DNA of 64,000 bases. It comes from Schmidtea polychroa (Eukaryota). The translations under genes were made by a program, and so were the position numbers. Below are positions 1 through 64,000 of the stretch, one piece after another. Positions within the stretch are counted from its first letter, which is position 1. Each line of letters opens with the position of its first letter. The notes under the pieces were generated by a model. The model was given only the letters and a program-made list of their open reading frames with translations. It made no database searches and was not told where the DNA came from. The stretch covers positions 21,454,001 to 21,518,000 of the forward strand of contig CM097885.1 of the NCBI GenBank assembly GCA_044892525.1. Direction: 5' to 3'.

Positions 1-762
1 GGAGCCACCGACCTCATCCCTTAATTTTACGGGAGGTTCAGGTGCTCGTCTTTTGCTCAACTCGTTCATTCTTATTACTTCGAGTTGCGTTGCTATCAAC
101 TGACTCTTTAATTCTGGTATTTCTTGTAATTGCTTCTCTTTACTTTTCCATTTTCTCTGCTTGATGGTTATTGCCGTCTGCAATGCTTGCATGCTTCGTC
201 GTTTTTGATTTAAGATTCTCCGGTAATTTTCTTTCAACTTCCATTGTTTTTCTGTTTCCTCTCTTTGTTCCTTGATCTCTTCCTTGAGTTTTACATTTCT
301 CTTCTCGGCTTTTTTACTTTCTCGCACTCTTGTTTTTGCATAAGCATATTGTGCTTCTAACTGCTCGATATAGACTTGGTCGATATTCACAATCTTTTTC
401 AACTTCCTTGTTTCTGATTTCCAATAATCTTCGATTACTGCCTGAGCTCTCAACTCTACTATCTCTTGTCTCAGGTTTTTATTTTCTGTCTCTTTTCGTT
501 TCGATTCCTTTATTTCCCTCAAAATTTCTTGCTTGACAGTGTTTATTAATCGTCTTGATTGAACAATATGCTGCCTCAATCTCGTAATCTCTACATTTTG
601 ATTTGCAATCTTTAATTTGAACAACTTCTTGCTGACTCTCCATTTATTGTTATAATATTTCATCGGTTCTTGTTTGATTGGTATCATATCCTGGTTTTGT
701 TCAGGTTGGTCGTTTGACTTTCCTTCGTTACTCGTTGATTCTCTTTCTTTTAAATAATTCAT
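1..762 (-). CDS. Coiled-coil protein, partial (>=254 aa; absent from the ORF track)
   Basis: Hand translation from ATG 762 (MNYLKERESTSNEGK...) is open to base 1; acceptor TTTTGTAG|ATATG. Confidence 0.8.
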   Translation of the reverse strand, partial: MNYLKERESTSNEGKSNDQPEQNQDMIPIKQEPMKYYNNKWRVSKKLFKLKIANQNVEITRLRQHIVQSRRLINTVKQEILREIKESKRKETENKNLRQEIVELRAQAVIEDYWKSETRKLKKIVNIDQVYIEQLEAQYAYAKTRVRESKKAEKRNVKLKEEIKEQREETEKQWKLKENYRRILNQKRRSMQALQTAITIKQRKWKSKEKQLQEIPELKSQLIATQLEVIRMNELSKRRAPEPPVKLRDEVGGS

Positions 763-854
763 ATCTACAAAAATATACATATCATATTTCCTTTTGTCTT
801 CTTTTTTATTCTGAATTTTTTGGTTTTGTAATTTTTATTTGGTTTTGGTTCTAT

Positions 855-893
<39 letters not shown>

Positions 894-903
894 CTCCCTT
901 CGA

Positions 904-2502
904 CTAAATCCATGTTGCGTTATTTTGTTCGTTATTTTCATCGAAGCCTTCATCTGTGGTGACTTCGGCAGGCTGTGGCACTTGCAACGGGAACGGGTAG
1001 AGTGGCATTAATAATATTGGTGGTTGTCTCCTTAACCGATCTATTTCCTCTCGTAGTTCCGTTGAGATGTTTATTTCCTCATCCAATAAAAACGTTAATC
1101 TACCTTCGTTTTCTCTCATTTCGTTTAATTCCTCTTCCAATCGTTGGGTTCTTTCGAGCGTTTTTAGTTTCTCAATTTCCGCTCTCAAATTTGCTTCATT
1201 TTCTTCGAAGCATCGTTTTATTATCTCGGTTTCCTGTTTGGTTTGTTGAATTGTCTTGTCGCACTCCTCTCTATATTTCGCATTAAGCTCAATCTGGTGC
1301 TTCCAATTCACATCCCTTTGGGTGTACATACCTTTATATCCGTTCATCTCTTGATTGGCTTCTTCCACTTCGGTTTGTAATTGTCGGATCTGTCGATCTT
1401 GGTCTGTCAATTGTTGTTCCCATCTCTTTTCCTGGGATTCATACCTTCTTATTTCTCGAGTCTGTTTCTTTATGATTCTCTGTCTACCGTCGCTGATCCG
1501 CGTCTTGATTCTATGTTCTCTACTCAATCGGCTGATCTCATCTTTTTGGTTTTCTATCGTTTCCCATATTTTAAATTCGTCTCTTTCCATCAGTTTTATT
1601 GGTAACTGTCTTAACTCCTCTTTGGTCTCTTTCCAATTCTTTTTCCATTTTCGGGCTTGATGCTTGAGACACTTTTCGGTTTCCTCAGTTTTCTGCTGTC
1701 GTTTTCTCCACTCTACTTCCTCTTCTTCTCGCTGTGCGGCTCTTGTTTCGTAAAATTCTTGGTCTGCTTTTCGTAATCGCAGTTGTTCCTTGCTACTGAT
1801 TTTCCAATAGAGCACTTGAGTTTGACTTCCTAGGTATTTATACTTCCATTTCTGGGCTTGTATCTTTATTTGTGTGTTAATTCGCTCTAATACGTTATCT
1901 CTAACAATTGGTTCTCTATGCGGTGTTCTCCTCCCTTGCCCTCTGACTTCGTTTAGGGTCTTTTTGCATCTTTCCCATTTTTCTTTCATCATTGCGCATT
2001 TGCCCTTTACTTCTTCTAGTTCGGCCTTGTAATTCCGTATTTGATGTTCGTGACTATCATTCTGCCTTGTCTGGAGGGTTTCGTACTTTAGTTTCCATTG
2101 TTGCGCTTGTAGTTTTATTCGTTCCGTTTTACGCTGTTCCTCCTCGTATTGCTCCTTTGCTTCCCTAATTTGTGCCTTCTGCATTATTATCTCTCCGCAT
2201 AACCCAACTATCTCCATAATCCGCTGAGTTCGTAAATTCGAGAGCTCTTCCTCCAATTCTTGGTATGTTGAGGTATTTCTCACATCCTCGGTTAATTCCT
2301 CTACCTGTTTCATCCACTCCTCCTTTGTTGCTAGTGCTTCCGCCTTCTCCGCTTCTAATTCTTGTTGCTTTTTCTCATACATGGTTTTGTACATTTCTAT
2401 TTCTCTCTTTACTCTTTCTGCTTCGTATGTTTGTATGATGGATTTGTACTGTTCGAGTTGTTGCATCTCGGTTTCCACATAGGTTTGTGATTCTTTATTC
2501 AT
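904..2502 (-). CDS. Long coiled-coil protein, 532 aa
   Basis: E/K/Q/R-rich helical composition with recurring QAxxWK; acceptor TTATTTAG|ACAATG. Confidence 0.8.
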   Translation of the reverse strand: MNKESQTYVETEMQQLEQYKSIIQTYEAERVKREIEMYKTMYEKKQQELEAEKAEALATKEEWMKQVEELTEDVRNTSTYQELEEELSNLRTQRIMEIVGLCGEIIMQKAQIREAKEQYEEEQRKTERIKLQAQQWKLKYETLQTRQNDSHEHQIRNYKAELEEVKGKCAMMKEKWERCKKTLNEVRGQGRRTPHREPIVRDNVLERINTQIKIQAQKWKYKYLGSQTQVLYWKISSKEQLRLRKADQEFYETRAAQREEEEVEWRKRQQKTEETEKCLKHQARKWKKNWKETKEELRQLPIKLMERDEFKIWETIENQKDEISRLSREHRIKTRISDGRQRIIKKQTREIRRYESQEKRWEQQLTDQDRQIRQLQTEVEEANQEMNGYKGMYTQRDVNWKHQIELNAKYREECDKTIQQTKQETEIIKRCFEENEANLRAEIEKLKTLERTQRLEEELNEMRENEGRLTFLLDEEINISTELREEIDRLRRQPPILLMPLYPFPLQVPQPAEVTTDEGFDENNEQNNATWI

Positions 2503-2584
2503 TGTCTAAATAATTACACTATTACTACCACTATTATTTCATACATTTATTATCTACACTTTATACACGGAATTTTAATTTTTG

Positions 2585-3763
2585 TTATTGATCGGCGTAG
2601 CGGAATCCTTTGATTCGCTGCGCAATCCTCTGTCTGCACATCGGACATTCCTTTACTTTTCTACTACATGTGGCACATGCGATCAAATGTCCGCATGGCA
2701 TATGAATAACTTCTACACTCCTCTCCCAACACATAGTACATTTGATATCTCGTAAGATAGCTGTTTTGACCATTGATTCTTCTTTTATTTTTGTTTCAGG
2801 TTTTTCTCTATACTGGGTTATCGCTCTGATCATATCGTACGTTGTTGTTGGTATATGTACATTTTTCTGTAGTTTCTCTCTAATCATGTTCTTTGCCCTT
2901 GTCGTGCCTATTCCGGCTGCTTTCAACGCTCTGCACATGTTGGGTTTGTCTACCACTTCGTCAACCTCTTCCTCTGTTACTAGTACTTCCGGATATTCGG
3001 TTTCTTGTTCGTTGTGATATAGGCACCATGCTTGATGTCTAATTTCTGGTATGCCTTCTTCCGGTAATCTCTGTTGGCTTTCGCATCTTTCACACTTTAG
3101 TATTTGATTTTCTGTTAGGTAGAACCCTCTTATTGCTAATTCAGGTCCTCTCGTATCATCTCCGAACGTTTTCATTCTATTATCTGCTATTTGCGTGAGG
3201 AATTCCCCTTCACAAGTTGGAACATACTCATCAACGATTCTGGTTATCGCGATGCTCATTTTCCCTCCTTTTTCGTCTTCAGTTTTCAATTTCTCCAAGG
3301 CTTCGTATTTGATTTCCGGTTTGTTGTGTACATCAAATCCCAGTACGAATAGACAAGTTGGGAATCGTCTACGATGTTCCTCCTTTGGGTGTTCTCCTTT
3401 TTTCCATTCTGCTAATTTCCCTTTACAGAAACGACATGTTACTTGATCGGGTATCTCTGGTTTTCCGGAGAAGAAAAATCCGTCGCGTGCTAGCGCTCGG
3501 CTCTGTTCCTTGGTGAAAATGGTCTGATGTTCAAATGACAGATATCTCTGGTTCTCACATCTGAATTGTTCATTATCTCCCAGTTTCAAATTTTCGTGTA
3601 CCCAATTATAATTGTTTCCCATTCTCCGATAATATGCGTAACTACTTGGTTTTGTTTTGCTGACTTCCGCATCCTTCACTCTTTCTCTAGGTGACATATT
3701 GTCCTCTTCCTCTCTCATTGTGATCGTTTTCTTTCGGATATTCGGTCTCTCTTGATTAATCAT
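2585..3763 (-). CDS. Inhibitor-of-apoptosis (IAP) protein: BIR, divergent BIR, UBA-like, RING; 392 aa
   Basis: RYLSF..LARDGFFF..DQVTCRFC..W..EEHRRRFPTC (BIR); RMKTF..LAIRGFY..CERC..H...C; C-terminal CTMC..PCGHLIACATC..CPMCR. Confidence 0.93.
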   Translation of the reverse strand: MINQERPNIRKKTITMREEEDNMSPRERVKDAEVSKTKPSSYAYYRRMGNNYNWVHENLKLGDNEQFRCENQRYLSFEHQTIFTKEQSRALARDGFFFSGKPEIPDQVTCRFCKGKLAEWKKGEHPKEEHRRRFPTCLFVLGFDVHNKPEIKYEALEKLKTEDEKGGKMSIAITRIVDEYVPTCEGEFLTQIADNRMKTFGDDTRGPELAIRGFYLTENQILKCERCESQQRLPEEGIPEIRHQAWCLYHNEQETEYPEVLVTEEEVDEVVDKPNMCRALKAAGIGTTRAKNMIREKLQKNVHIPTTTYDMIRAITQYREKPETKIKEESMVKTAILRDIKCTMCWERSVEVIHMPCGHLIACATCSRKVKECPMCRQRIAQRIKGFRYADQ

Positions 3764-3904
3764 CTATAATAAATTTCATCATTTCTTTTTACATTTTCTT
3801 TTTCTAATTTTTTATGGTTTTGGCACGTTACTTTACTGTATACAATAACTTTATATTTACTTTACATCGTTTTTACAAAATATTTACAGTTCCCTTCTAT
3901 CCGT

Positions 3905-5329
3905 CTATCGTATTTCTATTGTTGGTCCTTCCTCATCTAGTTCGATTAGGAAGAATATAGTGTCCTTTTCTATGTAGGACCCTTCGTTAAATTGGTATAG
4001 CTGCATAAACTCTGCTACTCCTACCGCAGGATTAACCTCTGTAATCGGTTTATTCCCTGCTGGACTGGATGCTCGAAAACACATTATATGTGTCTTTTTT
4101 GCTCCTAAGAGAGATATTTTTAATCGATGTCGGAATGGCCATGCTATTAGGTCGTCAAAATCTCCTTTACAAATTTGCATATATATGGACATGCACCGAT
4201 CTTTAAACTTTCCTTCACCATTTGGAAACCATCTCAATTTCATCTTGTATCCATGTTTCTTGGCGTAGAATGGTTTGCTCACTATCGTTGTCTGGATTCC
4301 TTGCTTTGCTTGCTCCATTATTTCCGTTATTCCTTGGATTTTCCACATGTATGGTAGTATTGGTAGTTCCTCTGTTGTCAGTTCCTTTGTAGTCCATTTG
4401 GTTTGTAATTTAGTTACTTCGACTAATTTGTCGTCTAATTTCAACATCCTTTGTGTTACGGCTTCTCTCGTATTTTCGAAGCTTTCCTGTGAGCTCAGCA
4501 TTTCTTTTATCATGATTTTATGTGATTTGAGTTCGTCTTTGACGTCTTCAATTGCTCTTGCTGTTAGCTCTATTGCTCTCATCATCTTTTGCATGTGCTC
4601 GAATGTATTCTCCTCCACATGCTTCTTCATTTCTTCTGCTGGTAATTGTGCTCTACAGTCGAATGTCACCATTGGGCATTTTATTGCTTTTCTCGTGCAT
4701 ATCTCCCAATGTTCATTTAATCTGACGTTGTTAATTTCTCCACACTCGTTTGGGCATTTCCCTGTATATTCGTCGCAAATCCGTCTTTCTACTGCGTTTC
4801 GATGTTCCATTTCGATTTCTCTCCAATTAGCAGTTTCTCCGCAAAATTCGCATTTTTCCGTTCGCTCTTCGCATTCCCCTTTATGTTTGGTTTTCTCTTT
4901 TCGTAAAAACTTTACCGTGCATGCTTCGCATTCCGATTCTAGATATTCGCATACGTCTGTATGGGCTCTTAACTCCTTTACTCGGCCTGTCCATTCGCAT
5001 GACCTTTGGGTGCATCTTATTTTCACTTCTCTGATTTCTCGGTTCATTGCTCTATCCGGTATCGTACCAGTGGGGACCAACTTAAATGCTTCTCCACATC
5101 CTGGACAAGTTTCTCGCTTTAGTCTGGCTAATCTTATATCACACCCTCGGCACAATCTACACCCGCATCGAGTTTGACTTGCTCCAATTAATAATCTTCT
5201 ACATGCTGTATCGGCACATAATAATCTCTCTTCGAACTCGTCCGGCTCGGCTTGGTATTTTCTCATCAACTCATAGTTAATCTTTTGTTCCTCTGCTTCT
5301 CTCCGGTTTTCCTCTGCTTTGTTTTGCAT
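3905..5329 (-). CDS. TRAF-family protein (RING-like, TRAF zinc fingers, coiled coil, MATH), 474 aa
   Basis: C..C..QTRCGCRLCRGC..CPGC; CEWTGRVKELRAH and CPNECG fingers; YMWKI..SKPFY..GYKMKLRWFPNG..GDFDDLIAWPF MATH signature. Confidence 0.93.
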   Translation of the reverse strand: MQNKAEENRREAEEQKINYELMRKYQAEPDEFEERLLCADTACRRLLIGASQTRCGCRLCRGCDIRLARLKRETCPGCGEAFKLVPTGTIPDRAMNREIREVKIRCTQRSCEWTGRVKELRAHTDVCEYLESECEACTVKFLRKEKTKHKGECEERTEKCEFCGETANWREIEMEHRNAVERRICDEYTGKCPNECGEINNVRLNEHWEICTRKAIKCPMVTFDCRAQLPAEEMKKHVEENTFEHMQKMMRAIELTARAIEDVKDELKSHKIMIKEMLSSQESFENTREAVTQRMLKLDDKLVEVTKLQTKWTTKELTTEELPILPYMWKIQGITEIMEQAKQGIQTTIVSKPFYAKKHGYKMKLRWFPNGEGKFKDRCMSIYMQICKGDFDDLIAWPFRHRLKISLLGAKKTHIMCFRASSPAGNKPITEVNPAVGVAEFMQLYQFNEGSYIEKDTIFFLIELDEEGPTIEIR

Positions 5330-5418
5330 TCTACAATGATGATTTTTAATCTTGGGATTTCTACTTGATTATAACTCTATTTATTTACAGGATTATTTAC
5401 ATTTCACTCCTTTCTCTC

Positions 5419-5874
5419 CTATACATCTACCGTCGAGTCCGGTTCCCCTGTTCCTGGTAACCCGGTCATCCACTCGACTAAACTGGTAATATCATCATGT
5501 TGTCGATTTTCATGCAACCTTCTAATTTCTTCCGCTTGCCATCTGATTTGGCTTATTAACTGATTGTTATTATACTCTAGTTGCGCGATTATTTGGTGTT
5601 GTTCCTCTATTTTTGTAATATATATTGCATTTCTATTAATACTCTCTATCAACGCCGTTTGGTTTCGTACCCAGTGCTCTTGAGTCTGATTTGTCAATTG
5701 GGTCATTAATTCACACTGTGCCCTCCACATGGATCCTGTTGGCTGACTCGGCTGGTTTGGCACGTTCATTTCCATCATGTCTACTGGATGTACATTCATA
5801 AGCGGCTGTTCTCTTACTTCAACAACATGTGGTATCCCATTTGGGTGTTCTTGCTCTTCGTTTCTCTGGTTCAT
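5419..5874 (-). CDS. Orphan accessory protein, 151 aa, short coiled coil
   Basis: Clean ORF in the accessory array; acceptor-like TAAATAG|GAATG at its start; no recognised domain. Confidence 0.65.
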   Translation of the reverse strand: MNQRNEEQEHPNGIPHVVEVREQPLMNVHPVDMMEMNVPNQPSQPTGSMWRAQCELMTQLTNQTQEHWVRNQTALIESINRNAIYITKIEEQHQIIAQLEYNNNQLISQIRWQAEEIRRLHENRQHDDITSLVEWMTGLPGTGEPDSTVDV

Positions 5875-6022
5875 TCCTATTTATAATACATGGTCATCAT
5901 ACTTGTTTTTGATTTTTCTACATATTGTTTTAATTTACTACTTTTATTTTGTACATACTACTACTATTATCACTACTTTTATCATTTCATTTATACATTA
6001 TTTACAACAACTCCTCCTCTCG

Positions 6023-7924
6023 TTATACCAGTGTCGCCATGGGGCCGGAATGCAGCGTGCGCATTCCCCCATATCTTTCGTCCGTTATTCGGTATATATC
6101 GACTTCGTGTGTCCATTCGTTCGGTGTGGGTATTCTTGGTAGTTCCGACATCCACAATCCGCTGGATCCGGGATCCTCTACCACCTCGTATTCTTCTATA
6201 TTCAGATTCTCTGTTGGAATACCGTATTCAAATTTTTCCACTTTGGGCCATTTTCTTTGATTTCTCGGTTTTTGTTTACATCTTTTGGTGGTTCTTATCC
6301 ACTGAATCATTGCTAACGCTATTATCGTGCTTACTATCGCGCTAGTTATCCATATCATCTTTGTGATGATCGTTGTTCCATTATTTGTTTTTTCTGTCGT
6401 TAATATTGTACTACCTGTGGTATTTGTTTCTGGTGCTTTGATTTTCTTGAATGCTTGATGTAATCGTTCCTTCTCTTTTTCTGTTAGGTGACTGTGATTT
6501 TCCCGTTTCTCTCCCCCTTCTTGATCTCGGGGTATCCACGGTATGTTTATTAATTGGGGTTTTTGTCGAGTTATTGGTTGACATACGCTGGTTCCTCTTC
6601 CTTTCTTAAGGATACATACTTGGTATCGTTCTTTCCGTTTCCCTGTCTCTATTTTAACGTCTGTACCTTTGTCTATCGGTGTTGTTGTACAGTCGATTAT
6701 TCCCGTCTTATCCATTACACATATCCTTATGATTGGTTCTCCTTCCTGGTTTTTGACTGTAATTACCTCTTCACCTTTCTTGTTGAGGTTAATAGTTATC
6801 TGCACTTCCCGTCTTTCGTCTTTAATTACTTCGTTAATCCATGTTGTTGTTGTTATTAATTCGGTTTGATTTTGCTCTGTTGTTGTTTTTGTACTAACTG
6901 ATTTGTTTGGCTTCTTGGTTGTTATCCCCCTCAATGGATCTTGTTTCATTGCCATACTCTTTGGCTTGTCTTTTCTTGGTGCAGTTCTTGTTCCTTTACA
7001 TACTACTATCCCTTGTGTTCCTGCGCATACCACAGTAAGGGTATTTGGTTTGACCTCTCCCCAGAAGAATTTGTGGTCTTGTGTCATATCAGTTATTATG
7101 CATATGTCTCTGTCTTCTCTGATGCATATATGTGTAATTGATCGACTCCCTTTATCTTCTATTTCGATACCTTCTTCCAAAATGTTGAGTTGAAAATGTA
7201 CTCCGGTTTCGTTGGCTCTTTCTAGCTCCATTTCCTCTGTTGATATGTCTCTACAGATGTCATAATCTCCACATAGCCTGGGATCTCTTTTTTGGCTGCT
7301 AAAAATCTTTCCTTTTGTTATTGATCTGAAATCACAACTTACTCCTGTTCCTTCCATTAGTTGCACACATATTCCGACGGCATTTCCGTCGTAATCACTG
7401 ACTTTTATCATAAATACTTCACCTTCTTGGGAAGCTTCTCTTACGATTCTCATATTTTTTGTTTCTGTTAAACAGATGGATGTTAATATTATAAATATTC
7501 TTTGTAGTAGGATTGGCTGGATTTGATTTCGACACACTATGCTATGTAGTGGGGACTTTCGTTTTTTGTTCTCCGTTTTGTCGAATCCTTGATCTTCACC
7601 TCGACATTGGTCTTCTTCGTCTTCTTCCAATTCCTCATCATCACTCGTTGTTTCTCCGCCTTCCGGATTCTGTTCTCTGTCGTTTTCCTCTGGGTTGTTA
7701 TCGTTATCCCCCATCCTTTCGTCGTCGTCGTCGTCGTCATTCCTCTCACCCGGGGTTTTCCTGAAAATGTCGTCCTCGACATTTGCTGCTTTGATCATCT
7801 CCTCGTATTTTTTAATTATCTCTTTTTTGCCGTTGTGGATACTTTCTCGTTCTTCTTTGGTTCCTTGATATTTCCGTTGTTTCCGGTGCCATTCCCACAC
7901 TAGTATTTCTAGTTGCTTTTTCAT
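6023..7924 (-). CDS. Predicted type-I membrane glycoprotein, 633 aa, overlapping the polyprotein end in the +1 frame
   Basis: Internal hydrophobic stretch ILLQRIFIILTSICL, Cys-bearing repeated beta-like segments, N-X-S/T sites, Thr-rich stalk, TM MIWITSAIVSTIIALAMIQWI, Tyr-containing tail. Confidence 0.7.
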   Translation of the reverse strand: MKKQLEILVWEWHRKQRKYQGTKEERESIHNGKKEIIKKYEEMIKAANVEDDIFRKTPGERNDDDDDDERMGDNDNNPEENDREQNPEGGETTSDDEELEEDEEDQCRGEDQGFDKTENKKRKSPLHSIVCRNQIQPILLQRIFIILTSICLTETKNMRIVREASQEGEVFMIKVSDYDGNAVGICVQLMEGTGVSCDFRSITKGKIFSSQKRDPRLCGDYDICRDISTEEMELERANETGVHFQLNILEEGIEIEDKGSRSITHICIREDRDICIITDMTQDHKFFWGEVKPNTLTVVCAGTQGIVVCKGTRTAPRKDKPKSMAMKQDPLRGITTKKPNKSVSTKTTTEQNQTELITTTTWINEVIKDERREVQITINLNKKGEEVITVKNQEGEPIIRICVMDKTGIIDCTTTPIDKGTDVKIETGKRKERYQVCILKKGRGTSVCQPITRQKPQLINIPWIPRDQEGGEKRENHSHLTEKEKERLHQAFKKIKAPETNTTGSTILTTEKTNNGTTIITKMIWITSAIVSTIIALAMIQWIRTTKRCKQKPRNQRKWPKVEKFEYGIPTENLNIEEYEVVEDPGSSGLWMSELPRIPTPNEWTHEVDIYRITDERYGGMRTLHSGPMATLV

Positions 7925-10900
7925 CGCATGTGGTTTTTGTGCATTTCCACCAATTACCTGTCAATTCTGTTCTATTTCTCTGTAATATTGCTTTAATGGT
8001 TTTTGGCATTGGTGGTCTTGAGTATATGGCGCTTCTTAGTACGATATTTTCGTTGTTTTGGAGTTGATTTATATCAATTACTTCCGCTCTTAATTCGTTT
8101 TGTTTCCATTTGATTAATATTGCTGCGGTTCTGTCTAAGTTTCCTCTGATGGCTTCCAGAATTGGTTCAATGCTCTGTCCCAACACCTCGGCTTCTTCGG
8201 TTGTTGCATTTCCTGTGATAAAGTTCACTATACTAGGTCTTTTTGACCTGACGGCATAACGTAATACGGTTCGTTGTTTGTTGTCTTTTTCTTTCAGCGT
8301 GGATCCCGTTCTTAATAATTCTCTGAGTACATCTCTTGACGCGCCTATTGCTATGGCTTTCATCAGTGGAGTTTTTCCTTTACTGTTTTTGACGTTTGTT
8401 GATTGTTTGCAGTTTTCCATTATTCGTATAATCTCTAAAGCTCGTTTTTCTTGTCCTGCTTTCACTGCATGATGGATTGGCCAGTTATTACTCAAATCAC
8501 TTGTTAGGAACATGATTGGTAATCTCCGGATTAGTTCATATATTTGAGTCGGTATTTGTAATCCTTCGGCATATCTTCGTCCTTTCGCATATCTTTCTGC
8601 TACTAACATTAGTTTGCCCAATACTTGGTATTTATTGGTTATATCGGCCCATTCTGGTACAATTTCTCGTGCTATTCTTACTGTCATATTCCATGTTGCT
8701 TGACTCCTTGCCATTGCGTCGGCTTCGCTTTCCGCTTCGGTTCCTTTATTGGCGCTGCTGCTTGTTTCTCCCCTCAACATGAATATCCGTCTTGTCTGTG
8801 ATCTAGTTAATCTACCGCTTACTTCTGGTTCTGGTGTGGCGTTTGTTTGCGATCTCGTGATTATCTTCCTTGTTTCTGGATCTTTAGTGGCAGTTTTCGC
8901 TACTGCTTTACATCGGCATGTATTCACATAAATGGGTCTAATTAATGGATTGTTAACCAACTTTACTCGAGCGTTGTTCTCGTTTACATAGATGATTTCA
9001 TACGGTCCTCTGCCATTACGTTGTAATTTCTTTGCTGTTCCTGGGATTAATTCGGGTGTTTCTATGATAACCCAATCTCCAACTTTAAATTGATGGTTTT
9101 GCACGTTCTTCTTTTTATCATGTAATTCTTTATAACTTTCTTGGTTGAATCGGATGTTCATCCCTGCGGTTTTCCATATTTCTTGCATTCTCTCTTTGAA
9201 CTTGGTCACATAATCATCTATCTCCATATATTGTGAGATTGGCGGTTGGTATTCGAGATCCATCGGCATGTTGCATTCTCTTCCGTACATGAGTTTAAAC
9301 GGACTCATTTTCGTCGCTGAGTGTATTGACATTCGATAAGCCATTAGACACAACTTAATATATTCATCCCAATCCTTTTGATGTTTACTGACATAATTTG
9401 ACATCATGTCTATTAGTATGCCATTAAATCTTTCTGTCTGACCATTCGTTTGTGGGTGGTACGGCGAGGTTCTCAATTTGGCAATCCTGAAATAATTTGT
9501 CACTTCATTTATTATCTCGCTCATGAAATTAGTTCCTTGGTCAGTTAAGATTTGTTTTGGTGTCCCATATCTGCAGCAGATCTCTTCCACCAATATCCTT
9601 GCAACCGTTCGTGCTTTTTGATCCGGCATCGCAAATGCTTCCGGGAACTTTGTTAGATAATCAGTTATCACCAATATATACACATTTCCGCTGTTGGTTT
9701 CTGGTAGTGGTCCAACCACGTCCATTGCAATCATTGTCATTGGTTCTGGCGGTATCGGCATTGGTTTCAAGGGCGGTTTTAATTTGCTGCCCGTTGTTCT
9801 CCTAGTCGCGCATATCAAACAGTTCTTTATCCATTCTTTCACGTCATCGCTCATATTTGGCCAGTAATATTTCTGTTTAAGCCTGGCTTCTGTTTTCTTG
9901 GCTGACATATGTCCGCCTAATTTACCGTCATGGTATTGAATCATAATTTCTTTCCGCCTGCTTTCTGGTAAGCACATCAATCGTTTGTCGCCATCCATTA
10001 CCAATAGCCATCCTTTCTCGATCGTATATCTGTGACGATTTTTCTCCATGTGTTCTTTTAGTCGATCATCGTTGTTGAATATTTTCGTATCGTTTTTATC
10101 CAGGAACTCAATTATTAGTTTTAATTCATTGTCTTCCTTTTGTTCGTTCTTTAGATTGGTAAAATCGATATCTTCCGCGATTATCAGGCATATTCGTCTG
10201 ACGTCATGATCCATGAGTTCCTCAAATACAAATCTCGACATGCAGTCTGCATTTGCGTTTGCTTTTCCTGACTTGAATTTGATGTATGGGGAATATTCTT
10301 GTAACTGCATTGCCCATCTCATTAATCGACTAGATGCTTCTTTGTGTTGGCCCAACCAAACTAGAGGTTGATGGTCTGTAGTAATAATTATCTCGTGTCC
10401 CCACAATAAATATTTGAAATGTTTTATCGCCTGAATTATTGCTAAGGCTTCTCTTTCTGTGACCGAGTAATTCTTTTCGTGCTTTTTGAACGTCTTGCTA
10501 TAATATCCGATGACTCTTTCTCGTTTCTCCTCATCCCATTGTCCTAGCACAGCTCCTGATGCATATCCACTGGCATCGGTTGCTAGTAGAAAAGGCTTTT
10601 TAAAATCTGGGTGTATTAGAATAGGTGAGGCTATTAGTTTATCTCTTAATGATTCGAATGCTATTTGCTGTTCTCTTTCCCACAAAAATGGGGTGTCTTT
10701 TTTCGTTAGTTCCTGAATTGGTTTTGCTATAGTTGCATAATTTTTGATGAACTTGCGGTAGTATCCGCATAATCCCAGAAATTCTTGTACCTGAGTCACA
10801 GTCTTTGGTATCGGGCAATTTTTTATCTTTTCAACGTTTCTCGGATCTGGTTCCTTTCCTTTTGCCGACACAATATGTCCTAAAAACGTGACTCTCTCCT

Positions 10901-13900
10901 TTGCCCAATCGCATTTTGACGGTTTCAATTTCAGCTTCCATTGTTTCAGTCTTATGAAGACGTTTCTGATATCGATTAAGTGTTGCTCGAAAGTACCTGA
11001 ATAAATTAACAGATCATCAATATACACCATACATTGTTTAATTCCGTGTGTCACAAAGTTCATACATCTTTGAAACGAAGCAGGTGCATTTGTTAATCCG
11101 AATGGCATCTTTTTAAACTGATATAAATCTTTTCCGATGGTAAAGGCTGTCTTTTCTCTATCTTCCTCTTTAACTTTAATTTGCCAGTATCCGCTCTTTA
11201 GATCTAAAGATGTAAAGTATGCTGCTCCATGTAACATCTGTAACATTTCGTTAATATCTGGCAGTGGGTATGTATCCCTTTTTGTTACTGCATTCAACCT
11301 CCGATAATCGATACAAAATCTCTGTGTGCCATCTTTCTTTTTGACCATTACCACTGGAAATTGCCATGGTGAACAGCTAGGTTCTATCACTCCGGCATCT
11401 AACATCTTTTGTACTTCCTCCTCTGCTACCGTTTTCTGTGCTTCGGCTAATCGATATGGTCTCAAAGTTATGGGTGTCTCATCCGTTAATGGTATAATGT
11501 GTTGCGTTACATCGCTGGTACCCAAATCCAAATCTGAAGCCGCAAAAATGTCTTTAAACTCAATCAGTAGTTGTCTGAGTTGTTCCTTTTCGTCTTCATT
11601 TAGGAGTTCGCTATCGATGGTCCACAATTCTTTTTCGTCTGCTCCTTCGCTTTTTAACTCCGGCAGTTCGATGTTCATCATTGGTGTGAGTTTCCCAAGT
11701 CTCTCGTTTTCGTAGATTACTTTATCTTCTTCGTCAAAATTGGTGATGTTGATGGGTATCTCATTATCCTCATTTATACTGACGATCTCTCTTGCCAATG
11801 GTAGCTCTCTTCTCTTCTCAAATTTTTGACTTGGTTCGAATATCATATCTCCTTTGGCTTCGTTATCGACCTTGACATAACATATTGTCTGGGTACGTGC
11901 TGGTATTATCATTTTTTCGGAGCATCTCACTTCTGTTCTCATTGTGCATATCTGTCCAGTTTTATCTTTTAATTTCATGGAACTCAAATCAATCACAATT
12001 TCTTTCAATAATTCCGGCATTACATCTGTTCCAATTATACATGATACGCTTAGCTGTCTAATGACTGCGAGGTATGTTGTAACTTTAACCCCTTTGTATT
12101 CGATCGTTGACCATACTCTTCCTACTACCGCTATGGATTGTTTGCTGCATGTTATTACATCCATGGTTGTTTCCTCAATGCATGGCCATAGTCTTCCTGG
12201 TAGCATATTCATATTTATTGCTGAGATATTTGCTCCGGTATCAATCATTGCATCCATCTCTATTCCGTTTACTTCGACCGTGATAGTTAACGATGGTCCT
12301 GCTGGTGTCTGCAATACCGCAATCGTTCGTGTTTCCACCTCTTGTTCTACACTTTTAGCCTGTTTGATCATCGTTGGATCCATTGCTGCCCAATTTGGTT
12401 CATAAGCTGTTGGATAAATGTTCGGTATGGGTAATCTTCCGGTTCCCATTCTTATCCGTTCTCTCATTGTTCCTGGTCGTCGCATTGGTCCATTAGTTGG
12501 TGCTTGTAAATATGGGGTCTGTGAATACGGTGATCCCCATGGTTTCATTTTTTCGTTTTCCCAAGTGGCTGTATTTTTATTTATCAACATTGCTCCTCCT
12601 TGGTTATTATCATCGTCGTTGAAATCATCATTGTCGTTGTCACTATCATCGTCTCGTCTGAGGTTCATCCACTTTTTCCACTTCCCGGTTCTTTTTGCTT
12701 TCTCTTGAGTTCTTTCTGCTTCTAATCTCATTATCACTTTGAACTTACGTCCGACTTCTTCGTCTGTCCCTTTCATTTGCGTTAGTATTTTCAACAATCT
12801 TTTTATTCGATGAATATCCTTTGAGTGTCCATGCAACACCATTGTTTTCGCTAAGAACGGTAAGAATCCAATTGCAAGTTTCCAATTTACTTTTCTCTCG
12901 CGCTTATAGATGTCAAAACATGCTAGCATCTGGGTTAGTATTACTCTGACTATTTGTATTATCAGAATAATTCCGAGTATTCCTGCCATCATTTGGCCAA
13001 ATACCAAAAATCGACCCCACATAGCCTTCATCATGTTTGCTGTTGCTTGTTGGTAGTGACTTGGTGATAATAATAGCTCGTAATTTGGGCTCTCCCCATA
13101 ATTATTTCCTCCAGAAATAGTCACTATATTTGATAGGATCGCTTGTCTGTGTGCTGGGAATAACATGTGGGCCCTTGCTGATTCAAGATCTTTTGGTGTA
13201 TATAATCCACTCTGTGATACGTCTATCGGCTTGAACTCTAATTCTGTTGTTAGTTCCGTCAATCCAAATTTCTTGGGTGTCACTACGATTGTTTTACTTG
13301 GAAATTGAACCCATTGTCCATCTTCTTTTTCATACATTGGTCCATATGCATTACTGCAATTAAACAGATTTGGCTGAAACCCTACCGGGTTCATTATCCT
13401 AGTGACTGCTTGCACAAACCTGGGTTTACCTTCGTGAATAATTTCGAGTTCGTTTGCACACTTATCCCTTGGTATTGTAGGGTTTTCCGGCAATCTTGCC
13501 ATTATCTTTTTGCATTGGTAGGTGTACATCACTTCGCCCACGATTCGTCCGAAATATCCTTCCTGTAATGGTAGTAGTGGGATTGCGTTATCTGGATTTG
13601 TAATCGCCATTGCTAATTTTGTTCTCAATATTTCTTTGTTGAGCAGGCAATCGTTTCTTAACAGATCATGGTAGACTTTTTCCGTGGATGTTAATCCTCT
13701 GTGATATAAGAAATCCATCTTATTATTAGCGTATAAATATAATTTGACATCCTTTTCGCTTAGTCTTCCGACTGCATTTGCTAGGGTTCTCCGCGACAAG
13801 TAGATCCCTTTATAATTGGTGCTGATCACCATCTCATCGCATTTACTCACCATTTTGTTCTTTATGAACCTCATTCCTATTCCATCGTCTTTGGAGATTA

Positions 13901-16900
13901 TCGCTGTGGGTGTTGCTTCCGATTCCAATTTCGATGTTATTACGTCTTCCCTGAATCCTTTCCTTGCTCTCAATTCTTCCATCGCTCGTCTCTCTGCTTC
14001 TCCTTTTGGTTCACTGTACACTTTCCCTTGGATTTCTTCGAATATTGCTGTCTTGAGTAACATTAGTCGACATACTTTCTGATCTGCGTGGTATACCAGA
14101 GTTGACATTCCGGTTGAACATGATCGATCTGATGCGAGACAGCTTGGGTATTTCTTCATTGCTTGCGTGTCAGGGTCAAAGTAGCCTTGATACTTTTCCA
14201 ATTTAGCTTCGTAACTTTCTATTACGACCACTCCACTAACCAGTTGTCCGTTCAAGGTGTATGTTCCTGTCTCACATGTTCCGTCTCCTTTAGTGATTCT
14301 GCCCGCCGTATATACGCGAGTCGTTTTTATTTTTCCTGGTTCTGCAGCGATTTCAATCCCTTGCCTTAAGTGGATTCTCCCTGATCGGAACCCTTCCTCG
14401 CATTCCTCTCTTGATAGTAATATTACTGTCGATTCCAATCCTGGTTCTATGATTGTAGAGTGTGAGGATGAACCGCAGTGATGTGCGAATATCTTTCTGG
14501 TTACCGTACACTCTTGGACCATAGTTTTGATGAAATCTGCTTCTTGATATACGTTGTACGAGACTGATGCCATGACTGTTTGTAATTTTCTTGGGTTTGC
14601 CGCTTTACAGTCTTCCGTATCCTTTAATGAATATTTCTCATGGATTTTTATGTTGTCGCAGTCGTATACTGCAAATGACTCCGTTCCTTTGATACACATC
14701 ATCCATATCAATATCGTGGTTATTATGGCATTCATTCCCTTTCGACTTGCTCTTGGGTCGTTTATATTGATTGTTCCTTCGAATTCAGTTAGCAAATCGC
14801 GTAACTTTGCTTGCATCATTTCCGTTTGATCTTTCTTCCCAGTTGATTCGATGAAGCTTCTCCATCCCCCTTGTTCAAGTATATATGGTTCTATTGATCG
14901 TTTAATTATTTCTGTTACTGTGAATTCGTAACCCGTTGCGTTATATTTTGGCATTCGTTTTTTATATTGACCGATAACGTTATATACTAAATATGCTAAT
15001 CCCACTAAAAATCGATTTTGGTCCTCTGATCTGCTTAATAGATGTTCCACAATTAATCTGAGTTCCACGGGATCTTTTAACGTTAATCGAATTTTATTAT
15101 CCATGATTTTCATTATTATCGGTTTCAATACTGCCCATAATTGTTTGGCTTCGGTCGGAATATTATCCTTCCTCATGACTCTTTTCACTTCTGGATTTGC
15201 TAATGCTAACATGTTGGCTAATAGGTCATTTATCCATCGTGTCCCTTGTTCTCGGACGCTTGTCTTCACTTTCACTTGTTTTACTAATGCACTTAGTTTA
15301 TCCATTTTAGTTTTTACCTGCTCCATTTGCGCCTGAACTTTGGATTTTGGTTCGATCTCTGCTTTATCTGTTTTTGGTCTTCCTCTTGTTCGTCGATCCA
15401 TAGCTGTTCCGGTTTCTTTCCGTTTTGGCGGATTGTAAGTTGTATCTTTTGACGTGGTCGCTCCTGGATCTACTCTCCAGTTGCTCCATTCATCGGTTGT
15501 GGTTACATCTTTATTGGCACCTCTTTCCACGTTATCTAAATCCGTCTCGGCTTCCGTCGTTTCCACTGGTTGTCTCTGCGCGCATACAAATCCATCTAAA
15601 TCATCAGTTGTCGGTTCACCTTCGTCGATAAATAGATCTCCTGATTGCGATACTCTCATAATCTCGCCTGCTTCTACTATCTCTTGTAATTCATCCAGTA
15701 TTTCGTCTTCTCCCGTTGTTTCGATCGTCACTTCACTAACCGCATTTGGAACTTCTGGTGTGTCCAAACTTCCTGGTTGTTGGGTGGATGATTTTTGCTT
15801 TATCTCTCTTCTCCTTAGCTCTCTACCTGCAATTTTACTCACCGTTAATCTGTTCACAATTTCTCCTTGGAGTGGTGTCACACCGATCTCAATATCGTCG
15901 TCTAATGATCGTCCCTCATGTTGTAAGTGGAATGGGAGTTCATAAGGTATTCTCTTTTTAACTTCTCTGACTTTAGCTGTCGTATAGAATTCCTTTTCCA
16001 TTGGTTCAAAATCTGGCATGAATATTTTTAATTGATATTTCTCAGGTGAGTTTTCGGCCCACTCTTGTTGTTTCCATTTCCGGATGATTTCACCAAATTG
16101 TTCAGGGTACCATACGTATACCCGTCGATATTCTTCAATCGCTTTAACGATCTTTCGTAGATTTTGAATCCTTTTGCATGATTCGGCTATCCATTTTGCT
16201 AGTTCTACCACCGCTCGTCGACGATTTTTCGCCCCGTTTTGTAATATCTCCGTCAACTCCTTACATTTTTGTGCTTCCAACAATGTTGCTGCTTCCCCCT
16301 CATCTGCATCTGCGTCTATTGGTAGATGTCCTGAATCAGACACTCTTCTCCTCATCATACAGATTCTCGGTTGATTTTCTGGTATGTTCAGTCGTTGGTT
16401 CATTTCTTGTTCTGTTTCAACTTCTACTCTGATCTGGATAGCATTGTTTTTCACAAATTTTGACTGCTCATTCTCAATGTAACTTAGACGTATTAATTTA
16501 GGTGTCCCAGAAGCGATATTTTCTGATGTTGTTGGTCGTTGATAGCAGGCGCTCCTTGGATCTGGTTTCAATGTTTCTTTATGCATGTTAAGGCTATCTT
16601 TCAATGGTTCGATTGCTATCGTCACTTTTCTGCTAAACGGCCATGGTACCTTGTCGTCATAATTTCCTTTGCAGATGACGAAGAATGCCGACACATAACT
16701 TCCTTTACCTATCCCGTCTCCGTTCGGGTATATTCGCAATTTCATCTTGTACTCACCTAATCCTGAGTAGAACGGTGGACTTACTAATCGTGTGATTTTC
16801 TCTTCCTTTGCTGATTTTATCTTTTCCATCCAATTCTCAATTTTCCACGTGAATGGTGCTAACCTTACCGGTTCTCGTATCTCCTCATCTTCTCCTGATG

Positions 16901-19900
16901 GTAATTCATTTTGGAATTCTTGTGGTAATATATCCTGGTAAGTATCGATCGGTTTCTCTCTTACCCATACTGCTGCGATCTTTTCGGGTATATTATCTAT
17001 CCAATTTGGTTCCAACTTTTGCTGCTCCCAATCCCATCGAGCTTCACTTTCGATCCACACTTTTTTCCATGGTATCAGTTTGCAATCTTCGTCATTGAAG
17101 GCTGCTAGTTTTAGTTTATCATCCTTTAGCCAATGGTTATAAATATCTATTATTCGATCCATCTTTGCTCTCATTCCCCATTGGAATCTTTTAACTTGTT
17201 GCTCGGTTTTCGTGGCGTTTTTGTGCCCACCAGATGGTTCATCCATCGCGATTATATTGATGACGGCTCCATCTTCCCAGATTCCTAGTTCGTAAATTCC
17301 AGTTCGGTCTCCTCTTTCCAGCATGTGCCGGTTGTACATTATTATCACATCTTCGATCATTCCATCCTCACTATTTTCTCGCGCTTTTTGGATGATCTCT
17401 TGATCTATGATTTGCACTAACTCGTCAACTTGGCAATCGGGATTAACTTCTATTATTTGTTTCTCTTCATTTGGCAACTTCACCTTTATTTTTATCGTTT
17501 CATGCTCGCATTTGGTTCTCTCGTATTCTCCGTATTTAGATATCAATTCTGTCGCTCGTTTGTCTTCGAATCTCATGATTTCCGTGTCTCGTACGTCTTT
17601 AACGAATTGTTTCATTAGTTGTGGCCATCTTTCTCTCAGTCTATTAATGTATTTCCTTGTCTGATCGATAGCTTGTTTGACTAAGATTATTTGATTTTCT
17701 TTCATTATTTTTCGTTCGATCTTTTCCAATTCTGGTTCCACTTCATTGTTAAACACTTGTTGGATTTTCTTGAACATTTCTGCTACCGAGTCGTCATCTC
17801 TGGTTTTCTCTAAGGTTAAGATGTTAGTTTCGTTTGGCCATATCATCGCATCTACCAAATGTATGCCCATTTTAACTTTGTAACCATCGACATATAATTG
17901 TTTATTTTTATGGTTCGTTCCCATTTTTTCCTGTACCCAGTTGTACAGTTCATCGGTATTTGTTCCTTTTAATTCAATAGTCTGTATCTGAATCTCGGGG
18001 TGTTGAATACTTACTTGATATTGATCTGGGCCTGCTTCCTTTAGTTTCTCTTTGTATTTTGTTGCTAAATCTTTCCATGCTGCCGTTATTATACCTCCTT
18101 CACACTGGTATACTTGAGTTATAAGTTTTAAGCATTTTCTGTATGTTAACTCGTTGATGTAGCTCTCATTTCGCTCTATTTCTGTTACTGTGTCGAGAAT
18201 TTCCTCGAATATCTCTTCTTCACCTTTTTCTATCATTGATTTCATGTCATCATTTTCACTCTCCTCACTACTTTGAGGTGTTTCACTGTTTGGAGGTGTT
18301 TTCGGTTCGTTATTTTCCTCACTTGACTGAAATAATTCGCCTCCCAGGCTACTCACCTCGCTTTTCTCATCTTCCTGATCCGTCTGATCGCTCCGCATTT
18401 GTCTCAGCATGTTTATTTTAGCTTTGGTATGTGGTTCCTTCTTTTCAAACCACTCATTTTTCCTGAACCAATGCTCTTTCACTTTTTCTTTTATTTGTTC
18501 CTCAGTTAATGTAGGATTTTCGTTTTTGATTCTGTCTTCGATTTTTTGTAGTAGTACCCTCTGAATTCGATTTTTTGTAATTATCTCATTGCTTTTTGGT
18601 TCGTCTTTACTCTCATCTCTCTTTTGTCTCCTTTCTTTCTCCTCTTTGGTAAATTCTTTAATCAATTGTATTTTCTCTTCACTGCTCAATTCTGTTCGTG
18701 GATCAATCTCATCTTCTTTTGTCGTTTTTATCTCCTTGTTTATTATCGGTTCACTCCCGTCGTTGTTAACACACTGCTCCGCAGTGTGCGATTCCTCTTT
18801 ATTTGTTAATCTCATCATATTTATTCTTCCGGGATTCGCTTCCCGTTGTTTCCATCTTTCTTGAATTTCTCTGGCTTCCTCGTTTTGTAATCTTTGCCAT
18901 TCGACTCGTTGCTGATCTTGTTGTTGCTTACTTGGTTGGTTCCGGATTTCCTCGGTGCTCTGCATCATGTTGATTCGTTGTTGTTGGTTATTAGTCGGTA
19001 TTCGCTGGATCATATCTTTTAATTGTTCGATTTCCTGCATGAGGTTGATTTGTGTGTTCTGAACTGGATTGTTTGATCCTGGTTGATTTGGTTTGGTTCT
19101 CATCGTGCATTCTCTTGCCATGTGTCCAGGCTGATTACAATTGTAGCAGGTTCTGGTTCCTCCTCTGCCCATAGACATCATGGGTCCTCTGCAGACATTT
19201 TCCGTGTGGCCTCTTCTCCCACACTTTTGACACATCCTTGCTTTATAACATTCATTGCTCCAATGCCCTGGTCGTTGGCATATGTTGCACGTTCGATTGT
19301 TGATGTCCCTGAAATTATTAGTAAAATTTTGAATATTACCTCCATTGTCTTGGTTTCTCGTTTGTGGGGTTTTGAACAACTGTTGCGATCCTGGGATGAA
19401 TTGATTCATTACTGGATTTGCATTATTGACTTGGTTGTTTGTGGTTGTTGCTGTTGTTGCTGGAGCTGCTGGGGCTGCTGTCATTGCTGCTACTTGTATT
19501 GGTGTTAGGTAAGTTTCACATTTGTTAGCTATTTTTAGTGCTTCTTCCAGCGTCTCTGGTGCTCGGCATCCCAAAGTTGCTCGTATATCCTCCCGTTTCA
19601 TGCCATCTACGAATACGGCTATTATTTTGTCTTCCGGAACTGGTTGATTTGAATCGAAGGCTTCTCTTGCTAGTCGTCTCAATTCGCATGCGTACAGTGC
19701 GTTGGATTCGTTATATTTCTGCTTTCGATGCAGAAAGTCTAACATTTTTCGATTTCCCTCTTTTTCGGTACCGAATGTTTTTATTAAAAATTCCTTGATC
19801 TCTTTCCACGTTCTCAACTTAGTTGCATCACATTTCGCCTCCAAGTATACATCTTGGGCGCTTCCCTTTAGATATAGGGGTATTCGTTCTCGTACGACTA

Positions 19901-20306
19901 TGTCTGGCCAGTGACATATCGTAATGTATACTTCGAATTCCTTTATAAACGTTTCCAGCTGGTTTATATTTCCATCGAATGGCTCTCCTCGAAATTTCTC
20001 TCTGAATTCTCCAATGTTGACGTGCACATTACTTGTTTCCGGTGGGTCCGTTAGCCCTGTTACATTTGGAATTCCGTCTGTCATTATTTCTTGACACAAA
20101 ATTGTTATATTGGTTGACTCTGAACTATTTCCTTCCTCGTCTGATGATTCAATGTCACTTATCGGATCTAGTTCGGTTCGTTTAAGATCGTCGCTGTTCT
20201 CAAATTCGTTTGTTAAACTGTCTGATTCAAATACTGTTTCTACTGATGCTGGCTTCCTGTGTAGTTTTCTGTTGGTCTTGGCCTTTTGTATCTCTTCCTT
20301 TTCCAA
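7812..20306 (-). CDS. Gag-accessory-Env-Pol polyprotein (4164 aa from TTG; first ATG at 20084 gives 4090 aa)
   Basis: Capsid-like ~20000-19500; three CX2CX4HX4C knuckles ~19289-19106; MATH ~16856-16416; BH2-like YILEQGGWRSF; glycoprotein 14735-12915; protease IDTGA ~12242; RT YIDD 11024-11013; RNase H TDASG..NADCMSR; integrase HHCC, D-D-E and GPY; ankyrins ~8490-8000. Confidence 0.95.
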   Translation of the reverse strand: MEKEEIQKAKTNRKLHRKPASVETVFESDSLTNEFENSDDLKRTELDPISDIESSDEEGNSSESTNITILCQEIMTDGIPNVTGLTDPPETSNVHVNIGEFREKFRGEPFDGNINQLETFIKEFEVYITICHWPDIVVRERIPLYLKGSAQDVYLEAKCDATKLRTWKEIKEFLIKTFGTEKEGNRKMLDFLHRKQKYNESNALYACELRRLAREAFDSNQPVPEDKIIAVFVDGMKREDIRATLGCRAPETLEEALKIANKCETYLTPIQVAAMTAAPAAPATTATTTNNQVNNANPVMNQFIPGSQQLFKTPQTRNQDNGGNIQNFTNNFRDINNRTCNICQRPGHWSNECYKARMCQKCGRRGHTENVCRGPMMSMGRGGTRTCYNCNQPGHMARECTMRTKPNQPGSNNPVQNTQINLMQEIEQLKDMIQRIPTNNQQQRINMMQSTEEIRNQPSKQQQDQQRVEWQRLQNEEAREIQERWKQREANPGRINMMRLTNKEESHTAEQCVNNDGSEPIINKEIKTTKEDEIDPRTELSSEEKIQLIKEFTKEEKERRQKRDESKDEPKSNEIITKNRIQRVLLQKIEDRIKNENPTLTEEQIKEKVKEHWFRKNEWFEKKEPHTKAKINMLRQMRSDQTDQEDEKSEVSSLGGELFQSSEENNEPKTPPNSETPQSSEESENDDMKSMIEKGEEEIFEEILDTVTEIERNESYINELTYRKCLKLITQVYQCEGGIITAAWKDLATKYKEKLKEAGPDQYQVSIQHPEIQIQTIELKGTNTDELYNWVQEKMGTNHKNKQLYVDGYKVKMGIHLVDAMIWPNETNILTLEKTRDDDSVAEMFKKIQQVFNNEVEPELEKIERKIMKENQIILVKQAIDQTRKYINRLRERWPQLMKQFVKDVRDTEIMRFEDKRATELISKYGEYERTKCEHETIKIKVKLPNEEKQIIEVNPDCQVDELVQIIDQEIIQKARENSEDGMIEDVIIMYNRHMLERGDRTGIYELGIWEDGAVINIIAMDEPSGGHKNATKTEQQVKRFQWGMRAKMDRIIDIYNHWLKDDKLKLAAFNDEDCKLIPWKKVWIESEARWDWEQQKLEPNWIDNIPEKIAAVWVREKPIDTYQDILPQEFQNELPSGEDEEIREPVRLAPFTWKIENWMEKIKSAKEEKITRLVSPPFYSGLGEYKMKLRIYPNGDGIGKGSYVSAFFVICKGNYDDKVPWPFSRKVTIAIEPLKDSLNMHKETLKPDPRSACYQRPTTSENIASGTPKLIRLSYIENEQSKFVKNNAIQIRVEVETEQEMNQRLNIPENQPRICMMRRRVSDSGHLPIDADADEGEAATLLEAQKCKELTEILQNGAKNRRRAVVELAKWIAESCKRIQNLRKIVKAIEEYRRVYVWYPEQFGEIIRKWKQQEWAENSPEKYQLKIFMPDFEPMEKEFYTTAKVREVKKRIPYELPFHLQHEGRSLDDDIEIGVTPLQGEIVNRLTVSKIAGRELRRREIKQKSSTQQPGSLDTPEVPNAVSEVTIETTGEDEILDELQEIVEAGEIMRVSQSGDLFIDEGEPTTDDLDGFVCAQRQPVETTEAETDLDNVERGANKDVTTTDEWSNWRVDPGATTSKDTTYNPPKRKETGTAMDRRTRGRPKTDKAEIEPKSKVQAQMEQVKTKMDKLSALVKQVKVKTSVREQGTRWINDLLANMLALANPEVKRVMRKDNIPTEAKQLWAVLKPIIMKIMDNKIRLTLKDPVELRLIVEHLLSRSEDQNRFLVGLAYLVYNVIGQYKKRMPKYNATGYEFTVTEIIKRSIEPYILEQGGWRSFIESTGKKDQTEMMQAKLRDLLTEFEGTININDPRASRKGMNAIITTILIWMMCIKGTESFAVYDCDNIKIHEKYSLKDTEDCKAANPRKLQTVMASVSYNVYQEADFIKTMVQECTVTRKIFAHHCGSSSHSTIIEPGLESTVILLSREECEEGFRSGRIHLRQGIEIAAEPGKIKTTRVYTAGRITKGDGTCETGTYTLNGQLVSGVVVIESYEAKLEKYQGYFDPDTQAMKKYPSCLASDRSCSTGMSTLVYHADQKVCRLMLLKTAIFEEIQGKVYSEPKGEAERRAMEELRARKGFREDVITSKLESEATPTAIISKDDGIGMRFIKNKMVSKCDEMVISTNYKGIYLSRRTLANAVGRLSEKDVKLYLYANNKMDFLYHRGLTSTEKVYHDLLRNDCLLNKEILRTKLAMAITNPDNAIPLLPLQEGYFGRIVGEVMYTYQCKKIMARLPENPTIPRDKCANELEIIHEGKPRFVQAVTRIMNPVGFQPNLFNCSNAYGPMYEKEDGQWVQFPSKTIVVTPKKFGLTELTTELEFKPIDVSQSGLYTPKDLESARAHMLFPAHRQAILSNIVTISGGNNYGESPNYELLLSPSHYQQATANMMKAMWGRFLVFGQMMAGILGIILIIQIVRVILTQMLACFDIYKRERKVNWKLAIGFLPFLAKTMVLHGHSKDIHRIKRLLKILTQMKGTDEEVGRKFKVIMRLEAERTQEKAKRTGKWKKWMNLRRDDDSDNDNDDFNDDDNNQGGAMLINKNTATWENEKMKPWGSPYSQTPYLQAPTNGPMRRPGTMRERIRMGTGRLPIPNIYPTAYEPNWAAMDPTMIKQAKSVEQEVETRTIAVLQTPAGPSLTITVEVNGIEMDAMIDTGANISAINMNMLPGRLWPCIEETTMDVITCSKQSIAVVGRVWSTIEYKGVKVTTYLAVIRQLSVSCIIGTDVMPELLKEIVIDLSSMKLKDKTGQICTMRTEVRCSEKMIIPARTQTICYVKVDNEAKGDMIFEPSQKFEKRRELPLAREIVSINEDNEIPINITNFDEEDKVIYENERLGKLTPMMNIELPELKSEGADEKELWTIDSELLNEDEKEQLRQLLIEFKDIFAASDLDLGTSDVTQHIIPLTDETPITLRPYRLAEAQKTVAEEEVQKMLDAGVIEPSCSPWQFPVVMVKKKDGTQRFCIDYRRLNAVTKRDTYPLPDINEMLQMLHGAAYFTSLDLKSGYWQIKVKEEDREKTAFTIGKDLYQFKKMPFGLTNAPASFQRCMNFVTHGIKQCMVYIDDLLIYSGTFEQHLIDIRNVFIRLKQWKLKLKPSKCDWAKERVTFLGHIVSAKGKEPDPRNVEKIKNCPIPKTVTQVQEFLGLCGYYRKFIKNYATIAKPIQELTKKDTPFLWEREQQIAFESLRDKLIASPILIHPDFKKPFLLATDASGYASGAVLGQWDEEKRERVIGYYSKTFKKHEKNYSVTEREALAIIQAIKHFKYLLWGHEIIITTDHQPLVWLGQHKEASSRLMRWAMQLQEYSPYIKFKSGKANANADCMSRFVFEELMDHDVRRICLIIAEDIDFTNLKNEQKEDNELKLIIEFLDKNDTKIFNNDDRLKEHMEKNRHRYTIEKGWLLVMDGDKRLMCLPESRRKEIMIQYHDGKLGGHMSAKKTEARLKQKYYWPNMSDDVKEWIKNCLICATRRTTGSKLKPPLKPMPIPPEPMTMIAMDVVGPLPETNSGNVYILVITDYLTKFPEAFAMPDQKARTVARILVEEICCRYGTPKQILTDQGTNFMSEIINEVTNYFRIAKLRTSPYHPQTNGQTERFNGILIDMMSNYVSKHQKDWDEYIKLCLMAYRMSIHSATKMSPFKLMYGRECNMPMDLEYQPPISQYMEIDDYVTKFKERMQEIWKTAGMNIRFNQESYKELHDKKKNVQNHQFKVGDWVIIETPELIPGTAKKLQRNGRGPYEIIYVNENNARVKLVNNPLIRPIYVNTCRCKAVAKTATKDPETRKIITRSQTNATPEPEVSGRLTRSQTRRIFMLRGETSSSANKGTEAESEADAMARSQATWNMTVRIAREIVPEWADITNKYQVLGKLMLVAERYAKGRRYAEGLQIPTQIYELIRRLPIMFLTSDLSNNWPIHHAVKAGQEKRALEIIRIMENCKQSTNVKNSKGKTPLMKAIAIGASRDVLRELLRTGSTLKEKDNKQRTVLRYAVRSKRPSIVNFITGNATTEEAEVLGQSIEPILEAIRGNLDRTAAILIKWKQNELRAEVIDINQLQNNENIVLRSAIYSRPPMPKTIKAILQRNRTELTGNWWKCTKTTCDEKATRNTSVGMAPETTEISRNQRRTRKYPQRQKRDN

Positions 20307-21176
20307 TAAACTGAGGTTTCCTTTACTTTTTCGCCTCGTTCGGTTAGCTATGCTATCAATTTTTCCTCTTTTTAATATCCTTTGATAAATTTTCTACTTT
20401 GTCAATCGAGCTCGATGTTTCCTAAGTATTTTTCTCGCTTTAATCTTTACGATTCTCTAACTCTTCTTGGATTTGGTTTTATTAATTTCCTTGATTCTTC
20501 GCTTCTAATTGATTTCTCTATATCTCTTGATTTCTATTGCTTTCTTGATTTCTTTGATTTCTTTCTGAATTGTTTGCTTTATTCTAAAATAATTAACACC
20601 TCTAGTACATATCATAAATTCTCTTTATTAAACCCTTCATTTACTTTCCCTTTTCCCTTTATTTTACTGTCCCTTCGCTTCAAATTTTCTAGCTTTTCTA
20701 CACTTCTCGCTATTCGCCCCATTTTGATTTTAAGTTGATTTTAAATTATCTATAACTCGTATCAATTATCTATATAGTCGTATCAATTATCTATCCCTTT
20801 TATTATTATCATAGAAATATAATATTAATCACATAAATATCAAAATAAACATATCATTAATAAATAAAATTCAATAATTCAACTACTATCTATTCGTTCG
20901 CTTTTCCCCATCCAAAAACTGGTTTAGTTTTCGCTTGCGCCGGCGCTTTATCATAATTCTCCTCTACTCATTACATATTTATCGCACTTAATCTATTTCA
21001 GTTTAATCAATTTCATAGTTAATCATTGATGCTTTGGTTCGCGCGACCTCTACATCCACCTTTATTTACCATCGGCTCTCTGGCCGGTTTGTTCAACTCC
21101 TTTATTTTCATTTAAATCATTTCACTCAATTACCATCGGCTCCTTGGCCGGTTTAATCAACTCATTTTAATCTCAT

Positions 21177-21490
21177 GAAGTCTTTTACGACTCCTAGACG
21201 CCTGGGCTTTTACACCATTACGCCATATAATCTATTATTACCCATCAACGCTTTGGTTTGTTAGACCTCCGCGTCGGCATCGGCTTCCGGCCGGTTTAAT
21301 CAAAATTGAAGTCTTTTACGACTCCTAGACGCCTGGGCTTTTACACCATTACGCCATATACTCTACTATTACCCATCAACGCTTTGGTTTGTTAGACCTC
21401 CGCGTCGGCATCGGCTTCCGGCCGGTTTAATCAAAATTGAAGTCTTTTACGACTCCTAGACGCCTGGGCTTTTACACCATTACGCCGTAT
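21177..21490. repeat. 131-bp tandem repeat (~2.4 copies) in the element leader
   Basis: gaagtcttttacgactcctagacgcc at 21177, 21308 and 21439. Confidence 0.92.
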
Positions 21491-22896
21491 TCGCGGTCTT
21501 CGGTCCCTGACCGGTTTCAAATGCCCTAAATGAGGTTTCTTCAACCCCCAGACGCCTTCGGTTTTAACACCTACTATCGTCCCTACCGCGATTAAATTGA
21601 GTTGACAGTTGACTTTCGGGCTAATCAAAAATTCGAGGCTCCTCCTACTCCAACTCTTAATCTGCTGAGGCCTCACAACTGGCTCAATTCTTGGCCGCTT
21701 ATTGAAAAGAGTCTAATACCGGTAACTCTAATCTCATCGCCGTTTCACTGGGCCTATCGGTACTCGGTGTGGGCATCCGGGTTTTGTACCGACCCCTGCT
21801 AGCAATAATCACGAAGAAAAAACATCCTATCTATCAGGATTTAAAAAAAAACACGGAAATGCCTAATCGCCTTGATCGTGATTCTCAAAAGTGATGAACC
21901 AGATCTCCCGACTAGTGAAGCTAAAAGGAAATTGGGTATGCAGTTGACTCTCGGTCTCCCGCCTCACAACTGGTCCAATCTTGGTTGCCTGTTGAGTACG
22001 AGTCCTTTACCGGTTGACTCGCATCTCACAACCGTTTCACTGGGCTCCTTGATACTCGGTGTAGGTAACTGGGTCTCTCTCGCTCGCTACCCTTCCGGGT
22101 TTTTGTATCAAGTCCCGCTAGCAACTCAAAAAGTGCGCCCAATACTCGGTGTGGCATCCGGGTTTTTGTATTGGGTGATCCAGCATCATCAGTCCCTTGG
22201 CTGATAATCTCCTGGACACTACAGTCCGGTGGTTAGCCGCTGTACTCGGGTGCCTCATCACTCGCTAGGGAAAAATCATTATTCTCATCTGATTTGAAGT
22301 CCAAAAACGGTTTCTTCAAATCCGCAGCTGCTCTCGGATTAAATTTTTAACATTTAGCGCGCGTTTTTCAATTTTTATTTTATTTTTCTATTTTTATTCA
22401 CCCTTTTAGTCAGTCCCCGTCTCCCAGACAAAAAAATATAATAATCGCGTTGGTTCGTTTCCCACAAGTGGTGATCAGTCACTGGACAGAAACTCCCCAA
22501 CATTTGCGATGGATCCTACTACATTCTCTCATCAGGGTGATCAGGATTTCCCCATCCGGGCAAGTGTCGTAAGGACGATTCACTTGTCATCCCCTCATTA
22601 TCGTATCTCTTTATGCCAAAATAACAAACAGGAAGAAAAGAAAATTGGAAATAAAAATCGTACTGATCTTAGCGATCAGCTCATTCATACGACTATGATC
22701 AGTCCTGCATTCAACTTTGATTTTAGTTCTAATTGCTGTGTTGCTTGTCTATTTATTTAACGTATTTTGTGTCCTTTATATGTCTATGTTCATCGTATGT
22801 TTTACACCTTTCGGTTGCTATAATGGATTTTTAATATAATTTACTAATTTTATCACTTCATATTCATTCACAAGAAATTTATTTGACAACATCTCC

Positions 22897-23379
22897 TTAT
22901 GGGAGGTATATTACAATTTTCTCTCTAACATTCGTATCGCATACGTTGCATCGTTTAATTTTCTCTGCGCAATTCTCGCAGTAGCATAAATGACCACATG
23001 GAATCGTCATTACTCGTATTTCATTGGTTCTGCATATGAAGCATTTTCTAAAATCTTTAACTTGATGTTCGATTGCTTCTTTAATTTCTTCCTCGATCGT
23101 TTCCATTTTTATCATTATCTCCTGCCATTTGATGTTAAATTTGGCATTGTCTAATCGTAAATTTTGAAGTTGATAAACTCTTTTAGTGGTCAATTCTGCA
23201 TTAGGTGTCGCTATTTTCATCATTACACATATTTCCTCAGCTTGCGGTCTTGGATTCAAGCTCATCTCATCTTGGATTTTTATTAACTGGTCCGCTTTGC
23301 GATTTAGCCGTTGTAACGAATTGTGTGTTAAATCTACGAATTTTTCGAGTCTCTTTGTAATGTAGCCGGTTGATTCCAT
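22897..23379 (-). CDS. Coiled-coil + IAP-type RING protein, 160 aa, between PBS and gag
   Basis: CFIC..IPCGHLCYCENC..CNVC..VIYLP terminus; acceptor CTTAATTAG|ATG. Confidence 0.85.
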   Translation of the reverse strand: MESTGYITKRLEKFVDLTHNSLQRLNRKADQLIKIQDEMSLNPRPQAEEICVMMKIATPNAELTTKRVYQLQNLRLDNAKFNIKWQEIMIKMETIEEEIKEAIEHQVKDFRKCFICRTNEIRVMTIPCGHLCYCENCAEKIKRCNVCDTNVREKIVIYLP

Positions 23380-24077
23380 CTAATTAAGATTTATTAATTA
23401 AAGTTCTCTTTTTATTAATATTCCGCGTCATTTTCCCCCTTTGTCGTTTTTCCCCCTAATATCCAGAATACTTTATTTTATTAGTGCTTCGATAAACCTT
23501 TACATTCTACTTATTACCCTTAACAACCCCGTCTCCCTCTGTTTAATGCTCTATTCCGCGCACATTTCTTTCATGATCTTGTGATTTTATTACAATCGTT
23601 TTAATTATATATAACTCATATCCCATTCCTTATCGCCATATTTTACACGTTTTCTGATTAAGTTTAATTTCATTGTTCATTTGTTCTATCTTTATTAGCG
23701 TGCTATCCCCCCTTTTCCCTATTTTTAAATTTTTATTATTTCCTTATATTTACATTTTATTAACCGTTGCTATTTACAATTTTATTATAATTTGTTTTCG
23801 TTTTAATTTTCGTTTATCCTCATTCATTCTATTACTAAGTTATTCGTACAGCATTCTCATACCCACTTTCAATACATTCATATGTCGTCATACTTTAAAA
23901 CTTCCATCACTCATTTAGACATTCTACATACATTTTATCATATTCGCATATCCATATACTAAGTTTAAGCGCTTGGGAAAACACCCTGCTCGGTCTTGAA
24001 TGCATATCACTTTATATCCGCTTTTACTCTCTCTATTATATCTATTCTCGGGTTCTTTCACCAATTAAATTTTCAAT

Positions 24078-24095
24078 ATCCCGGCTGAGCCCCCA
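24078..24095 (-). other. Primer-binding site complementary to tRNA-Pro 3' end
   Basis: TGGGGGCTCAGCCGGGAT, 16/18 identical to the MLV tRNA-Pro PBS TGGGGGCTCGTCCGGGAT, just inside the LTR. Confidence 0.9.
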
Positions 24096-24501
24096 AATTT
24101 GTATGGTGGGTTACTGGTGGTTGAATGATTGAGTGCTGTTACCAGCGTAACCCAAAATACAACATTGTTTTTCCGCTTGGTACCCGTTGAGTGATCAACG
24201 TTGGTACTGTACCAAGGGTTGAGTACTCGCAAAAAGTGAGCGCATCAAAGCACTATAGTTGTCGAGTACTCCGTGGGTTCACGGACTACCGATAGAAGGT
24301 GTGTGTCCGATTTCTCAGGTCCCTTTATCAAAATTGTTTTCCCAACCTTATGCACAAACTCTCATTTCCCAGGCAATCATAAACTGTACTAGTCATTATT
24401 TTATCACTACAAAACGTGCAGTATTTTAACAAGGAACATATTATTTGAAGACTACCACAATACATAAAAATACTACAAAACACCTAAAACCGAATATAAG
24501 T

Positions 24502-24971
24502 TCAAACAGGCCTATTGGTAGGACTGGCCAATTCCGTCGCAGCTGCTAGTGACGAATTTGCTTGTCGCTCGTATTCGGCCAGTCTAGCTTTCTTCAATTT
24601 TTCCCGAATATTTCGGCCTAACCGCTTTCTTTTGGGTTTCTCTTTCGCGGCCGGGGGGTATATTGCTGCTAGTTCCACGGTCAACGGCCGGATTTGGTTT
24701 ATGGCGGCTCCGTGAACTACTTGTTCATTTCGCTCGGTTTCTAGCGCGCGGAGCTGGAGCTTCAGTGCCCGGATCTCCATCTGATCCTGCGCGGCTTGAG
24801 TCTGCAGTTGAAGGACCCGCGCCACCTTCCTTTTCATATCCTCGGGACTAAACCAGGTGCTTTCTAGTTCCCGGCACCGTCCCTTGAGCTTGTCTACTCG
24901 TATGCGGAGCTCCTCGGACTGTTTTTGAGCTTCTGCCCTATCCCTTCGCAGATTTTCCAATAGTTTGAACA
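24502..24971 (-). CDS. LTR-encoded coiled-coil protein with basic tail (3' exon)
   Basis: Homologous to 39032-39465 (ESTWFxPxxMK, AQDQxExRAL). The track's GTG start is really the acceptor TCTAG|TG. Confidence 0.75.
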
Positions 24972-25181
24972 CTAGATAAATTCAACGATTATATTCTTGC
25001 AGCATACTATTCATTCAATTATAAAATAAAATCAATATTATAAATAAACATAGTTTCGGAGGTTAAGCACGCAATACACAAGATGATTTATTAAAAGGAC
25101 TGAAATAATTATCACTAAAATCAAAGTTTAATAAAGTCACAACTGAATGATAATTTGCAAAAACAAAATTTCGACGATAAG

Positions 25182-25547
25182 TCAGTTCAGTCGCTTGCGA
25201 GGCCTTCCCCTCTTCCGCGGGGTTGCCTCGGCCTCTTCTAGGTCCTCCACGGTTTTTCCCTCCTTTTCTGCTTGGATTTGTAGCTCGATCTTCTTGAGCC
25301 GCATCTGAGCTGCTTCTACCTCGATGGCCGCTCGGTCGCGGGCCTCTTGCAAAAAATCGTTTGTGGGCTCTGTTTTTACCCACGCCGGAGCGTCCGGCTC
25401 CGGCCCACTCCTGATTACTGGGCCAAAGTTGTCGAGGTCCAAACCCCGATTCCAATCATGGATACGGTGCCATATGTACCGTGTACGGAGTCTGGTAAGC
25501 ATCTGTCGGTCGGCTTCTTCGTGGCTATCGCTGTCAGAGTAGGACAT
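25182..25547 (-). CDS. LTR-encoded AT-hook protein, 121 aa
   Basis: C-terminal TPRKRGRPRKR; LTRLRTRYIWHRIHDW shared with 39969-40451; acceptor TTTTGTAG|AAATG. Confidence 0.75.
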   Translation of the reverse strand: MSYSDSDSHEEADRQMLTRLRTRYIWHRIHDWNRGLDLDNFGPVIRSGPEPDAPAWVKTEPTNDFLQEARDRAAIEVEAAQMRLKKIELQIQAEKEGKTVEDLEEAEATPRKRGRPRKRLN

Positions 25548-26059
25548 TTCTACAAAATAATAATCAAGCCCCTCTATACTGATTGAGATACGACGTCAAC
25601 CACAAGATTTTGTTGACCCCTTTTCCCTTTTAAAAAAAAAATATTTTATTTTTAAGACTAACATCTATAAGCTTAGGAGTAGTGGAATAAGGTTTCCTAC
25701 TTTATCAAAACAAACACACAAAAAAAAATTTTCGTCAAAATTCGTTTGTTTAAATTAATCATTTCCATTCAAAATTTTGTTTACCACTGAGTAGTAATTT
25801 TAATTACTATTTATAAATTTTAATTTACATGTTAATAAAATGTGAATTTTTTCCTTTTTGATCGTCATTTTTAGGCCACTAAATTCGGGCACGCTGGGGC
25901 GACAGGTACTAGCAACGAACTAAGCTCTTCGTCTGCTTACCTTTCCTTCGGTTGTGCTCGTTATGAGTGGTTTGCTCTGCATACAAGTAATTTATTTAAT
26001 TTGCTAATTTCTAAATTTCCAGGTGATCGATATCGGATTGGGATATCGATTTTTTTGTA

Positions 26060-26420
26060 GTTAACTGTAATAATACCAATAATAATAACAATGAAATAAC
26101 GATACTAATAATAATAATAATAATGACAATAATAATACTAATAATAGCAATGATAGTAATAATAATAAGAATAATAATAGATTTTAATAATGGTAATAAT
26201 AATAATACTAATAATAGTAATAACAAGAATAATAATAAATTTTTATAATGGTACTGATAATGATGATAATAATAATAATGCTAATTATGATATTCATAAT
26301 AATGATAATAATGATATAATAATAATAAGAATAATAATACTAATAGTAATGATAATGTTGATACTGCTAATAGTAATAACAAGGGAAATGATCAGGATTA
26401 TGATGACTATAATTTTATAA
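26060..26420. repeat. Degenerate (AAT)n microsatellite inside the LTR
   Basis: Seen directly; counterpart at 41880-42120. Confidence 0.9.
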
Positions 26421-27693
26421 TCCCATGTTTTAGAATTACAAATTCATGTTTTATAATTTACACTTTGATAATTTTCGATTTATAATTTAAAATTTTTCCA
26501 TTTAGGGATTTACAACCTTGTAATTTATAATTATAATTTCATATTTTGAAATTTATACATTCATATTTTATAAGTTGTAATTGCTTAACTTATAATTTAT
26601 AAGTTTATAATCTAAAATTTATACTTTTGTAATTCGTATTTTCATACTTTATATTTGAAATTTTTAGTCGACGGAATATACTTCTTACAACTTCCTTTCT
26701 ATGATCAACATTGTTTTCCGCAGTACTTACAAATTTCCTGGTCCTATTTGTGGATTAAACTTCAGGGTTCTAGCGCGTCTATCGCCTATCTGTAACCAAT
26801 CCTAAGTTGATTTTTATACGAAAAATTGTTTACTACTATCTCTGATCAGACTTTCTCCATTAACAATTTACATTTTCAGGATCGACGTGATTTGTACCTA
26901 GCTATCGTAATTATTTATAACTTATAGTTTTATAGTTAACAACAAGAGTATTACAACTAAGAGCCTACACATTTACAAACCTTTTAAAGTGGGAACTAGA
27001 TTTAAAATGTCTATCTTTACTCGGAATCAGTATCCCTAGATCAAGTTATACCTGTACGTATGCCGAATATCTCTCTTATTTCTATTACTTTATCAAAGAT
27101 CCTTACTACAAAATCTAGTTCGGCATATGTCTAAGTATAATTGAAATTACCATTATGAATCAACGAGCTACATTAATGTGAGTGTAGAATTGTGTAATTT
27201 TAGGTACGAGCTCTACTCAAATTAGAACCTTAGTGTAGAGTTATTGTTCAGGATTTTAAGTGTTGAGTTTAATTGTATATTACGCAATGAGTCGGGAAGA
27301 ATATTGCTTCCATGGCCCCACTGTGACCACGTCCACAAACCTTAGTGTTGTGTGCTAAGTCAACCATTTACGGCTGACCTTAAATAAATACGAAGAGTCA
27401 GGCGGAGGGTTTCCTCGACCTAACTCCATGGCAGGACCATGAAGTAGTTCGACCTCCGGCTGACCCGAACAAAAAGAAATCATATAATAAATATCACTAT
27501 AATAATGATAATGCGTGTCTGCATGTCCTGTTAATAACGATTTTAATAAATTGGATGCAGGACTGAACAACGACGCAGGAATACCAGTACGCCGTTGATC
27601 ACTCATACATCGCAAAAAAAAAATTTTAAGCAAAAATAAATTTAAAATACCATCTATATAATTAAACAATTAATATACAAATAAAGATCAATG

Positions 27694-27774
27694 CTTACTA
27701 TCGATTTTGGAAATTTCGTCACAAAAATTTGGCATAAAAGTGATTATTGTGACTGAAACGTGTCAGTATATATA
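27694..27774 (-). promoter_or_regulatory. Putative LTR core promoter and leader exon: TATA 27774-27767, Inr-like TCACTT ~27741, donor A|GTAAG at 27699/27698
   Basis: TATA and an A|GTAAG donor recur at equivalent places in LTR copies near 31400-31485 and 43660-43745. Confidence 0.6.
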
Positions 27775-27829
27775 CCTATTTAGTACACGTGTATGTATTG
27801 ATGCATTAAAACAAACTCGAATTCTTTTT

Positions 27830-28150
27830 ATTCCAGAATTTTCTATTTTACGATTTTGCTATTTTTAATGGCAATTTTTGTGCCATAATTTTTGTTTTTA
27901 TTTTTATATTTTTATTTTTTAATTATTTTTCATTAATTTTACGTCCATGATGGATTTGGAACGGTTCCAGAACATTCTATTTTACTTTTAATTTAATTTT
28001 TATTTTAACTGATGTTTTTATGAATTCTTTTTGAGATTTTTTATTTTTAATACTAATTTATTTATTTTCCTTAACTTTTGTTGTTCTAGATAACTCTTGT
28101 GATGGTCATCGCCATTTTTATAGAATGTTCTGGGTTTTTCTGGAATGTTT
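27830..28150. promoter_or_regulatory. Heat-shock elements in LTR U3
   Basis: TTCcaGAAttTTC (27831), TTCcaGAAcaTTC (27965) and an in-phase six-unit array with mismatches (28123-28150). Confidence 0.65.
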
Positions 28151-28429
28151 TACTGTTTTTATCGTCTTTTAAGTTATTCGAGTCTGTTTTTTGTAACTCT
28201 GTGTTTATTTGGTTATTTTTGAGTTAGATTTTTGCATCACTTCTTGCTTTTGTATAATTTTGTTTAATTTCTTTGTTTATGTTTTTGTTGCTTTCTCCTT
28301 TAGTTAATATTGTTTATTTGGTGTAGGTTTTAATATTTAACTATACTTGGTGCTTTTTTACTTGCTGTGTACCTACGCGTTTCAGTCACAATTAGTATTT
28401 TGGGTCTAGAAATCAGTTCTAGCCCAACA

Positions 28430-31400
28430 ATATTAGTAATGATGATAATAACTTTGATGATAATAATAGTATTAATAACAATAGTAGGATAGTTTCCCAT
28501 TTTTTCATTCGAGATTCCCCTTTTCTAATTGTAGAAATTCTACGCTTATGATTTAGGGAGTTACCTTTACAATCTACAGATTTCTGTCTAGAATTCAGCG
28601 TTTATGTTTTACCATTTATGAACTTCTACCTTACAGTGTCTAATTAAATATATCTCGTATATAGTTTAATACTTTATTATTTGCTATTCTGTATTTTGTT
28701 ATTTTATAATCGCCGCTTCAAGTGTTGTAATTTATAAATTTGTGTTAGCTAAATTTGTAATTTTCGGATTCCTAATTCATAGCGTTTTATAAATTTATAA
28801 TTTATCAGTTCTCGTTTCATGAGTTAATTTTGTCGATTTTAGAAATTTATCCTCTACGATCTACAAATTTCCTTTCACTATGATAATTGTGCACTCTTAG
28901 CTCTGCAATTGGTATGGTAAATGCGGGACTATCGTCTAGCTTCTAGTCCATGTTCATTGGACGTCTAGCTGCAGTGCGAGGTCAGAGTTACCAGTCGGTG
29001 TGCTTGCAATTTGTATGCCCCGCAGAGTGAGAGCTTTTTGGTTTACCACTCATACGTTCTAGGTAACCTACAATCCTGGTAAGATAACTGGAATAATTAA
29101 TCGATTTCTCGTTCCTCTAATTCCAGAATGCGGAATGTGCAACTACGTCACTGGTGACTCACAAATTTGTAGATTATATCAATTACCTGATTGGTCTACC
29201 GATTGGCTAGCATGACTGCATGTTACTAAAAATAGATTTCATGCGTGTTGTATCGATCGTTTGATTCCTCCGTAAGTCTAATTTTGTATAATTCTTAAGC
29301 CATAATTTATGATGATCAAACAGGTTCGTCGTAATGCTGTCGGAAGCCTCTGCGGATAATTTTAATTCTGAAGATTTTGGACTATCGGAACTATTGAGTT
29401 CATAACAAGGCGATACTCGATATAACGTTTGCCCTGCCAACTGCTTTGTCGAATGCTCCATGGATTTATCAAACCCACTCGCTTCAAGTTATTCGTTGGA
29501 TTTCGAAAACGATCTCACCGATACAATTGGACGTAAAACAGGATGACATCGCAATCGCTCAACTCCAATCTCAGATATCCATATTGAACGTTGCATGTGA
29601 TCCCAATGACAATTATGATTTCCCATAAATTTTCTTATGTAATAAAGTATTTGTATGGTAAACTGTTTTTGTTTTTATTCAAGTTTAGCTGCGCAAAATT
29701 ATTCGAGTTTACTTGGTAGTGTGACCTACACTTTGGCTTTAGGGTATCTTTATTAATCGTTTTGCACCAGGATTTTTCATAAGTGGGACGGAATTTCCGT
29801 TTATTCTAGAAGCTGGACAAAATTAAGATTTATAGTTCGGAGGTCTTTAGAGGACTTATAGAGCAAACAAAACTTAGATTATCATCGGAAATTTTTAATC
29901 ATTATTCTAATCGAGAGTCAAATAAAATCAGGTGTCTGAGTTATACGTTTCTAAAGCACAAGCATCAATCATAGACTCAGAGTTTATACTTTGGAAATTC
30001 CAGAAAATATAACCTAAATATCTCGAGATTATGAACTCAGTTACCCTATCAAGCTAACATTATGCTCTAAGTATTCAGTCAAATTATAGTTTATAATCAG
30101 TTACCTATTTAAGGAAATGCCTAATACTACGCTATAATTTAGGTATGCATAAATTATCGATGGGGGAATAGGAGTTAGCGTTATACCTTTCAACATTTGA
30201 AAATTATATTTTATATGAAAACCCTAATTTCTAATTTAAATGGCTAAATATGTAAATAATTTATAAAATTCTATTATATTTTTATACCTTATATTTTAAA
30301 ACTAGCTTCCGTAATCTATTAAAGTTACACTTTATCAATTGGTACTATTATATAATATACTCTATATTTTCAACGGCACGCAAAGCCATATTTCTACTTC
30401 CGCATTAATAAAATATAATATAACCCAAAATTATATCCCAATATCTTCACACATTATATTTTAAATAGGCATAAGGTTATATTTCATAGTAAAAATTTAT
30501 AAGTTATTTCTGAATGTAGCATAAAAGTATATAATTAGTAATTATAAATTATACTTCAAGCAAAGTTATTTTATAATTTCTAAACATTTAACATTTTTAG
30601 ATTACGTTTTCGGACTCATTATTAAGACATATTTCATAAATAAAGGGTAATACGTATTTATAGGTTGTAACTTCGACTACAAATTTGAGCCATAGATTTA
30701 AAGTTAATTAAGTACTTTCATTTGATTATTTACGTTTGTCGAACTTCTTTACGAGGATTTCTACATTTACTCTAAAAATTAAAGAAATTTTTAAAATTAT
30801 ATATCTCAATGCAGTTCGACAAACGTATAGGCATAATCGAGTTTTCCCATGATGATCAACCGACTACATGTGTTCAATTTGGGTCTGAGTTCTACTCAAT
30901 TATGACCTTAGTGTAACCCTATTGTCTACGATTTTTAATGTTGAGATTAAATATGTTTGCTTGTACTCGGGAAGAATGCTTGCTTACACGGCCCCACTGT
31001 GACCGCTACGACAAGCCTTATTGTAGTGTTGTGTCGAAACATCGCTGTCGACCGATAAATAAAATATATGGAGCCATAGCGGAGGGGTTTTATCGACACA
31101 ACTCCATGGTAGAACCATGAAGTGGCCGACCTCCGATGACCAAACAAAAAAAAATATATAAGGTATATTGCCTGTCTGCATGTATAATCGTTATTTTAAA
31201 CTAAATATTAAATGCAGGACTAAATAGAGGCGCACTAAGACGCCGCTGATTAGTCAAAAAATAAAAACAAGTTAGGTCTTGAGAGGGTTAAAACCAATTA
31301 AAATCATTGACGTTAAAATAATTTGCATTAATGAATCAAAACATAAAAATATTATTATTAATGATGAAACAATGAATATCAAAAAGGAAAACTACTTACT

Positions 31401-32552
31401 GTTAGTTTTCTTGACAAAAATTTTGTTCACAAAATATTGGCATAAAAAAGTGATGATTGTGACTGAAACGTGTCAGTATATATACCTATTTTGTACACGT
31501 GTATGTATTGATGCATTAAAACAAACTCGAATTCTTTTTATTCCAGAATTTTCTATTTTACGATTTTGCTATTTTTAATGGCAATTTTTGTGCCATAATT
31601 TTTGTTTTTATTCATATATTTTTATTTTTTAATTATTTTTCATTAAATTTACGTCCATGATGGATTTGGAACGGTTCCAGAACATTCTATTTTACTTTTA
31701 ATTTAATTTTTATTTTAACTGATGTTTTTATGTATTTCTTTTTGAGATTTTTGTTTTTAATACTAATTTATTTATTTTCATTAACTTTTGTTGTTCTAGA
31801 TTGTTCTAGATTGTTCTAGTTTTCTTGACAAAAATTTTGTTCACAAAATATTGGCATAAAAAAGTGATGATTGTGACTGAAACGTGTCAGTATATATACC
31901 TATTTTGTACACGTGTATGTATTGATGCATTAAAACAAACTCGAATTCTTTTTATTCCAGAATTTTCTATTTTACGATTTTGCTATTTTTAATGGCAATT
32001 TTTGTGCCATAATTTTTGTTTTTATTCATATATTTTTATTTTTTAATTATTTTTCATTAAATTTACGTCCATGATGGATTTGGAACGGTTCCAGAACATT
32101 CTATTTTACTTTTAATTTAATTTTTATTTTAACTGATGTTTTTATGTATTTCTTTTTGAGATTTTTGTTTTTAATACTAATTTATTTATTTTCATTAACT
32201 TTTGTTGTTCTAGATGACTTTTGTGTTGGTCATCGCCATTTTTATAGAATGTTCTGGGTTTTTCTGGAATGTTTTACTGTTTTTATCGTCTTTTAAGTTA
32301 TTCGAGTTTGCTTTTGGTAATTCTATGTTTGTTTGGTTATTTTTGAGTTAGATTTTTGCATCACTTCTTGCTTTTGTATAATTTTATTTAATTTCAGGGT
32401 TTAGGATTTTGTTGTTTTTTCCTTTAATTACTATTGTTTATTTGGTGTGGTTTTCCAAATTTAACTATACTTTTTGCTTTTTACATGTTGTATACCTGCA
32501 CGTTTCAGTCACAATTAGTGGTTTGGGTCTAGAAATCAGTTCCAGCCCAACA
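28430..32552 (-). mobile_element. Partial older LTR of the same clan, interrupted by the giant element
   Basis: Ends ..tccagcccaaca; ~31430-32552 closely matches 27720-28429 and 30880-31250 resembles 27200-27600. Confidence 0.75.
31403..32214. repeat. 414-bp-period tandem duplication of the LTR promoter segment
   Basis: tagttttcttgacaaaaa at 31403 and 31817; junction has repeated ttgttctaga. Confidence 0.92.
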
Positions 32553-34429
32553 CACGTTAGATGATGAGAGCAGGCCCATCACTACATTTACCCTAGATAA
32601 ATATTATGGAAAAGGGCCAAACAAGTATAGGGTCAATGTATTCGCCGAAGAACGTAATTAAATAAAAATTCGCTATCTCTCTCAATCCAATTTCCCAACA
32701 GTTCAACAATCCGATTCTCCAAATAAAAATAATAACTTTCAACATCTCCTGTGTGTACATAATCTTAATTCGAACTCTATTCTATTGACATTATTTTTTA
32801 TAATATTCATAATTTTAATTTGAACTTTATTTAATTTTACTTTTATTCATCTATATCTGTATGACCTTCATTTATATTGAATTTTATCTTTATCAAAATT
32901 GTATTTTATTGTGAATTTTTATTTTAATGTCACTTTTGTATTTAAATTTTTATTGTAAAACAAAAAACATATATATATAAAGGGTATTTAAAAGAAATCA
33001 ATTTTTATAAATAATTTCAAAGTTAATATGAACGAAATAAATTAATTCAAATTTTAAGACGATAAATTAATATGCATAGTCTCAAGTATAAAGTAAATAA
33101 AATTAATTCATATGTGTAAAGAGACTGAAATAAATTAAATTAACTTTAACCCGTCCAAATTAATGTCGATATATTTAATTTCTAAATAGTCTTATAGCTT
33201 ACCCAACCTATTGCCGAATTATTCAATTATAGAAAATGTCCAAGAATCCCTCAACCACGACGCCTATCCGGCCATGCTTCTCGTGCGCCGACAAAAACTC
33301 TATCATTAAGACATTGCAAACCCAAATCGGTCTATTGAAGAAGAAGATAAACCATTTTGAAGGGACGTTGTTCACGTCCACGCAAATGAAAGAAATGCGG
33401 ATGAAACTATCTCGGGTTGAACACTGCCGCGATAGTCTTATAGAGGAGAGCCGTACTCAGTGGCTTCTCATTAAAGAGCAATCAGAGGCCTTGCACAAAG
33501 TCTATGTGCAAGCGACCCTAACCAAGACAATCGTGACCGTGCCTATCACGGAAGAAGACGATGTCTTCGCCCTACATCATCAAACAACAGAAGTCAGTCA
33601 AACATCAAGAAAATCCTGCACCAGCTGTGTGGACACGCTTTTATCGCCGCCCAATTCCTATATCTGTCACGGGGGTCAGTCAAGTGACCTCGAAATCTAT
33701 TCCACATCCAGCGAAAATCACACCTCCAGTGTCACTGGTCAAATCAAAACGCCGACAACCGACACGATCGGAACGAAACAAAAAACGGAAGGCTTTGCAG
33801 GCGGAACGAGAGACCCAACTAGTTGCTGAAGGGATTCAACTAGCCCTAAAAACTCCATCTGAGGCGCCAATAACTTCAACGGGGCAGTTTCGCGTCGTAC
33901 CACCTTACAGTACTTCCTGGGAAGAACACACCAGGGACTTATTCGATTTGGACGAGCTTTACGCAGGAACCTCACCTTCCACGTTAGGAGACCCGACGCG
34001 GAATCCGCTATTGTAAATATAAGAACTGAATAGAATGTCTTTATCGAGATCCTCTCTGTATGATCGTTGTGGTTTCAAGTCTCTATGATATAACTAGGGT
34101 AAGTATATTTTATTCTTAAGGTCGTGTACCTGTGGATAAATAGGGGTAGCGCAAATCAAGGTCTCAATGAGCGAGGTAAGTCGTAAGTCTTTCTATCGGC
34201 AGTCAGGAGAAGGGTAAAACGGAATATGGTGAATGAGTACTCATAAGGCAGGGGCTCACCTGCTTCACTATATTCCTCCATCATGGCACAGTACCAACAT
34301 GACGTAAGTCATGGTGTGAGAGCGATCATGAGGGGTCTGAGTAGCGGTCACAAAGAGTTCCTTTAGTTTGATTGACCTTCATTCCCTAGTAGAGAGTGAA
34401 TGTGTGTTGACCTAGTCGACAACCCAACA
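32553..34429 (+). mobile_element. Partial LTR of a divergent subfamily
   Basis: Ends ..acccaaca; carries the coiled-coil gene homolog and the TTCTATCGGCAGTC..ACAGTACCAAC motif. Left boundary uncertain. Confidence 0.6.
33236..34016 (+). pseudogene. Frameshifted LTR coiled-coil gene (ORFs 33236-33829 and 33561-34016)
   Basis: FEGTLFTSTQMKEM resembles FESTWFPPTEMKK; the basic tail lies in the second frame; acceptor TTATAG|AAAATG. Confidence 0.55.
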
Positions 34430-35218
34430 ATTTTAAGATATTAAAATGATTCTTTTTCACCATTATATTGTATCCATTGAAACAATAACATTACATACAC
34501 GATAAGATAGAATGAGAAAAAAAGACTTTATTAACATAGAATATTTACATATGTCAATGATAAGTCAAATTGTTAATTATCATATTGTTATACATTGCCC
34601 CTTGGGGGCTCTACGTAGATATCCACCCGGTACTTGTTGGGGCATGTCCGATAATATTTTTTACGCTCTAAATTTTCGATGTAGCGGCCCATAACATCCA
34701 ATAATATTTCATCATTTAGTTGAACAAACACCCATAAAACCCCCCAAGCTGTCCTAAGACTTGGCTGGGCTCAAAAAATTATCCCCACAAACACTTCACA
34801 CGTAAAACTATTGTTAAAAATTGCTAACAGTCACACTTTCAAGAGAAATATTGAGTATGGAAAGTACAAAGTTTAATTTTGGCTGCATTTACGTAAAACT
34901 AAAATAGCTTTGTAGAGAATTAATTAAATGTTAATATTTTAATTTGTTAGCAAAAGAGTGCGCTTGTTCTTATAAATTTTTGATTTTAAAGTAAAATTTC
35001 AGTTAAATATTTTATTTATAATCGTAATAAAAATTTCCCAGAGAAAATAATTTAATTTCAACCTTTAATAATTACAATCGATTTATTAATATTTATCATC
35101 GATTTATAAATTAATTTATTTACTAATCACAAAATACAAGTAATTTCAACAACTAATTATACCTTTATTAAAAATAAAATCTTTTCACATAATACATAAA
35201 CAGTTTCATTTCAAACAT

Positions 35219-37217
35219 TTAATCAACTTCTTCAACTGTCGGACCTTGTTTCCCAGCACCTCCTTGTCCGCCAGCTGCACCCGGCGCACCACCTGGAAAT
35301 CCGCCCGGGAACCCTCCAGCACCAGCACCACCTGCTCCTTGATACATTTTAGTCATTATTGGATTACATATCTTCTCCAATTCTTTATAATGATAATCAA
35401 ACTCATCCTTAGTCGCCTGTTGATTCTTTTCCAACCAATTTATCGCTTCTTGACATTTATCAATTATCAGTTTTCTATCTGATTCAGAAATTTTATCTTT
35501 CAATTTTTCATCTTCAACTGTTGATTTCATTTGGTATGAATAACTTTCCAATGAATTCTTTGCAGCTATTCTGTCTTTTTGTTCTTCGTCTTCCTTTTTG
35601 TATTTTTCAGCTTCATTAACCATGCGTTCAATATCATCCTTTGATAATCGTCCTTTATCATTGGTAATGGTAATTTTATTCTCTTTTCCTGTACCCTTTT
35701 CAACTGCAGACACATTCAAGATACCATTTGCATCAATATCAAAAGTAACTTCAATTTGCGGAACACCACGTGGAGCTGGTGGAATTCCAGCCAATTCAAA
35801 TTTACCAAGCAAATTATTGTCCTTTGTCATCGCTCGTTCCCCTTCATAAACTTGAATTAAAACTCCCGGTTGGTTATCAGAATATGTAGTAAATATTTGC
35901 GTTTGCTTGGTTGGAATAGTTGTATTTCGTTTAATTAAAGCTGTCATCACTCCACCGGCAGTTTCTATACCCAAGCTCAATGGAGCTACATCTAATAATA
36001 ATAGATCTTGTACAGCTTCTGATTTATCTCCTGACAAAATTGCCGCTTGTACTGCTGCTCCGTACGCAACTGCCTCATCGGGATTGATGGATTTGTTCAA
36101 TTCTTTTCCATTGAACAAGTCTTGAAGGAGCTTTTGAATTTTGGGTATTCTTGTTGATCCACCAACTAATACAATCTCATGAATTGTATTTTTATCCAAC
36201 TTAGCATCTCTCAATGCTTTCTCTACTGGCTCTAAAGTCGAACGGAACAAATCAGCATTCAATTCCTCAAACCTTGCTCTTGTAATTGAAGTGTAAAAGT
36301 CAATACCTTCATATAATGAATCGATTTCCAAATTTGCTTGTGCACTGGAACTCAAAGTTCTCTTTGCTCGCTCACAAGCTGTTCTCAATCTTCTAACTGC
36401 TCGCTTGTTATCACTAATATCTTTCTTATGCTTCCTCTTGAATTCTTGAATAAAATGATTTACCATCCGATTATCAAAATCTTCACCACCCAAATGAGTA
36501 TCACCAGCAGTAGATTTTACTTCGAAAATACCATCTTCAATTGTTAAAATTGATACATCAAAAGTTCCTCCTCCTAAATCGAATATTAACACATTGCGTT
36601 CAGCACCGACCTTTTTGTCTAATCCATAAGCTATAGCAGCAGCTGTTGGTTCATTAATTATTCTTAAAACATTTAATCCACTAATTGCACCAGCATCTTT
36701 AGTTGCTTGTCTTTGACTATCATTGAAATAAGCTGGAACAGTTACAACAGCATCTTTAACTGTTTTACCCAAGTATGCTTCTGCAATCTCTTTCATTTTT
36801 ATTAAAACCATCGATGAAATTTCTTCGGGGAAAAATGTTTTTGTTTCACCTTTGAATTCTACTCGAATTTTCGGTCTACCAGTTTCATTTATTACATCGA
36901 ATGACCAATGTTTCATGTCACTTTGAACTGACGATTCATCAAATTTTCGACCAATTAATCGCTTTGCATCTAGAAGATTTTAATTACTTTACTCTAATTC
37001 AGTATTAATTCTTACCGAAAACTGTATTATTAGGATTCATCGCCACTTGGTTTTTTGCAGCATCTCCAATCAATCGTTCGGTATCTGTAAATGCAACATA
37101 ACTAGGTGTTGTGCGGTTTCCTTGATCATTCGCAATAATTTCAACTTTCCCATGTTGAAATACACCAACGCATGAATATGTAGTACCCAAGTCAATACCA
37201 ATAGCGTTACCAGACAT
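35219..37217 (-). CDS. hsp70: Cytosolic Hsp70/Hsc70, 650 aa; exons 37217-37016 and 36969-35219
   Basis: [31 protein letters not shown]; a 46-nt GT-AG intron restores NTVF-DAKRLIG. Confidence 0.98.
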
Positions 37218-37297
37218 TTGGAATTCTTCGAAAGTTATAACAAAATATAATAATTTTATTCAAAATTTACAAATATACACGTAATGAACTGCAAACA

Positions 37298-37402
37298 CTT
37301 TATATAATTAAAATATAGAACTTCTAGAAAACAAATTTTAAAACAAACATAAATTCTAGAAATCGAATATTAACAAAACGAATGATAGAAAGTTGTAGAA
37401 AC
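37298..37402 (-). promoter_or_regulatory. hsp70 TATA box and HSE-like elements
   Basis: TATATAAA near 37300; TTCTAGAA at ~37322 and ~37354; GAAagTTGtaGAA at ~37388. Confidence 0.6.
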
Positions 37403-37717
37403 ATATTTACTTTATAAATCATTTTATTTAATAAAGTTTTAATGGAAAATGAACATTTTTAATAGTTTAATTAATTTTAATAAAGCATTTGTCAAATTTT
37501 TAAACAATATTATATTATGTAAATATTACACAAACTGTAAATCAATGACCAAAATGTAATATGACAATTATTTAACTCTTACTTTGCCAGGAAAAAATAT
37601 AAAATGACCACATTAGGTGACCTTTTAGGTATAATTTTTGCTTAATAATATATATATTTATTTATTTATATATTTGTTACACTTTTATAATAAAAAAATC
37701 TGCACAATAACCATAAG

Positions 37718-38216
37718 CAGGGTTACCAACTCGACCATTTTCACCCAAAGACTTCGGGTCTTTGGGTTAAACACTTATTTCTTCGGGTCTGACTCGTTCC
37801 AGACTTGGTAACCCTGTAATGCATTTATTGAAAGAATTTTTTCAATAATGAATTCCGTTTGGAGAGATGAAAGAAATAAAATGAGAATAGCGCTTATTAA
37901 AGCTGAACTTTCTATAAGAATAAATTTCGACAAGAAATGTGAAGATTTTCTTACATATTTAAAAGCACCAGAACAAAAAAATTTACTTGAATGTTCATTA
38001 AAAACAACAAAATATAATTTTAAGAATTAATTATATTTTCTGAAGTTCCTATTTTTTAATGTTTTCTTATTTAATAAATTTTGTTGTTTTATGTTTTCTT
38101 GTTATTGAATAAATATATTTTGTTTTATATTCATATGTATTTATTATATATTATTAAATCTTCGGATGTAAAAATAATTTCTTCGGGTCTGACTCGTTTC
38201 AGACTTGGTAACCTTG
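37718..38216. mobile_element. Non-autonomous hAT-like element
   Basis: TIR cagggttaccaa / ttggtaaccttg; 8-bp TSD accataag/aacataag (1 mismatch); empty paralogous site near 44572-44640. Confidence 0.7.
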
Positions 38217-39031
38217 AACATAAGAGTTGTAGATAAAATTCATTAATTTGTAGTAAGAGTAAATTATGAAGTCTGAAAACAAAAGAATATAGTCAAGAGC
38301 ATAAAATGACACCAGAGATAATACTTTCTTAAAAATGCTCTTTTGATAACAATACATCAAAGTTATAATTTCCTCCATAACTATTCATAATCATCTTGTT
38401 TATCATTATTGAAAGGACTTTCTCCTTTTCGTTAGGAAATAACATATGCTTTTGGTGCTTACTATTGCTTCTCTTGTATACATCCCTTTGGTATCCATTT
38501 CATTAACTTCTTGAAATTCTTATTTTTTCTCAAGTTCAGTTTATTCTAGATTCTGCGGTTTAGTTGCTTTCTTTATATCCGACATTGTGATCCATATTTC
38601 ATCATTTATCTTGTACAAGGAATCTAACAAATTGGTACATTTATCAATTTTTCTCGGAACATAATATTTGTCTGTCAGTATTCTTGTTAGTGGTTGGTAA
38701 TATACTGTCATATTGGTGGGTTACAGGTACTGAAAAATCGTTACCTCCTCATGCTGTTTCCAACGTAACCCAGGATACAATTTATAGCTGACCACTTGAT
38801 ACCCGTTGAGCAATCAACGTTGGTACTGCATCAAGGGTTTGGGTACTAGCAAAAAGTGAGCATGCTTAGCATACTATAATTGTCTAGTACCCACTGGGGT
38901 TCACGGACTGCCGATAGAAGGCCTATGTCCGGTTTCTCTAGTCCCCGTTATGACAATCAACATTATAGAAAAATCACAATGCCCGACATGAGTGTGCCAG
39001 TAAAGATATATTCATAACAACAAATCGGAAC

Positions 39032-39465
39032 TCATAGGGTTGTAGTCGGTTCTTTCGGTGCGGACTCTGACAAAGTAGCATTGAGTGTCAATTGGGCCTG
39101 ACAGGCTTGGCGGATTCTCGCCCGCGCCGCTTTACCCGGCCGAATCTTCTTCTTCGAGATCTTCGACGCTTTTTCCTTCGGTTGGTGAAAAAGTTCACTC
39201 ATAGGTCGGATCTTGAGAATGACCTCTCGATCAAGGTCCTGTTGGTGTACCTTGACCTCCAGCTCTCTCACTCTCAGGCGGAGGGCCCGCAACTCAACTT
39301 GATCTTGGGCGCTCTGGAGTTGCTTCTTCATCTCTGTGGGCGGGAACCAGGTGCTCTCGAAATTTCGGCAATGGGCCTTAAGTCGCATTAACTTGGCCCG
39401 GTATTCTTCTACTTGTTGTTGCGCCCGCTCTCTATCTGCCCGCATTTCTTCCAGGAGTTTTAACA
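39032..39465 (-). CDS. LTR coiled-coil protein homolog (3' exon)
   Basis: Open homolog of 24502-24971; acceptor TTTCAG|TG. Confidence 0.7.
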
Positions 39466-39968
39466 CTGAAATAGACAACATTAGGAATCTTTACCTCAGC
39501 ATTGAGTGACGCAAGTTAGTAAGGTTAAATGAATGTCGCCCCTTCGTCACTACTCCCTTCTGCGCACATCTAGGCCTATTCTATGGATTTCACCAAAGCT
39601 TATAGGGTGGTCGTAATGGCCAACGCTACGGAAAATTATAGTCGGTGGTAACAATGGCCCCCGTTAAAGGAAAATCATTGAAATCAAAACGATGCACACA
39701 ATGGAATTAGTATTGATAATTAATACATACATAAATAATTGAACTAAGAAAATTATCATCAATAATAACACTGGTTAATGAAGATGATCAAAACGAAACA
39801 ATATCAATAATGAAATTAGTAGAGATGACCAGAACAAAACAGAGCAGTTAGATCGGCACGAACTGCCCAGACGTACAAGGTACTATAAAAACATTCATCA
39901 TATTACAGGATTTGCACTGTGTATTAACAACAAAATCATTTCGGCTATATAATGTTTAATTATAAGTC

Positions 39969-40451
39969 TCAATCTTTGTCCGCCCCAATCTCCTTGGTGG
40001 AACTGGTGCCTTTTCGTGGTCGTCCTCGCCTTCTTTGCCGATTCGGTCCACGGCGAGGGCTTCTTGGATATTCCAGCCCACGTTGGAGAGCCGCAGTTCG
40101 TCTTGGGTGACATTGGGCTCGTGCGTACCCGTCACAGTCTTCCAACTCGCCGGCCAGGGTTGCTTCCTCGAGTCGGTGTAATCGGTCCACCGCCGCCTTT
40201 ACCTCGTCAAAGGCGTCGATCAGGGCTAATGACGTGCCATTGATGTAAGGCTCTATCTTCGGTTTCACGGGGACCACATTCTGGTAGGTCCAATCATGGA
40301 TTTTATACCAGATCCACCTGGACCTCAGGCGAGTGAGTGCTTCTTCCTGGTCCAGTCTGGCGACTTCGTCTACCTCCGCGTGGTTTAGGCTGAGTCTGGA
40401 TGTAGATGTCAAGGGATTCGCGTGGCTGTCTTCTGGTCTAATATTAGGCAT
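39969..40451 (-). CDS. LTR AT-hook protein homolog, 160 aa
   Basis: LTRLRSRWIWYKIHDW and RRRGRPRK; acceptor CTCACAG|GCATG. Confidence 0.7.
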   Translation of the reverse strand: MPNIRPEDSHANPLTSTSRLSLNHAEVDEVARLDQEEALTRLRSRWIWYKIHDWTYQNVVPVKPKIEPYINGTSLALIDAFDEVKAAVDRLHRLEEATLAGELEDCDGYARAQCHPRRTAALQRGLEYPRSPRRGPNRQRRRGRPRKGTSSTKEIGADKD

Positions 40452-41879
40452 GCCTGTGAGATTAAGAGAACATATTAGTAAAATTCTATTCGCTCGTCTA
40501 CATCCGGTTACCCCAAGACGTTTGATACACTATTACATTTAAGTTCAAACGTGACCCGTATTGCAATGATCTTTTAGGTGGTGAAAAATGAACTTAATGT
40601 ATTGATTAATTTCCCCTTCTGATTTCGATGTAATTTAAGTGGGCTAGAGAATTATGAAATTCAAGGTTTGTAAGTATCAGTTACAAAATTGCAGTTCGTA
40701 TGTTTAAAGTGAAAATCCATAAGCTGTTTTTTGATGAACTAATGGTTGATACAGTAAAAATGAGCATTTAAAATTTTATAAACTAAACTTTCAATAGCGG
40801 TTGTTTAAATCATTTAAAGATTTAATTTCACTGTTTATAGCATTTTATATTAATTTAAATATTAATTTTCCTTTAATGATTTTTAGAATTCCCTGTTAAT
40901 AATTTTTGCAAAAATTTATTCTACTAGGACCCACTATGGGAAGTGGATGTCGCAAATTGTCTGAATTTACATTCAGCTCTTGCGAATCCCTGACCATAGT
41001 GGTTGTAAGTAGTTCCCTCATCAACTGATACTTAACGGGTAAATTAGCTTTTTAAATCTTTTAAGTTTGTATAGTTTCAGGAATGAGTCTCCAAACTCTT
41101 CACTTTGAAGGTGACAACTTAGATAATGGATTCGAGATGCCACTGTTTGATGGAAGTTCAAAATATGCCAGCGCTCTAACTTTGTGAGGATTTAGCTGGG
41201 TAATATTATTTATTTAGATTTTTGATCTATGCCTTGGAGTTCTAAGTTCACCAATTTCACCCGAAGACGTCCAGCGATTTGTCATTTGCTTTCGAGGATT
41301 TACCCTGATGGGAGTATTTAGTTATATAATTCTCGCAAAGCGAGCATTCAAAGGGACTTGTATGTATTGATTTATTTATGCCGTTTTCTGTTTTTTGAAG
41401 AGTATTTTGGTCAATAAATCCAGCTCAATTTTTGAATCTTTGATTTCTTTACACAATCCTACTCGGATATTCAGTTTTTTAGGGTAGCTTCGGCATGATT
41501 TTGTTTTTGCTGGGGTAGGCAAATGAACTAGAGTGTTCCTTCGTGCGATGATCCGAGGGACAATTCCATGAGGTTATTATTAATATAGGTATACACACGT
41601 ACACTCACAAATGCACATACGCAGTTATAACTACATAAATTTACAAATTTAAGTTACTGATCCTGAAGTCATTTACTGGGGGGTGTTACTAAAAATAGAT
41701 CTCAGGGATTTTTATTGGAGGGTAGGGTCTTTGTAACTAATTTAGAAATAGGGGGATCCCAAAAATCAAAAGTTTTGGTTAAAGTTTTATTTAAGAAAAT
41801 AATCCTTCCGATAACGTAACCATAATGGTAGTAATGACCAAGGTGAAAATTAATGTCAACAATACTAACAGTAGAAATA

Positions 41880-42120
<241 letters not shown>

Positions 42121-44699
42121 AGGTTAATCATGATAATAAGTGTAAGTTTTATGCAGTGGGTAATAAATGTATAATTCAAGGGGGGGGTTCATTTATGAAT
42201 GTTTATAACTTATTAGTTTAACATTTTACAGACCAAATATATGCTAGAATGAGTTAATTTAAGACATTTATAGAACAGATAATGAAGGTATGATTCAGGG
42301 GGGGTTGTTTATGAATATTTATAAATTATTAGTTAAATATTCTATAAGCTAAATATATATAAAAATAAGTGAATCTAGGATAATTAGGTAAATATATAAC
42401 CTAGGGGCTAATTACGTAGATTTATCATTTTAACATTTTGTAAGTTAAATATATATTAAAATAAATTAGGATATTTAGGTACTGGACGATAAGTATATAA
42501 CTCAGAGGATCATCTATGAAAATTTATAAACTATCATTTTTAGATTTTATAAGTTAAATATATACATCAAAATAAGTTAGGATATTTATGCATGAAAATT
42601 TACAAACTATCATTTTAATATTTTATAAGATAAATATATACATCAGAATAAGTTAGGATATTTATGAATTGGACAATAAATATATAATTCAAAGAACCAT
42701 TTATGAAACCAGGTAAGTTGTACATATTCAAGTTGGGTTATAACCATGAACTGGTGATTCGACGACTTTACGACATTGGTAAGAAAGATTGCCTTTTCTT
42801 TAAATTTAATATGCTGATATATGCAATTTCATACTGATGGTAATGACACACTCTCTATGAAGAATCGAGGAAAGGGTGGTGAGGATAATGATAATAATCC
42901 TGGAGGTGATAGTACAATTAATGTAAAATAGAATTTTTAAAGATTTCATTAACTTTCAATACCCATAAGGTAAGTATAAAGACTTGTAATTGATACATCA
43001 TTGAACGTGGTTAGATTATCTTTAAAATTGAACATAATTATGAATAATATCAATAAAATCTAATAACAATAGTTAATATTGAGCATATTGAATAATAGTT
43101 TGTGCAATTAGCCGACTACTTGATAATCTTTGTAATAATTTAAGTCTGGGACATTTCCCGTTTAGATTTTCCTACTGATGTGTCTCCTATAAGATATTTG
43201 AGTGTGCATTTTATGTATGTGATTTACCGAAAGGTCGATTTAATTAAAATTTTCCTACTTTCCCGACTCAACTGAATACGGTACGATAGGCCTTATTGTA
43301 TTGTGTTTCCCGCGATTAATTTCCCAAATTTTATTTCGTCCGCATAGTCCCTGCGACTATGCCAACTACCTGGATGGATTTACCGCCCTACTCCTGGTTA
43401 GAAACCATTTGTTCGTGGCGACCTTCCGGTTAAAAAAAAAATGAAATTTTGTGCATGCAGGGTCGTAGACCCGATTGTGTGCGTGTGGACTATCAGTTGG
43501 AAACAAGGCTGATCAGCGTCGTGGATGCCATCCGTTCACGACGACGCTGGTCACTCTTGTTCAGTAATAGTAGAATTAAAAAAGTCAACAGGTTAAAAAA
43601 TATAATAAATATAATAATAATGAAACACAAATAAAAATGAAATTAATCAACAATCCTTACTTTCAGTGTTGTTCAAAGTTTCGATAAAAATTTTTGGCAT
43701 ACAAAAATATCTGAATTGTGACGAAAATGCGTCGGTATATATATACCTATTTTGTACACGTGTATGTATTGATGCATTAAAACAAACTCGAATTCTTTTT
43801 ATTCCAGAAGTTTCTATTTTGTAATTTTGATATTTTTAATGGCGATTTTTACGTCATAATTTTTATTTTTATTTTTAAAATTTTATTTCCTAAATATTTT
43901 TTGCTAATTTTTCCTCCACGATGGATTTGGAACGGTTCCAGAACATTCCATATTACTTTTAATTCAATTTTTATTTTTAACTGATATTTTACGAATTTCT
44001 TTTTAAGAAATTTTATTTTTAATACTAATTTATTTATTTTTCTAAATTTTATTGTTTAAGGTAGCTTTTATGATGGTCATCGCCATTTTTATGGAATGTC
44101 CTGGTTTTCTGGAATTTTTGCTATTTTTACCATCTTTTAAGTTATTCGAGTTTGTTTTTTTGTAACTCTGTGTTTATTTGGCTATTTTTGAGTTAGATTT
44201 TGCATAACTTCTTGTTTTTGTATAATTTTATTTAATTTCTGTGTTTTAGGTTTTTGTTGTTTTTTCCTTTAATTACTATTGGTTATTTGGTGTAGTTTTT
44301 AATATTTAACTATACTTTTTGCTTTTTGCATGCTGTGTACCTACACATTTCGGTCACAATTAGAAATTTGGGTCTAGAAGTCAGTTCTAGCCCAACAATA
44401 TTTCAATATAGTAGGGGTATTTATGGATTTCGAATGGACTCTTTCTAAACGCCTTCATGACTATTGTCTTTATACCATCTATGTTCCCATGACTACGACC
44501 ATATTGGTGCTGTACACAATGGCTGAAAATCCATGAGCATTTATTTATTTATAACAATTTCATAATAAGAAAATCTGCACAATAAACATGAGGGTTGTAG
44601 ATAAATTCATTAATTTGTAGTAAGAGTAAATTATGAAAAGTCTGAAAACAAAAGATTATAGTCAAGAACATAAAATGACACCAGAGATACAACTTTCTT

Positions 44700-44965
44700 T
44701 TTTTGGTTGGTTGCGGATAATGTAAATTTGACTTCTGGTAGTATCTCTGCCCAATCCGTCTTCCTTCTGTCCCGTAAAGTAGCATTTATCAGCCCTCGTA
44801 TTGTCCTGAATTGCCTTTCTATCTGTCCATTTGTTTGGTGATGGTATGGACTGGAAAAATGTAACTTATTCAAACCCCTTCCACAATCAACTCTTATCTT
44901 CTTTGGGCGTCCAAATTTTAAAATTCATTTTTCTAAAATCTTTTTCATTATTGTTTCCTCGTCTG
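44700..44965 (-). pseudogene. Gypsy integrase core remnant
   Basis: SSPYHHQTNGQIERQFRTI; frame broken upstream. Confidence 0.75.
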
Positions 44966-46774
44966 TTTCGACCAGTCAGAGGGGGTAATGACTTCTACCT
45001 CTGACTGGCGGTGTGTGTATGGTTTTATTGTTTTTTTGTCGCGTCTGGTGCGCGTTATTGTTAAACTGCTATGTCATATTGGTGTGCACACACAGATGCG
45101 AGGAATTGGTACGTTTTATTTTTATTGTAATTAAAAAATTCATTATTGTTTTCAGTAAATAATAAAAAATTTGTTGAAATTTTCTTATCACTTACATCCA
45201 AATAACTTATTCTTTCATAAAATAAAATAAAAAAATATGAATTTTTTTGACCGATTTTCTGGTATTAATTCGACCGTTAAGAGGTTAAAGTAAATAAAAT
45301 CAAATAAATGAGAACTCTTTTTAAATAAACAAATGGTTATTAAATGAAAAAATAAAATAATCAATTCGTAAATCTAAAAGAATTTTTACCTAAGTATAAA
45401 ATAATTACTGGTCTAAGCCCGTTAAAACGGCTCAATCTTAATTCCTTAATGTACAGCAGGGTTGGTTTATTATTTTATACTATACTATATTAATTAATAT
45501 TACATTAACTTAAATCGGGTCGTAATGTAATAACTCTAACATAAAAACTTAAAGGAAGTTGTTTATGCCACTAAATTAGTTGTTCAATCCATTTATCTAT
45601 TTATACTTATGCTATAGCTGAATGTTGAAGATAATTAATCTGATAGTTTATATATGTTGTGTTCGAGTTAATTTCATGTGATACTTCTTGCTTTTGTCTC
45701 ATTTTTATTTACTTTTGGAGTTTATTATTTAATGTTATGTTAATTCTGTTTAAGTGTTTATTAGGTGTTCGGATGGGTTTGAGTATGACTCTACTTGATG
45801 TTATGTATGCTTTCTGTGTGCCATCGCCTCTCAGTTACAATTCAATCACTTGGGCTTAATACTATTTCTAATCCAACAATTAGAATAATCCGAAAAATAG
45901 ACAAATGAATCCATATAGATAAAGGCTGACAAGTCCGTATAATAATGATGTAAGAGATAGAGTGAATTTCAACGAACAAATTAAATGTTTTAATTGGTTG
46001 AAATATGGCAATTAAAAGCTGCTAAGACATCTTCTAAATTATTTTTTAAAATCCGGTTCAAAAGTTAACGTCATAATTCCAAGTATTTATTTAAAAATGA
46101 TTTAGTAATAAAAAGATTTTTTAATTTTACAATTTAAAAATTTCAATTTAATAATTATTTTAAAAGTTATTTTAATCGTCAATTATTTGTCATTTATAAT
46201 AAATCTTAATAAATCATTGAAATATTTAATTCTCAGCTGAAAACCCCTCACAATGGCCATCTCACAATGTACAAAGCCGCGAATTAAGTCGCCAATTGGA
46301 GTGAGATTTAAAATAGAACCCGAAATGAAACGGATAAACAGCGCTGAGTTAATAGCTGCAAACGAGGAGATAAATAATTTATGAGAAGAATTAAGAGTTC
46401 AAAATTCAATATGAGAGACTTATTGAAGGGAAACTAAAGGTGTCATTAAAGGAGTTTAAATGCTTCACTAATGAAGTAGACATTGACGATGATGAATTAA
46501 AGGAGGCCTTAGAGGCAGATGAAAAATTTCTAGTAGAGGCGGTAGACAAATGGAATTGAAAAGCGGATTTGAGGAGACATTAAGGAAATGGCCCTATGAT
46601 GATAATGAAACAATGAGAATAGTAAACAAAATTCAAGTTAAGAGAATGGATTTAGAATACTTGAGAAACCTGATACTGCAAATAGTGAAGAGACATAACA
46701 TGACACTAGTATTCGAGATGGAAATAGAATTGAAAGAAATGATAATTTTTGTGAGTTTTTGAGAAAGAACCAAA

Positions 46775-47640
46775 GGTGGGTTACAGGTAAGCATACATTT
46801 TACCTTGTCGTGCTGTTTCCAGCGTAATTAAGAATACAAACAAGTGTCTTCTCCGCTTGATACCCGTTGAGCGATCAACGTTGGCACTGTATCAAGAAGG
46901 CGAGTGCTCGCAAAAATTGAGCGCACTATTTGCACTATAATTGTTGGGTACTCCTTGGGTTCACGGACTGCCGATAGAAAGGTTTTGTCCAATTTTCCTT
47001 GGTCCATTCACCAAATTGTTATTCCAATACCGAGATCAGATCATCACGCTTGTTACACGTATTCATCATTTTCATCAATTCAGGCACACACGCATCCTTC
47101 TCAGGGTAAATTTTCAGTGAACATTCATAATTATTTATTCGATCACAACTCGTGATTCAAGTTCATGCGGGCTAATTTCTCGTTGTTAAGCGGCATTGGC
47201 CAGTCTAAGTTTCTTCAACCTTTCCTGCATGTCCCATCCCATCCGTTTACGTTTTGGCTTGCTAGTTTGAGCCGCTGTGTAGATTTCGACCACTCGGTTG
47301 GCAAGGGCCGGATTCGCTCAGTCACCTCTCGATCGATGACCTGTTGGTTGAGTTGGGTCTCCAGAGTACGTACTTGGATCTTTAGGGTGCGGATCTCCGT
47401 CTGATCTTGGCTGCCTGGAGTTGTAGCTGTTGTATGAGCACCAATCGTTTTTTTCATTTCAATGAGGCTGAACCAGGTGCTCTAAAGCTTCCAGTATCGC
47501 CCCTTGAACTTGGAGATTCTGGCCTGGAGTCCTTCCACTTGTTGCTGGGCTTGCCCCCAGTCTTTCCGTAAATTCTCAAGGAGTTTGAACACTAGAAAAC
47601 AAAGAAAAAGCTATTAAATTCATTGAATTACATTAAATTA
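46775..47640 (-). mobile_element. Truncated LTR 3' part with a frameshifted coiled-coil gene
   Basis: 46775-46985 aligns with 24105-24300; QDQTEIRTLKIQVRTLE..IRPL; acceptor TTCTAG|TG at 47591. Confidence 0.75.
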
Positions 47641-49131
47641 CATTGATCAATTACCAAAGGGTAGGAGTCGAAGGACTGTTCTTACAAGTGAAATTGTAAA
47701 TGAAATTGAATCAATTGTCTCATTACAGTCTGGATATACTTTGGTCAAAATAAAAAGACAGATTGAAGAATCTTATGGTATGGTGTGAGTCAATATTACC
47801 CCACTGGAAAATTTTCACAAATGGACTCGAATTAAAAACGTGAACACACAATACCCAAGTTCATCCATATATCCACACACTAATAAAGTGACTGTTTGTT
47901 GGGGTTTGGCTCGTTCTGAGAGCAATTTAGATAGCCATGTAGAGGCTAAGTACTGCACAACCCGACCGCGAGAAGCAGCAATTCGGACTGACTTACTCGT
48001 CGGATTTAAATTTACAGAGAGAATCAATATTAGGTAACAGTAGATCGATCTTGATCTACACAATCGCACAAACTTCGGGAAATCCCTCCATCTTGACCCA
48101 TTCTTTTATATAGCGCTGAGAGGCATTAGTTCCAGCGACTGTGCTTTATCTGAGAATGGTTCGAAAAACCGATTTCTTTATTTGAGTGTTGAGCGGCATT
48201 TTTTGGAAACACATTATTATTATTTGTATGTTTTGTGCATAATCAATAAGTCTTTTAGAAATAAACGTCTTGATTAATTCATATCGATTTATTTATATAT
48301 ACATACACGCACATATATTTATATCTTTGGAGTCAGATATAGTCTGTGTTAGGAAGAATCTATCCATAAGATCGGAACCTAATATGTTCATCATGTGAGT
48401 TAGGACAATTTGAGTGTCCTGAGATTTGGGCTCCCTTGAAAATAAATTAATAATTGACTTTTGAAAAATTTGGCAGGTATCTACAATGATTTTATTAATT
48501 TAAGCACGATGATCTAACCTGTGACTTCGATTTCCAGTATCGGTACCACTCTGATGTTTCTTATGTGTTCTGTTAGGAATTTGAGTCTTGAATAGTTTAA
48601 ATGATCGTTACCCATAGCCCACTGGACATTATGGGAACGAGCTCTTAATCTAAACGTTTGTCGAACCTCATTGATAAATAAATTTTCGTATCAGCGTAAG
48701 ATCTTTCTCGGAATTAACCGTAATAATACTCATAAAGAAGTTCGACAAGCGTAAACAATAAAATGAATAGACTCAATTAATTATAAACTCTTTAAAGGTC
48801 AAATTATGCCCACACATCATAGTTAGAATATAGTCTGCAAATCCCCTAAGTCAATCATAAAATAGAGGTTCATATCGTAGAATATAATTTTTCATTTGGG
48901 AGGAATAGTTCATAAATGTCTAATGTTATTAAATTATGAAATACAACCTTATATTACACTTAAATATCAATCTATAAACGTATAATATTCCTAAATTATA
49001 AGATATAACTTTGAATTATACTTAAAAATATAATTTCTAAATGTATAATATCCTCAAATTATAAAATATAACTTAATATTATACTTAAAAATATAATTTA
49101 TAAATATGTAATATTCCTAAATTATAAAATA

Positions 49132-49452
49132 TTCTAATATATAATTACGCTCATCACTGATTCACTGACTGATTCTATAACGCTCGCTGATTGGTTGATC
49201 CTAACAATATCATAAAAAAATTCTCTCTCTCACTAATACTATCATAGAATTTTTACACGAATAACGAGTTTTGAAAAAGCGCTTTCTAAGTTTTTTGGCA
49301 ATTTCTTTTCATTCCATATATATAACAGAAATAATTTTCAAATTGCTTAAGAATACAAGAAATTGAATTTTTAATAAATATTTAGTATGTCAAACTGTTC
49401 ATTTATTTTATGATTTGTCGACGGGCGCCTTAGGCGCCTTGCAATTAACTAG
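49132..49452 (+). mobile_element. Non-autonomous Helitron
   Basis: TC near the start, subterminal hairpin ggcgccttaggcgcc, CTAG end, inserted at A|T in a locally repeated unit. Confidence 0.6.
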
Positions 49453-50431
49453 TAACTTAATATTATACTTAAAAATATGAGTGTAATTGTCACAAATACA
49501 CATGTAGATTTTAAATAATTAAAAATTAAGCGATTCAATTTAGGGTCACGACCCATAATTTAAGAAGCTCTGAGTTAAAGTTTAAAGTAAAATCTTCAGT
49601 GGGACCAAAGACATACAAGAAACTTTCCAATGGTGGTCCGCAAACCCGATTGAATATGCTTACTTTTCGCAGAAATTTACCCATTTGGCACATTACCAAC
49701 TGGTGTCAAGTGGTAAAATCTTCTTGTATCCTCGGTTTCGTCAGTGACGACTCAAAAGGGTAAATATTTTGCTTACCTGCACCCCACCACAATTGAACAG
49801 GCGGCCTCTCACCTTTGCTCAAAAATCTCGTTTGACGAATTCAAAACTAATCACCTTTATTGATTTTGGACTGACGCTTAATCGCATTATGTTTACCGCT
49901 CGGGTTTCCTTGAGGGCTAATAAATTATTTATATTTATTGAATAGGTTTTTCTTGGGATCCCCATTAATTTAATTATATTTGTGTTCGTCTCAACATTTA
50001 CTATCTGTACATGTCCATTTCCTCCTGAACACGTCAATTTTTATTTTTTATAAGTTTTAGCATTTTATCAATTTGTAAATTTAAATTTATTGGGCGATTT
50101 TCAGACTAAAGTGCAGCTAAATTGTCGATTGAATCAAGGGCACCTGGAGTCGAGAAATTACCCCAAATATGAATTTTATAATACAGTTTCTCAAATATAT
50201 TCATTAACATAGTTTGGTGATGTAATGCGACAGTTTTATACTATAAAATCCCCCCGAAAAACCACCCAGGTGCTTCAGAAATTCATTATAATAATAAACT
50301 CATTTGATTGGTGGAAAATCAAACGTAAGCAACAACCAATAAAAATGTAAACCAATAATAAACATTTATTTATTTACAATAATAAAACAAATATAGCCTA
50401 AATAATTCTCTATTTTGTATTTGGAAATCAA

Positions 50432-50995
50432 TTATCGAAATATTCGTAGTAAAACGCCTTGGTTTATTAAATTTTCGCAATCAGAGAGCATCAAAAAATG
50501 AGTGCTCCCCTTAAACAAATGTATTATTCCATCAATGGTTTCCAACTCTCCGTAATCTTCCAAGCATTTCACTTCGACTTTCAAATTTTTAGGTGGTTGA
50601 CTTCTTTCTGACAAATCTAATCCGTAACACGAATTTAGCATTAATGAACCTAAACTTTTATTATAGTTCTTCAACCAATCTTTTTCACTTTCTGTCATAC
50701 ACGCTTGAATTTCTTGTGGAAGAATAGGACCATAAACCCAACGATATTTTTTTATATCCATTAATCTTTGACGGCTATATGCAAGCAATACTCTTCGATC
50801 TCTATCAATACATTGATGTCTAACAAGGCATGTATAATACATTTCTTGATTTTTAAGAAGAGCATCTTGTCTTATTTGATCACCCAATAACTTAATTTCA
50901 TCAGTAACCTCCTTAAACAGTTTATCATCAAAAGGAGGAAGTCCCACTAAATGATTCTTGTATTTTTCTAATAATTTTATCGAAGAATCATTCAT
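50432..50995 (-). CDS. GINS1: GINS complex subunit Psf1, 187 aa, intronless
   Basis: LPPFD, RDRRVLLAY..R, E..W...Y, PPKNLKVEVKCLEDYGE..G, HFL...CE.LI.QGVL. Confidence 0.92.
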   Translation of the reverse strand: MNDSSIKLLEKYKNHLVGLPPFDDKLFKEVTDEIKLLGDQIRQDALLKNQEMYYTCLVRHQCIDRDRRVLLAYSRQRLMDIKKYRWVYGPILPQEIQACMTESEKDWLKNYNKSLGSLMLNSCYGLDLSERSQPPKNLKVEVKCLEDYGELETIDGIIHLFKGSTHFLMLSDCENLINQGVLLRIFR

Positions 50996-51428
50996 TTTAT
51001 AGCTATAATTATTAAAAATTAAATATTAATTGTATAAAAAAATCAAAATTAATAAATTTTTTTATCAAACTAATAAAATTGGCAAATAATAAAGAAAAAT
51101 TTATTGTATCTTTTGATATTTATTAATTTTTACTTTTATATCAAATAGTATATCAAATAATATATTATTATAACAAATTTGTTGTAAAAGTATAATGATT
51201 TAAAAAATAGCATTTTATAGCTATAATTATTAAAAATTAAATTTTAATTTTATAAAAAAAATCTAAAATTAATAAATTTTTCTATCAAACTAATAAAATT
51301 CGCAAATACTAAAGCAAAATTAATTAATCTTTTTATAATTATTAATTTTTACATTTATATCAAATACTATATCAAATATTATATTATTATAACTAATTTG
51401 TTGTAAAAGTATAATGATTTAAAAAATA
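50993..51428. repeat. ~218-bp tandem duplication of the GINS1 5' flank
   Basis: cattttat(a)agctataattattaaaaattaa at 50993 and 51211. Confidence 0.85.
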
Positions 51429-51565
51429 AAATTTTGAAAAGGAACATTTTAATTGGCAAGATATTTCAATAAATTATCATTAAAACTATTAAGGTTTTTG
51501 GTTAATTTAGTCCTGGTCGATGGGGTTTTAGTAGCTCAAAACCTAAGTTTCCCCAAACACCAAAG

Positions 51566-53497
51566 TGTTGGGCTGAAACCGAGAACTGAGAGTTTGTTTT
51601 AATCGATCGAAAATACCTAACACAAAAACCGCAATTTTGAAAAATTTATGATCAAGGTTTAATATAAAATAAATTACATAACAAATTAAGAATCAATAAA
51701 CCCCGTATAATAGAATAAAGAGATAAATAAATTTAACAAAAAAATTTGAACACTTAAAAATTTCGATAGAAAAATAATAAAATGTAAAATAGAATTATTT
51801 GAAAATTATTTAAACTATATAAAAATTAAATCGTCAAAATAATAAAATTAGTTAACATTATGTAAATTGTAAAGTTTATAGAATTAAATGGTTAGAACAG
51901 GGGTGGGGAACCTTTTTATTTCAATAGGCCACATTGAAATTTGTGGCCTCTAAATGGGGCCGCAGTAAAAAAGTATTTTAACATTAATTAATTTCATTTT
52001 AAATCTTTTGTTTGTATACAGTTAGTAATTAAAACAATGTTTTAAATCAGTCTCAAGTTTTGAATAATGCAGCTGTACGAAATATTCTGTAATATGTTTA
52101 TTATTTCTGAATCGAAAAATTGATGCAAATAAGTCATCATTTCACAAATGAGTGCTCAATAATCTTCTTAATTCGTCTACATACGTTTTGTATTTATGGG
52201 TATGAATGATTGACTTTTATATTTCGTTCTTTGTACTCTGCGGGATCTTGTACAGTACGGTATATATACAGTTCAGTAGTTACAAGTATTTTTATTTTTA
52301 AATCATCAAAATTCATGGTTTTTATATAAATTAAGATTTATTTCGATAAGGCTGCTGAGGCCGCACATGAAGCTCCGGGAGGCCGCAGGTTCCTCACCCC
52401 TGGGTTAGAATTATGTAACTTATTAAATTTAAAGAATAAAAGTGTTTAAATTAATAAAAATTAAAATAACTCAAATTATTTAAATTATAAAATTTATAAA
52501 ATTAAATTATTAAAATTAATAAAAAATTAAATAATTAATTAAATCAATTAAATTTAAAAATAAATAAATAACTGCACACACTCATGCATGTATGCAAAAT
52601 TAATTCAAAATTTCTCGCACTCTAATTGGATAGAGTAGAAGAGAATGCATGAATGCACATTGAAAATCAGTATAAATACTGATTACAAATTCATTTGAAA
52701 AAAAACTAGTTTTTCAACACCACAACTTGATTTTTAGACAGTAAAGGTATGCTCTTAGTTTTCGATTTTATGCCATCGTGGATTTGGTAATTTATTTTTT
52801 TGAAATTTTTATGAAATGTTTTAACCTAATAAATTTTACATTCAATTTTGTTTTTAGTTAAATTTTCTTTTGTTGTTCGTTTTGATTGTTTAATTTTCAT
52901 GCAGGTTTTAAGTTTTAAATAATAATTTTTATTAGGTTCAGTTTTTACATTTATTAATTTTGACTAGTAGTTACGGTGGAGCTGGAATCCAGTAGGCCAC
53001 AGCTTAAGGGACACTAGTTGTTCCTCTTGCGATTATGTCGGATGGCTTTTCAGATTCACGCGGCTTGATCAAGCCATAATGTGGGGCTTCTCCACTGGTC
53101 TGTCGCCGTTAGTATTTCTATTGTAATATAGGTTAGAATTAGAAATACAGGCAGATCCCTGCGCAAAATTGTAGAAGAGAACAATTGGAAATACCCGTAA
53201 TTGAGGACCACAAATAATCTAAAAACAGCATACAAAGTGAATAATGACGTAAGACCTTCTATCGGCAGTCTAGAACCCGAAAAGAAAATACAATGGGGAA
53301 TAGTTTTAGTAATAGAGCTCACCTGCTCATTGTTTTTTCACCTTTGTGTACAGTACCAACATGGTCGTCGTAATGGGTACACAAATGGTTTAAAGTGCAA
53401 TAGTCATGGAAGTACTTAGGAAAGAGTCGAGTGAATATCTGTGATTACCCTTAACGTATTTAAAATTCAAAAATGACACACCCCTAAGTAACCAACA
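51566..53497 (+). mobile_element. Short solo LTR of the same clan, without the ORFs
   Basis: TGTTGG..CCAACA termini, 4-bp TSD aaag, conserved RNA motif at 53255-53390. Confidence 0.75.
51898..52402. mobile_element. hAT (Buster/Charlie-type) MITE
   Basis: TIR caggggtggggaacct / aggttcctcacccctg; perfect 8-bp TSD ggttagaa. Confidence 0.9.
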
Positions 53498-56400
53498 AAA
53501 GGATTATTTCACCATCTGACAAACCTTATACACATGGTTGTCTTTTATGACAACCATGTTTGTTATGAAATAAGTGACAGAAATACAATGGATAGGTCAT
53601 CTCCGTTTACAGAAATATTCTGCATTGATCTCTCATAAACGGATTCTTGGCTACAACTAGAAGGATTAACTCTATCATAATCTTCTTATTCTTTTCTCTC
53701 ACTCTAACTCACAATGAGTTGTATATTTTGTATATCCTTAGAGGTTCTCGTTGCCAAAATATAATACTGAAGAATTAATTACGACACGTGCTTACATCAT
53801 TGTATACGGTTTTGGTTAATTTACGCGAAATTATTTTGCTTTCCAATTATTCTTACGAAATTCTCATTATAAAGAAATAAGGACAAAAATATACGATATC
53901 AAAGAGGAAGAAAAATGACTAGAACAATTAAAAAAATTATAAAGTAACCATTACAAAATTTGGGATGCAAAACAAGAATCCCACGTAATGAAACCTAATA
54001 CCACTTACAAGAAATTAATGTAGAAACTCACAGGAATGTTAGTAGACTCAATAGATGCAACCACTGAAGCGATAAGAAATCAGAAGAGGAGATAGAATCT
54101 CACAGTGTGATGATAGACCTAATATCAAATACAAGCTGTGCAGGATTTATGTATAGGCTACACAGGCTATAGCCTAGGGCCCTTGCTTTCATGGGGCCCC
54201 AAAAAGTGTCCGAATGAGAAATTATCATGTCGACTTAAATATACTGCAGCATTATTTTTCCTACTGCCGCATGTCTGAAACGTCCCATACTCTTCATCCC
54301 ATTTTGTTTATTAAATAAAATAATTCAGCTAGTGTTGAGGTCTGTAAATTAAAACTAAAAATTTAAATAAAATTTAGGATAATAATTCAAATAGAAAGTA
54401 AGCGAAGAAAAAAGACAAATAAAAGCGGGATCGCGCACAGAATCAATAGTAAAGGAAAGTGTGATGGAAACAGTATTAGAAAATGCCAAAAGCAATTACG
54501 AAAGGCAAGAATCCGGAAATCCGAGAAAAATCAATAAATGGAAAAATCATCGAAATCGAATGGGAGAAACGGGACAGGTATAGATTAGCTAATGGTCAAC
54601 GAGATGATGATTAGGGATTTATCAGAAAATGGTTAGGTAGGGTCGAAAAACATTCAAATGTATGAAAACAGAAAACGTTAATTAATTAATTAATTGGCTA
54701 ATGGAAAACCCGAGCTAATGGGAAACCCGAGCCAATGGAGAACCCGAGAGATAAAGGAAACCCGAGCTGGGTAAACAAGAAGAAAAGCAAACAGAAGGAA
54801 GATTTGGGCTCATTAGCTTGACACCATGATTAATGGGAAAAGAGCAAGGAGGAGATAGCGCGCGTAGGAAGACCGGAAGGGCCATTAATTATTTGGATTC
54901 GTTGGACCATTATGGGTGACAGCCGAAGCAAATACGTGGGAGCAAATGTCAAATGAAAGATTGGCTCGGCAATAACCATTTGTCATCCTGATTTCGAGGA
55001 GTATATAAGGAAAAGGAAAATCAGAGAAAATCGGCATTTTGCCTCAGCTAGGGTTCGAAGAATCAGACTGTAGAAATAGAATTAAGAGTACGGAAAGGTG
55101 AAAAGGAATCAAACCAAACAGAAACCGAGGAAAACGAGAGTCAAGAGAATCTAAAGGATTAAAAGGTGAATATTATTTGTTTGCAAAGCATCAACGCCGA
55201 GTGGAGAATAGTATAAAACTTTGATCAGTAATTGTAGCGTGATAATAAATTGTGAACCTGTTGTTTCAATATACGTTGGGTAGTTCATTGTTTTGATTTA
55301 AAGAACACAGGAGTCAGAGAGAACCGACTTGAAATAATCCAAAACCCAACACTAGTATTTAATTACTGAAATAGACACGATTGCTTGCCGGTATGTATGA
55401 TTAGCTTGGACCTTGGAGAGCACATAGTACTTTAATAAATAGAGAATTTAATTAAATAATTAATTATACTATGGTTAGACGAGGATGAGCGTCGGTGCAA
55501 ATTAATTAATATTATGACTGATTGTGCTGAATCGGGAAATATGAGTAGTAAGATGAACATGAATTACACGTAACAAACTGACACCGAGGTACAAAGTCTT
55601 AGATGATGTCAACTCGATGTGCAGTGATAGCCTAAATAAAAACGATCTAAAATAAGGGGTTAACCATGGATGATAAGGGTAAATAAGATTGGCTAATGCG
55701 ACTCATAGCGATAGTAAAATGAGACCTCAAGAGTAAAGCGTCCCCGATGCTGGGATTATTTTTATTGCGACCAGAATATAATTAAATAAATTTTCTTTTA
55801 ATTCTTACCATCATTCAGTGATACAAAAAATGGAAAATCTACGAGACGACAGGGAGCAGCCACAAAAACAAACAGAAAACTGCAATTTCGAGTGAATGAA
55901 TTCAAGGAACAGTGCCGGGAACTCGAAGACGCCTGATTCAGTCCCACTGTTATTTATTTATTTTTCTTCCAACAACGTTTTCTTCTATCTTTCTATAGTG
56001 TAAGAGCTTATTTAATGTCACAAAGCTAATGCAATCTCACTTCTGGCTATGACACACACACACACACATTTATTATTGGTAAGTTAATATTTTTATTTTG
56101 AAAAGCTAAATTAGATGAATATCATATTGTAATAGATTTAAGTATTTTCAGGGCAGAGGCATTGAAGAAAAGTACAATATTAAAACAGTATAAATCGGAT
56201 AACGAATCGATAAACGAGCCAATTTGAAATCTAATGAATCTGATTTGTCCTTTTAATAAATTATAATAATTAACAATCAATAATTATTTATAAAAAATTT
56301 AGCTATAAGAAAATAATAACATTTAATGAAATCTATTGAAAAATTTAAATAAAATAAAAATAAACGCTAATACCAGTCATTTATAATTGAATTGACTGTG

Positions 56401-56760
56401 AAAGTGGATTCATTTTTATCAACGATAATCCAACAATATAACTTTATTCAATAATCAAATCGAAAAGCTGCTCCATATAGTCAATTTTTGAATCCCAACA
56501 AAAGTGTGTTCAGCGAAATTAAAAATGAGTAAGGATTAAAGATTCCTCGGCTAATGGATTTAGCAAAATGAGCTTCAATGACAGATTTACTGCAATATCC
56601 CAAGTAGTTAACGAGGAACTTCGAAAACCAAATAATAATTTGAAAAATTACTATAATCATATTAAAATATTCGTACTTAAATGCTTGAAGAAACAAGATA
56701 TTTTAGGTGAACTCTGAAAATTTTTATGTATATTTATGTATATTTTTATGTTATCATAAA

Positions 56761-57280
56761 TCTAATAGATAAAGGTGAAAGTTTGTTTGTTTTCTATAGA
56801 ATTCCCCACCGTTGGACCTCGGGTGCTGAAATGTTGCATGTGGCCCTCATTTGACTAGGGACAGGTCATATGCCCACTCCTAGGGTACCGTTAGTCGGTT
56901 TTTTTGTCTGTCCGGTCAGCAATTTACCATATAAATAATAATTTATTATATGCTTGCTACTTGCAGTTGAAAGTAATATAATTTAGTCAAAAGTTTTCAA
57001 AGCAGAATTCAAACATGGACAATTTGAATTTTATTTGATTAGTGAACCAGTTTGGAATGGGAGAAATATTGCCAGTTATTTTTCTATTTAAATTGGAGTG
57101 CGTTTTCGATTTTACAAATTAAAATTTATTTCGAAATCTTTTTTTATTGTGAATTAAACATGGAATTGAAGCTGTTATAAAATTAATACTGGAACGTAAT
57201 AACATCATTAAACAAAAAATTAATTTAAATGAATTATTATAATAAATGTAAACTAGGGCGAAGCCGGGTACAACAGCTAG
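56761..57280 (+). mobile_element. Non-autonomous Helitron
   Basis: A|TCtaatagataaag start with gttt repeats; ends gggcgaagccgggtacaacagCTAG|T. Confidence 0.65.
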
Positions 57281-57997
57281 TTTAACATAAAAACAATACT
57301 AAAACTTAACCAAAGCTCAATTGACTTATCTTATTAATTATTGTTATAAGTGCTTAGTTGTAAATATTTTGTTATTTATGCTTTGTATTAAGAATAATTG
57401 TAGGACTCGATAGTCTCCGATAAAAAAAATGTGGCGGGACAATCGGGGTGCGTGTGTGTTATCAAAAAGTAAGTTTATTCGTGGGTCTACAAATATCCGA
57501 TAAAAATAACTAATAATTAACAAAGATTAACAGTAACTTTTATTCAACTACAATAAATAACACTTTAGTGAATAGGATTGAATAGTCTGATAAATTTAAT
57601 GAATTTCCGAGCTTTAATTTCTTTTTAGATAGATTAATATTTTCAGATCTTCTTTCTAAAGTTTTGCCAACAATATTTAATAATTTCTTTTAAGTAGCTT
57701 AATTAGGCTTTAATGTTTTTGAATTGTAATATTTATTTGTGATCGATTTTCGTATAGCGATAATTTACTCTCGTAAATTATCGCTCTATAGTTTTTTATC
57801 TTTTCAAAACCCGACACGCGCTGAAAAAAATCACCAAAAGTTACAAAATCTTGTTAAAAACAAAAAAATAAAATATAACAATACATTACAATCTCACTTC
57901 TGGCTGTTACACACACGCGCACATTTACTATAATATTAATAATCTATAAAACTATATCGTCAATTACCGGTTGGTGTAATAGATAAATGATTTAAAG

Positions 57998-58221
57998 CAG
58001 GGGTTCTAAACCTTTTCAAACTTATGAACCCCATAAATATATAATTGATACCGACGGACCCCTGAAATGTTAAAAAATTGATAACAAAACATACATTTTT
58101 TAATTATTTATTCAGCTTCAAACAAAAATAATAAAATATTTTTGTAAATAGTTCCGCGGACCACTTGTAACCCGTTCGAGGACCCCATTGGGGTCCATGG
58201 ACCCCAGGTAAAGAACCACTG
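57998..58221. mobile_element. hAT (Buster/Charlie-type) MITE
   Basis: TIR caggggttct / agaaccactg; perfect 8-bp TSD atttaaag. Confidence 0.88.
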
Positions 58222-58385
58222 ATTTAAAGGGTATATGCATTGAAGGAAAGTAAAGTCCAATATCAAAACAGTATAAATTTCAAAACGAATCGATAAACGA
58301 GCCAATTTGAAATCTAATGAATCTGATTGGTCCTTTTAATAAATTATGTAAATAATTATTTATAAGAAATTAAAAAAACAAAAAT

Positions 58386-59587
58386 TTATTCTTTATTTGT
58401 TTTCTTTTCTCGTTTTGACTTGACAAAATTTTTCTTTTTCTCAGCTCTTTTAAACATCTTTTTCTTTTTCGACAGAATAAATTCCTTCAGTTCAACACCT
58501 TTCAAATTTGTCGGCGCAACAACTCTAGGCCGTTTGGAATTTTTGGCTTCTGGTTTGGGATTTTTCCTTTTGTCTTTCTGAGTTTGAGATTTATTCCATT
58601 TCTGAATGCGAATTTCTCGATTTTCAATCATCAATTTCCCTTGCAATTTCAAGGCGAATTCAACAGCAAATTCCTCGACAAATTCCACAAATCCGATTCC
58701 TTTGATTGAGCCATCGACTTTATTTCTCACCAGTCTTACGTTGACGATTTCACCGCATTTATCAAAGGATTCTCTGACGATTTCCTCATTAACCGAATAT
58801 GGCAAATTCCCAATAAAAATACAATTGTTCGGAACGAAATTCATTTTTTTCCCATTAATGCGATCAATGCGAATATGCTTTCCATCGATTAGTTGGCCGT
58901 TCAGTTTTAAACATTTGTCAATGTCTTCTATTTTTTTTAAAACAACAAATGCGCAGAGCACTTGGTTTTCATTATCGGCAAACTTATTCAAAATTACTGC
59001 CCGCCGTTTTGCATTCCGGTTATTGGACTTATCTTCAGTTACTGCACCTCTTATTCTTATAGTTTCTACTGCACCTTCTCCGGCAGCCTTTTTCGAGTTA
59101 AATAACTGTTGTAAAACTTTTTTGGTGGTTTTAGATGTGATATTACCGATAAATAATGTACGCTTGTTACGCTCGTTATAAACTTTGATTTGTCTGAAAT
59201 AAATAATAAAGATATTAAAGAAAATTATAAATTAATACTCTTTTGAGGCTTTTCTATCGAATGGTTGAATTTGATCCTCTTCTTCATCTTCAATGTCTGA
59301 ATTTTCATCTTCTGTGTCATTTTTACTTTCTTCTAAATCATCACCATCTGACATATCTATATCACATGCTTTAGGAACATTTTCTATAATATCTTCATCG
59401 TTTGAACTAGCATCGGAACAATCCATTTCATCATCAGAAAATTTTAAAAATTCATCCTCCTCTTCTTTTGAAGCATATGAAATAAAATCTTTAGCTTGAT
59501 CTCTAATTTTTCATAATTAAATAAAACTTTCAAATATTTCAATATTTACTTTGTTATTTTTTCAGCTCTGCTTTTAGACTTTGCCAT
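58386..59587 (-). CDS. RBM34: Two-RRM nucleolar protein RBM34/Nop12-like, 369 aa; exons 59587-59550, 59502-59239, 59193-58386
   Basis: 47- and 45-nt GT-AG introns join in frame; acidic N-terminus, RTLFIGN, GKHIRID, IFIGNLPY, KGIGFVEF, Lys-rich tail. Confidence 0.85.
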
Positions 59588-60148
59588 TATTAAAAATTAT
59601 TAATAATATTTAAACAACATTAAAAATAAAATAAAACTCGTATCCAAATTAAGCATATTAATATAAACTATAAAAAATGTGAATGCAAGAAATTTACAAG
59701 AAATTTTAAATTTAATTATCTTAGAATTTTTATTCTATTATGTTGAAAAACATTATTTTCTTGGATTTAAGTCTCAACTATTTCAGAGTAAAAATTTGTT
59801 AAAAATTCTATAAAAATTTAAGTGTTAAAAATTGAATAAAAAATAGACAAAATAATATTAAAACCAAAGGGATGGACGGTCATTTCACATTTCATTTGTC
59901 CTTTTCCCATTCGGTTTCTAATAGGTTCAACATGAGTTATCACTCTAAAAGGTTTTCAGGTTAAAAAGTAGTAGTGTTTTAGCCTTTGAAAGAGTTCTAA
60001 TTTTATTTACCACTATAATTTCAATTAAATCCAACTTTAAATTCATCTTTAAATTTCTCAGCAACAATCTGTAAACCAACAATATATATTTAATCAAAGG
60101 ATTTTTAAATAACGTTTTTAATTTTTTACAAAAATCGCCAACTCCAAT

Positions 60149-62423
60149 AGTTAGATATCTTTTTGTTTAAATAATTTGGAATTGGCGATTTTTGTGAATT
60201 AATTAAAACTTGTTATTTATAAATTCTTTGATTAAATATATATTGTTAGTTTCAAGATTTTTGCTGCGAAATTTAAAGATGGATTTAAAGATGAATTTAA
60301 CTGGCGACCACGCCGAAAATCAGAAGATCAACGCCATTTCGAAATAGGCAAAATCACTAATGGAATTCCTACCGAAATCATGCCAAGACATGCTCACACG
60401 GAACATCAGTCGATATGATGGACGAGGTTTAAAAGAAGCCGAAGAATGGATCAGGGATATAGAAGAATGGTTGCCGACAAATGGACAACGATAGACAAGC
60501 ACTTTCGATGTGTTATTAGTGGCAGAAACAAAGACATTGTGGGGAAACGTCAGAGAAACAGAAACAACAGATGTAAAAGCCAAAGCGTGGTTCTTAAATA
60601 CGTTCACAATTACAAAATAAATAACTGACAAAATCAGAGAATTGGCAGCTATGGAAAAGGAAGATGATAAAAGGTTTGCAGCTTTCGAGATATGGCTAAG
60701 AAAAGCTTTAGCTGAAGTTGTAAATCCAGGACGACCAGAAGAAGATATTGTTTAAGACCTCATCGCAAATAAAGCACGCGATGCAAGACTGAGGGAGATA
60801 CTATTGACGAAACCAGAAACAAAAATTGAAGAAACGAGATCATTCGCAAAAATATTTGAAAATAACAAAAATGGAAACCATAAAACGAAATTTATTAAAG
60901 CAATCGGTCAAAGAACATACGCTAGCGTGACTGAGGGAGGGCAGATGAGAATTCAAAAGAATACCCAAGATCCCATGCCTACATCACCACAAAGAAGATT
61001 ATCAGAAGACCCATTTAGTCACCACAGATCAAGAAGATACGCGGACCAATACAATACGAAGGAAATAACTATGGTCGTCGAGAAAAATTTCCAAGAGAAC
61101 AATTCTTGAGAAATACGAGAATCCCGAATTGCTCAGAAAGAAAGCTGACAATAATATCCATGAAGAATATTGCAAGGAGGCTGTACAACGAAAGTAGAGG
61201 ACTACCACAAGCATCCGTCCCAAAATTAACGGTAGGTGATTGTTTTTGCTGTGGCGAAAGAGGACACAGAAGGTATGAGTGTCCACTGGGAAATAAATGC
61301 CTGATATGTGGCAAGGAAGGACACGGGTTCCGAGATTGTTTTTCGTTACGGAAAGATGTTCCACAACGATATCAAAGAATAACGTGCATAGAGGAAGATG
61401 ATTCAAAATCTGAAACAAGAGATTACACCGAGAACAGCCAGGATTTCAGAATGGACCATAGCAATATGGAAGATAGATACAATGTCCCTGAGAAATATAC
61501 TATATTGAGAGAAGACAGAAAAAACATCAGCGAGTCCATGGGTTTCATTTCGTCGGTGGAGTCAAGACAATAAATTGTGAAATAAAAAATGAATGACGAA
61601 GAGACGAGGCAGAAGAAGAGATGTACCAGACGAAAGATGGAAGAAATTGGAGTAAAATAATGTTGAATATAACTGAATAGAACTGATCAAAGAGTTAATG
61701 AAAGTTATTCGGTGTTGCAAGAGTCCTTGGAATGCCCCGTTAGTGATTGTAGGGAAAAAAGATAGATCTATCAGGATGTGTGTAGATTATCGTGGATTGA
61801 ATTCCATAACAGAAAAGGAGTCATTTCCGATGCCTAATACCAAATTCTTACTAGACTCTCTTGCGAATGCAAAAATATTTTCGTCAATCGATTTAAGTCA
61901 GGCGTATTATCAAGTGGAGTGTGCTCCAGAAATTCAAGAAATGACTGTATTCAGTACAAGAAAAGGACAATTTTACTTCAATAGACTACCATTTGGCTTA
62001 GAAACAGCTCCGGCGACATTCCAGAGACTCATGCACACAGTGCTAGAAGGAATGCTATTCAAGAGAGTAGTAGTTTATCTAGATGATATCTTGGTATATG
62101 GTAAAAGTCAAAAAGACCACGATGAGCTATTAAGGGAAATATTCAAAAGAATTCAAATGGCGGGACTAAAAATAAATTTTTTTCGTTTTAACGTAAAAAA
62201 ATCACGAATTGATGGAGGATTAACAACAACCCTACATGAAGAATAATTTGGAATTGGCGGTTTTTGTGAATTAATTAAAACTTGTTATTTATAAATCCTT
62301 TGATTAAATATATATTGTTAGTTTCAAGATTTTTGCTGCGAAATTTAAAAATGGATTTAAAGATGGATTTAAAGATGGATTTAAAATTTGGATTTAAAGA
62401 TGGATTTAAAGATGAATTTAACA
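60149..62423 (+). mobile_element. Internally deleted, degenerate Gypsy element with short LTRs
   Basis: 5' LTR 60149-60302 (AGTTA..TAACT) overlaps PBS TGGCGACCAC (tRNA-Arg-like); broken gag, two CCHC knuckles, RT fragment with YLDD; partial 3' LTR ~62241-62423; flanks ccaat/ccaat. Confidence 0.85.
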
Positions 62424-62790
62424 CCAATTAATTAACAAAAAGATATCTTACTCTCCCCTTCTTAAGACTTTTTCCACTTCTTCAGCCACCCGATTCTTCT
62501 TTCTTTCGTTCCTTCTTGTGAATGTAGTTCAACTCGATGAGGTGATAGAAATCTGACGATCTTTTGCATACCATTATTGTGCCTGTTCTGAGGCTTTTTA
62601 CGTGTGAGTACCTTTTTCTACTGTTATTAATCCTCCGTCAATTCGTGTATATTTTGCGTTAAAACGAAAACAATTCTTTTTTTCCCTTGTACATCTATTT
62701 TCCAATATCTGTCGCAGCTTTCGAAACCGAATGTCCTTTTGTTGTTGTTTTCATACTTTTTCCATAGCTTCTGTTCATAGCTTTCTGTTA
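62424..62790 (-). mobile_element. 3' end (PPT and LTR start) of a related Gypsy copy in opposite orientation
   Basis: AAGAAGGGGAG followed by AGTAAGATATCTTTTTG; the rest of this LTR lies at ~60020-60148. Confidence 0.65.
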
Positions 62791-62947
62791 CTGAGATCCA
62801 TCACGATAGGCTTGGGGACAGTGCTGGATGTCAATGGTATCGGAGTTGGTTAAGCAGAGAACCTAAACAGGCAACGGAATGATGCTCTCTGTCAGATTCG
62901 CCTGCATAGCTAAGGGAAAACCACGGATGCGGGCCTCAAGCTGGTGT

Positions 62948-63148
62948 TTAGTATAGACCAAATTGAAGGCATGAAATTGCTCGTGTATCAGGATCCTCTG
63001 AGTCTATGAGACTGTCCCGACACTGCTCGAGTCTGAACACTTTCTGGGACATTTCTTTCATCTGGATGGGGGTGAAACAAGTCCTCTCAAATCTATTGAT
63101 CTTGGCTCTCAATAAGCAGATCTCATCCCTCAGGGCTGTTCTGTGCAT
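62948..63148 (-). pseudogene. Fragment of the LTR coiled-coil gene family
   Basis: KINRFERTCFTPIQMKEM..RLEQCRDSLI matches KINHFEGTLFTSTQMKEM..RVEHCRDSLI of ORF 33236. Confidence 0.65.
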
Positions 63149-64000
63149 TTTTGTCAGAGCACGAGAAATAAAGTTTCAATTATTCATAACAATGAAAATA
63201 TTAAAAAAATGTGACATTTTCCAGAGACTATTTAACTAATTAAAATGTAAAAATTAAGGTAAGAACTTACAGTGATTTGTGAACAGAGTGATGATGACAA
63301 AAGGGTTGGTAAACTCTTATTTTTATTATATAATGATTAACATTAAATCATTCATCATATTCAAATCCATTAAATGTGGTGTATATAATAATACGGAAAA
63401 TCAAATCAAAGTTCGGTTGGGAACCGCATGTGTGATTACTATTATTATATCAGGTGTCAATTAAATACTTAAGATTCTGGAATATCTTAATCCTCGTTTC
63501 TTTGTTAATAATTAGTGGCGTAGCTAGAAATTTTGGACCCATAGGCAATAATCGGTGTCCCGGGTCCCCTGTCCCTACTCGGTCTACTTTGTTTAACAAA
63601 ATAACAAAATTTCAGAGATCCATCACGATAGGTTTTTGGACAGCGCTGGATGTCAATGGAATTCAATAACATATACGAAACGAATAAGCTAAAACAATAA
63701 TAAGCTACAATTTTAACAAATTCAAAAGTAATATAAAAATTTATTTTCTAGATTTTACGTTTGCAAAATCGTGAATAAGTTCTGCGTAACTCATTATACT
63801 TCTAATTGATGCTCAATGGCTAGCAAAGCAAGATTTCGCAGCTTGCTCTGGTCAATTGCTGAATGACCTTTCAACACTAGTCACTGTAACCGGAAGTGTT
63901 AAGAACAACATGAAAGCAGTATAGATTTCCGAAAATTCACTTTCTAGACAGTGAGAAGCTATTCTGAAAAAGATATTATGGACATGATTTCCTTTAATTC

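Follow-up and report, generated by a model that had tools for sequence, protein, structure and literature searches.

Retroviral Gag is made from unspliced RNA, and HIV, HTLV-1 and walleye dermal sarcoma virus belong to the complex retroviruses whose major donor lies in the LTR. In foamy viruses, the major donor resides in the R region of the LTR, as stated in the available part of PMC5035957. For Gypsy-type elements, an excerpt of 10.1101/2023.08.03.551782 describes errantiviruses of the springer subclade in which env is spliced to the AU dinucleotide of its start codon. The closest described element is Burro/GYPSM1 of planarians, for which the accessible text of PMC6431247 reports a length above 30 kb, LTRs and one huge polyprotein with Gag, MATH, a mononegavirus-like Env lying between gag and PR in the same frame, PR-RT-RH-IN and ankyrin, together with accessory ORFs and a cargo of BIR, RING and SMC-like domains.

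The accessory ORFs examined here in a window of 64,000 nucleotides (the whole stretch of DNA that was analysed) are part of a young 34.2-kb Burro-type Gypsy element on the minus strand, whose framework is as follows.

24104..28429, minus strand: 5' LTR, 4,326 bp, TG...CA
1,423-5,748 nt ahead of window position 1, outside the window: 3' LTR
24078..24095, minus strand: primer-binding-site-like sequence, directly after the LTR
6023..20084, minus strand: polyprotein with Gag, CCHC, MATH, Monjiviricetes-type fusion glycoprotein, PR, RT, RNase H, IN and ankyrin

The element carries the features of a Gypsy element: paired LTRs of 4,326 bp each with TG...CA ends and 2 differences between them, a flanking 4-bp target duplication (ATAT) and a primer-binding-site-like sequence, which may resemble a tRNA-Pro PBS. 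The polyprotein displays the order PR-RT-RNase H-IN (residues 2601, 2914, 3135 and 3373-3544), with PF24664 in frame between Gag and PR (2069-2394), MATH at 1078-1222 and ankyrin at 3870-3957; the location of the Env domain between Gag and PR departs from the gag-pol-env order of Retroviridae. BIR and RING domains sit in accessory ORFs. By length, domain order and cargo, compared with the available description in PMC6431247, the element is of the Burro/GYPSM1 type. In 12 of 14 anchored copies the polyprotein frame stays open far to the upstream side (17 loci examined, 3 without a match), and that of the window copy is frameshifted near 7.9-8.0 kb; a "633-aa ORF" considered as an accessory gene was discarded, as it is the C-terminal part of this frameshifted polyprotein. 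None of 10 element proteins was found as an exact entry in the protein collection searched. Exact matches to the donor region of the LTR type of the window copy number 172 and, among the 100 listed, are mostly pairs about 30 kb apart.

The LTR itself holds a putative promoter, a putative donor and two ORFs, listed below with ^ marking predicted splice positions.

27767..27832, minus strand: conserved LTR block with AATAAA (27832-27827) and TATA-like TATATATA (27774-27767), predicted promoter
27693..27760, minus strand: predicted leader exon of about 45-60 nt, upstream of the PBS, ending in A at 27699 before the donor GTAAGC
25182..25552, minus strand: LTR ORF1, 121 aa, no Pfam match, acceptor TAG ending 25550, ATG 25547
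24502..24974, minus strand: LTR ORF2, frame opening at YAG^TG, AG ending 24972, without an ATG of its own

We infer a promoter role for the TATA-like block. The donor at 27699 is the sole GTRAG at a conserved place across all seven LTR types, with A^GTRAG located 74-85 nt after the start of the TATA-like box in 7/7. It was found at 19 of 20 boxes examined, the A at -1 being invariant (19/19) and GTAAG being changed to GTGAG in one LTR type; the LTR counts refer to related and partly duplicated loci (both LTRs of one element, overlapping regions), hence to about 7-10 types rather than to independent events. An alternative donor at 25940 was rejected on the ground that it is not conserved across LTR types. 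The host hsp70 intron present in the window has a similar style (GTAAG...TAAT...CTTCTAG). The predicted exon 1 contains an ATG (27735) in all seven LTR types, in a frame that is not conserved; unless the cap lies close to it, this ATG would act as an upstream AUG, which counts against the leader-exon reading.

Both LTR ORFs open at an acceptor-like site. In ORF1, a YAG precedes the ATG by 1-2 nt in 61/61 anchored loci (77 examined), with switching between TAG and CAG. At the ORF2 opening, the AG is present in 74/74 anchored loci and YAG^TG in 73 (77 examined); in the window copy, an in-frame stop lies 5 codons upstream and the first ATG is codon 45. The ORF2 acceptors are accompanied by pyrimidine tracts and CTAAY/TRAY motifs, and the 60 nt upstream share 23-38% identity in 20 of 21 pairs of LTR types versus 57-93% in the coding part. 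Joining the terminal A of exon 1 to the TG of ORF2 would create the ATG start codon that this frame lacks, a start that a spliced leader ending in AUG cannot supply, as it would be out of frame. A search with the ORF2 protein gave no match among 126 candidates. Alternative 3' splicing from the shared LTR exon ending at 27699, advanced by the original prediction, is well supported by comparison, its predicted donor being the sole conserved GTRAG in seven LTR types and one that would provide the A of the ORF2 ATG. This conservation across diverged LTR types is the strongest support for the splicing reading.

The remaining features lie downstream of the LTR.

22897..23382, minus strand: RING-finger ORF, 160 aa (PF13920), acceptor TAG ending 23380, ATG 23379
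20085..20586, minus strand: predicted gag-pol acceptor TTATTTTAG ending 20584, with a 499-nt ATG-free leader
5419..5879, minus strand: accessory ORF, 151 aa, no Pfam match, acceptor TAG ending 5877, ATG 5874
3905..5333, minus strand: TRAF-like ORF, 474 aa (zf-TRAF, MATH), acceptor TAG ending 5331, ATG 5329
2585..3766, minus strand: IAP-like BIR-RING ORF, 392 aa, acceptor TAG ending 3764, ATG 3763
904..2508, minus strand: ORF of 532 aa, no Pfam match, acceptor TAG ending 2506, ATG 2502
1..767, minus strand: ORF of 255 aa, acceptor TAG ending 765, ATG 762, its end just outside the window
just outside the window: sixth accessory ORF, 328 aa, AAG directly before the ATG

All seven AG-ATG contexts quoted beforehand are present on the minus strand: TAG^GA ATG (5874), TAG^A ATG (5329), TAG^ATG (3763), TAG^ACA ATG (2502), TAG^AT ATG (762), TAG^ATG (23379) and TAG^AA ATG (25547). 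The claim that an acceptor-type AG stands 0-3 nt before the accessory starts held, with a YAG at 5 of the 6 downstream ATGs (p=1.1e-4), the exception being the 328-aa ORF (AAG^ATG), and at 7 of 11 when all ORF starts of the element are considered (p=5.8e-5). The background is 83 of 720 sense-strand ATGs of the element (0.115), or 0.08-0.15 when the 60 nt ahead of each start are shuffled. The spacers, announced as about 80-150 nt, measure 148, 89, 141, 82, 141 and 76 nt, and each holds 1-8 upstream ATGs. The start at 762 proved to be the conserved one, since 16 of 21 aligned copies (one misaligned row dropped) have GTG in place of the in-frame ATG at 780, which lies upstream of the AG. The 532-aa and 255-aa ORFs look coiled-coil by eye. 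The named relatives of the TRAF ORF are planarian TRAFs, two close ones coming from Dendrocoelum lacteum, and the sole match of the BIR-RING ORF at E<=1e-20 is a mollusc XIAP-like protein.

The AG is kept in 21/22 copies for the 151-aa ORF, 23/23 for TRAF, 23/23 for BIR-RING (TAG to CAG in 2), 23/23 for the 532-aa, 21/21 for the 255-aa and 22/22 for the 328-aa ORF, copies that are only 92-97% alike and among which conservation is a weak test. A search based on PF24664 for distant Burro families yielded nine stretches, all devoid of the accessory block except for a single piece resembling LTR ORF1 and for TRAF fragments located on the opposite strand, so that the comparison of the 3' acceptors is confined to close copies. 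We also scored AGs with a weight matrix trained on the LTR ORF1/ORF2 acceptors alone (20 rows picked by pattern, of which about 2, apparently spurious, were kept). Within its own spacer, the ATG-adjacent AG ranks 1/14 (151-aa), 1/10 (TRAF), 2/10 (BIR-RING), 1/6 (532-aa), 1/8 (255-aa) and 1/4 (328-aa); overall, the six 3' acceptors rank 2, 4, 5, 34, 63 and 76 among 757 AGs, and the 151-aa, BIR, 328-aa and RING acceptors score below zero. The RING acceptor ranks 4th of 52 upstream AGs, and its start reads TAG^ATG in 7/7 other copies covering the site.

Furthermore, gag-pol appears to have its own acceptor at 20584, which the original prediction had missed. This AG scores best of 87 between 20900 and 20080 and is kept in 10/10 copies. 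The 499 nt that follow contain no ATG where 8.4 are expected (P about 2e-4), compared with 16 in the approximately 500 nt upstream, and at least the first 320 nt are ATG-free in 9 of 10 copies.

On these grounds, we propose, with a probability of about 60%, that an LTR leader exon located upstream of the PBS is cis-spliced to ten alternative acceptors, a layout for which no junction has been observed. Transcription would start just downstream of the TATA-like box, and the exon ending in A^GTAAG at 27699 would be joined to the 3' splice site adjacent to each accessory gene, which would be translated from its own mRNA. The competing acceptors would be those of LTR ORF1, LTR ORF2, RING, gag-pol and all six accessory ORFs of the 3' cluster, at distances of 2-28 kb from this donor. 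Splicing would create the ORF2 start codon (A+TG), giving a predicted protein start M-F-K-L-L-E, and remove upstream ATGs, i.e. 148 between the donor and the gag-pol acceptor and those of each 3' spacer. Because the donor lies upstream of the PBS, the spliced mRNAs would lack it and would not be reverse-transcribed by the normal route, the unspliced RNA serving as genome. It is for the LTR sites that the comparative evidence is strong, and from these the layout would be extended to the 3' cluster over 22-28 kb by extrapolation. In most intact LTR types the two LTR ORFs have poly(A)-type hexamers of their own, and their mRNAs probably use separate poly(A) sites, while those of the 3' cluster probably terminate in the 3' LTR; the proposed nesting of mRNAs with a common 3' end is probably right for the 3' cluster only. 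A broader reading, to which we give somewhat less than even odds, is that the whole Burro gene set is run like a viral late unit, with an LTR exon of about 50 nt upstream of the PBS, which would also build the start codon of an LTR-encoded protein, and ten acceptors over 28 kb including that of gag-pol; every protein would be made from RNAs unfit for reverse transcription, unspliced RNA would be genome only, and solo LTRs would be autonomous two-gene expression units.

A search for RNA yielded 15 runs in contig form, none of them recorded as RNA. Among four contig sets aligned to the element, whose RNA status is only guessed, none of the 8 joints listed falls at the predicted donor or acceptors, and none of the 23 loose contig ends listed, from a set that includes 76 more, lies at an acceptor or bears an SL. 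Contigs of three runs (RNA status again a guess) bridge the 328-aa, 532-aa and TRAF acceptors unspliced, which is weak counter-evidence since genomic RNA or DNA spans the acceptors anyway and contigs drop rare forms. Three of the contig sets carry a haplotype about 5% from the window copy (best local match at 26 of 36 listed variants), and two of them have no cover in the bin holding exon 1. A search for spliced DNA copies gave 0 matches for either donor (27699 or 25940) followed by a non-G base, as expected if the donor precedes the PBS; the control pattern, which covers donor 27699 only, gave 172. Four short copies contain five internal deletions, which lack GT..AG ends and do not coincide with the acceptors.

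An unlikely alternative, in which the acceptors are equally real, is that SL trans-splicing by the host resolves all or part of the 3' cluster as an operon, the LTR ORFs being cis-spliced. Flatworms including Schmidtea perform SL trans-splicing, with operon spacers of at most 300 bp and acceptors common to cis and trans (available part of PMC12582326), and the spacers of 76-148 nt fit this scheme, as does an AATAAA 44-75 nt before the AG in 5 of 6, kept in 20-21 of 20-22 copies. However, given the A-richness of the spacers, this hexamer is at chance level (shuffle P 0.35-0.94), and the BIR spacer is devoid of it in 22/22 copies. An SL ending in AUG would be in frame for the BIR-RING, 532-aa and 328-aa ORFs and would open only a 2-codon uORF for two more, but it would miss the frame of TRAF, ORF1 and ORF2 (18, 45 and 26 codons), 3 of 9 accessory ORFs. 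Furthermore, a conserved cis donor lies upstream, cis donors win over the SL in competition for an acceptor according to an excerpt of PMC4558846, and cleavage in every spacer would endanger genome-length RNA. Trans-splicing, also put forward originally, fails for the ORF2 start and may act at the five downstream ORFs.

Less probable still are compact internal promoters for each 3' ORF, the AG-ATG being a promoter or translation-context motif and the LTR sites the only splice sites. The original argument that the spacers leave little room for promoters is weak alone, TATAWA being present in 3 of 6 spacers at a frequency expected by chance (P 0.31-0.56). For the 532-aa ORF such a promoter would yield an ATG-free 5' UTR, foamy viruses use an internal promoter (PMC5035957, in the part available), and the ATG-free gag leader is compatible with an internal promoter or an IRES. 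However, several ATGs lie between TATAWA and the start of the BIR and 151-aa ORFs, two of them overlapping the BIR start out of frame; the AG-to-ATG offset varies over 0-3 nt, which fits an acceptor and not a context of the Kozak type; and the AGs of the 3' cluster are picked out by the weight matrix derived from the LTR acceptors. Finally, reading of the 3' ORFs from a polycistronic RNA by reinitiation, IRESs or shunting, with AGs left by chance or as relics of gene capture, is improbable: it agrees with the lack of an observed junction, with the A-run at about 857-894 after the 532-aa ORF and with the likeness of TRAF and BIR-RING to host genes, whose 5' UTR introns could have provided acceptors, but the AG-ATG pattern has a chance p of about 1e-4, the upstream ATGs of each spacer would hinder reinitiation, and gene capture leaves the similar layout at LTR ORF1, ORF2 and gag-pol unexplained.

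Cis-splicing from the LTR exon would offer a candidate answer as to how a 30-kb retrotransposon expresses an apoptosis- and ubiquitin-related cargo (IAP-like, TRAF-like, RING), which PMC6431247 singles out as deserving experiments, and the junctions that it predicts are exact and can be checked with long-read cDNA. If true, the abundant LTRs would combine a promoter with a strong donor that could be joined to host genes in the neighbourhood, and RNAi or FISH probes against Burro would reach different sets of mRNAs depending on their position. Burro itself is already known; we found no report of Burro splicing or of such an expression layout in the literature covered, to which Grohme 2018, which may bear on novelty, does not belong. 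PMC8532177, which describes a rise of Burro1 RNA upon piwi knockdown, and PMC11410931 mention Burro, and a text search found no splicing in the former and no trans-splicing in the latter.

The available text of PMC6431247 on Burro/GYPSM1 is silent about expression of the accessory ORFs, its mentions of splicing concerning other matters, and it describes neither the donor/acceptor layout nor ORFs encoded in the LTR nor an ATG made by splicing. The short spacers, same-strand genes and acceptors adjoining each start recall the SL-resolved operons of flatworms (PMC12582326, in part), from which the locus differs by a conserved cis donor and by an ORF2 that an AUG-ending leader cannot start. With the springer subclade of Drosophila errantiviruses (10.1101/2023.08.03.551782, in the part available), it shares a Gypsy-type nature and a start codon completed at the junction; there, a single spliced env mRNA joins AU+G, whereas here A+UG would be joined, the target is an LTR-encoded ORF and acceptors are many. 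With foamy and complex retroviruses, it shares, at the sequence level, a single conserved 5' donor, placed within the LTR ahead of the PBS, and several 3' acceptors that are conserved before separate ORFs (PMC5035957, partial text). It differs from complex retroviruses in being a Gypsy-type element in which about ten acceptors are spread over 28 kb, the LTR itself contains ORFs and gag-pol is apparently on a spliced mRNA. If the proposed layout is true, their one-donor, many-acceptor strategy would be extended, on a larger scale, to a Gypsy element whose gag-pol is carried by a spliced RNA devoid of the PBS.

All the flagged ORFs lie within a single 34.2-kb LTR element on the minus strand, whose 3' LTR is found just before position 1 of the window and whose 5' LTR is the following:

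28429-24104, minus strand, 5' LTR (4,326 bp)

The two 4,326-bp LTRs differ at 2 sites, and ATAT flanks both ends. The polyprotein carries Gag, MATH, Monjiviricetes-type fusion glycoprotein, PR, RT, RNase H, IN and ankyrin domains, and TRAF/MATH, BIR-RING and RING domains occur in the accessory ORFs. Since its LTRs and domain set fit the description of Burro/GYPSM1, as far as the available portion of the source goes (PMC6431247), the element is classed as a Burro-type Gypsy retrotransposon. The family is young and abundant; exact matches to the donor region of this LTR type number 172 and are mostly paired among the 100 matches listed. A 633-aa ORF was rejected as a separate gene, being the C-terminal part of the polyprotein in 12 of 14 anchored copies (the polyprotein of the present copy is frameshifted near 7.9-8.0 kb), which leaves nine accessory ORFs, namely two in the LTR, a RING ORF before gag and six after pol, in addition to the polyprotein.

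When window 28429-24104 is compared with other genomic stretches (L094, L096, L098, L138, L142, L144 and L146), the RING protein is 84-100% identical across copies, yet the LTRs fall into seven or more types that are very unlike one another, with nothing in common beyond ~700 nt at the start, ~240 nt at the end and the two ORFs; this combination suggests frequent LTR swapping by recombination. The element is inserted into a sister-type solo LTR (window 32552-28430 with 4251-1773 of the adjoining stretch L031), and two more remnants of related-type LTRs lie at 44397-38752 and 47620-46810; ORF2 is present in all three, ORF1 in the first two. In L144, an LTR deletion joins the start of ORF1 to the second half of ORF2. 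Beyond the 3' flank, stretch L032 holds a cluster of same-strand small ORFs of 146-430 aa, of which several begin with TAAA|ATG, and looks like a different DNA element. Furthermore, many other elements (G000, e.g. stretches L115-L117) have open frames of up to ~3,300 aa that encode a Monjiviricetes-type fusion glycoprotein; no Burro accessory block was found at the expected place in them, and they are probably a second env-bearing family.

The original prediction held that accessory ORFs start directly after splice acceptors, and every sequence context it quoted is present. Indeed, the pattern is real: a YAG lies 0-3 nt before the start of 5/6 downstream ORFs against 83 of 720 ATGs on the element's sense strand (p=1.1e-4), the sixth start being AAG|ATG. 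For the six ORFs, 21/22, 23/23, 23/23, 23/23, 21/21 (one misaligned row left out) and 22/22 aligned copies retain the AG, a weak test because these copies are 92-97% alike. A weight matrix derived from 20 clustered LTR acceptors gives the ATG-adjacent AG of the six spacers ranks of 1/14, 1/10, 2/10, 1/6, 1/8 and 1/4 in the respective spacer, and all six are among the top 76 of 757 AGs; scores are negative for three of them and for the RING site, and the acceptor of the host hsp70 gene scores 0.6. This gene lies at window 35219-37217, with a 45-nt GT-AG intron near 37014-36970. The predicted splice would take out every upstream ATG, of which each spacer holds 1-8; the one at 780 is replaced by GTG in 16 of 21 copies. 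We put the probability that the 3' AGs are splice sites, by either route, at roughly 0.8. The 532-aa ORF is followed, 10 nt past its stop codon, by a 38-nt A-run (window 857-894) that may be an mRNA-capture relic or an expanded homopolymer and whose pattern matched this copy alone among 23 loci tried.

As to the route, we lean towards cis-splicing. Flatworm spliced leaders (SLs) end in AUG, and their acceptors are common to SL and cis-splicing, according to the part of the source at hand (PMC12582326). Such an SL would be in frame for the RING, BIR-RING, 532-aa and 328-aa ORFs, would create 2-codon uORFs for two ORFs and would miss the frame of TRAF, ORF1 and ORF2. It is unable to start ORF2; for the 3' AGs, SL trans-splicing is the less likely route. 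AATAAA in 5/6 of the 3' spacers is at chance level. In contigs of guessed RNA status none of the joints listed lies at a predicted splice site; the same contigs cross three of the predicted acceptors unspliced, as genomic RNA or DNA would in any case. No spliced DNA copies of the element were found, as predicted for a donor upstream of the PBS.

No ATG occurs in the 499 nt ahead of the gag start codon at 20084 (8.4 expected, P ~2e-4), and the ~500 nt before this zone contain 16. The zone comes directly after 20584, the best-scoring AG of this region by the LTR-acceptor matrix, which is kept in 10/10 copies, and at least the first 320 nt of the leader are ATG-free in 9/10. The 148 ATGs between the donor and this predicted acceptor would make cap scanning on unspliced RNA implausible; gag could instead be served by an internal promoter or an IRES. 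Upstream of its first ATG, gag has a further 103 codons of open frame free of ATG (window 20393-20085), whose translation may begin at a non-AUG codon; L138 and L140 carry an in-frame deletion here, the 153 residues of the query being matched over 138 codons. A 131-nt tandem repeat (window 21176-21490) in the leader that separates the RING ORF from gag has 2.4 copies, with 3.4 in L146 and none reported in L138.

The real test of the splice-site reading comes from the LTRs rather than from the 92-97% alike 3' copies: closely related internal regions carry at least seven LTR types, the non-coding parts of which do not align. In ORF2, 44 conserved codons precede the first ATG, and an in-frame stop lies 5 codons upstream in this copy; a sequence look-up with ORF2 gave no match. 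Related and duplicated loci enter the counts that follow, which equal roughly 7-10 types. Of 77 loci examined for ORF2, 74 were anchored, through protein similarity alone; the frame opens after an AG in all 74 and after YAG|TG in 73. A YAG lies 1-2 nt ahead of the ORF1 ATG in 61/61 anchored loci, and a donor A|GTRAG, always with A at -1, follows a conserved TATA-like block in 19/20 boxes, the lone box lacking it being a truncated tandem duplicate. This donor is the sole GTRAG at one fixed place across all seven types. The ORF2 acceptors are preceded by pyrimidine tracts and CTAAY/TRAY motifs; identity between LTR types is 23-38% over the 60 nt upstream in 20/21 pairs and 57-93% downstream. We consider the LTR sites very probably splice sites. 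Joining the exon-1 A to the TG of ORF2 would create an in-frame ATG and, in this copy, the peptide M-F-K-L-L-E-N; a start at the in-frame GTG, the formal alternative, leaves the conserved YA and pyrimidine tract without explanation. As a complication, the predicted exon 1 itself contains an ATG at 27735 in 7/7 types, in a frame that is not conserved, presumably near the cap or leaked past. AWTAAA in T-rich surroundings follows ORF1 in 6/6 intact LTR types and ORF2 in 4/5 (shuffle P 0.05-0.26 per case, three broken type-C loci excluded), and both ORFs are therefore probably terminal exons, each with its own poly(A) site. In window 27832-27730, the TATA-like box has a conserved AATAAA ahead of it, with an ATGCCA, likewise conserved, and then a T-rich stretch ~100 nt downstream; this arrangement may represent a poly(A) signal located in U3 together with a very short R, as in some retroviruses.

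The predicted junctions are exact and hence testable. The literature search, to which Grohme 2018 and its supplements were out of reach, returned nothing on Burro splicing; the element and the type of mechanism are already known, and no report of this scale and layout was found in the literature searched. The predicted splicing has analogues in HIV, HTLV-1 and the adenovirus late unit. The predicted LTR donor can be likened to that of foamy viruses, which are complex retroviruses (PMC5035957, in the part available), and the predicted ORF2 start resembles that of springer-subclade errantiviruses, in which, in the available text, splicing completes the env start codon (10.1101/2023.08.03.551782).

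Follow-up and report, generated by a model that had tools for sequence, protein, structure and literature searches.

In Burro/GYPSM1, an element of the planarian Schmidtea mediterranea, the env region has been described as lying in frame between BCL2 and the protease (PR) (Arkhipova & Yushenova 2019, PMC6431247). Elements of the order GAG-ENV-POL with a gB-type Env have been described in Platyhelminthes, Nematoda and Bryozoa (Chary & Hayashi 2026, PMC13524379), Sacco et al. 2022 being a further source, and BURRO1 transcripts are reported as seen by FISH and silenced by SMEDWI-2 (PMC8532177). An earlier note on the present DNA held that such a layout was undescribed for LTR elements, a view that the 2019 report overturns.

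The DNA analysed here, referred to as the window, is a stretch of 64,000 nt from Schmidtea polychroa (assembly GCA_044892525.1, contig CM097885.1, positions 21,454,001 to 21,518,000). It probably contains a giant endogenous retrovirus of the Ty3/gypsy type and the Burro/GYPSM1 kind, in a young copy whose ORF1 carries a complete chuvirus-type class III Env; the Burro/GYPSM1 assignment is made by agreement with published anatomy, not by sequence comparison.

The host element and its copies

The host is an LTR element of 34,178 nt with an internal region of 25,525 nt; its LTR, leader, ORF1 domains and 3' ORFs all lie on the minus strand of the window. The 5' LTR (24104..28429, 4326 nt, TG...CA ends) is matched by a partner beyond the left edge of the window (L009 4252-8577), of the same length and with 2 differing positions. 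The element is placed in Ty3/gypsy (Metaviridae) by these direct repeats, which end in TG...CA and enclose the internal region, by a Pol of the order PR-RT-RNaseH-IN (Pfam) and by a Gag with CCHC knuckles (read by eye). There is a possible 4-bp ATAT target-site duplication, and the flanks are AT-rich. The leader of 3.8 kb (20307..24103) has a stretch that resembles a PBS, starting 8 nt past the 5' LTR, and further contains a RING-finger ORF of 160 aa (22897-23379) and a 131-nt tandem duplication (21176-21437).

ORF1 (7812..20306, 4164 codons), in which residue n lies at window position 20306-3(n-1), holds in order Gag, MATH, a BH2-like motif, Env, PR, RT, RNase H (RH), integrase (IN) and ankyrin repeats. 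Gag (19104..19880) comprises a Pfam Retrotrans_gag domain (aa 143-237) and three CCHC zinc knuckles, found by eye, that extend to aa 401. The remaining Pfam domains are a MATH/TRAF-C domain (aa 1152-1296, 16419..16853, E 1.3e-28), a retroviral-type aspartyl protease (aa 2675-2766, 12009..12284), RT, RNase H and integrase (aa 2988-3146, 3209-3338 and 3447-3618, together 9453..11345) and ankyrin repeats (aa 3944-4031, 8214..8477). In the window copy, neither a stop codon nor a frameshift interrupts the passage from the Gag/MATH/BH2-like region through Env to PR-RT-RH-IN-Ank; the single 4164-codon ORF and its Pfam domain order bear out the earlier claim of an Env in frame between Gag and protease. 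Unlike in most sister copies, the ORF1 frame of the window copy stops about 600 codons short. The 3' part of the element (1..7924) has five ORFs, namely one at 6023-7924 that is a continuation of ORF1 in sister copies, a TRAF-like ORF (3905-5329), an IAP-like ORF (2585-3763) and two of no assigned family (904-2502 and 1-780).

In the same genome, all 40 scored DNA matches (604 first-look candidates) are about 100% identical to the window element. Presence of the segment in other copies had been put forward as a check, and env is indeed present and without a stop in 67/67 scored protein matches (2886 candidates); the frame that encloses it measures 4791 aa in 42 of these 67 copies, and in 52 its length is 4784 aa or more. 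At the seven sister loci compared, the flanks are open over 1607 codons in every case, with 46-55 synonymous and 4-7 non-synonymous codon differences from the window copy. The genome also harbours a second family with an Env only 35% identical. At two of its four loci examined, one frame runs unbroken over 604 upstream codons and takes in a GGW motif, then a hydrophobic signal and AYDC, and at the other two stops are found further upstream.

The Env segment, its fold and its embedded relatives

The Env segment (aa 1858-2465) maps to 14735-12912, which agrees with the span of 12915..14735 claimed for it, and all motifs quoted in the earlier note are found in the translation (MNAIITTILIWMMCIKGTES, AVYDC, HHCGSSSH, GDGTC, CLLNKEIL, AITNPD, GYFGRIVGEVMYTYQC, SGLYT and RAHMLFP). 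The succession it had described, a signal-like stretch, a Cys-spaced ectodomain, a TM and then the protease in the same frame, is likewise seen in translation, hydropathy and Pfam. The Env between the Gag/MATH/BH2-like region and PR-RT-RH-IN-Ank is complete, with signal, ectodomain, TM and tail. The signal-like segment (aa 1858-1877, 14676..14735) starts exactly at Met1858, is the second most hydrophobic 11-15-mer of the polyprotein and has small residues at -3/-1 (T-E-S) before FAVYDC. It is followed by an ectodomain of about 553-555 aa (aa 1878-2432, 13011..14675) with a modelled class III fold and 14 conserved cysteines, all 14 of which fall in columns at least 90% conserved in a 102-sequence alignment. 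The whole ectodomain has one N-x-S/T sequon, which is unusual among viral glycoproteins. The transmembrane helix (aa 2433-2465, 12912..13010), recognized by hydropathy and as helix 558-613 of the structure model, is the only part of the polyprotein to reach a Kyte-Doolittle (KD) value of 1.4 over a 19-residue window; no other segments of the polyprotein are as hydrophobic as this helix and aa 1860-1872, between which the ectodomain lies. The putative cytoplasmic tail of Env and an acidic linker to the protease (aa 2466-2674, 12285..12911) include RIKR at aa 2500 and a third, amphipathic and moderately hydrophobic segment (aa 2477-2491, KD 1.89 over 15 aa), which could invert the topology of Pol if it spans the membrane.

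By sequence, the polyprotein matches PF24664 (Monjiviricetes_fusion, mononegavirus fusion glycoprotein) with E 4.6e-68 and 230 bits, the gathering cut-off being 27 bits, and the Env segment alone scores 241 bits. At E<=10 the segment has only one other Pfam row, at chance level (E 0.22), and 997 library proteins match Env at E<=1e-3, so chance is no explanation for the similarity. The AlphaFold (AF2) model, built with the 102-sequence alignment, has a pLDDT of 87.2 and a pTM of 0.66, and shows a long central helix (332-379). Chu-like virus glycoproteins are on top when this model is searched against BFVD with Foldseek (E 8.9e-41, TM 0.53-0.61; 198 matches at E<=0.001), in keeping with PF24664 and with the chuvirus-like identity first proposed. 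Against the PDB, Foldseek gave 115 matches at E<=0.001, the best 50 of which are all herpesvirus gB (top E 7.7e-15). VIA-align found postfusion gB as the best match (Z 10.9, 420 residues aligned, rmsd 6.5 Å), and all 50 entries listed are gB; a PDB profile search with Env also returned gB in 33/33 matches, which are weak (E 0.02). Among the matches listed from solved structures, gB is the sole representative, with neither rhabdovirus G nor gp64, and F-type/gypsy Env families appear neither in Pfam at E<=10 nor among the Foldseek and VIA matches listed. The AlphaFold and Foldseek comparison that had been suggested for a class III fusogen thus matched chuvirus-type glycoproteins and herpesvirus gB. 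AF2, Foldseek and VIA agree on a beta-rich fold with several domains and a long central helix, which is common to solved class III structures, and as modelled the Env segment has the class III fold of a chuvirus-like glycoprotein.

The in-frame layout recurs in 14 divergent database polyproteins. In all three giant database polyproteins, Env-PR-RT-RH-IN lie within one protein; among 11 long cluster representatives, PR and/or RT follow Env in eight and a CCHC knuckle precedes it in one. All 15 embedded Envs, with 153-1880 residues upstream, have a hydrophobic 11-mer (KD>=2.15) no more than 32 aa before [YF]DC, and 14 of the 15 have a TM after the ectodomain. In a quick tree of these 15 and 45 standalone glycoproteins, a single branch (SH-aLRT 98) splits the two sets; the embedded Envs form one old clade.

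Proposed processing and competing explanations

From the positions of the signal and the TM, membrane threading of a single polyprotein can be soundly inferred. Genomic RNA would be translated into one chain whose Gag side remains cytosolic. The hydrophobic aa 1860-1872 would then serve as an internal signal that takes the ribosome to the ER, the 553-aa ectodomain would be translocated and form its disulfides, and TM 2433-2465 would stop the transfer, so that Pol would be made in the cytosol. Small residues at -3/-1 are a rule of thumb for signal-peptidase cleavage, and it is on this basis that host signal peptidase is predicted to cut after TES (aa 1877); on the cytosolic side, the element's own protease would cleave between the Env tail and PR. 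The expected product is a type I Env for enveloped particles, with Gag, Env and Pol synthesized at a ratio of 1:1:1. Such a ratio is unlike that of retroviruses and counts against the proposed scheme, which as a whole, threading together with cleavage, we consider moderately probable.

The region just upstream of Env raises a further possibility. A motif read by eye, PYILEQGGWRSFIESTG (aa 1807-1823, 14838..14888), stands about 35 aa ahead of the signal, and the second family, with its 35% identical Env, has the same GGW motif, which we take to be BH2-like. When the region was examined for a BCL2-like domain, it gave no Pfam match at E<=10 and no Atlas match, no homologue of 121-387 aa was found for it, and its AF2 model has a pLDDT of 42.7. 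We tentatively raise the possibility, doubtful as a whole, that host ER signal peptidase takes the place of the retroviral protease in making the Gag-side cut. Once cleaved, the signal would remain with the upstream product and anchor its C-terminus in the membrane. Because in two families the BH2-like motif is at a Bcl-2-like spacing from this hydrophobic segment, the Env signal would at the same time provide a BCL2-like survival factor with its tail anchor, and a single processing step would achieve a coupling of Env biogenesis to the control of apoptosis. As far as the passages of PMC6431247 and PMC13524379 that deal with the Gag-Env-Pol layout go, this coupling is not stated in these two papers.

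Env might instead be made, as in orthoretroviruses, from a spliced or internally initiated subgenomic mRNA starting at Met1858, beside a Gag-Pol mRNA without env. The exact coincidence of Met1858 with the start of the signal-like segment would fit this, as would a Met at or ahead of the hydrophobic core in 6/15 embedded relatives, and the accessory ORFs downstream of pol would require subgenomic mRNAs anyway. However, nine of the 15 embedded Envs have no Met within 40 aa upstream of the hydrophobic core, two of the 15 being without any Met there, and an mRNA from Met1858 would continue into Pol. Moreover, Gag-Env-Pol is stop-free in the window copy, env is likewise free of stops in 67/67 scored copies, the 14 divergent polyproteins are also uninterrupted, and untranslated junctions would hardly account for a frame that is retained at 28-45% identity. 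No env-skipping joint occurs among the short contigs, which cannot exclude one and are uninformative on splicing, starts and strand. Taken together, a subgenomic origin of Env appears quite unlikely. A dead passenger, namely a fragment of an endogenous chuvirus inserted in the element and without function, is extremely improbable. Although chuvirus glycoprotein insertions are described as common in invertebrate genomes (PMC7642597, PMC10084718), the env here retains 14/14 cysteines and a confidently modelled fold, it is open in 67/67 copies and across families only 35% identical, the embedded forms are one old clade, and in the frame around it the differences between subfamilies are overwhelmingly synonymous.

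A functional Env could still have been retained for an intracellular or cell-to-cell role instead of serving free infectious virions. Its task might be to tether the Gag-Pol assembly to membranes of the ER, or to bring about cell-cell fusion and spread between neighbouring cells. Hundreds of near-identical copies inherited through the germline or stem cells amount to efficient intragenomic spread, for which an extracellular phase is unnecessary; the single glycosylation sequon also fits, and the TRAF-, IAP- and RING-like accessory ORFs suggest host-cell manipulation. Against this, the full fusogen architecture (signal, 14 cysteines, central helix, TM and tail) is conserved, as expected of a working entry protein, and we regard such an intracellular or cell-to-cell role as unlikely. 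It departs from our preferred reading, an endogenous retrovirus with a complete in-frame Env, solely in the use to which the fusogen is put.

Comparison with known systems

A class III fusogen that crosses the ER membrane midway along Gag-Pol would be an unusual route to an enveloped retrovirus, with a bearing on how retroelements turn infectious and on the expression of an RNA genome of 34 kb. The proposed topology may be likened to that of flavivirus and pestivirus polyproteins, with a cytosolic capsid side, then an internal signal and a lumenal glycoprotein, a TM that stops transfer, and enzymes in the cytosol, and with cuts by host signal peptidase and a viral protease; these are, however, RNA viruses with serine proteases and no homology to the element. 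The Env and herpesvirus gB have a common fold along some 400-430 residues, the long central helix among them (Z 10.9), whereas identity is 10-13% and gB belongs to a DNA virus and works with gH/gL, so that a common fusogen class is indicated, not a common family. Glycoproteins of Jingchuvirales/Monjiviricetes are closer, providing the best sequence family (PF24664), the best structural matches, and the same cysteine pattern, signal, TM and tail. Yet each is the product of a standalone gene (about 650 aa) of a negative-strand RNA virus, identity is 18-30%, and the embedded Envs are a clade apart. BEL/Pao elements, as described in 2020 (PMC7642597), are also LTR retroelements with an acquired chuvirus-type glycoprotein, in a different superfamily.

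The 'errantivirus'-type Ty3/gypsy elements of PMC13524379 share the gag-env-pol order, a gB-like class III Env, conserved cysteine bridges and multiple near-identical copies. The window element is several times larger, with extra TRAF-, IAP-, RING-, MATH- and ankyrin-type parts; that survey, as its account has it, sought separate ORFs with ENV-POL gaps of up to 2000 nt, and in the portions on which we draw there is no mention of Burro or of a fusion into one frame.

Burro itself, in the description of PMC6431247, is the nearest match, with a total length of >30 kb (here 34,178 nt), of which 25 kb are internal (here 25,525 nt), three CCHC knuckles in Gag, domains of the MATH_TRAF_C, BIR and ankyrin types, many near-identical copies, and an in-frame Env that matches mononegavirus fusion glycoproteins and is flanked there by a BCL2-like region and PR. 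Judged by that description, the window element has the same giant ORF of Gag-MATH-env-PR-RT-RH-IN-ankyrin and a BIR within the element. Published Burro ORF1 has 4,873 aa, compared with 4164 codons in the window copy and a 4791-aa frame in most sisters. The 2019 paper already recognised the importance of the layout, and the GAG-ENV-POL order was shown in 2026 to be more general; therefore, the window adds no new kind of system. It does add one-clade evidence for the embedded Envs, an internal signal (15/15) and a TM (14/15) that bracket their ectodomains, and a concrete processing model. Furthermore, whereas the Burro env was tied by HHpred in 2019 to gypsy Env, which is class I-related, the Burro-type Env of the window is assigned by modelling to the class III fold.

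Placement of Env within the Gag–Pol frame

ORF1 runs on the minus strand through 4164 codons in one frame (window 7812-20306), residue n lying at window position 20306-3(n-1). The earlier note had placed a chuvirus-like glycoprotein at 12915-14735, in frame between Gag and protease; by this mapping the interval therefore corresponds to aa 1858-2465 (Env), and both the continuous frame and the Pfam order within the ORF agree with that placement. The Env motifs quoted at the time were all found in the translation. Upstream of Env, on the same strand, lie Retrotrans_gag (aa 143-237, Pfam), three CCHC knuckles up to aa 401, read directly from the translation, and MATH (aa 1152-1296, Pfam). Env itself gave PF24664, Monjiviricetes_fusion, with its best stretch at aa 2143-2468 (E 4.6e-68, 230 bits versus a cut-off of 27), and Pfam places downstream of it the aspartyl protease (PR, aa 2675-2766), reverse transcriptase (RT, aa 2988-3146), RNase H (aa 3209-3338), integrase (IN, aa 3447-3618) and ankyrin repeats (aa 3944-4031).

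ORF1 was scanned for hydrophobicity on the Kyte-Doolittle scale, using a 19-residue window with a threshold of 1.4 and also windows of 11-15 residues. The transmembrane segment (TM, aa 2429-2467) is the sole stretch of the polyprotein with 1.4 over 19 residues, and in the shorter windows the signal-like segment at aa 1858-1872 ranks second and a tail segment at aa 2477-2491 third. By this ranking, the 553-aa ectodomain lies exactly between the two strongest segments among all 4164 residues, which bears out the signal-like stretch and TM noticed earlier around it. Signal peptidase requires small residues at -3/-1, and the T-E-S that precedes FAVYDC at the predicted site would fit cleavage by this rule. 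The ectodomain (13011-14675, minus strand) has 14 cysteines. It has a single N-x-S/T sequon (N2316), a low count for a viral glycoprotein.

The element that carries ORF1 measures 34,178 nt, with an internal region of 25,525 nt. Its 5' LTR (24104-28429, minus strand) and the partner LTR, at 4252-8577 of L009, the neighbouring DNA left of the window, are each 4326 nt long with TG...CA ends, and differ at 2 positions. The 3.8-kb leader between 5' LTR and gag contains an upstream accessory ORF of 160 aa with a RING finger (22897-23379, minus strand; C3HC4, E 3.4e-12). Downstream of ORF1 and pol, also on the minus strand, are a TRAF-like ORF (3905-5329; TRAF zinc finger and MATH), an IAP-like ORF (2585-3763; BIR and RING) and two ORFs without family assignment (904-2502 and 1-780). 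By their family matches, the TRAF-like and IAP-like domains suggest a link with NF-kB, ubiquitin and apoptosis pathways of the host, as already remarked in PMC6431247.

The open frame of the window copy spans 4193 aa from stop to stop, versus 4791 aa in 42/67 sister copies and at least 4784 aa in 52/67. The ORF at 6023-7924 (minus strand), in a different frame and overlapping ORF1 at 7812-7924, is the missing C-terminal part of ORF1, and one sister locus, aligned over 4176 nt, shows a single one-position length difference; the window copy is thus frame-broken after the ankyrin repeats. Its polyprotein has a single aspartyl-protease-like domain, unlike several divergent relatives with two (proteins P0006, P0007, P0009, P0011, P0017, P0003 and P0004), in which one of the two is of DDI type (PF09668) and sits directly after Env or far downstream. 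Partial copies that match stretches of the 4.3-kb LTR at 73-96% identity occur at window 31418-32552, 43707-44397, 38792-38861 and 46853-47027, with a further one just beyond the 3' LTR (L009 1773-2012), a pattern that would fit solo or broken LTRs left earlier by related elements. Two host-type ORFs lie outside the element on the minus strand: an Hsp70 (35219-36916; E 4.9e-219, lacking the first ~80 profile positions) and an RRM-domain ORF (58386-58991; E 5e-21).

Family and fold of the Env segment

When the Env segment alone was compared with Pfam at E<=10, PF24664 was the only family to score meaningfully, the other row listed being at chance level (E 0.22). In an exhaustive HMMER search with a 663-aa query, 997 proteins reached E<=1e-3; of these, 487 passed E<=1e-10 and 40 passed E<=1e-30. 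The best matches sit within long polyproteins (28-45% identity) and the next are standalone glycoproteins of ~650 aa (22-30%). In a 102-sequence alignment, columns at least 90% conserved hold 14/14 of the ectodomain cysteines, and the AlphaFold2 model from 102 aligned sequences (mean pLDDT 87.2, pTM 0.66) combines long beta hairpins with a central helix of 48 residues (332-379) and a TM helix that is likewise long.

Against BFVD, the best Foldseek matches of this model were glycoproteins of chuviruses and chu-like viruses (E 8.9e-41 to 1e-36, TM 0.53-0.61), below which came other Monjiviricetes glycoproteins and herpesvirus gB. Against the PDB there were 115 matches at E<=0.001, with herpesvirus gB throughout those listed (best E 7.7e-15). 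VIA-align aligned 420 residues with postfusion gB (Z 10.9, rmsd 6.5 Å), and gB made up all of the 50 entries listed; a profile search of PDB sequences gave gB in 33/33 matches, weakly (E 0.02). The likeness to class III fusogens proposed earlier is therefore supported by the Pfam, Foldseek and VIA-align results, and the segment, as modelled, would be a chuvirus-like glycoprotein of class III fold. No class I family appeared in the Env searches, either in Pfam at E<=10 or among the PDB matches listed by Foldseek and VIA-align. A part of the 2019 review PMC6431247 gives an HHpred link of Burro env to gypsy Env. Overall, we are very confident of the identity of the Env segment.

Sister copies, embedded relatives and precedents

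The 781-Mb genome was searched for further copies, and four large contigs (C1-C4) are among the places listed. At the DNA level, env was ~100% identical in 40/40 scored matches (604 first-look candidates); at the protein level, it was free of stops in 67/67 scored matches (2886 candidates). Env is thus present in the other copies, as the earlier reading would have it, and an assembly artefact is ruled out by the same sequence in at least 67 places. All seven fetched sister loci are open over 1607 codons covering the upstream region, Env and PR; set against the window copy, each shows synonymous changes at 46-55 codons and non-synonymous ones at 4-7. Within Env, just 4 codons are different. About 45 codon differences, shared by 7/7 sisters against the window copy, fall in the PR to pre-RT block (11418-12341, minus strand; aa 2656-2963), an apparent subfamily-specific or recombinant patch, putatively under purifying selection. 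In a second element family of the same genome, whose Env is 35% identical, 2/4 fetched loci keep one frame across 604 upstream codons, the ENGGWE motif, the hydrophobic signal and AYDC; in the remaining two, stops occur further upstream.

Env copies embedded in long polyproteins were found beyond this genome's sister loci. Env-PR-RT-RH-IN stands within one protein in 3/3 giant database polyproteins; PR and/or RT follows Env in 8/11 long cluster representatives, the remaining three stopping near the Env end, and one has a CCHC knuckle upstream. A hydrophobic 11-mer (KD>=2.15) precedes the conserved [YF]DC by no more than 32 residues in all 15 embedded Envs, with 153-1880 residues upstream, and a TM follows in 14/15, the exception being an incomplete sequence. 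A quick, unrooted ML tree (LG+G4) was built from these 15 and 45 standalone glycoproteins, the latter the first by id of 95 proteins of 600-800 aa, with the other 50 and all fragments excluded. In it, the embedded Envs all fall on one side of a branch (SH-aLRT 98), a pattern consistent with one old fusion event, as a lead rather than proof.

The layout, which the earlier note took to be undescribed for LTR elements, has been published. The anatomy of our element matches Burro/GYPSM1 of Schmidtea mediterranea, for which PMC6431247 reports that the env region matches mononegavirus fusion glycoproteins from arthropods and fish and that the elements may be integrated proviruses. PMC13524379 describes Ty3/gypsy elements of GAG-ENV-POL order whose Env is of gB type, from Platyhelminthes, Nematoda and Bryozoa, citing Sacco et al. 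2022 for nematodes. Env in frame between Gag and Pol is already known from Burro/GYPSM1, and the GAG-ENV-POL order from the elements of the second paper. PMC7642597 and PMC10084718 concern mosquito Pao elements that captured a chuvirus glycoprotein, and PMC8532177 BURRO1 transcripts seen by FISH, enriched in the intestine and repressed by SMEDWI-2. What is added here is the class III assignment of Env at fold level, the internal signal and TM pattern conserved across embedded relatives, the single-clade result for embedded Envs and a testable processing model.

Proposed expression and processing of the polyprotein

The motif PYILEQGGWRSFIESTG (aa 1807-1823), which we take to be BH2-like, lies ~35 residues ahead of the signal, and its GGW motif is shared by the second family. 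For Burro/GYPSM1, PMC6431247 places a BCL2-like region immediately ahead of env. Computed tests for such a domain failed or were weak: there was no Pfam match at E<=10, no usable ESM Atlas match, and 0/130 candidates of 121-387 aa reached E<=0.1. The AF2 model of this region, from a two-sequence alignment, is unusable (pLDDT 42.7), and a 13-row alignment with whole relatives is unreliable upstream of the signal. The signal is present in relatives without this BH2-like motif and therefore belongs to Env; that it might double as tail anchor of an upstream product is speculation.

How is Env made from such a frame? The main rival to a single polyprotein is expression of env from a spliced or internally initiated mRNA. 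Within 40 residues upstream of the hydrophobic core, Met is absent in 9/15 embedded Envs, and 2/15 are without any Met, so the embedded Envs have no conserved start codon of their own. As for splicing, no joint skipping env was seen in four runs on window 8500-28429, which consist of short contigs of uncertain kind and cannot show splicing; the four joints listed, single-contig with non-canonical ends and sides of 20-30 nt, were set aside. 2A-like skipping was rejected, with no NPGP anywhere in the polyprotein, as was furin-type priming, the sole R-x-K/R-R within aa 1858-2520 lying in the cytosolic tail (aa 2500) and none in the ectodomain.

With a continuous frame, a class III fold, a signal and a TM placed at the ectodomain borders, and all of these conserved, we infer that the polyprotein is threaded through the membrane. 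The whole Gag-Env-Pol would be translated as one chain; the internal signal would be recognised and the Env ectodomain translocated, until the TM stops transfer and Pol stays in the cytosol. The cut facing Gag would then be made by signal peptidase, and the one separating the Env tail from PR would fall to the element's own protease. In our judgement this mechanism has a somewhat better than even chance of being right. Flavivirus and pestivirus polyproteins are processed in a like manner, and the proposed mechanism would work as theirs does, with no homology implied.

Follow-up and report, generated by a model that had tools for sequence, protein, structure and literature searches.

The window (the whole stretch of 64,000 nucleotides analysed here, positions 21,454,001 to 21,518,000 of Schmidtea polychroa contig CM097885.1, assembly GCA_044892525.1) contains on its reverse strand a 5′ LTR of 4,326 bp (24104-28429), which belongs to a young gypsy element about 34 kb long. 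The 3′ LTR was found in locus L072, about 30 kb away, with 99.95% identity across 4,326 bp, and the element is flanked by a 4-bp target duplication (ATAT). An open frame of 4,193 codons lies on the same strand (7812-20393). Pfam domains were assigned in it to gag, CCHC, MATH, a mononegavirus-like fusion glycoprotein, protease, RT, RNase H, integrase and ankyrin; their order places the env-like region in frame between gag and pol, and TRAF and BIR-RING ORFs follow downstream of the frame. The same domain set and layout have been described for planarian Burro/GYPSM1 (PMC6431247), which shares with the window element a length of >30 kb, multi-kb LTRs, the in-frame env-like region between gag and pol, and MATH, BIR and ankyrin domains. 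From this likeness of layout, the host element is probably a Burro-type giant gypsy. No named Burro1-4 reference was among the matches of a protein search. Matches P0027-P0045 were mostly unnamed metagenomic polyproteins with about 50% pol identity, many of them with the same fusion-protein domain, and may come from Burro-like elements in other animals.

The last 210 bases of the 5′ LTR carry an RNA motif (about 24170-24300, reverse strand, domains 1-3 below). The preliminary description had placed five full copies of it in the window, and all five were recovered: a shared 14-mer matched exactly at five places, against 0.55 matches expected by chance even at 2 mismatches, and none of 100 shuffles reached five. 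Two further family C copies, with no PBS after them, lie at 38774-38933 and 46835-46993 (both reverse strand; 138 and 123 bits with covariance model R1). An aged family A copy is at 34177-34343 (forward strand, 92 bits) and a family B copy at 53243-53405 (forward strand, 140 bits); these four scores are those of training sequences. The family B copy lies in an LTR type without small ORFs, which upholds the earlier statement that the motif persists where ORFs are lacking. Its 3-kb relatives (L002, L020, L021, L106, L107 and L123) contain no ATG ORF of >=70 aa in the 1.5 kb upstream. The partial copy reported at about 44460-44525 is also present, but retains just the third hairpin of the motif, together with the LTR end. 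The covariance model that had been proposed was built and detected both this truncated family B copy, delimited at 44459-44558 (listed on the reverse strand; 33 bits, E=4e-8), and a new, decayed family C-like copy at 49611-49731 (forward strand; 29 bits, E=5.5e-7), which is followed by a family C LTR end. A 40-bit R1 match just past the family B LTR end (53502-53676, reverse strand) consists of rearranged family B-like motif pieces. In the 781-Mb genome, the 14-mer had 3,397 exact matches (4 for the reversed control), the domain 3 motif 5,172 (control 40) and a loop variant 709 (control 27). The motif occupies the last 200-270 bases of Burro-type LTRs, ahead of the PBS.

Other pieces of LTR were seen in the window. 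Separate copies of the 5′ part (about 0.7-1.2 kb) of the family C LTR are found at 30878-32567 and 43597-44402, one of them inserted in a family B LTR end. Host-type frames for HSP70, GINS PSF1 and an RRM-protein (35219-36979, 50432-51025 and 58386-59231, all reverse strand) lie between the LTR copies. Small LTR ORFs are located directly upstream of the motif at 24502-24981 (reverse), 39032-39490 (reverse) and 33233-33829 (forward). The small protein of family C is coiled-coil-like with an Arg/Lys tail and that of family A has about 250 aa and a CxxC at its N terminus; no convincing Pfam match was obtained for the small ORFs of either family. The first small ORF of the LTR (25180-25551, reverse) ends in an RGRP basic stretch, which we take to be AT-hook-like. 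A pyrimidine-rich AG directly 5′ of its ATG looks like a splice acceptor, and the contig cover of one putative RNA run ends near the start region of this ORF. A poly(T) loose end at 28037 (reverse strand, 390 nt into the LTR) was present in 7 contigs of run X6. It lies about 25-30 nt past an AATAAA and is preceded by a genomic A-run, so that it may be a true poly(A) site or the product of internal priming at the A-run. Contigs from the putative RNA runs span the motif and show no transcript ends there; the motif may lie in U5 or in R.

The motif was resolved into three domains, and the fold continues beyond the span originally described into a fourth, a terminal stem closing at the last bases of the LTR. 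Domain 1 (24282-24309) consists of a short stem, a 4-nt bulge, a 3-bp stem and a 7-nt T-loop-like loop (24297-24291). The 14-mer, first taken as single-stranded, is the 3′ part of this hairpin with its 7-nt loop. Among 87 copies, pair 24300-24288 occurs as G-C (59), A-U (17) or G-U (5) and pair 24305-24286 as C-G (84) or G-C (3); the lower stem has compensatory forms in other families. The loop is a 6- or 7-mer with constant U1, U2, C3 and A5, closed by a C-G pair. U1 is present in 86/87 copies, A5 in 87/87 (this A being fixed by the search anchor) and the C-G closure in 82/87. Domain 2 (24221-24271) is a long stem in which a C-loop-like CAC (24238-24236) faces one bulged base (24255), below an apical 5-6 bp stem with a conserved U-G pair. 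The GCTCAC of the preliminary description belongs here, as a 3′ arm plus internal loop and not as a hairpin loop. Of the 87 copies, 41 have G-C and 36 have A-U at the closing pair 24256-24235, and pair 24251-24242 takes four Watson-Crick forms (two-set E=1.5e-4); two lower-stem pairs of this domain are still out of register between families in the 87-row alignment. Domain 3 (24176-24216) has an 8-bp stem, a 4-nt bulge, a lone C-G pair, a CAA loop (24203-24201), a 6-bp stem and a tetraloop. What had been described as an 8-nt bulge is better read as the 4-nt bulge, the lone pair and the 3-nt CAA loop. Six of its 15 pairs reach a two-set E<0.05. Its apical loop is a GNRA in 20/20 parsed family A copies and U-Y-R-C in 35/39 parsed family C copies, for which the antisense strand reads GNRA (24191-24194 in the window); the family C apical hairpin appears as if inverted relative to that of family A. 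UNAC/UMAC loops can mimic GNRA (PMC12550061), and the family C loop may, from its letters, be such a mimic. Domain 4 (24104-24153) comprises the terminal stem and a GNRA-capped hairpin and closes at the terminal CA of the LTR. Each pair of the terminal stem is formed in 37-40 of 40 family C copies, where it is almost invariant; the domain is longer and covarying in families A and B, and the terminal stem is present in all three families.

The unpaired bases of domains 1-3 fit known three-dimensional modules. In the T-loop module, U1 and A5 frame the loop with 1-2 extruded bases on a Watson-Crick pair (PMC4551918). The domain 1 loop agrees with this arrangement, but has a U at position 4 in most copies. 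The C-loop module is an N-C-A-(A/C)-N internal loop facing two paired bases with 0 or 1 bulged base (PMC4551918). Domains 2 and 3 each contain a three-base C-A-(C/A) loop located 5-6 bp below the apex and facing one or no bulged base, with CAC letters conserved in 84, 86 and 81 of 87 copies in domain 2 and CAA in 87/87 in domain 3, both partly fixed by the search anchors, as is part of the loop conservation in general. The examples of PMC4551918 close with U-A, in contrast to the C-G found in domain 3 and in families A and B. The loop bases thus fit one T-loop, two C-loops and GNRA caps, as matches of sequence and not solved structures.

Pairing was examined in two sets of copies. Alignment A1 contains 68 copies of three families with few gaps and 61% mean identity, and leaves out 7 of 95 matches that lack domain 3. 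The 87-row set was derived from 173 anchored matches, reduced to 91 below 96% identity and then by 4 false anchors. Every compensatory set quoted in the preliminary description was found in the sequence. For 27 named pairs, 96.0% of cells were paired, against 77.3±0.6 after shuffling and 32-41% when the strands were slid, and 19 of the pairs change on both sides. Tree-simulated independent columns were also used as a control, because relatedness inflates the shuffle control. Covariation over many copies was significant: 30 pairs were 92.1% paired against 76.9±3.1 under the tree null (0/300), the structure having been drawn from the same sequences as those used in the test. Summed G-APC was 814 against 5±38 under the tree null (87 non-redundant copies, 30 pairs). 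Power for single pairs was modest, 8/30 pairs having a two-set E<0.05 (87 copies). Blind pair scans returned 1/11,935 (61 rows) and 1/12,090 (87 rows) at E<0.05, their power being low because three clades dominate the rows. As an independent check, model R1 detected 11/11 held-out divergent loci of the genome (20-99 bits) and 0/3 generic gypsy contigs. No pseudoknot covariation was seen in the 87-row alignment.

The earlier remark that G-U pairs favour the sense strand was confirmed, with 240 G-U cells against 40 A-C cells when family-specific registers were used. With the conserved U-G pair removed, the counts were 107 against 58 (87-row set). This U-G pair is present in 82/87 copies and works on the sense strand only. 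Folding favoured the sense strand in families A and B (family A: 11/12) and was strand-neutral in family C (z -2.7 against -2.3, sense lower in 6/12). Taken together, these data support a real and selected RNA fold on the sense strand near the 3′ end of the LTR.

The PBS (24078-24095, reverse strand) begins eight bases past the end of the 24104-28429 LTR and is an 18/18 complement of the 3′ end of the genome's own tRNA-Pro(UGG). Genes for this tRNA form a tandem array with a 475-bp unit at G000:C1:130.90-130.95 Mb (L134-L145), and a 22-base pattern of the tRNA-Pro T-arm has 2,167 genome matches. Among the 12 of 95 motif matches that are followed by a PBS, the distance from motif to PBS is constant within each family (C 202-203, B 245-246, A 264-269 nt). 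The other matches have no PBS within 330 nt, as expected for 3′ or solo LTRs. The exact family C junction of LTR and PBS has 365 matches in the genome.

Two kinds of stretch complementary to the primer were found. The first is the linker at 24275-24281 (reverse strand), complementary to tRNA-Pro nt 50-56 in the 5′ strand of the T-arm, a putative PAS-like contact. Its GAACCC is present in 33/40 family C, 17/21 family B and 2/2 family E copies (52/63 in total) and in 0/24 family A copies, and it is kept although families B, C and E diverge widely elsewhere. The complementarity is only 6-7 bp and was equalled by 3/60 shuffles in family C and 7/60 in family B, a few family A copies being mislabelled B. 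The linker can also pair with the G-run of the PBS and, in family C, is complementary to the 5′ arm of domain 4. In some family C copies (L031, L128), the PBS match is 23-24 nt long and reaches through the T-loop; most of the tRNA bases matched by the linker would then be covered by the PBS, which argues against the linker contact.

The second is a box in the variable loop of domain 4 in family A, in which up to 16-17 bases pair with the D-arm of tRNA-Pro with one bulge. It is in register in 22/24 copies, and its median duplex score was matched by 1/200 shuffled D-arms. The mean share of the most frequent letter was 0.78 in the box against 0.61 and 0.51 in the flanks, several box letters having been fixed by the search pattern. 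Tolerated changes number 27 (21 C>U opposite tRNA G15-17 and 6 A>G opposite U) and disruptive ones 2 (1 U>C opposite A and 1 G>A opposite C); at position 7, U occurs 17 times and A 5 times, and either can pair depending on the bulged tRNA base. In the window, the aged family A copy retains a putative box at 34379-34389 (forward strand) with 11 contiguous pairable bases and a score of 17, the lowest of 24 rows. When intramolecular partners were sought in the 3 kb around the box, the tRNA was the best partner in two full-length copies (-23.2 against -14.3 and -20.0 against -16.0 kcal/mol). The D-arm shuffle test showed no excess in family B (107/200) or family C (54/200), and the anticodon-arm segment showed no excess pairing in any family. 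The D-arm contact is suggestive and not proven, because about 12 family-by-segment tests were made and families B and C were negative. A perfect 8-mer complement of the D-loop occurs at the corresponding site in 16/27 family B copies. An intramolecular helix between linker and box was also considered for family A and showed no consistent register by eye.

Packaging, export, priming and catalysis had been offered as functions. Priming gains from the adjacency of the PBS and from the two types of tRNA-complementary box, and catalysis received no positive evidence. Our working interpretation, held with slightly better than even confidence, is that the four-domain fold is a 5′-leader platform that loads and activates the primer tRNA-Pro for reverse transcription. 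The terminal stem would fold away the last 50-130 bases of the LTR, so that no more than about 35 unpaired bases would separate domain 3 from the PBS. A compact three-dimensional shape, set by the T-loop and both C-loops, would be recognised by Gag/NC or RT. The tRNA 3′ end would anneal to the PBS, and a second contact would then hold the opened primer. For this contact, families B, C and E would use the linker (T-arm) and family A the domain 4 loop box (D-arm). When the PBS is included in the fold, it can pair with domain 1 and the linker, and this pairing could correspond to a closed state. The contacts of the HIV PAS and ASV U5-TPsiC are precedents, the HIV one being itself disputed (PMC3185550). 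Ty1 boxes pair with the TPsiC and DHU arms of the primer, but the DHU-complementary site of Ty1 CYC5 actually pairs within the RNA (PMC4974528), which counts against the box reading. The primer interpretation is also weakened by the core domains 1-3, the most conserved part, in which no tRNA complementarity was found.

Every family retains that core, whereas the tRNA boxes vary from one family to another, as would be expected if domains 1-3 were a Gag-binding packaging or dimerisation signal and the tRNA-complementary stretches were secondary or due to chance. The two similar C-loop hairpins could then be repeated protein sites, Gag has CCHC knuckles, and the packaging signals of Ty1 overlap its 5′ structure (PMC4974528). 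The apical loops, on the other hand, are not conserved palindromes, no kissing covariation was seen among the top 15 pairs, and a signal in the LTR ahead of the PBS would presumably sit on spliced and solo-LTR RNAs too. Overall, this account is unlikely, with appreciable weight, and Gag recognition may itself be part of the primer-loading function.

It would be a bolder and distinctly less probable proposal that domains 1-3 form a new class of tertiary-folded RNA. The element's own T-loop, beside the T-arm linker, would rebuild a tRNA-like elbow once the T-arm of the primer has opened. The same strand would also keep the PBS masked before primer arrival, and capture of the one tRNA would have switched between T-arm and D-arm among sister lineages. 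A new ribozyme class makes up the smaller part of this case.

More doubtful still is control of nuclear export, splicing or translation (Rex/RxRE- or CTE-like) through binding of a small basic LTR protein or a host factor. In families A and C, the LTRs do encode small proteins 200-300 nt upstream, that of family C ending Arg/Lys-rich, and several ORFs ahead of gag-pol would call for some such control. This fits poorly with the persistence of the fold in family B LTRs that have no small ORFs and with a spacing tied to the PBS.

Many near-invariant unpaired bases and the predicted tertiary modules could also indicate that LTR transcripts are processed by a self-cleaving ribozyme of a new class, and other retroelements are described as containing ribozymes. 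We consider this very improbable. The Rfam check agreed with the earlier statement that no ribozyme consensus is recognisable: there were no hits at E<=1 in the window and no family near its gathering score, two weak unrelated hits lying far below. The hammerhead ribozyme has the core motif CUGANGA and the hairpin ribozyme a characteristic loop B motif, and each was found in 0/87 copies. HDV-like ribozymes are built on a nested double pseudoknot with a P2 helix. No P2 partner was seen in the 68-copy alignment, and the top 15 pairs contained no complementary covarying pair outside the nested helices, bar one phylogenetic-looking pair with a base that is already part of a helix. To the lack of pseudoknot covariation is added that T-loop and C-loop geometry largely accounts for the invariant bases, and that strong-stop DNA would presumably lose most of its template if the RNA were cut 100-200 nt ahead of the PBS. 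Separately, K-turn, loop E, ENE triple helix, H/ACA, SECIS and CTE were considered, and their hallmarks are not kept across families.

The least credible explanation is selection on antisense RNA, on single-stranded cDNA or on a DNA promoter or 3′-end signal: the antisense GNRA of family C (35/39) and its equal folding on both strands speak for it, against which stand the sense-only U-G pair (82/87), the sense GNRA (20/20) and sense fold (11/12) of family A, the capacity of UNAC/UMAC loops to mimic GNRA (PMC12550061) and, for a DNA signal, 87 cores with neither AATAAA nor a Pol III B box, the latter ruled out (0/87) because of the C-G closure of the domain 1 loop.

Occurrence of the motif outside this genome was searched for in several ways. 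Thirteen 16-mer matches in viral contigs scored only 9-27 bits, and the one examined in its context (L093) lies in unrelated sequence. A three-part pattern gave 34 metagenome and 4 viral matches, none of them reaching E<0.1 with the model. When viral contigs were scanned from the protein side, 0 and 3 loci were obtained, and those three are distant gypsy elements that lack the motif. The collections contain few animal genomes, and these results therefore do not show that the motif is absent elsewhere. Literature searches returned no description of a Burro LTR RNA fold, of the Burro PBS type or of tRNA boxes. A term look-up in PMC11410931 gave no mention of such a fold, nor did the main text of a 2026 bioRxiv survey of ribozymes, whose supplements could list the Burro LTR RNA. 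The account of Burro/GYPSM1 in PMC6431247, in the parts consulted, deals with proteins only and mentions no LTR RNA structure, PBS type or tRNA boxes. Novelty ranks below that of a free-standing new RNA, because a folded domain ahead of the PBS is expected in retroelements (PMC11181671, PMC4974528). The Burro LTR fold is of this expected kind, has an unusual set of modules and is apparently unpublished.

Even for HIV there is dispute over the contacts that activate the primer, and the leader structures of gypsy elements in animals have received little description. Several diverged families supply thousands of natural copies as a ready-made covariation set, and the two alternative tRNA contacts predict specific protections. 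A T-loop with two C-loops in an LTR points to a compact three-dimensional fold worth solving, and the covariance model can also serve to mark the LTR ends and solo LTRs of Burro elements.

The HIV-1 PAS, HIV-2 and ASV U5-TPsiC systems resemble the window fold in that a folded domain precedes the PBS, a short stretch is complementary to the 5′ strand of the T-arm of the primer, and a stem lies beside the integrase end (PMC3185550, PMC11181671). No sequence or Rfam similarity was found between the window fold and the retroviral PBS segments covered in these sources. The window linker differs from the retroviral PAS in its length (6-7 nt), its position between two helices about 180-230 nt ahead of the PBS, its absence from family A and its flanking hairpins, one with a T-loop and two with C-loops. 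Ty1, Ty3 and gypsy share with the Burro fold additional genomic segments complementary to the T and D arms of the primer (PMC4974528; PMC1635307). Those of Ty1 are located 3′ of the PBS in GAG, and those of Ty3 and gypsy at the far 3′ end of the genome (PMC4974528; PMC1635307). The Burro boxes, in contrast to both, belong to the LTR and precede the PBS, and different arms of the tRNA appear to be used by sister families.

Follow-up and report, generated by a model that had tools for sequence, protein, structure and literature searches.

The window analysed here, a stretch of 64,000 nucleotides (G000:C1:21454001-21518000) from an assembly of 781 Mb and four large chromosomes, carries on its minus strand a Burro-type gypsy element of family F1 (Table 1). 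The 5' LTR of this element and its 3' partner (L031), 29,852 bp away, differ by two mismatches in 4,326 bp (99.95% identity), and this near-identity, together with the TG...CA ends, the target-site duplication and a primer-binding-site-like sequence, identifies the former as the 5' LTR of a young insertion. The primer-like sequence is presumably of the tRNA-Pro type. A Pfam scan of the interior recognized one long polyprotein and accessory genes with BIR, RING and TRAF domains, and tandem 131-bp repeats (21176-21490) lie in the leader that separates gag from the RING gene. Elsewhere in the genome, three F1 LTRs at 30-kb spacing are found at G000:C4:44132295-44192255 and at C2:156108700-156168948; these three-copy arrays are tandem elements with a common LTR. 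The window also contains a second LTR, of family F2, which is a solo LTR as judged from its LTR-type ends and its own target-site duplication, and which has neither a primer site nor internal sequence. Host-like open reading frames lie at 35219-36916, 50432-50995 and 58386-58844, and are putatively Hsp70-like, GINS Psf1-like and RRM-like, respectively.

Table 1. Features of the element, of its LTR and of related sequences in the window; positions are those of the window.
Feature	Position	Strand	Remarks
Burro-type gypsy element, about 34 kb	minus strand of window	-	4,326-bp LTR plus 29,852 bp between LTR copies
5' LTR, family F1, 4,326 bp	24104..28429	-	TG...CA ends, 4-bp target-site duplication
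TATA box	27767..27774	-	about 655 nt into LTR; in 59 of 69 F1/F1b/F2 LTRs
Predicted non-coding leader exon, 45 nt	27699..27743	-	start inferred at TATA+31; last base A; donor between 27699 and 27698
Predicted splice acceptor of gene B	25550..25551	-	AG 1-2 nt ahead of ATG in most copies
Gene B, 121 aa	25182..25547	-	Trp/His-rich conserved helix, second helix, C-terminal AT-hook-like RGRP
Predicted splice acceptor of gene A	24972..24973	-	followed by TG (AG/TG)
Gene A exon, 155 codons past junction	24502..24971	-	long helices, E-x-T-W-F-x-P motif, Lys/Arg-rich helix
Poly(A)-signal-like hexamer after gene A	24440..24445	-	non-canonical in F1, canonical in sister families
Conserved folded LTR end block, predicted U5	24104..24330	-	z = -3.4
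Primer-binding-site-like sequence	24078..24095	-	also after 5' LTRs of F1, F1b, F2 and F3
First internal accessory ORF, RING finger	22897..23379	-	acceptor immediately before ATG
Polyprotein, 4,090 aa	7812..20084	-	Gag, MATH, fusion glycoprotein, protease, RT, RNase H, integrase, ankyrin (Pfam scan)
Frameshifted A-type gene, family F3	33236..34016	+	LTR end 34429
Solo LTR, family F2, 5,684 bp	38714..44397	-	TG...CA ends, own 4-bp target-site duplication
Signals of the solo LTR		-	TATA 43745; donor between 43661 and 43660; gene B 39969-40451; gene A exon 39032-39465
Broken A exon, older family	47160..47591	-	stop and frameshift, acceptor kept; LTR end block about 46775-47027
Degraded, frameshifted F3-type A fragment	62866..63136	-	

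At the coding level, an earlier note on this DNA had placed a coiled-coil gene (A) and an AT-hook gene (B) within the 5' LTR and homologues of both within the solo LTR (39032-40451), where they occupy 39032-39481 and 39969-40451. Both pairs of frames do lie inside true LTRs, in the final 1.5 kb of each, and it is almost certain that A and B are coding and under selection. Among ten natural copies of each gene compared pairwise, dN/dS of gene A was 0.07-0.35 in nine within-family pairs, with bootstrap intervals below 1 in all but the closest pair (8/9), and that of gene B was 0.10-0.50 in the unsaturated within-family and F1-F1b pairs. As a frame control, the annotated frame alone was both stop-free and of low dN/dS in six of six ungapped pairs. 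The divergence of the surrounding DNA was also borne out, given that similarity between the F1 and F2 LTRs is confined to their first 770 and last 190 bases and that synonymous sites between the two families are saturated (pS 0.76-0.85, with pN 0.40-0.52). In the genome, all 150 scored matches of the B frame are 99-100% identical and stop-free, mostly as pairs spaced by about 30 kb. The extent proposed for gene A had to be revised: the frame is real, but its coding region begins at the acceptor (24972), 44 codons upstream of the listed ATG (24837). These 44 codons are themselves selected, with pN 0.04-0.30 against pS 0.47-0.84 in five informative pairs of six, the sixth being nearly identical, and their position before the first ATG of F1 implies that gene A needs a start supplied from upstream.

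Protein A is modelled as three long helices (pLDDT 82, pTM 0.34), and A-type proteins carry 7-11 Arg/Lys in their best 15 residues in all 14 proteins checked, a figure of composition only and without a chance control. A leucine-rich export pattern appears in 11/12 F1, 12/26 F1b, 37/40 F2 and 2/10 F3 proteins and in about half of the shuffled sequences; taken across families it does not consistently exceed chance (in F3, 2/10 against 5.2 in shuffles). Protein B is modelled mainly as long helices. The AT-hook attributed to it was upheld at the level of a motif: the RGRP core (R-G-R-P with basic flanks) is present in 110 of 126 open B frames of at least 115 aa, some copies being counted twice, but PF02178 reaches at best 12.4 bits, below its gathering cut-off of 17.4, in two of the three B proteins scanned (E up to 1), and the B of the window itself gives no PF02178 match at E up to 0.1. 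An (ATT)n tract was considered as the target of B and rejected, as it is found in 7/7 F1 and 32/35 F2 LTRs but in just 2/16 F1b LTRs. Such tracts lie at 26059-26414 (F1) and 41880-42140 (F2), inside the predicted intron, and are mostly missing from F1b and F3. B exons seem, from sequence comparison, to have been swapped between subfamilies relative to their A genes (L155, L166, L177, L150, L106). The B of L166 is nearer to the F1 B (pN 0.17) than to that of L155 (0.27), and the A genes of F1b differ by pN 0.03-0.06.

Searches outside the element gave little. Neither A nor B has a homologue among proteins of near-equal length in sequence searches, nor does the B alignment among longer proteins; no Pfam family at cut-off, usable atlas cluster or fold was obtained for either, and fold searches with both returned nothing at E 0.001 or Z 5. 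A profile of A retrieved 17 matches among 1.8 billion proteins, one of them of the F2 type. Another resembles the genome of the window at only 31-51% identity, which indicates that the A family is present in another genome too. Several public gene models (P0002-P0008, P0013) join A-type exons to host-like domains with which they have no relation, and the other nine matches examined are mostly fragments within longer gene models, several of them with a long Arg-rich run. The fusions are probably prediction artefacts arising from LTRs inside introns, and they call for caution, as A exons get fused into host gene models.

With respect to the signals that would serve these genes, the TATA box sits near nt 655 in nearly all of the 59 LTRs that carry it, and the remaining 10 of the 69 are cut off, mutated or deleted there; at the counterpart position F3 has a CCAAT box plus a TATA box. 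TATA, initiator-like bases and donor are conserved across families at nt 655-730. A donor-like word with A at -1 follows TATA by 75-90 nt in 59 of 59 LTRs with differing exon ends, against a background of 92/281 for A at -1 in similar words elsewhere in the same LTRs, although the 59 share ancestry and represent a handful of independent cases. At the other end of the predicted intron, a pyrimidine tract and AG/TG precede gene A in 159 of 165 matches that reach the exon start, some copies having been fetched twice. The simplest reading is that the A/TG junction of leader and gene A exon would create the start codon. Family F3, in which gene A brings an ATG of its own, serves as a control, and there the base at -1 of the first donor-like word is G in 23/31 LTRs. 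The leader exon also contains an ATG, whose frame is not conserved. Two other arrangements were rejected: a peptide of exon 1 fused to A or B, for which the leader frame is not conserved and the spacing of the B acceptor varies, and a B-to-A fusion, for which inspection by eye found no conserved in-frame donor in B. In five of eight internal ORFs a YAG lies no more than 3 nt from the ATG, against a background of 11% (P = 7e-4), and the internal accessory genes are probably served by the same predicted leader. Taken as sequence signals, all this makes it likely that A and B belong to one spliced, LTR-internal transcription unit.

Sequencing contigs and genomic copies were inspected for direct traces of splicing. 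No splice joint was found in contigs of the runs X1, X2, X6, X7, X8 and X9, five of which are presumed to be RNA and one of which is of unknown kind, and stretches they leave uncovered were not counted as evidence; some contigs of X1 cross the A acceptor unspliced. Pattern searches, run without a positive control, found 0 intron-less genomic copies of F1 or F2, and none of the deletions in five short LTRs falls on the splice sites. A poly-T loose end at 28037 in X6 sits at an A-rich stretch and was set aside. One X1 contig joins position 24313 to 27758, that is, the end block to the TATA block, and the depth of X2 at the end block (24037-24403) is about 20 times that on the ORFs; these observations hint at related LTRs that lack A and B or carry diverged versions of them. 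A GC-rich block with inverted repeats lies 100-150 nt past the donor (about 27600-27540 and 43560-43490, minus strand) and is conserved in F1, F1b and F2, which makes it a candidate leader hairpin or protein-binding site.

The ends of the RNA can be approached through family F3. A donor at TATA+54 to +56 is present in 26 of 31 F3 LTRs; 24 of the 26 have a first intron whose tail exactly repeats exon 1, the repeat beginning at TATA+27 to +31, which points to a cap site about 30 nt past TATA for RNA that has been copied. This intron, of 45-53 nt (LTR nt 380-470), is precisely missing in L092, L093 and L250 when compared with L094 and L237, an absence that recombination between the repeats could also have caused. 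No such repeat was found in the 59 F1, F1b and F2 LTRs, and the RNA start of these families is therefore placed by analogy with F3. At the 3' side, AATAAA or ATTAAA follows gene A in 32/33 F2 and 16/16 F1b LTRs with neighbouring bases diverged; in F1, canonical hexamers lie between B and A and only a non-canonical word comes after A. Beyond it, the folded end block of about 230 nt shows two-sided changes at 12 of 37 pairs among 16 sequences, and it is a candidate response element for protein A. The predicted layout that these signals make probable comprises a U3 of about 690 nt, an R of about 3.3 kb that would hold both genes and a U5 of about 300 nt. An R of the predicted 3.3 kb would greatly exceed that of HTLV-1, for which 275 nt is quoted (PMC10186651).

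First-look searches of the genome returned 2,633 to 6,645 candidates per query, and using other copies as queries recovered the sister families F1b and F2, older broken families and the distant F3, whose LTR of 3.8-4.2 kb has one A-type gene of 247 aa. An A-type gene occupies the same place of the LTR in every family examined; gene B is absent from all 32 F3 LTRs (0/32), which carry the A homologue, so that the pair proposed in the earlier note is not an obligatory one. The relatives listed there at 33236, 47160-47591 and 62948 exist, but all are of the A type only and all are frameshifted or stopped. The type at 33236 and 62948 represents the distant family (12/27 identities, E 8e-6), and one more broken A-type remnant lies at 55815-55948 on the plus strand. 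In older families an A frame of at least 140 aa is kept at 4 of 30 loci. Outside the window, L098 holds two diverged F3-type A genes 4.3 kb apart (1805-2561 and 6092-6760), each frameshifted near its end, and this two-A segment is duplicated at 100% identity in L099.

The idea that solo LTRs are working gene units could be retained for their structure and not for their maintenance. The 44 F2 loci comprise 25 solos, 9 LTRs in full elements and 10 unresolved cases. When 21 distinct solos were chosen by their non-coding DNA, 13 were found to keep both frames and 8 to have lost at least one, and 11 of the 21 retain, besides both frames, the promoter, the splice sites and the poly(A) word. Selection was assessed on changes private to one copy, with the rate and spectrum of the non-coding LTR as expectation, after 10 of 45 LTRs had been dropped, 2 as duplicates and 8 because they were truncated, frameshifted or had lost large segments. 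In 22 solos there are 42 synonymous changes, 86 non-synonymous changes and 4 stops, against 39.6, 89.9 and 7.3 expected, and the resulting dN/dS of 0.87 (0.60-1.29) agrees with neutrality, whereas domesticated solo-LTR genes should stand below 1. Eight provirus LTRs show no selection either (4 synonymous, 15 non-synonymous, 3 stops), and of eight F2 provirus LTRs scored for open frames just four keep both; five unresolved LTRs have an excess of synonymous changes in A (6 to 2) and not in B (4 to 14). The solo LTR of the window retains both frames, as had been claimed, but its gene A lacks 24 nt, in frame, that related copies possess, the poly(A) hexamer (39012) is one base off theirs and the ATG at 39481 lies inside the pyrimidine tract upstream of the acceptor. 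We conclude with good confidence that solo LTRs as a class are not under selection; their open frames reflect the youth of the solos, and it is during replication that selection operates. Among the thousands of solos, a few may nevertheless be selected. A young solo LTR could be transcribed, since all predicted cis signals lie within one LTR.

The reading that we favour, with a probability of roughly 0.55, is that the LTR is a self-contained, spliced two-gene unit whose products likely regulate the element itself. The RNA would start about 30 nt past TATA, 655 nt into the LTR, and splicing would join its 45-nt leader to one of the two genes, B or A, the A/TG junction providing the start codon of A; it would end at the poly(A) signal right after A, leaving an R of about 3.3 kb that includes both genes. 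Short RNAs wholly within the LTR would thus come first. Behind its promoter the 5' LTR is predicted to hold a strong donor, a pair of acceptors and a poly(A) site, and the element must escape these signals to produce Gag-Pol and genomes, a problem for which complex retroviruses use Rev-like proteins. Protein A would act here in a Rev/Rex-like manner, binding element RNA so that unspliced or read-through RNA for Gag-Pol and genomes is made or exported. That A works like Rev is a tentative proposal by analogy and implies no claim of family membership. Protein B, restricted to the F1/F2 lineage, would bind the A-rich promoter region through its AT-hook and help to keep the promoter active; it could there counter the piRNA-guided silencing reported for Burro (PMC8532177). 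Selection would operate through replicating elements, and solos would inherit the full unit, perhaps express it for a time and then lose it. Points that weigh against this reading are the contigs without a splice joint, the non-canonical hexamer after A in F1, the cap-site repeat found in F3 alone, the shared ancestry of the 59 donors, the length of R, the export pattern that across families does not consistently exceed chance, the lack of any sequence or fold link between A and Rev-like proteins and the AT-hook score below the cut-off. A bolder version, which we regard as doubtful, sees in this LTR of a flatworm-type gypsy element a complete early gene with a 3.3-kb R, alternative exons, a start codon created by splicing and a Rev-like switch that arose separately from that of vertebrate retroviruses, and in young solos dispersed helper genes that feed full-length elements, and perhaps act on host chromatin, until they decay.

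Several observations can also be read in other ways. All signals lie within one LTR and 11/21 solos keep them, an AT-hook-like motif is present in B, A+T makes up 74% of the first 690 nt of the LTR, and Burro elements are reported to be silenced by piRNAs (PMC8532177), so that a counter-measure would pay. These points are what one would expect if A and B were a pair of DNA-acting transactivators or anti-silencing factors and solos were kept by selection as gene units, as the earlier note had supposed. This is nevertheless unlikely, as the private changes in solos accumulate at the non-coding rate, older families have mostly lost the A frame and all 32 F3 LTRs have A without B. Such a role would fit B better than A. 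A different use of B, as a tether of the integration complex to AT-rich microsatellites, is suggested by several insertions within (AAT)n or (AT)n runs, yet microsatellite flanks number 3/90 for the families with B and 3/37 for F3, which lacks it (P = 0.36), and we give this almost no credence.

The position of the genes relative to the RNA start is a separate matter. If A and B lay in U3 like nef and sag, with genomic RNA starting near the end block and either the 3' LTR or a promoter of their own in the interior driving the two genes, no 3.3-kb R would be needed, the folded end block (about 230 nt) has the size and conservation of an ordinary R-U5, and the donor-like words within the end block of F2-type LTRs would find a use. 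Against this speak the TATA-initiator-donor block conserved across families, the exon-1 repeat of F3, most simply explained if copied RNA starts there, and the lack of any evident TATA-like element ahead of the end block in the alignment, and we judge the arrangement improbable, slightly more so than the DNA-acting pair. Alternatively, A and B could be accessory proteins whose target is the host or the particle, the LTR being merely the first stop of a common leader. Many host-directed accessory genes (IAP, TRAF, RING) of the element do have the same acceptor layout, a Burro IAP is reported to protect stem cells (as cited in PMC13465017), and B exons are apparently exchanged between subfamilies. 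However, both proteins carry basic motifs of the nucleic-acid-binding type, no signal-peptide, enzyme or host-derived family is recognized at the Pfam cut-off, and the A-type gene keeps its place in every family examined, which leaves this explanation about as unlikely as that of the DNA-acting pair. The spliced unit regulating its own element remains our preferred reading.

LTRs usually count as control regions that code for nothing, and their solo forms as promoter donors. Here the LTR appears to be a whole spliced two-gene unit, present at thousands of candidate places. If RNA confirms it, gene control in the style of complex retroviruses would exist in an invertebrate gypsy element, and the unusually long R, if true, would raise questions on strand transfer and on the bypass of the 5' poly(A) site. 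The proposal is directly testable in planarians, in which Burro elements are piRNA targets and RNAi works.

Genes inside or overlapping an LTR have precedents in MMTV sag and HIV nef, single genes whose ORFs lie in or overlap U3, upstream of the transcription start. The earlier note had drawn this parallel, which holds for protein coding within the LTR and is probably wrong in position, as A and B lie downstream of the predicted promoter. Unlike sag and nef, they are two genes, with the predicted promoter 2.2 kb upstream of B and with an intron and a poly(A) signal inside the LTR. The element as such is of a known kind, Burro elements having been described before. It resembles Burro/GYPSM1, as portrayed in PMC6431247, in its size of more than 30 kb, its long LTRs, its polyprotein of Gag, MATH, env-like glycoprotein, PR, RT, RH, IN and ankyrin and its BIR and RING ORFs; it departs from Burro1 in a polyprotein of 4,090 aa instead of the 4,873 quoted. 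From this likeness to the published description we take the host to be a planarian. Section 7 of PMC6431247 names no genes inside the LTR, and no report of A/B-type LTR genes was found in the literature searched, although the primary Burro descriptions may already mark these ORFs.

Other parts of the proposed unit have counterparts in well-studied elements. The env of Drosophila gypsy obtains its start codon by splicing, as AT/G, between the leader and an internal env exon (PMC2585583 and PMC12992720), and gene A would likewise have a start codon split over donor and acceptor, although as A/TG and with both exons inside the LTR. MDG1-group elements, as described in 10.1101/2025.03.14.642691, have two small ORFs upstream of gag, sORF1 and sORF2, the latter encoding a fusogen-like membrane protein; A and B are similar to these in that a gypsy-type element carries, ahead of gag, a couple of short ORFs under selection, and differ in that no membrane-fusogen features are seen in either. 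Finally, in the Rev-like proteins (HIV Rev, HTLV Rex, MMTV Rem, HERV-K Rec) an arginine-rich motif is found together with coiled-coils (PMC5568270). Protein A resembles them in its small size, its predicted expression from spliced RNA and the combination of a predicted helical coiled-coil with an Arg/Lys-rich segment, and the element shares with their systems the need for both spliced and unspliced RNA; it differs from them in the absence of any sequence or fold similarity found and in being encoded wholly within the LTR.
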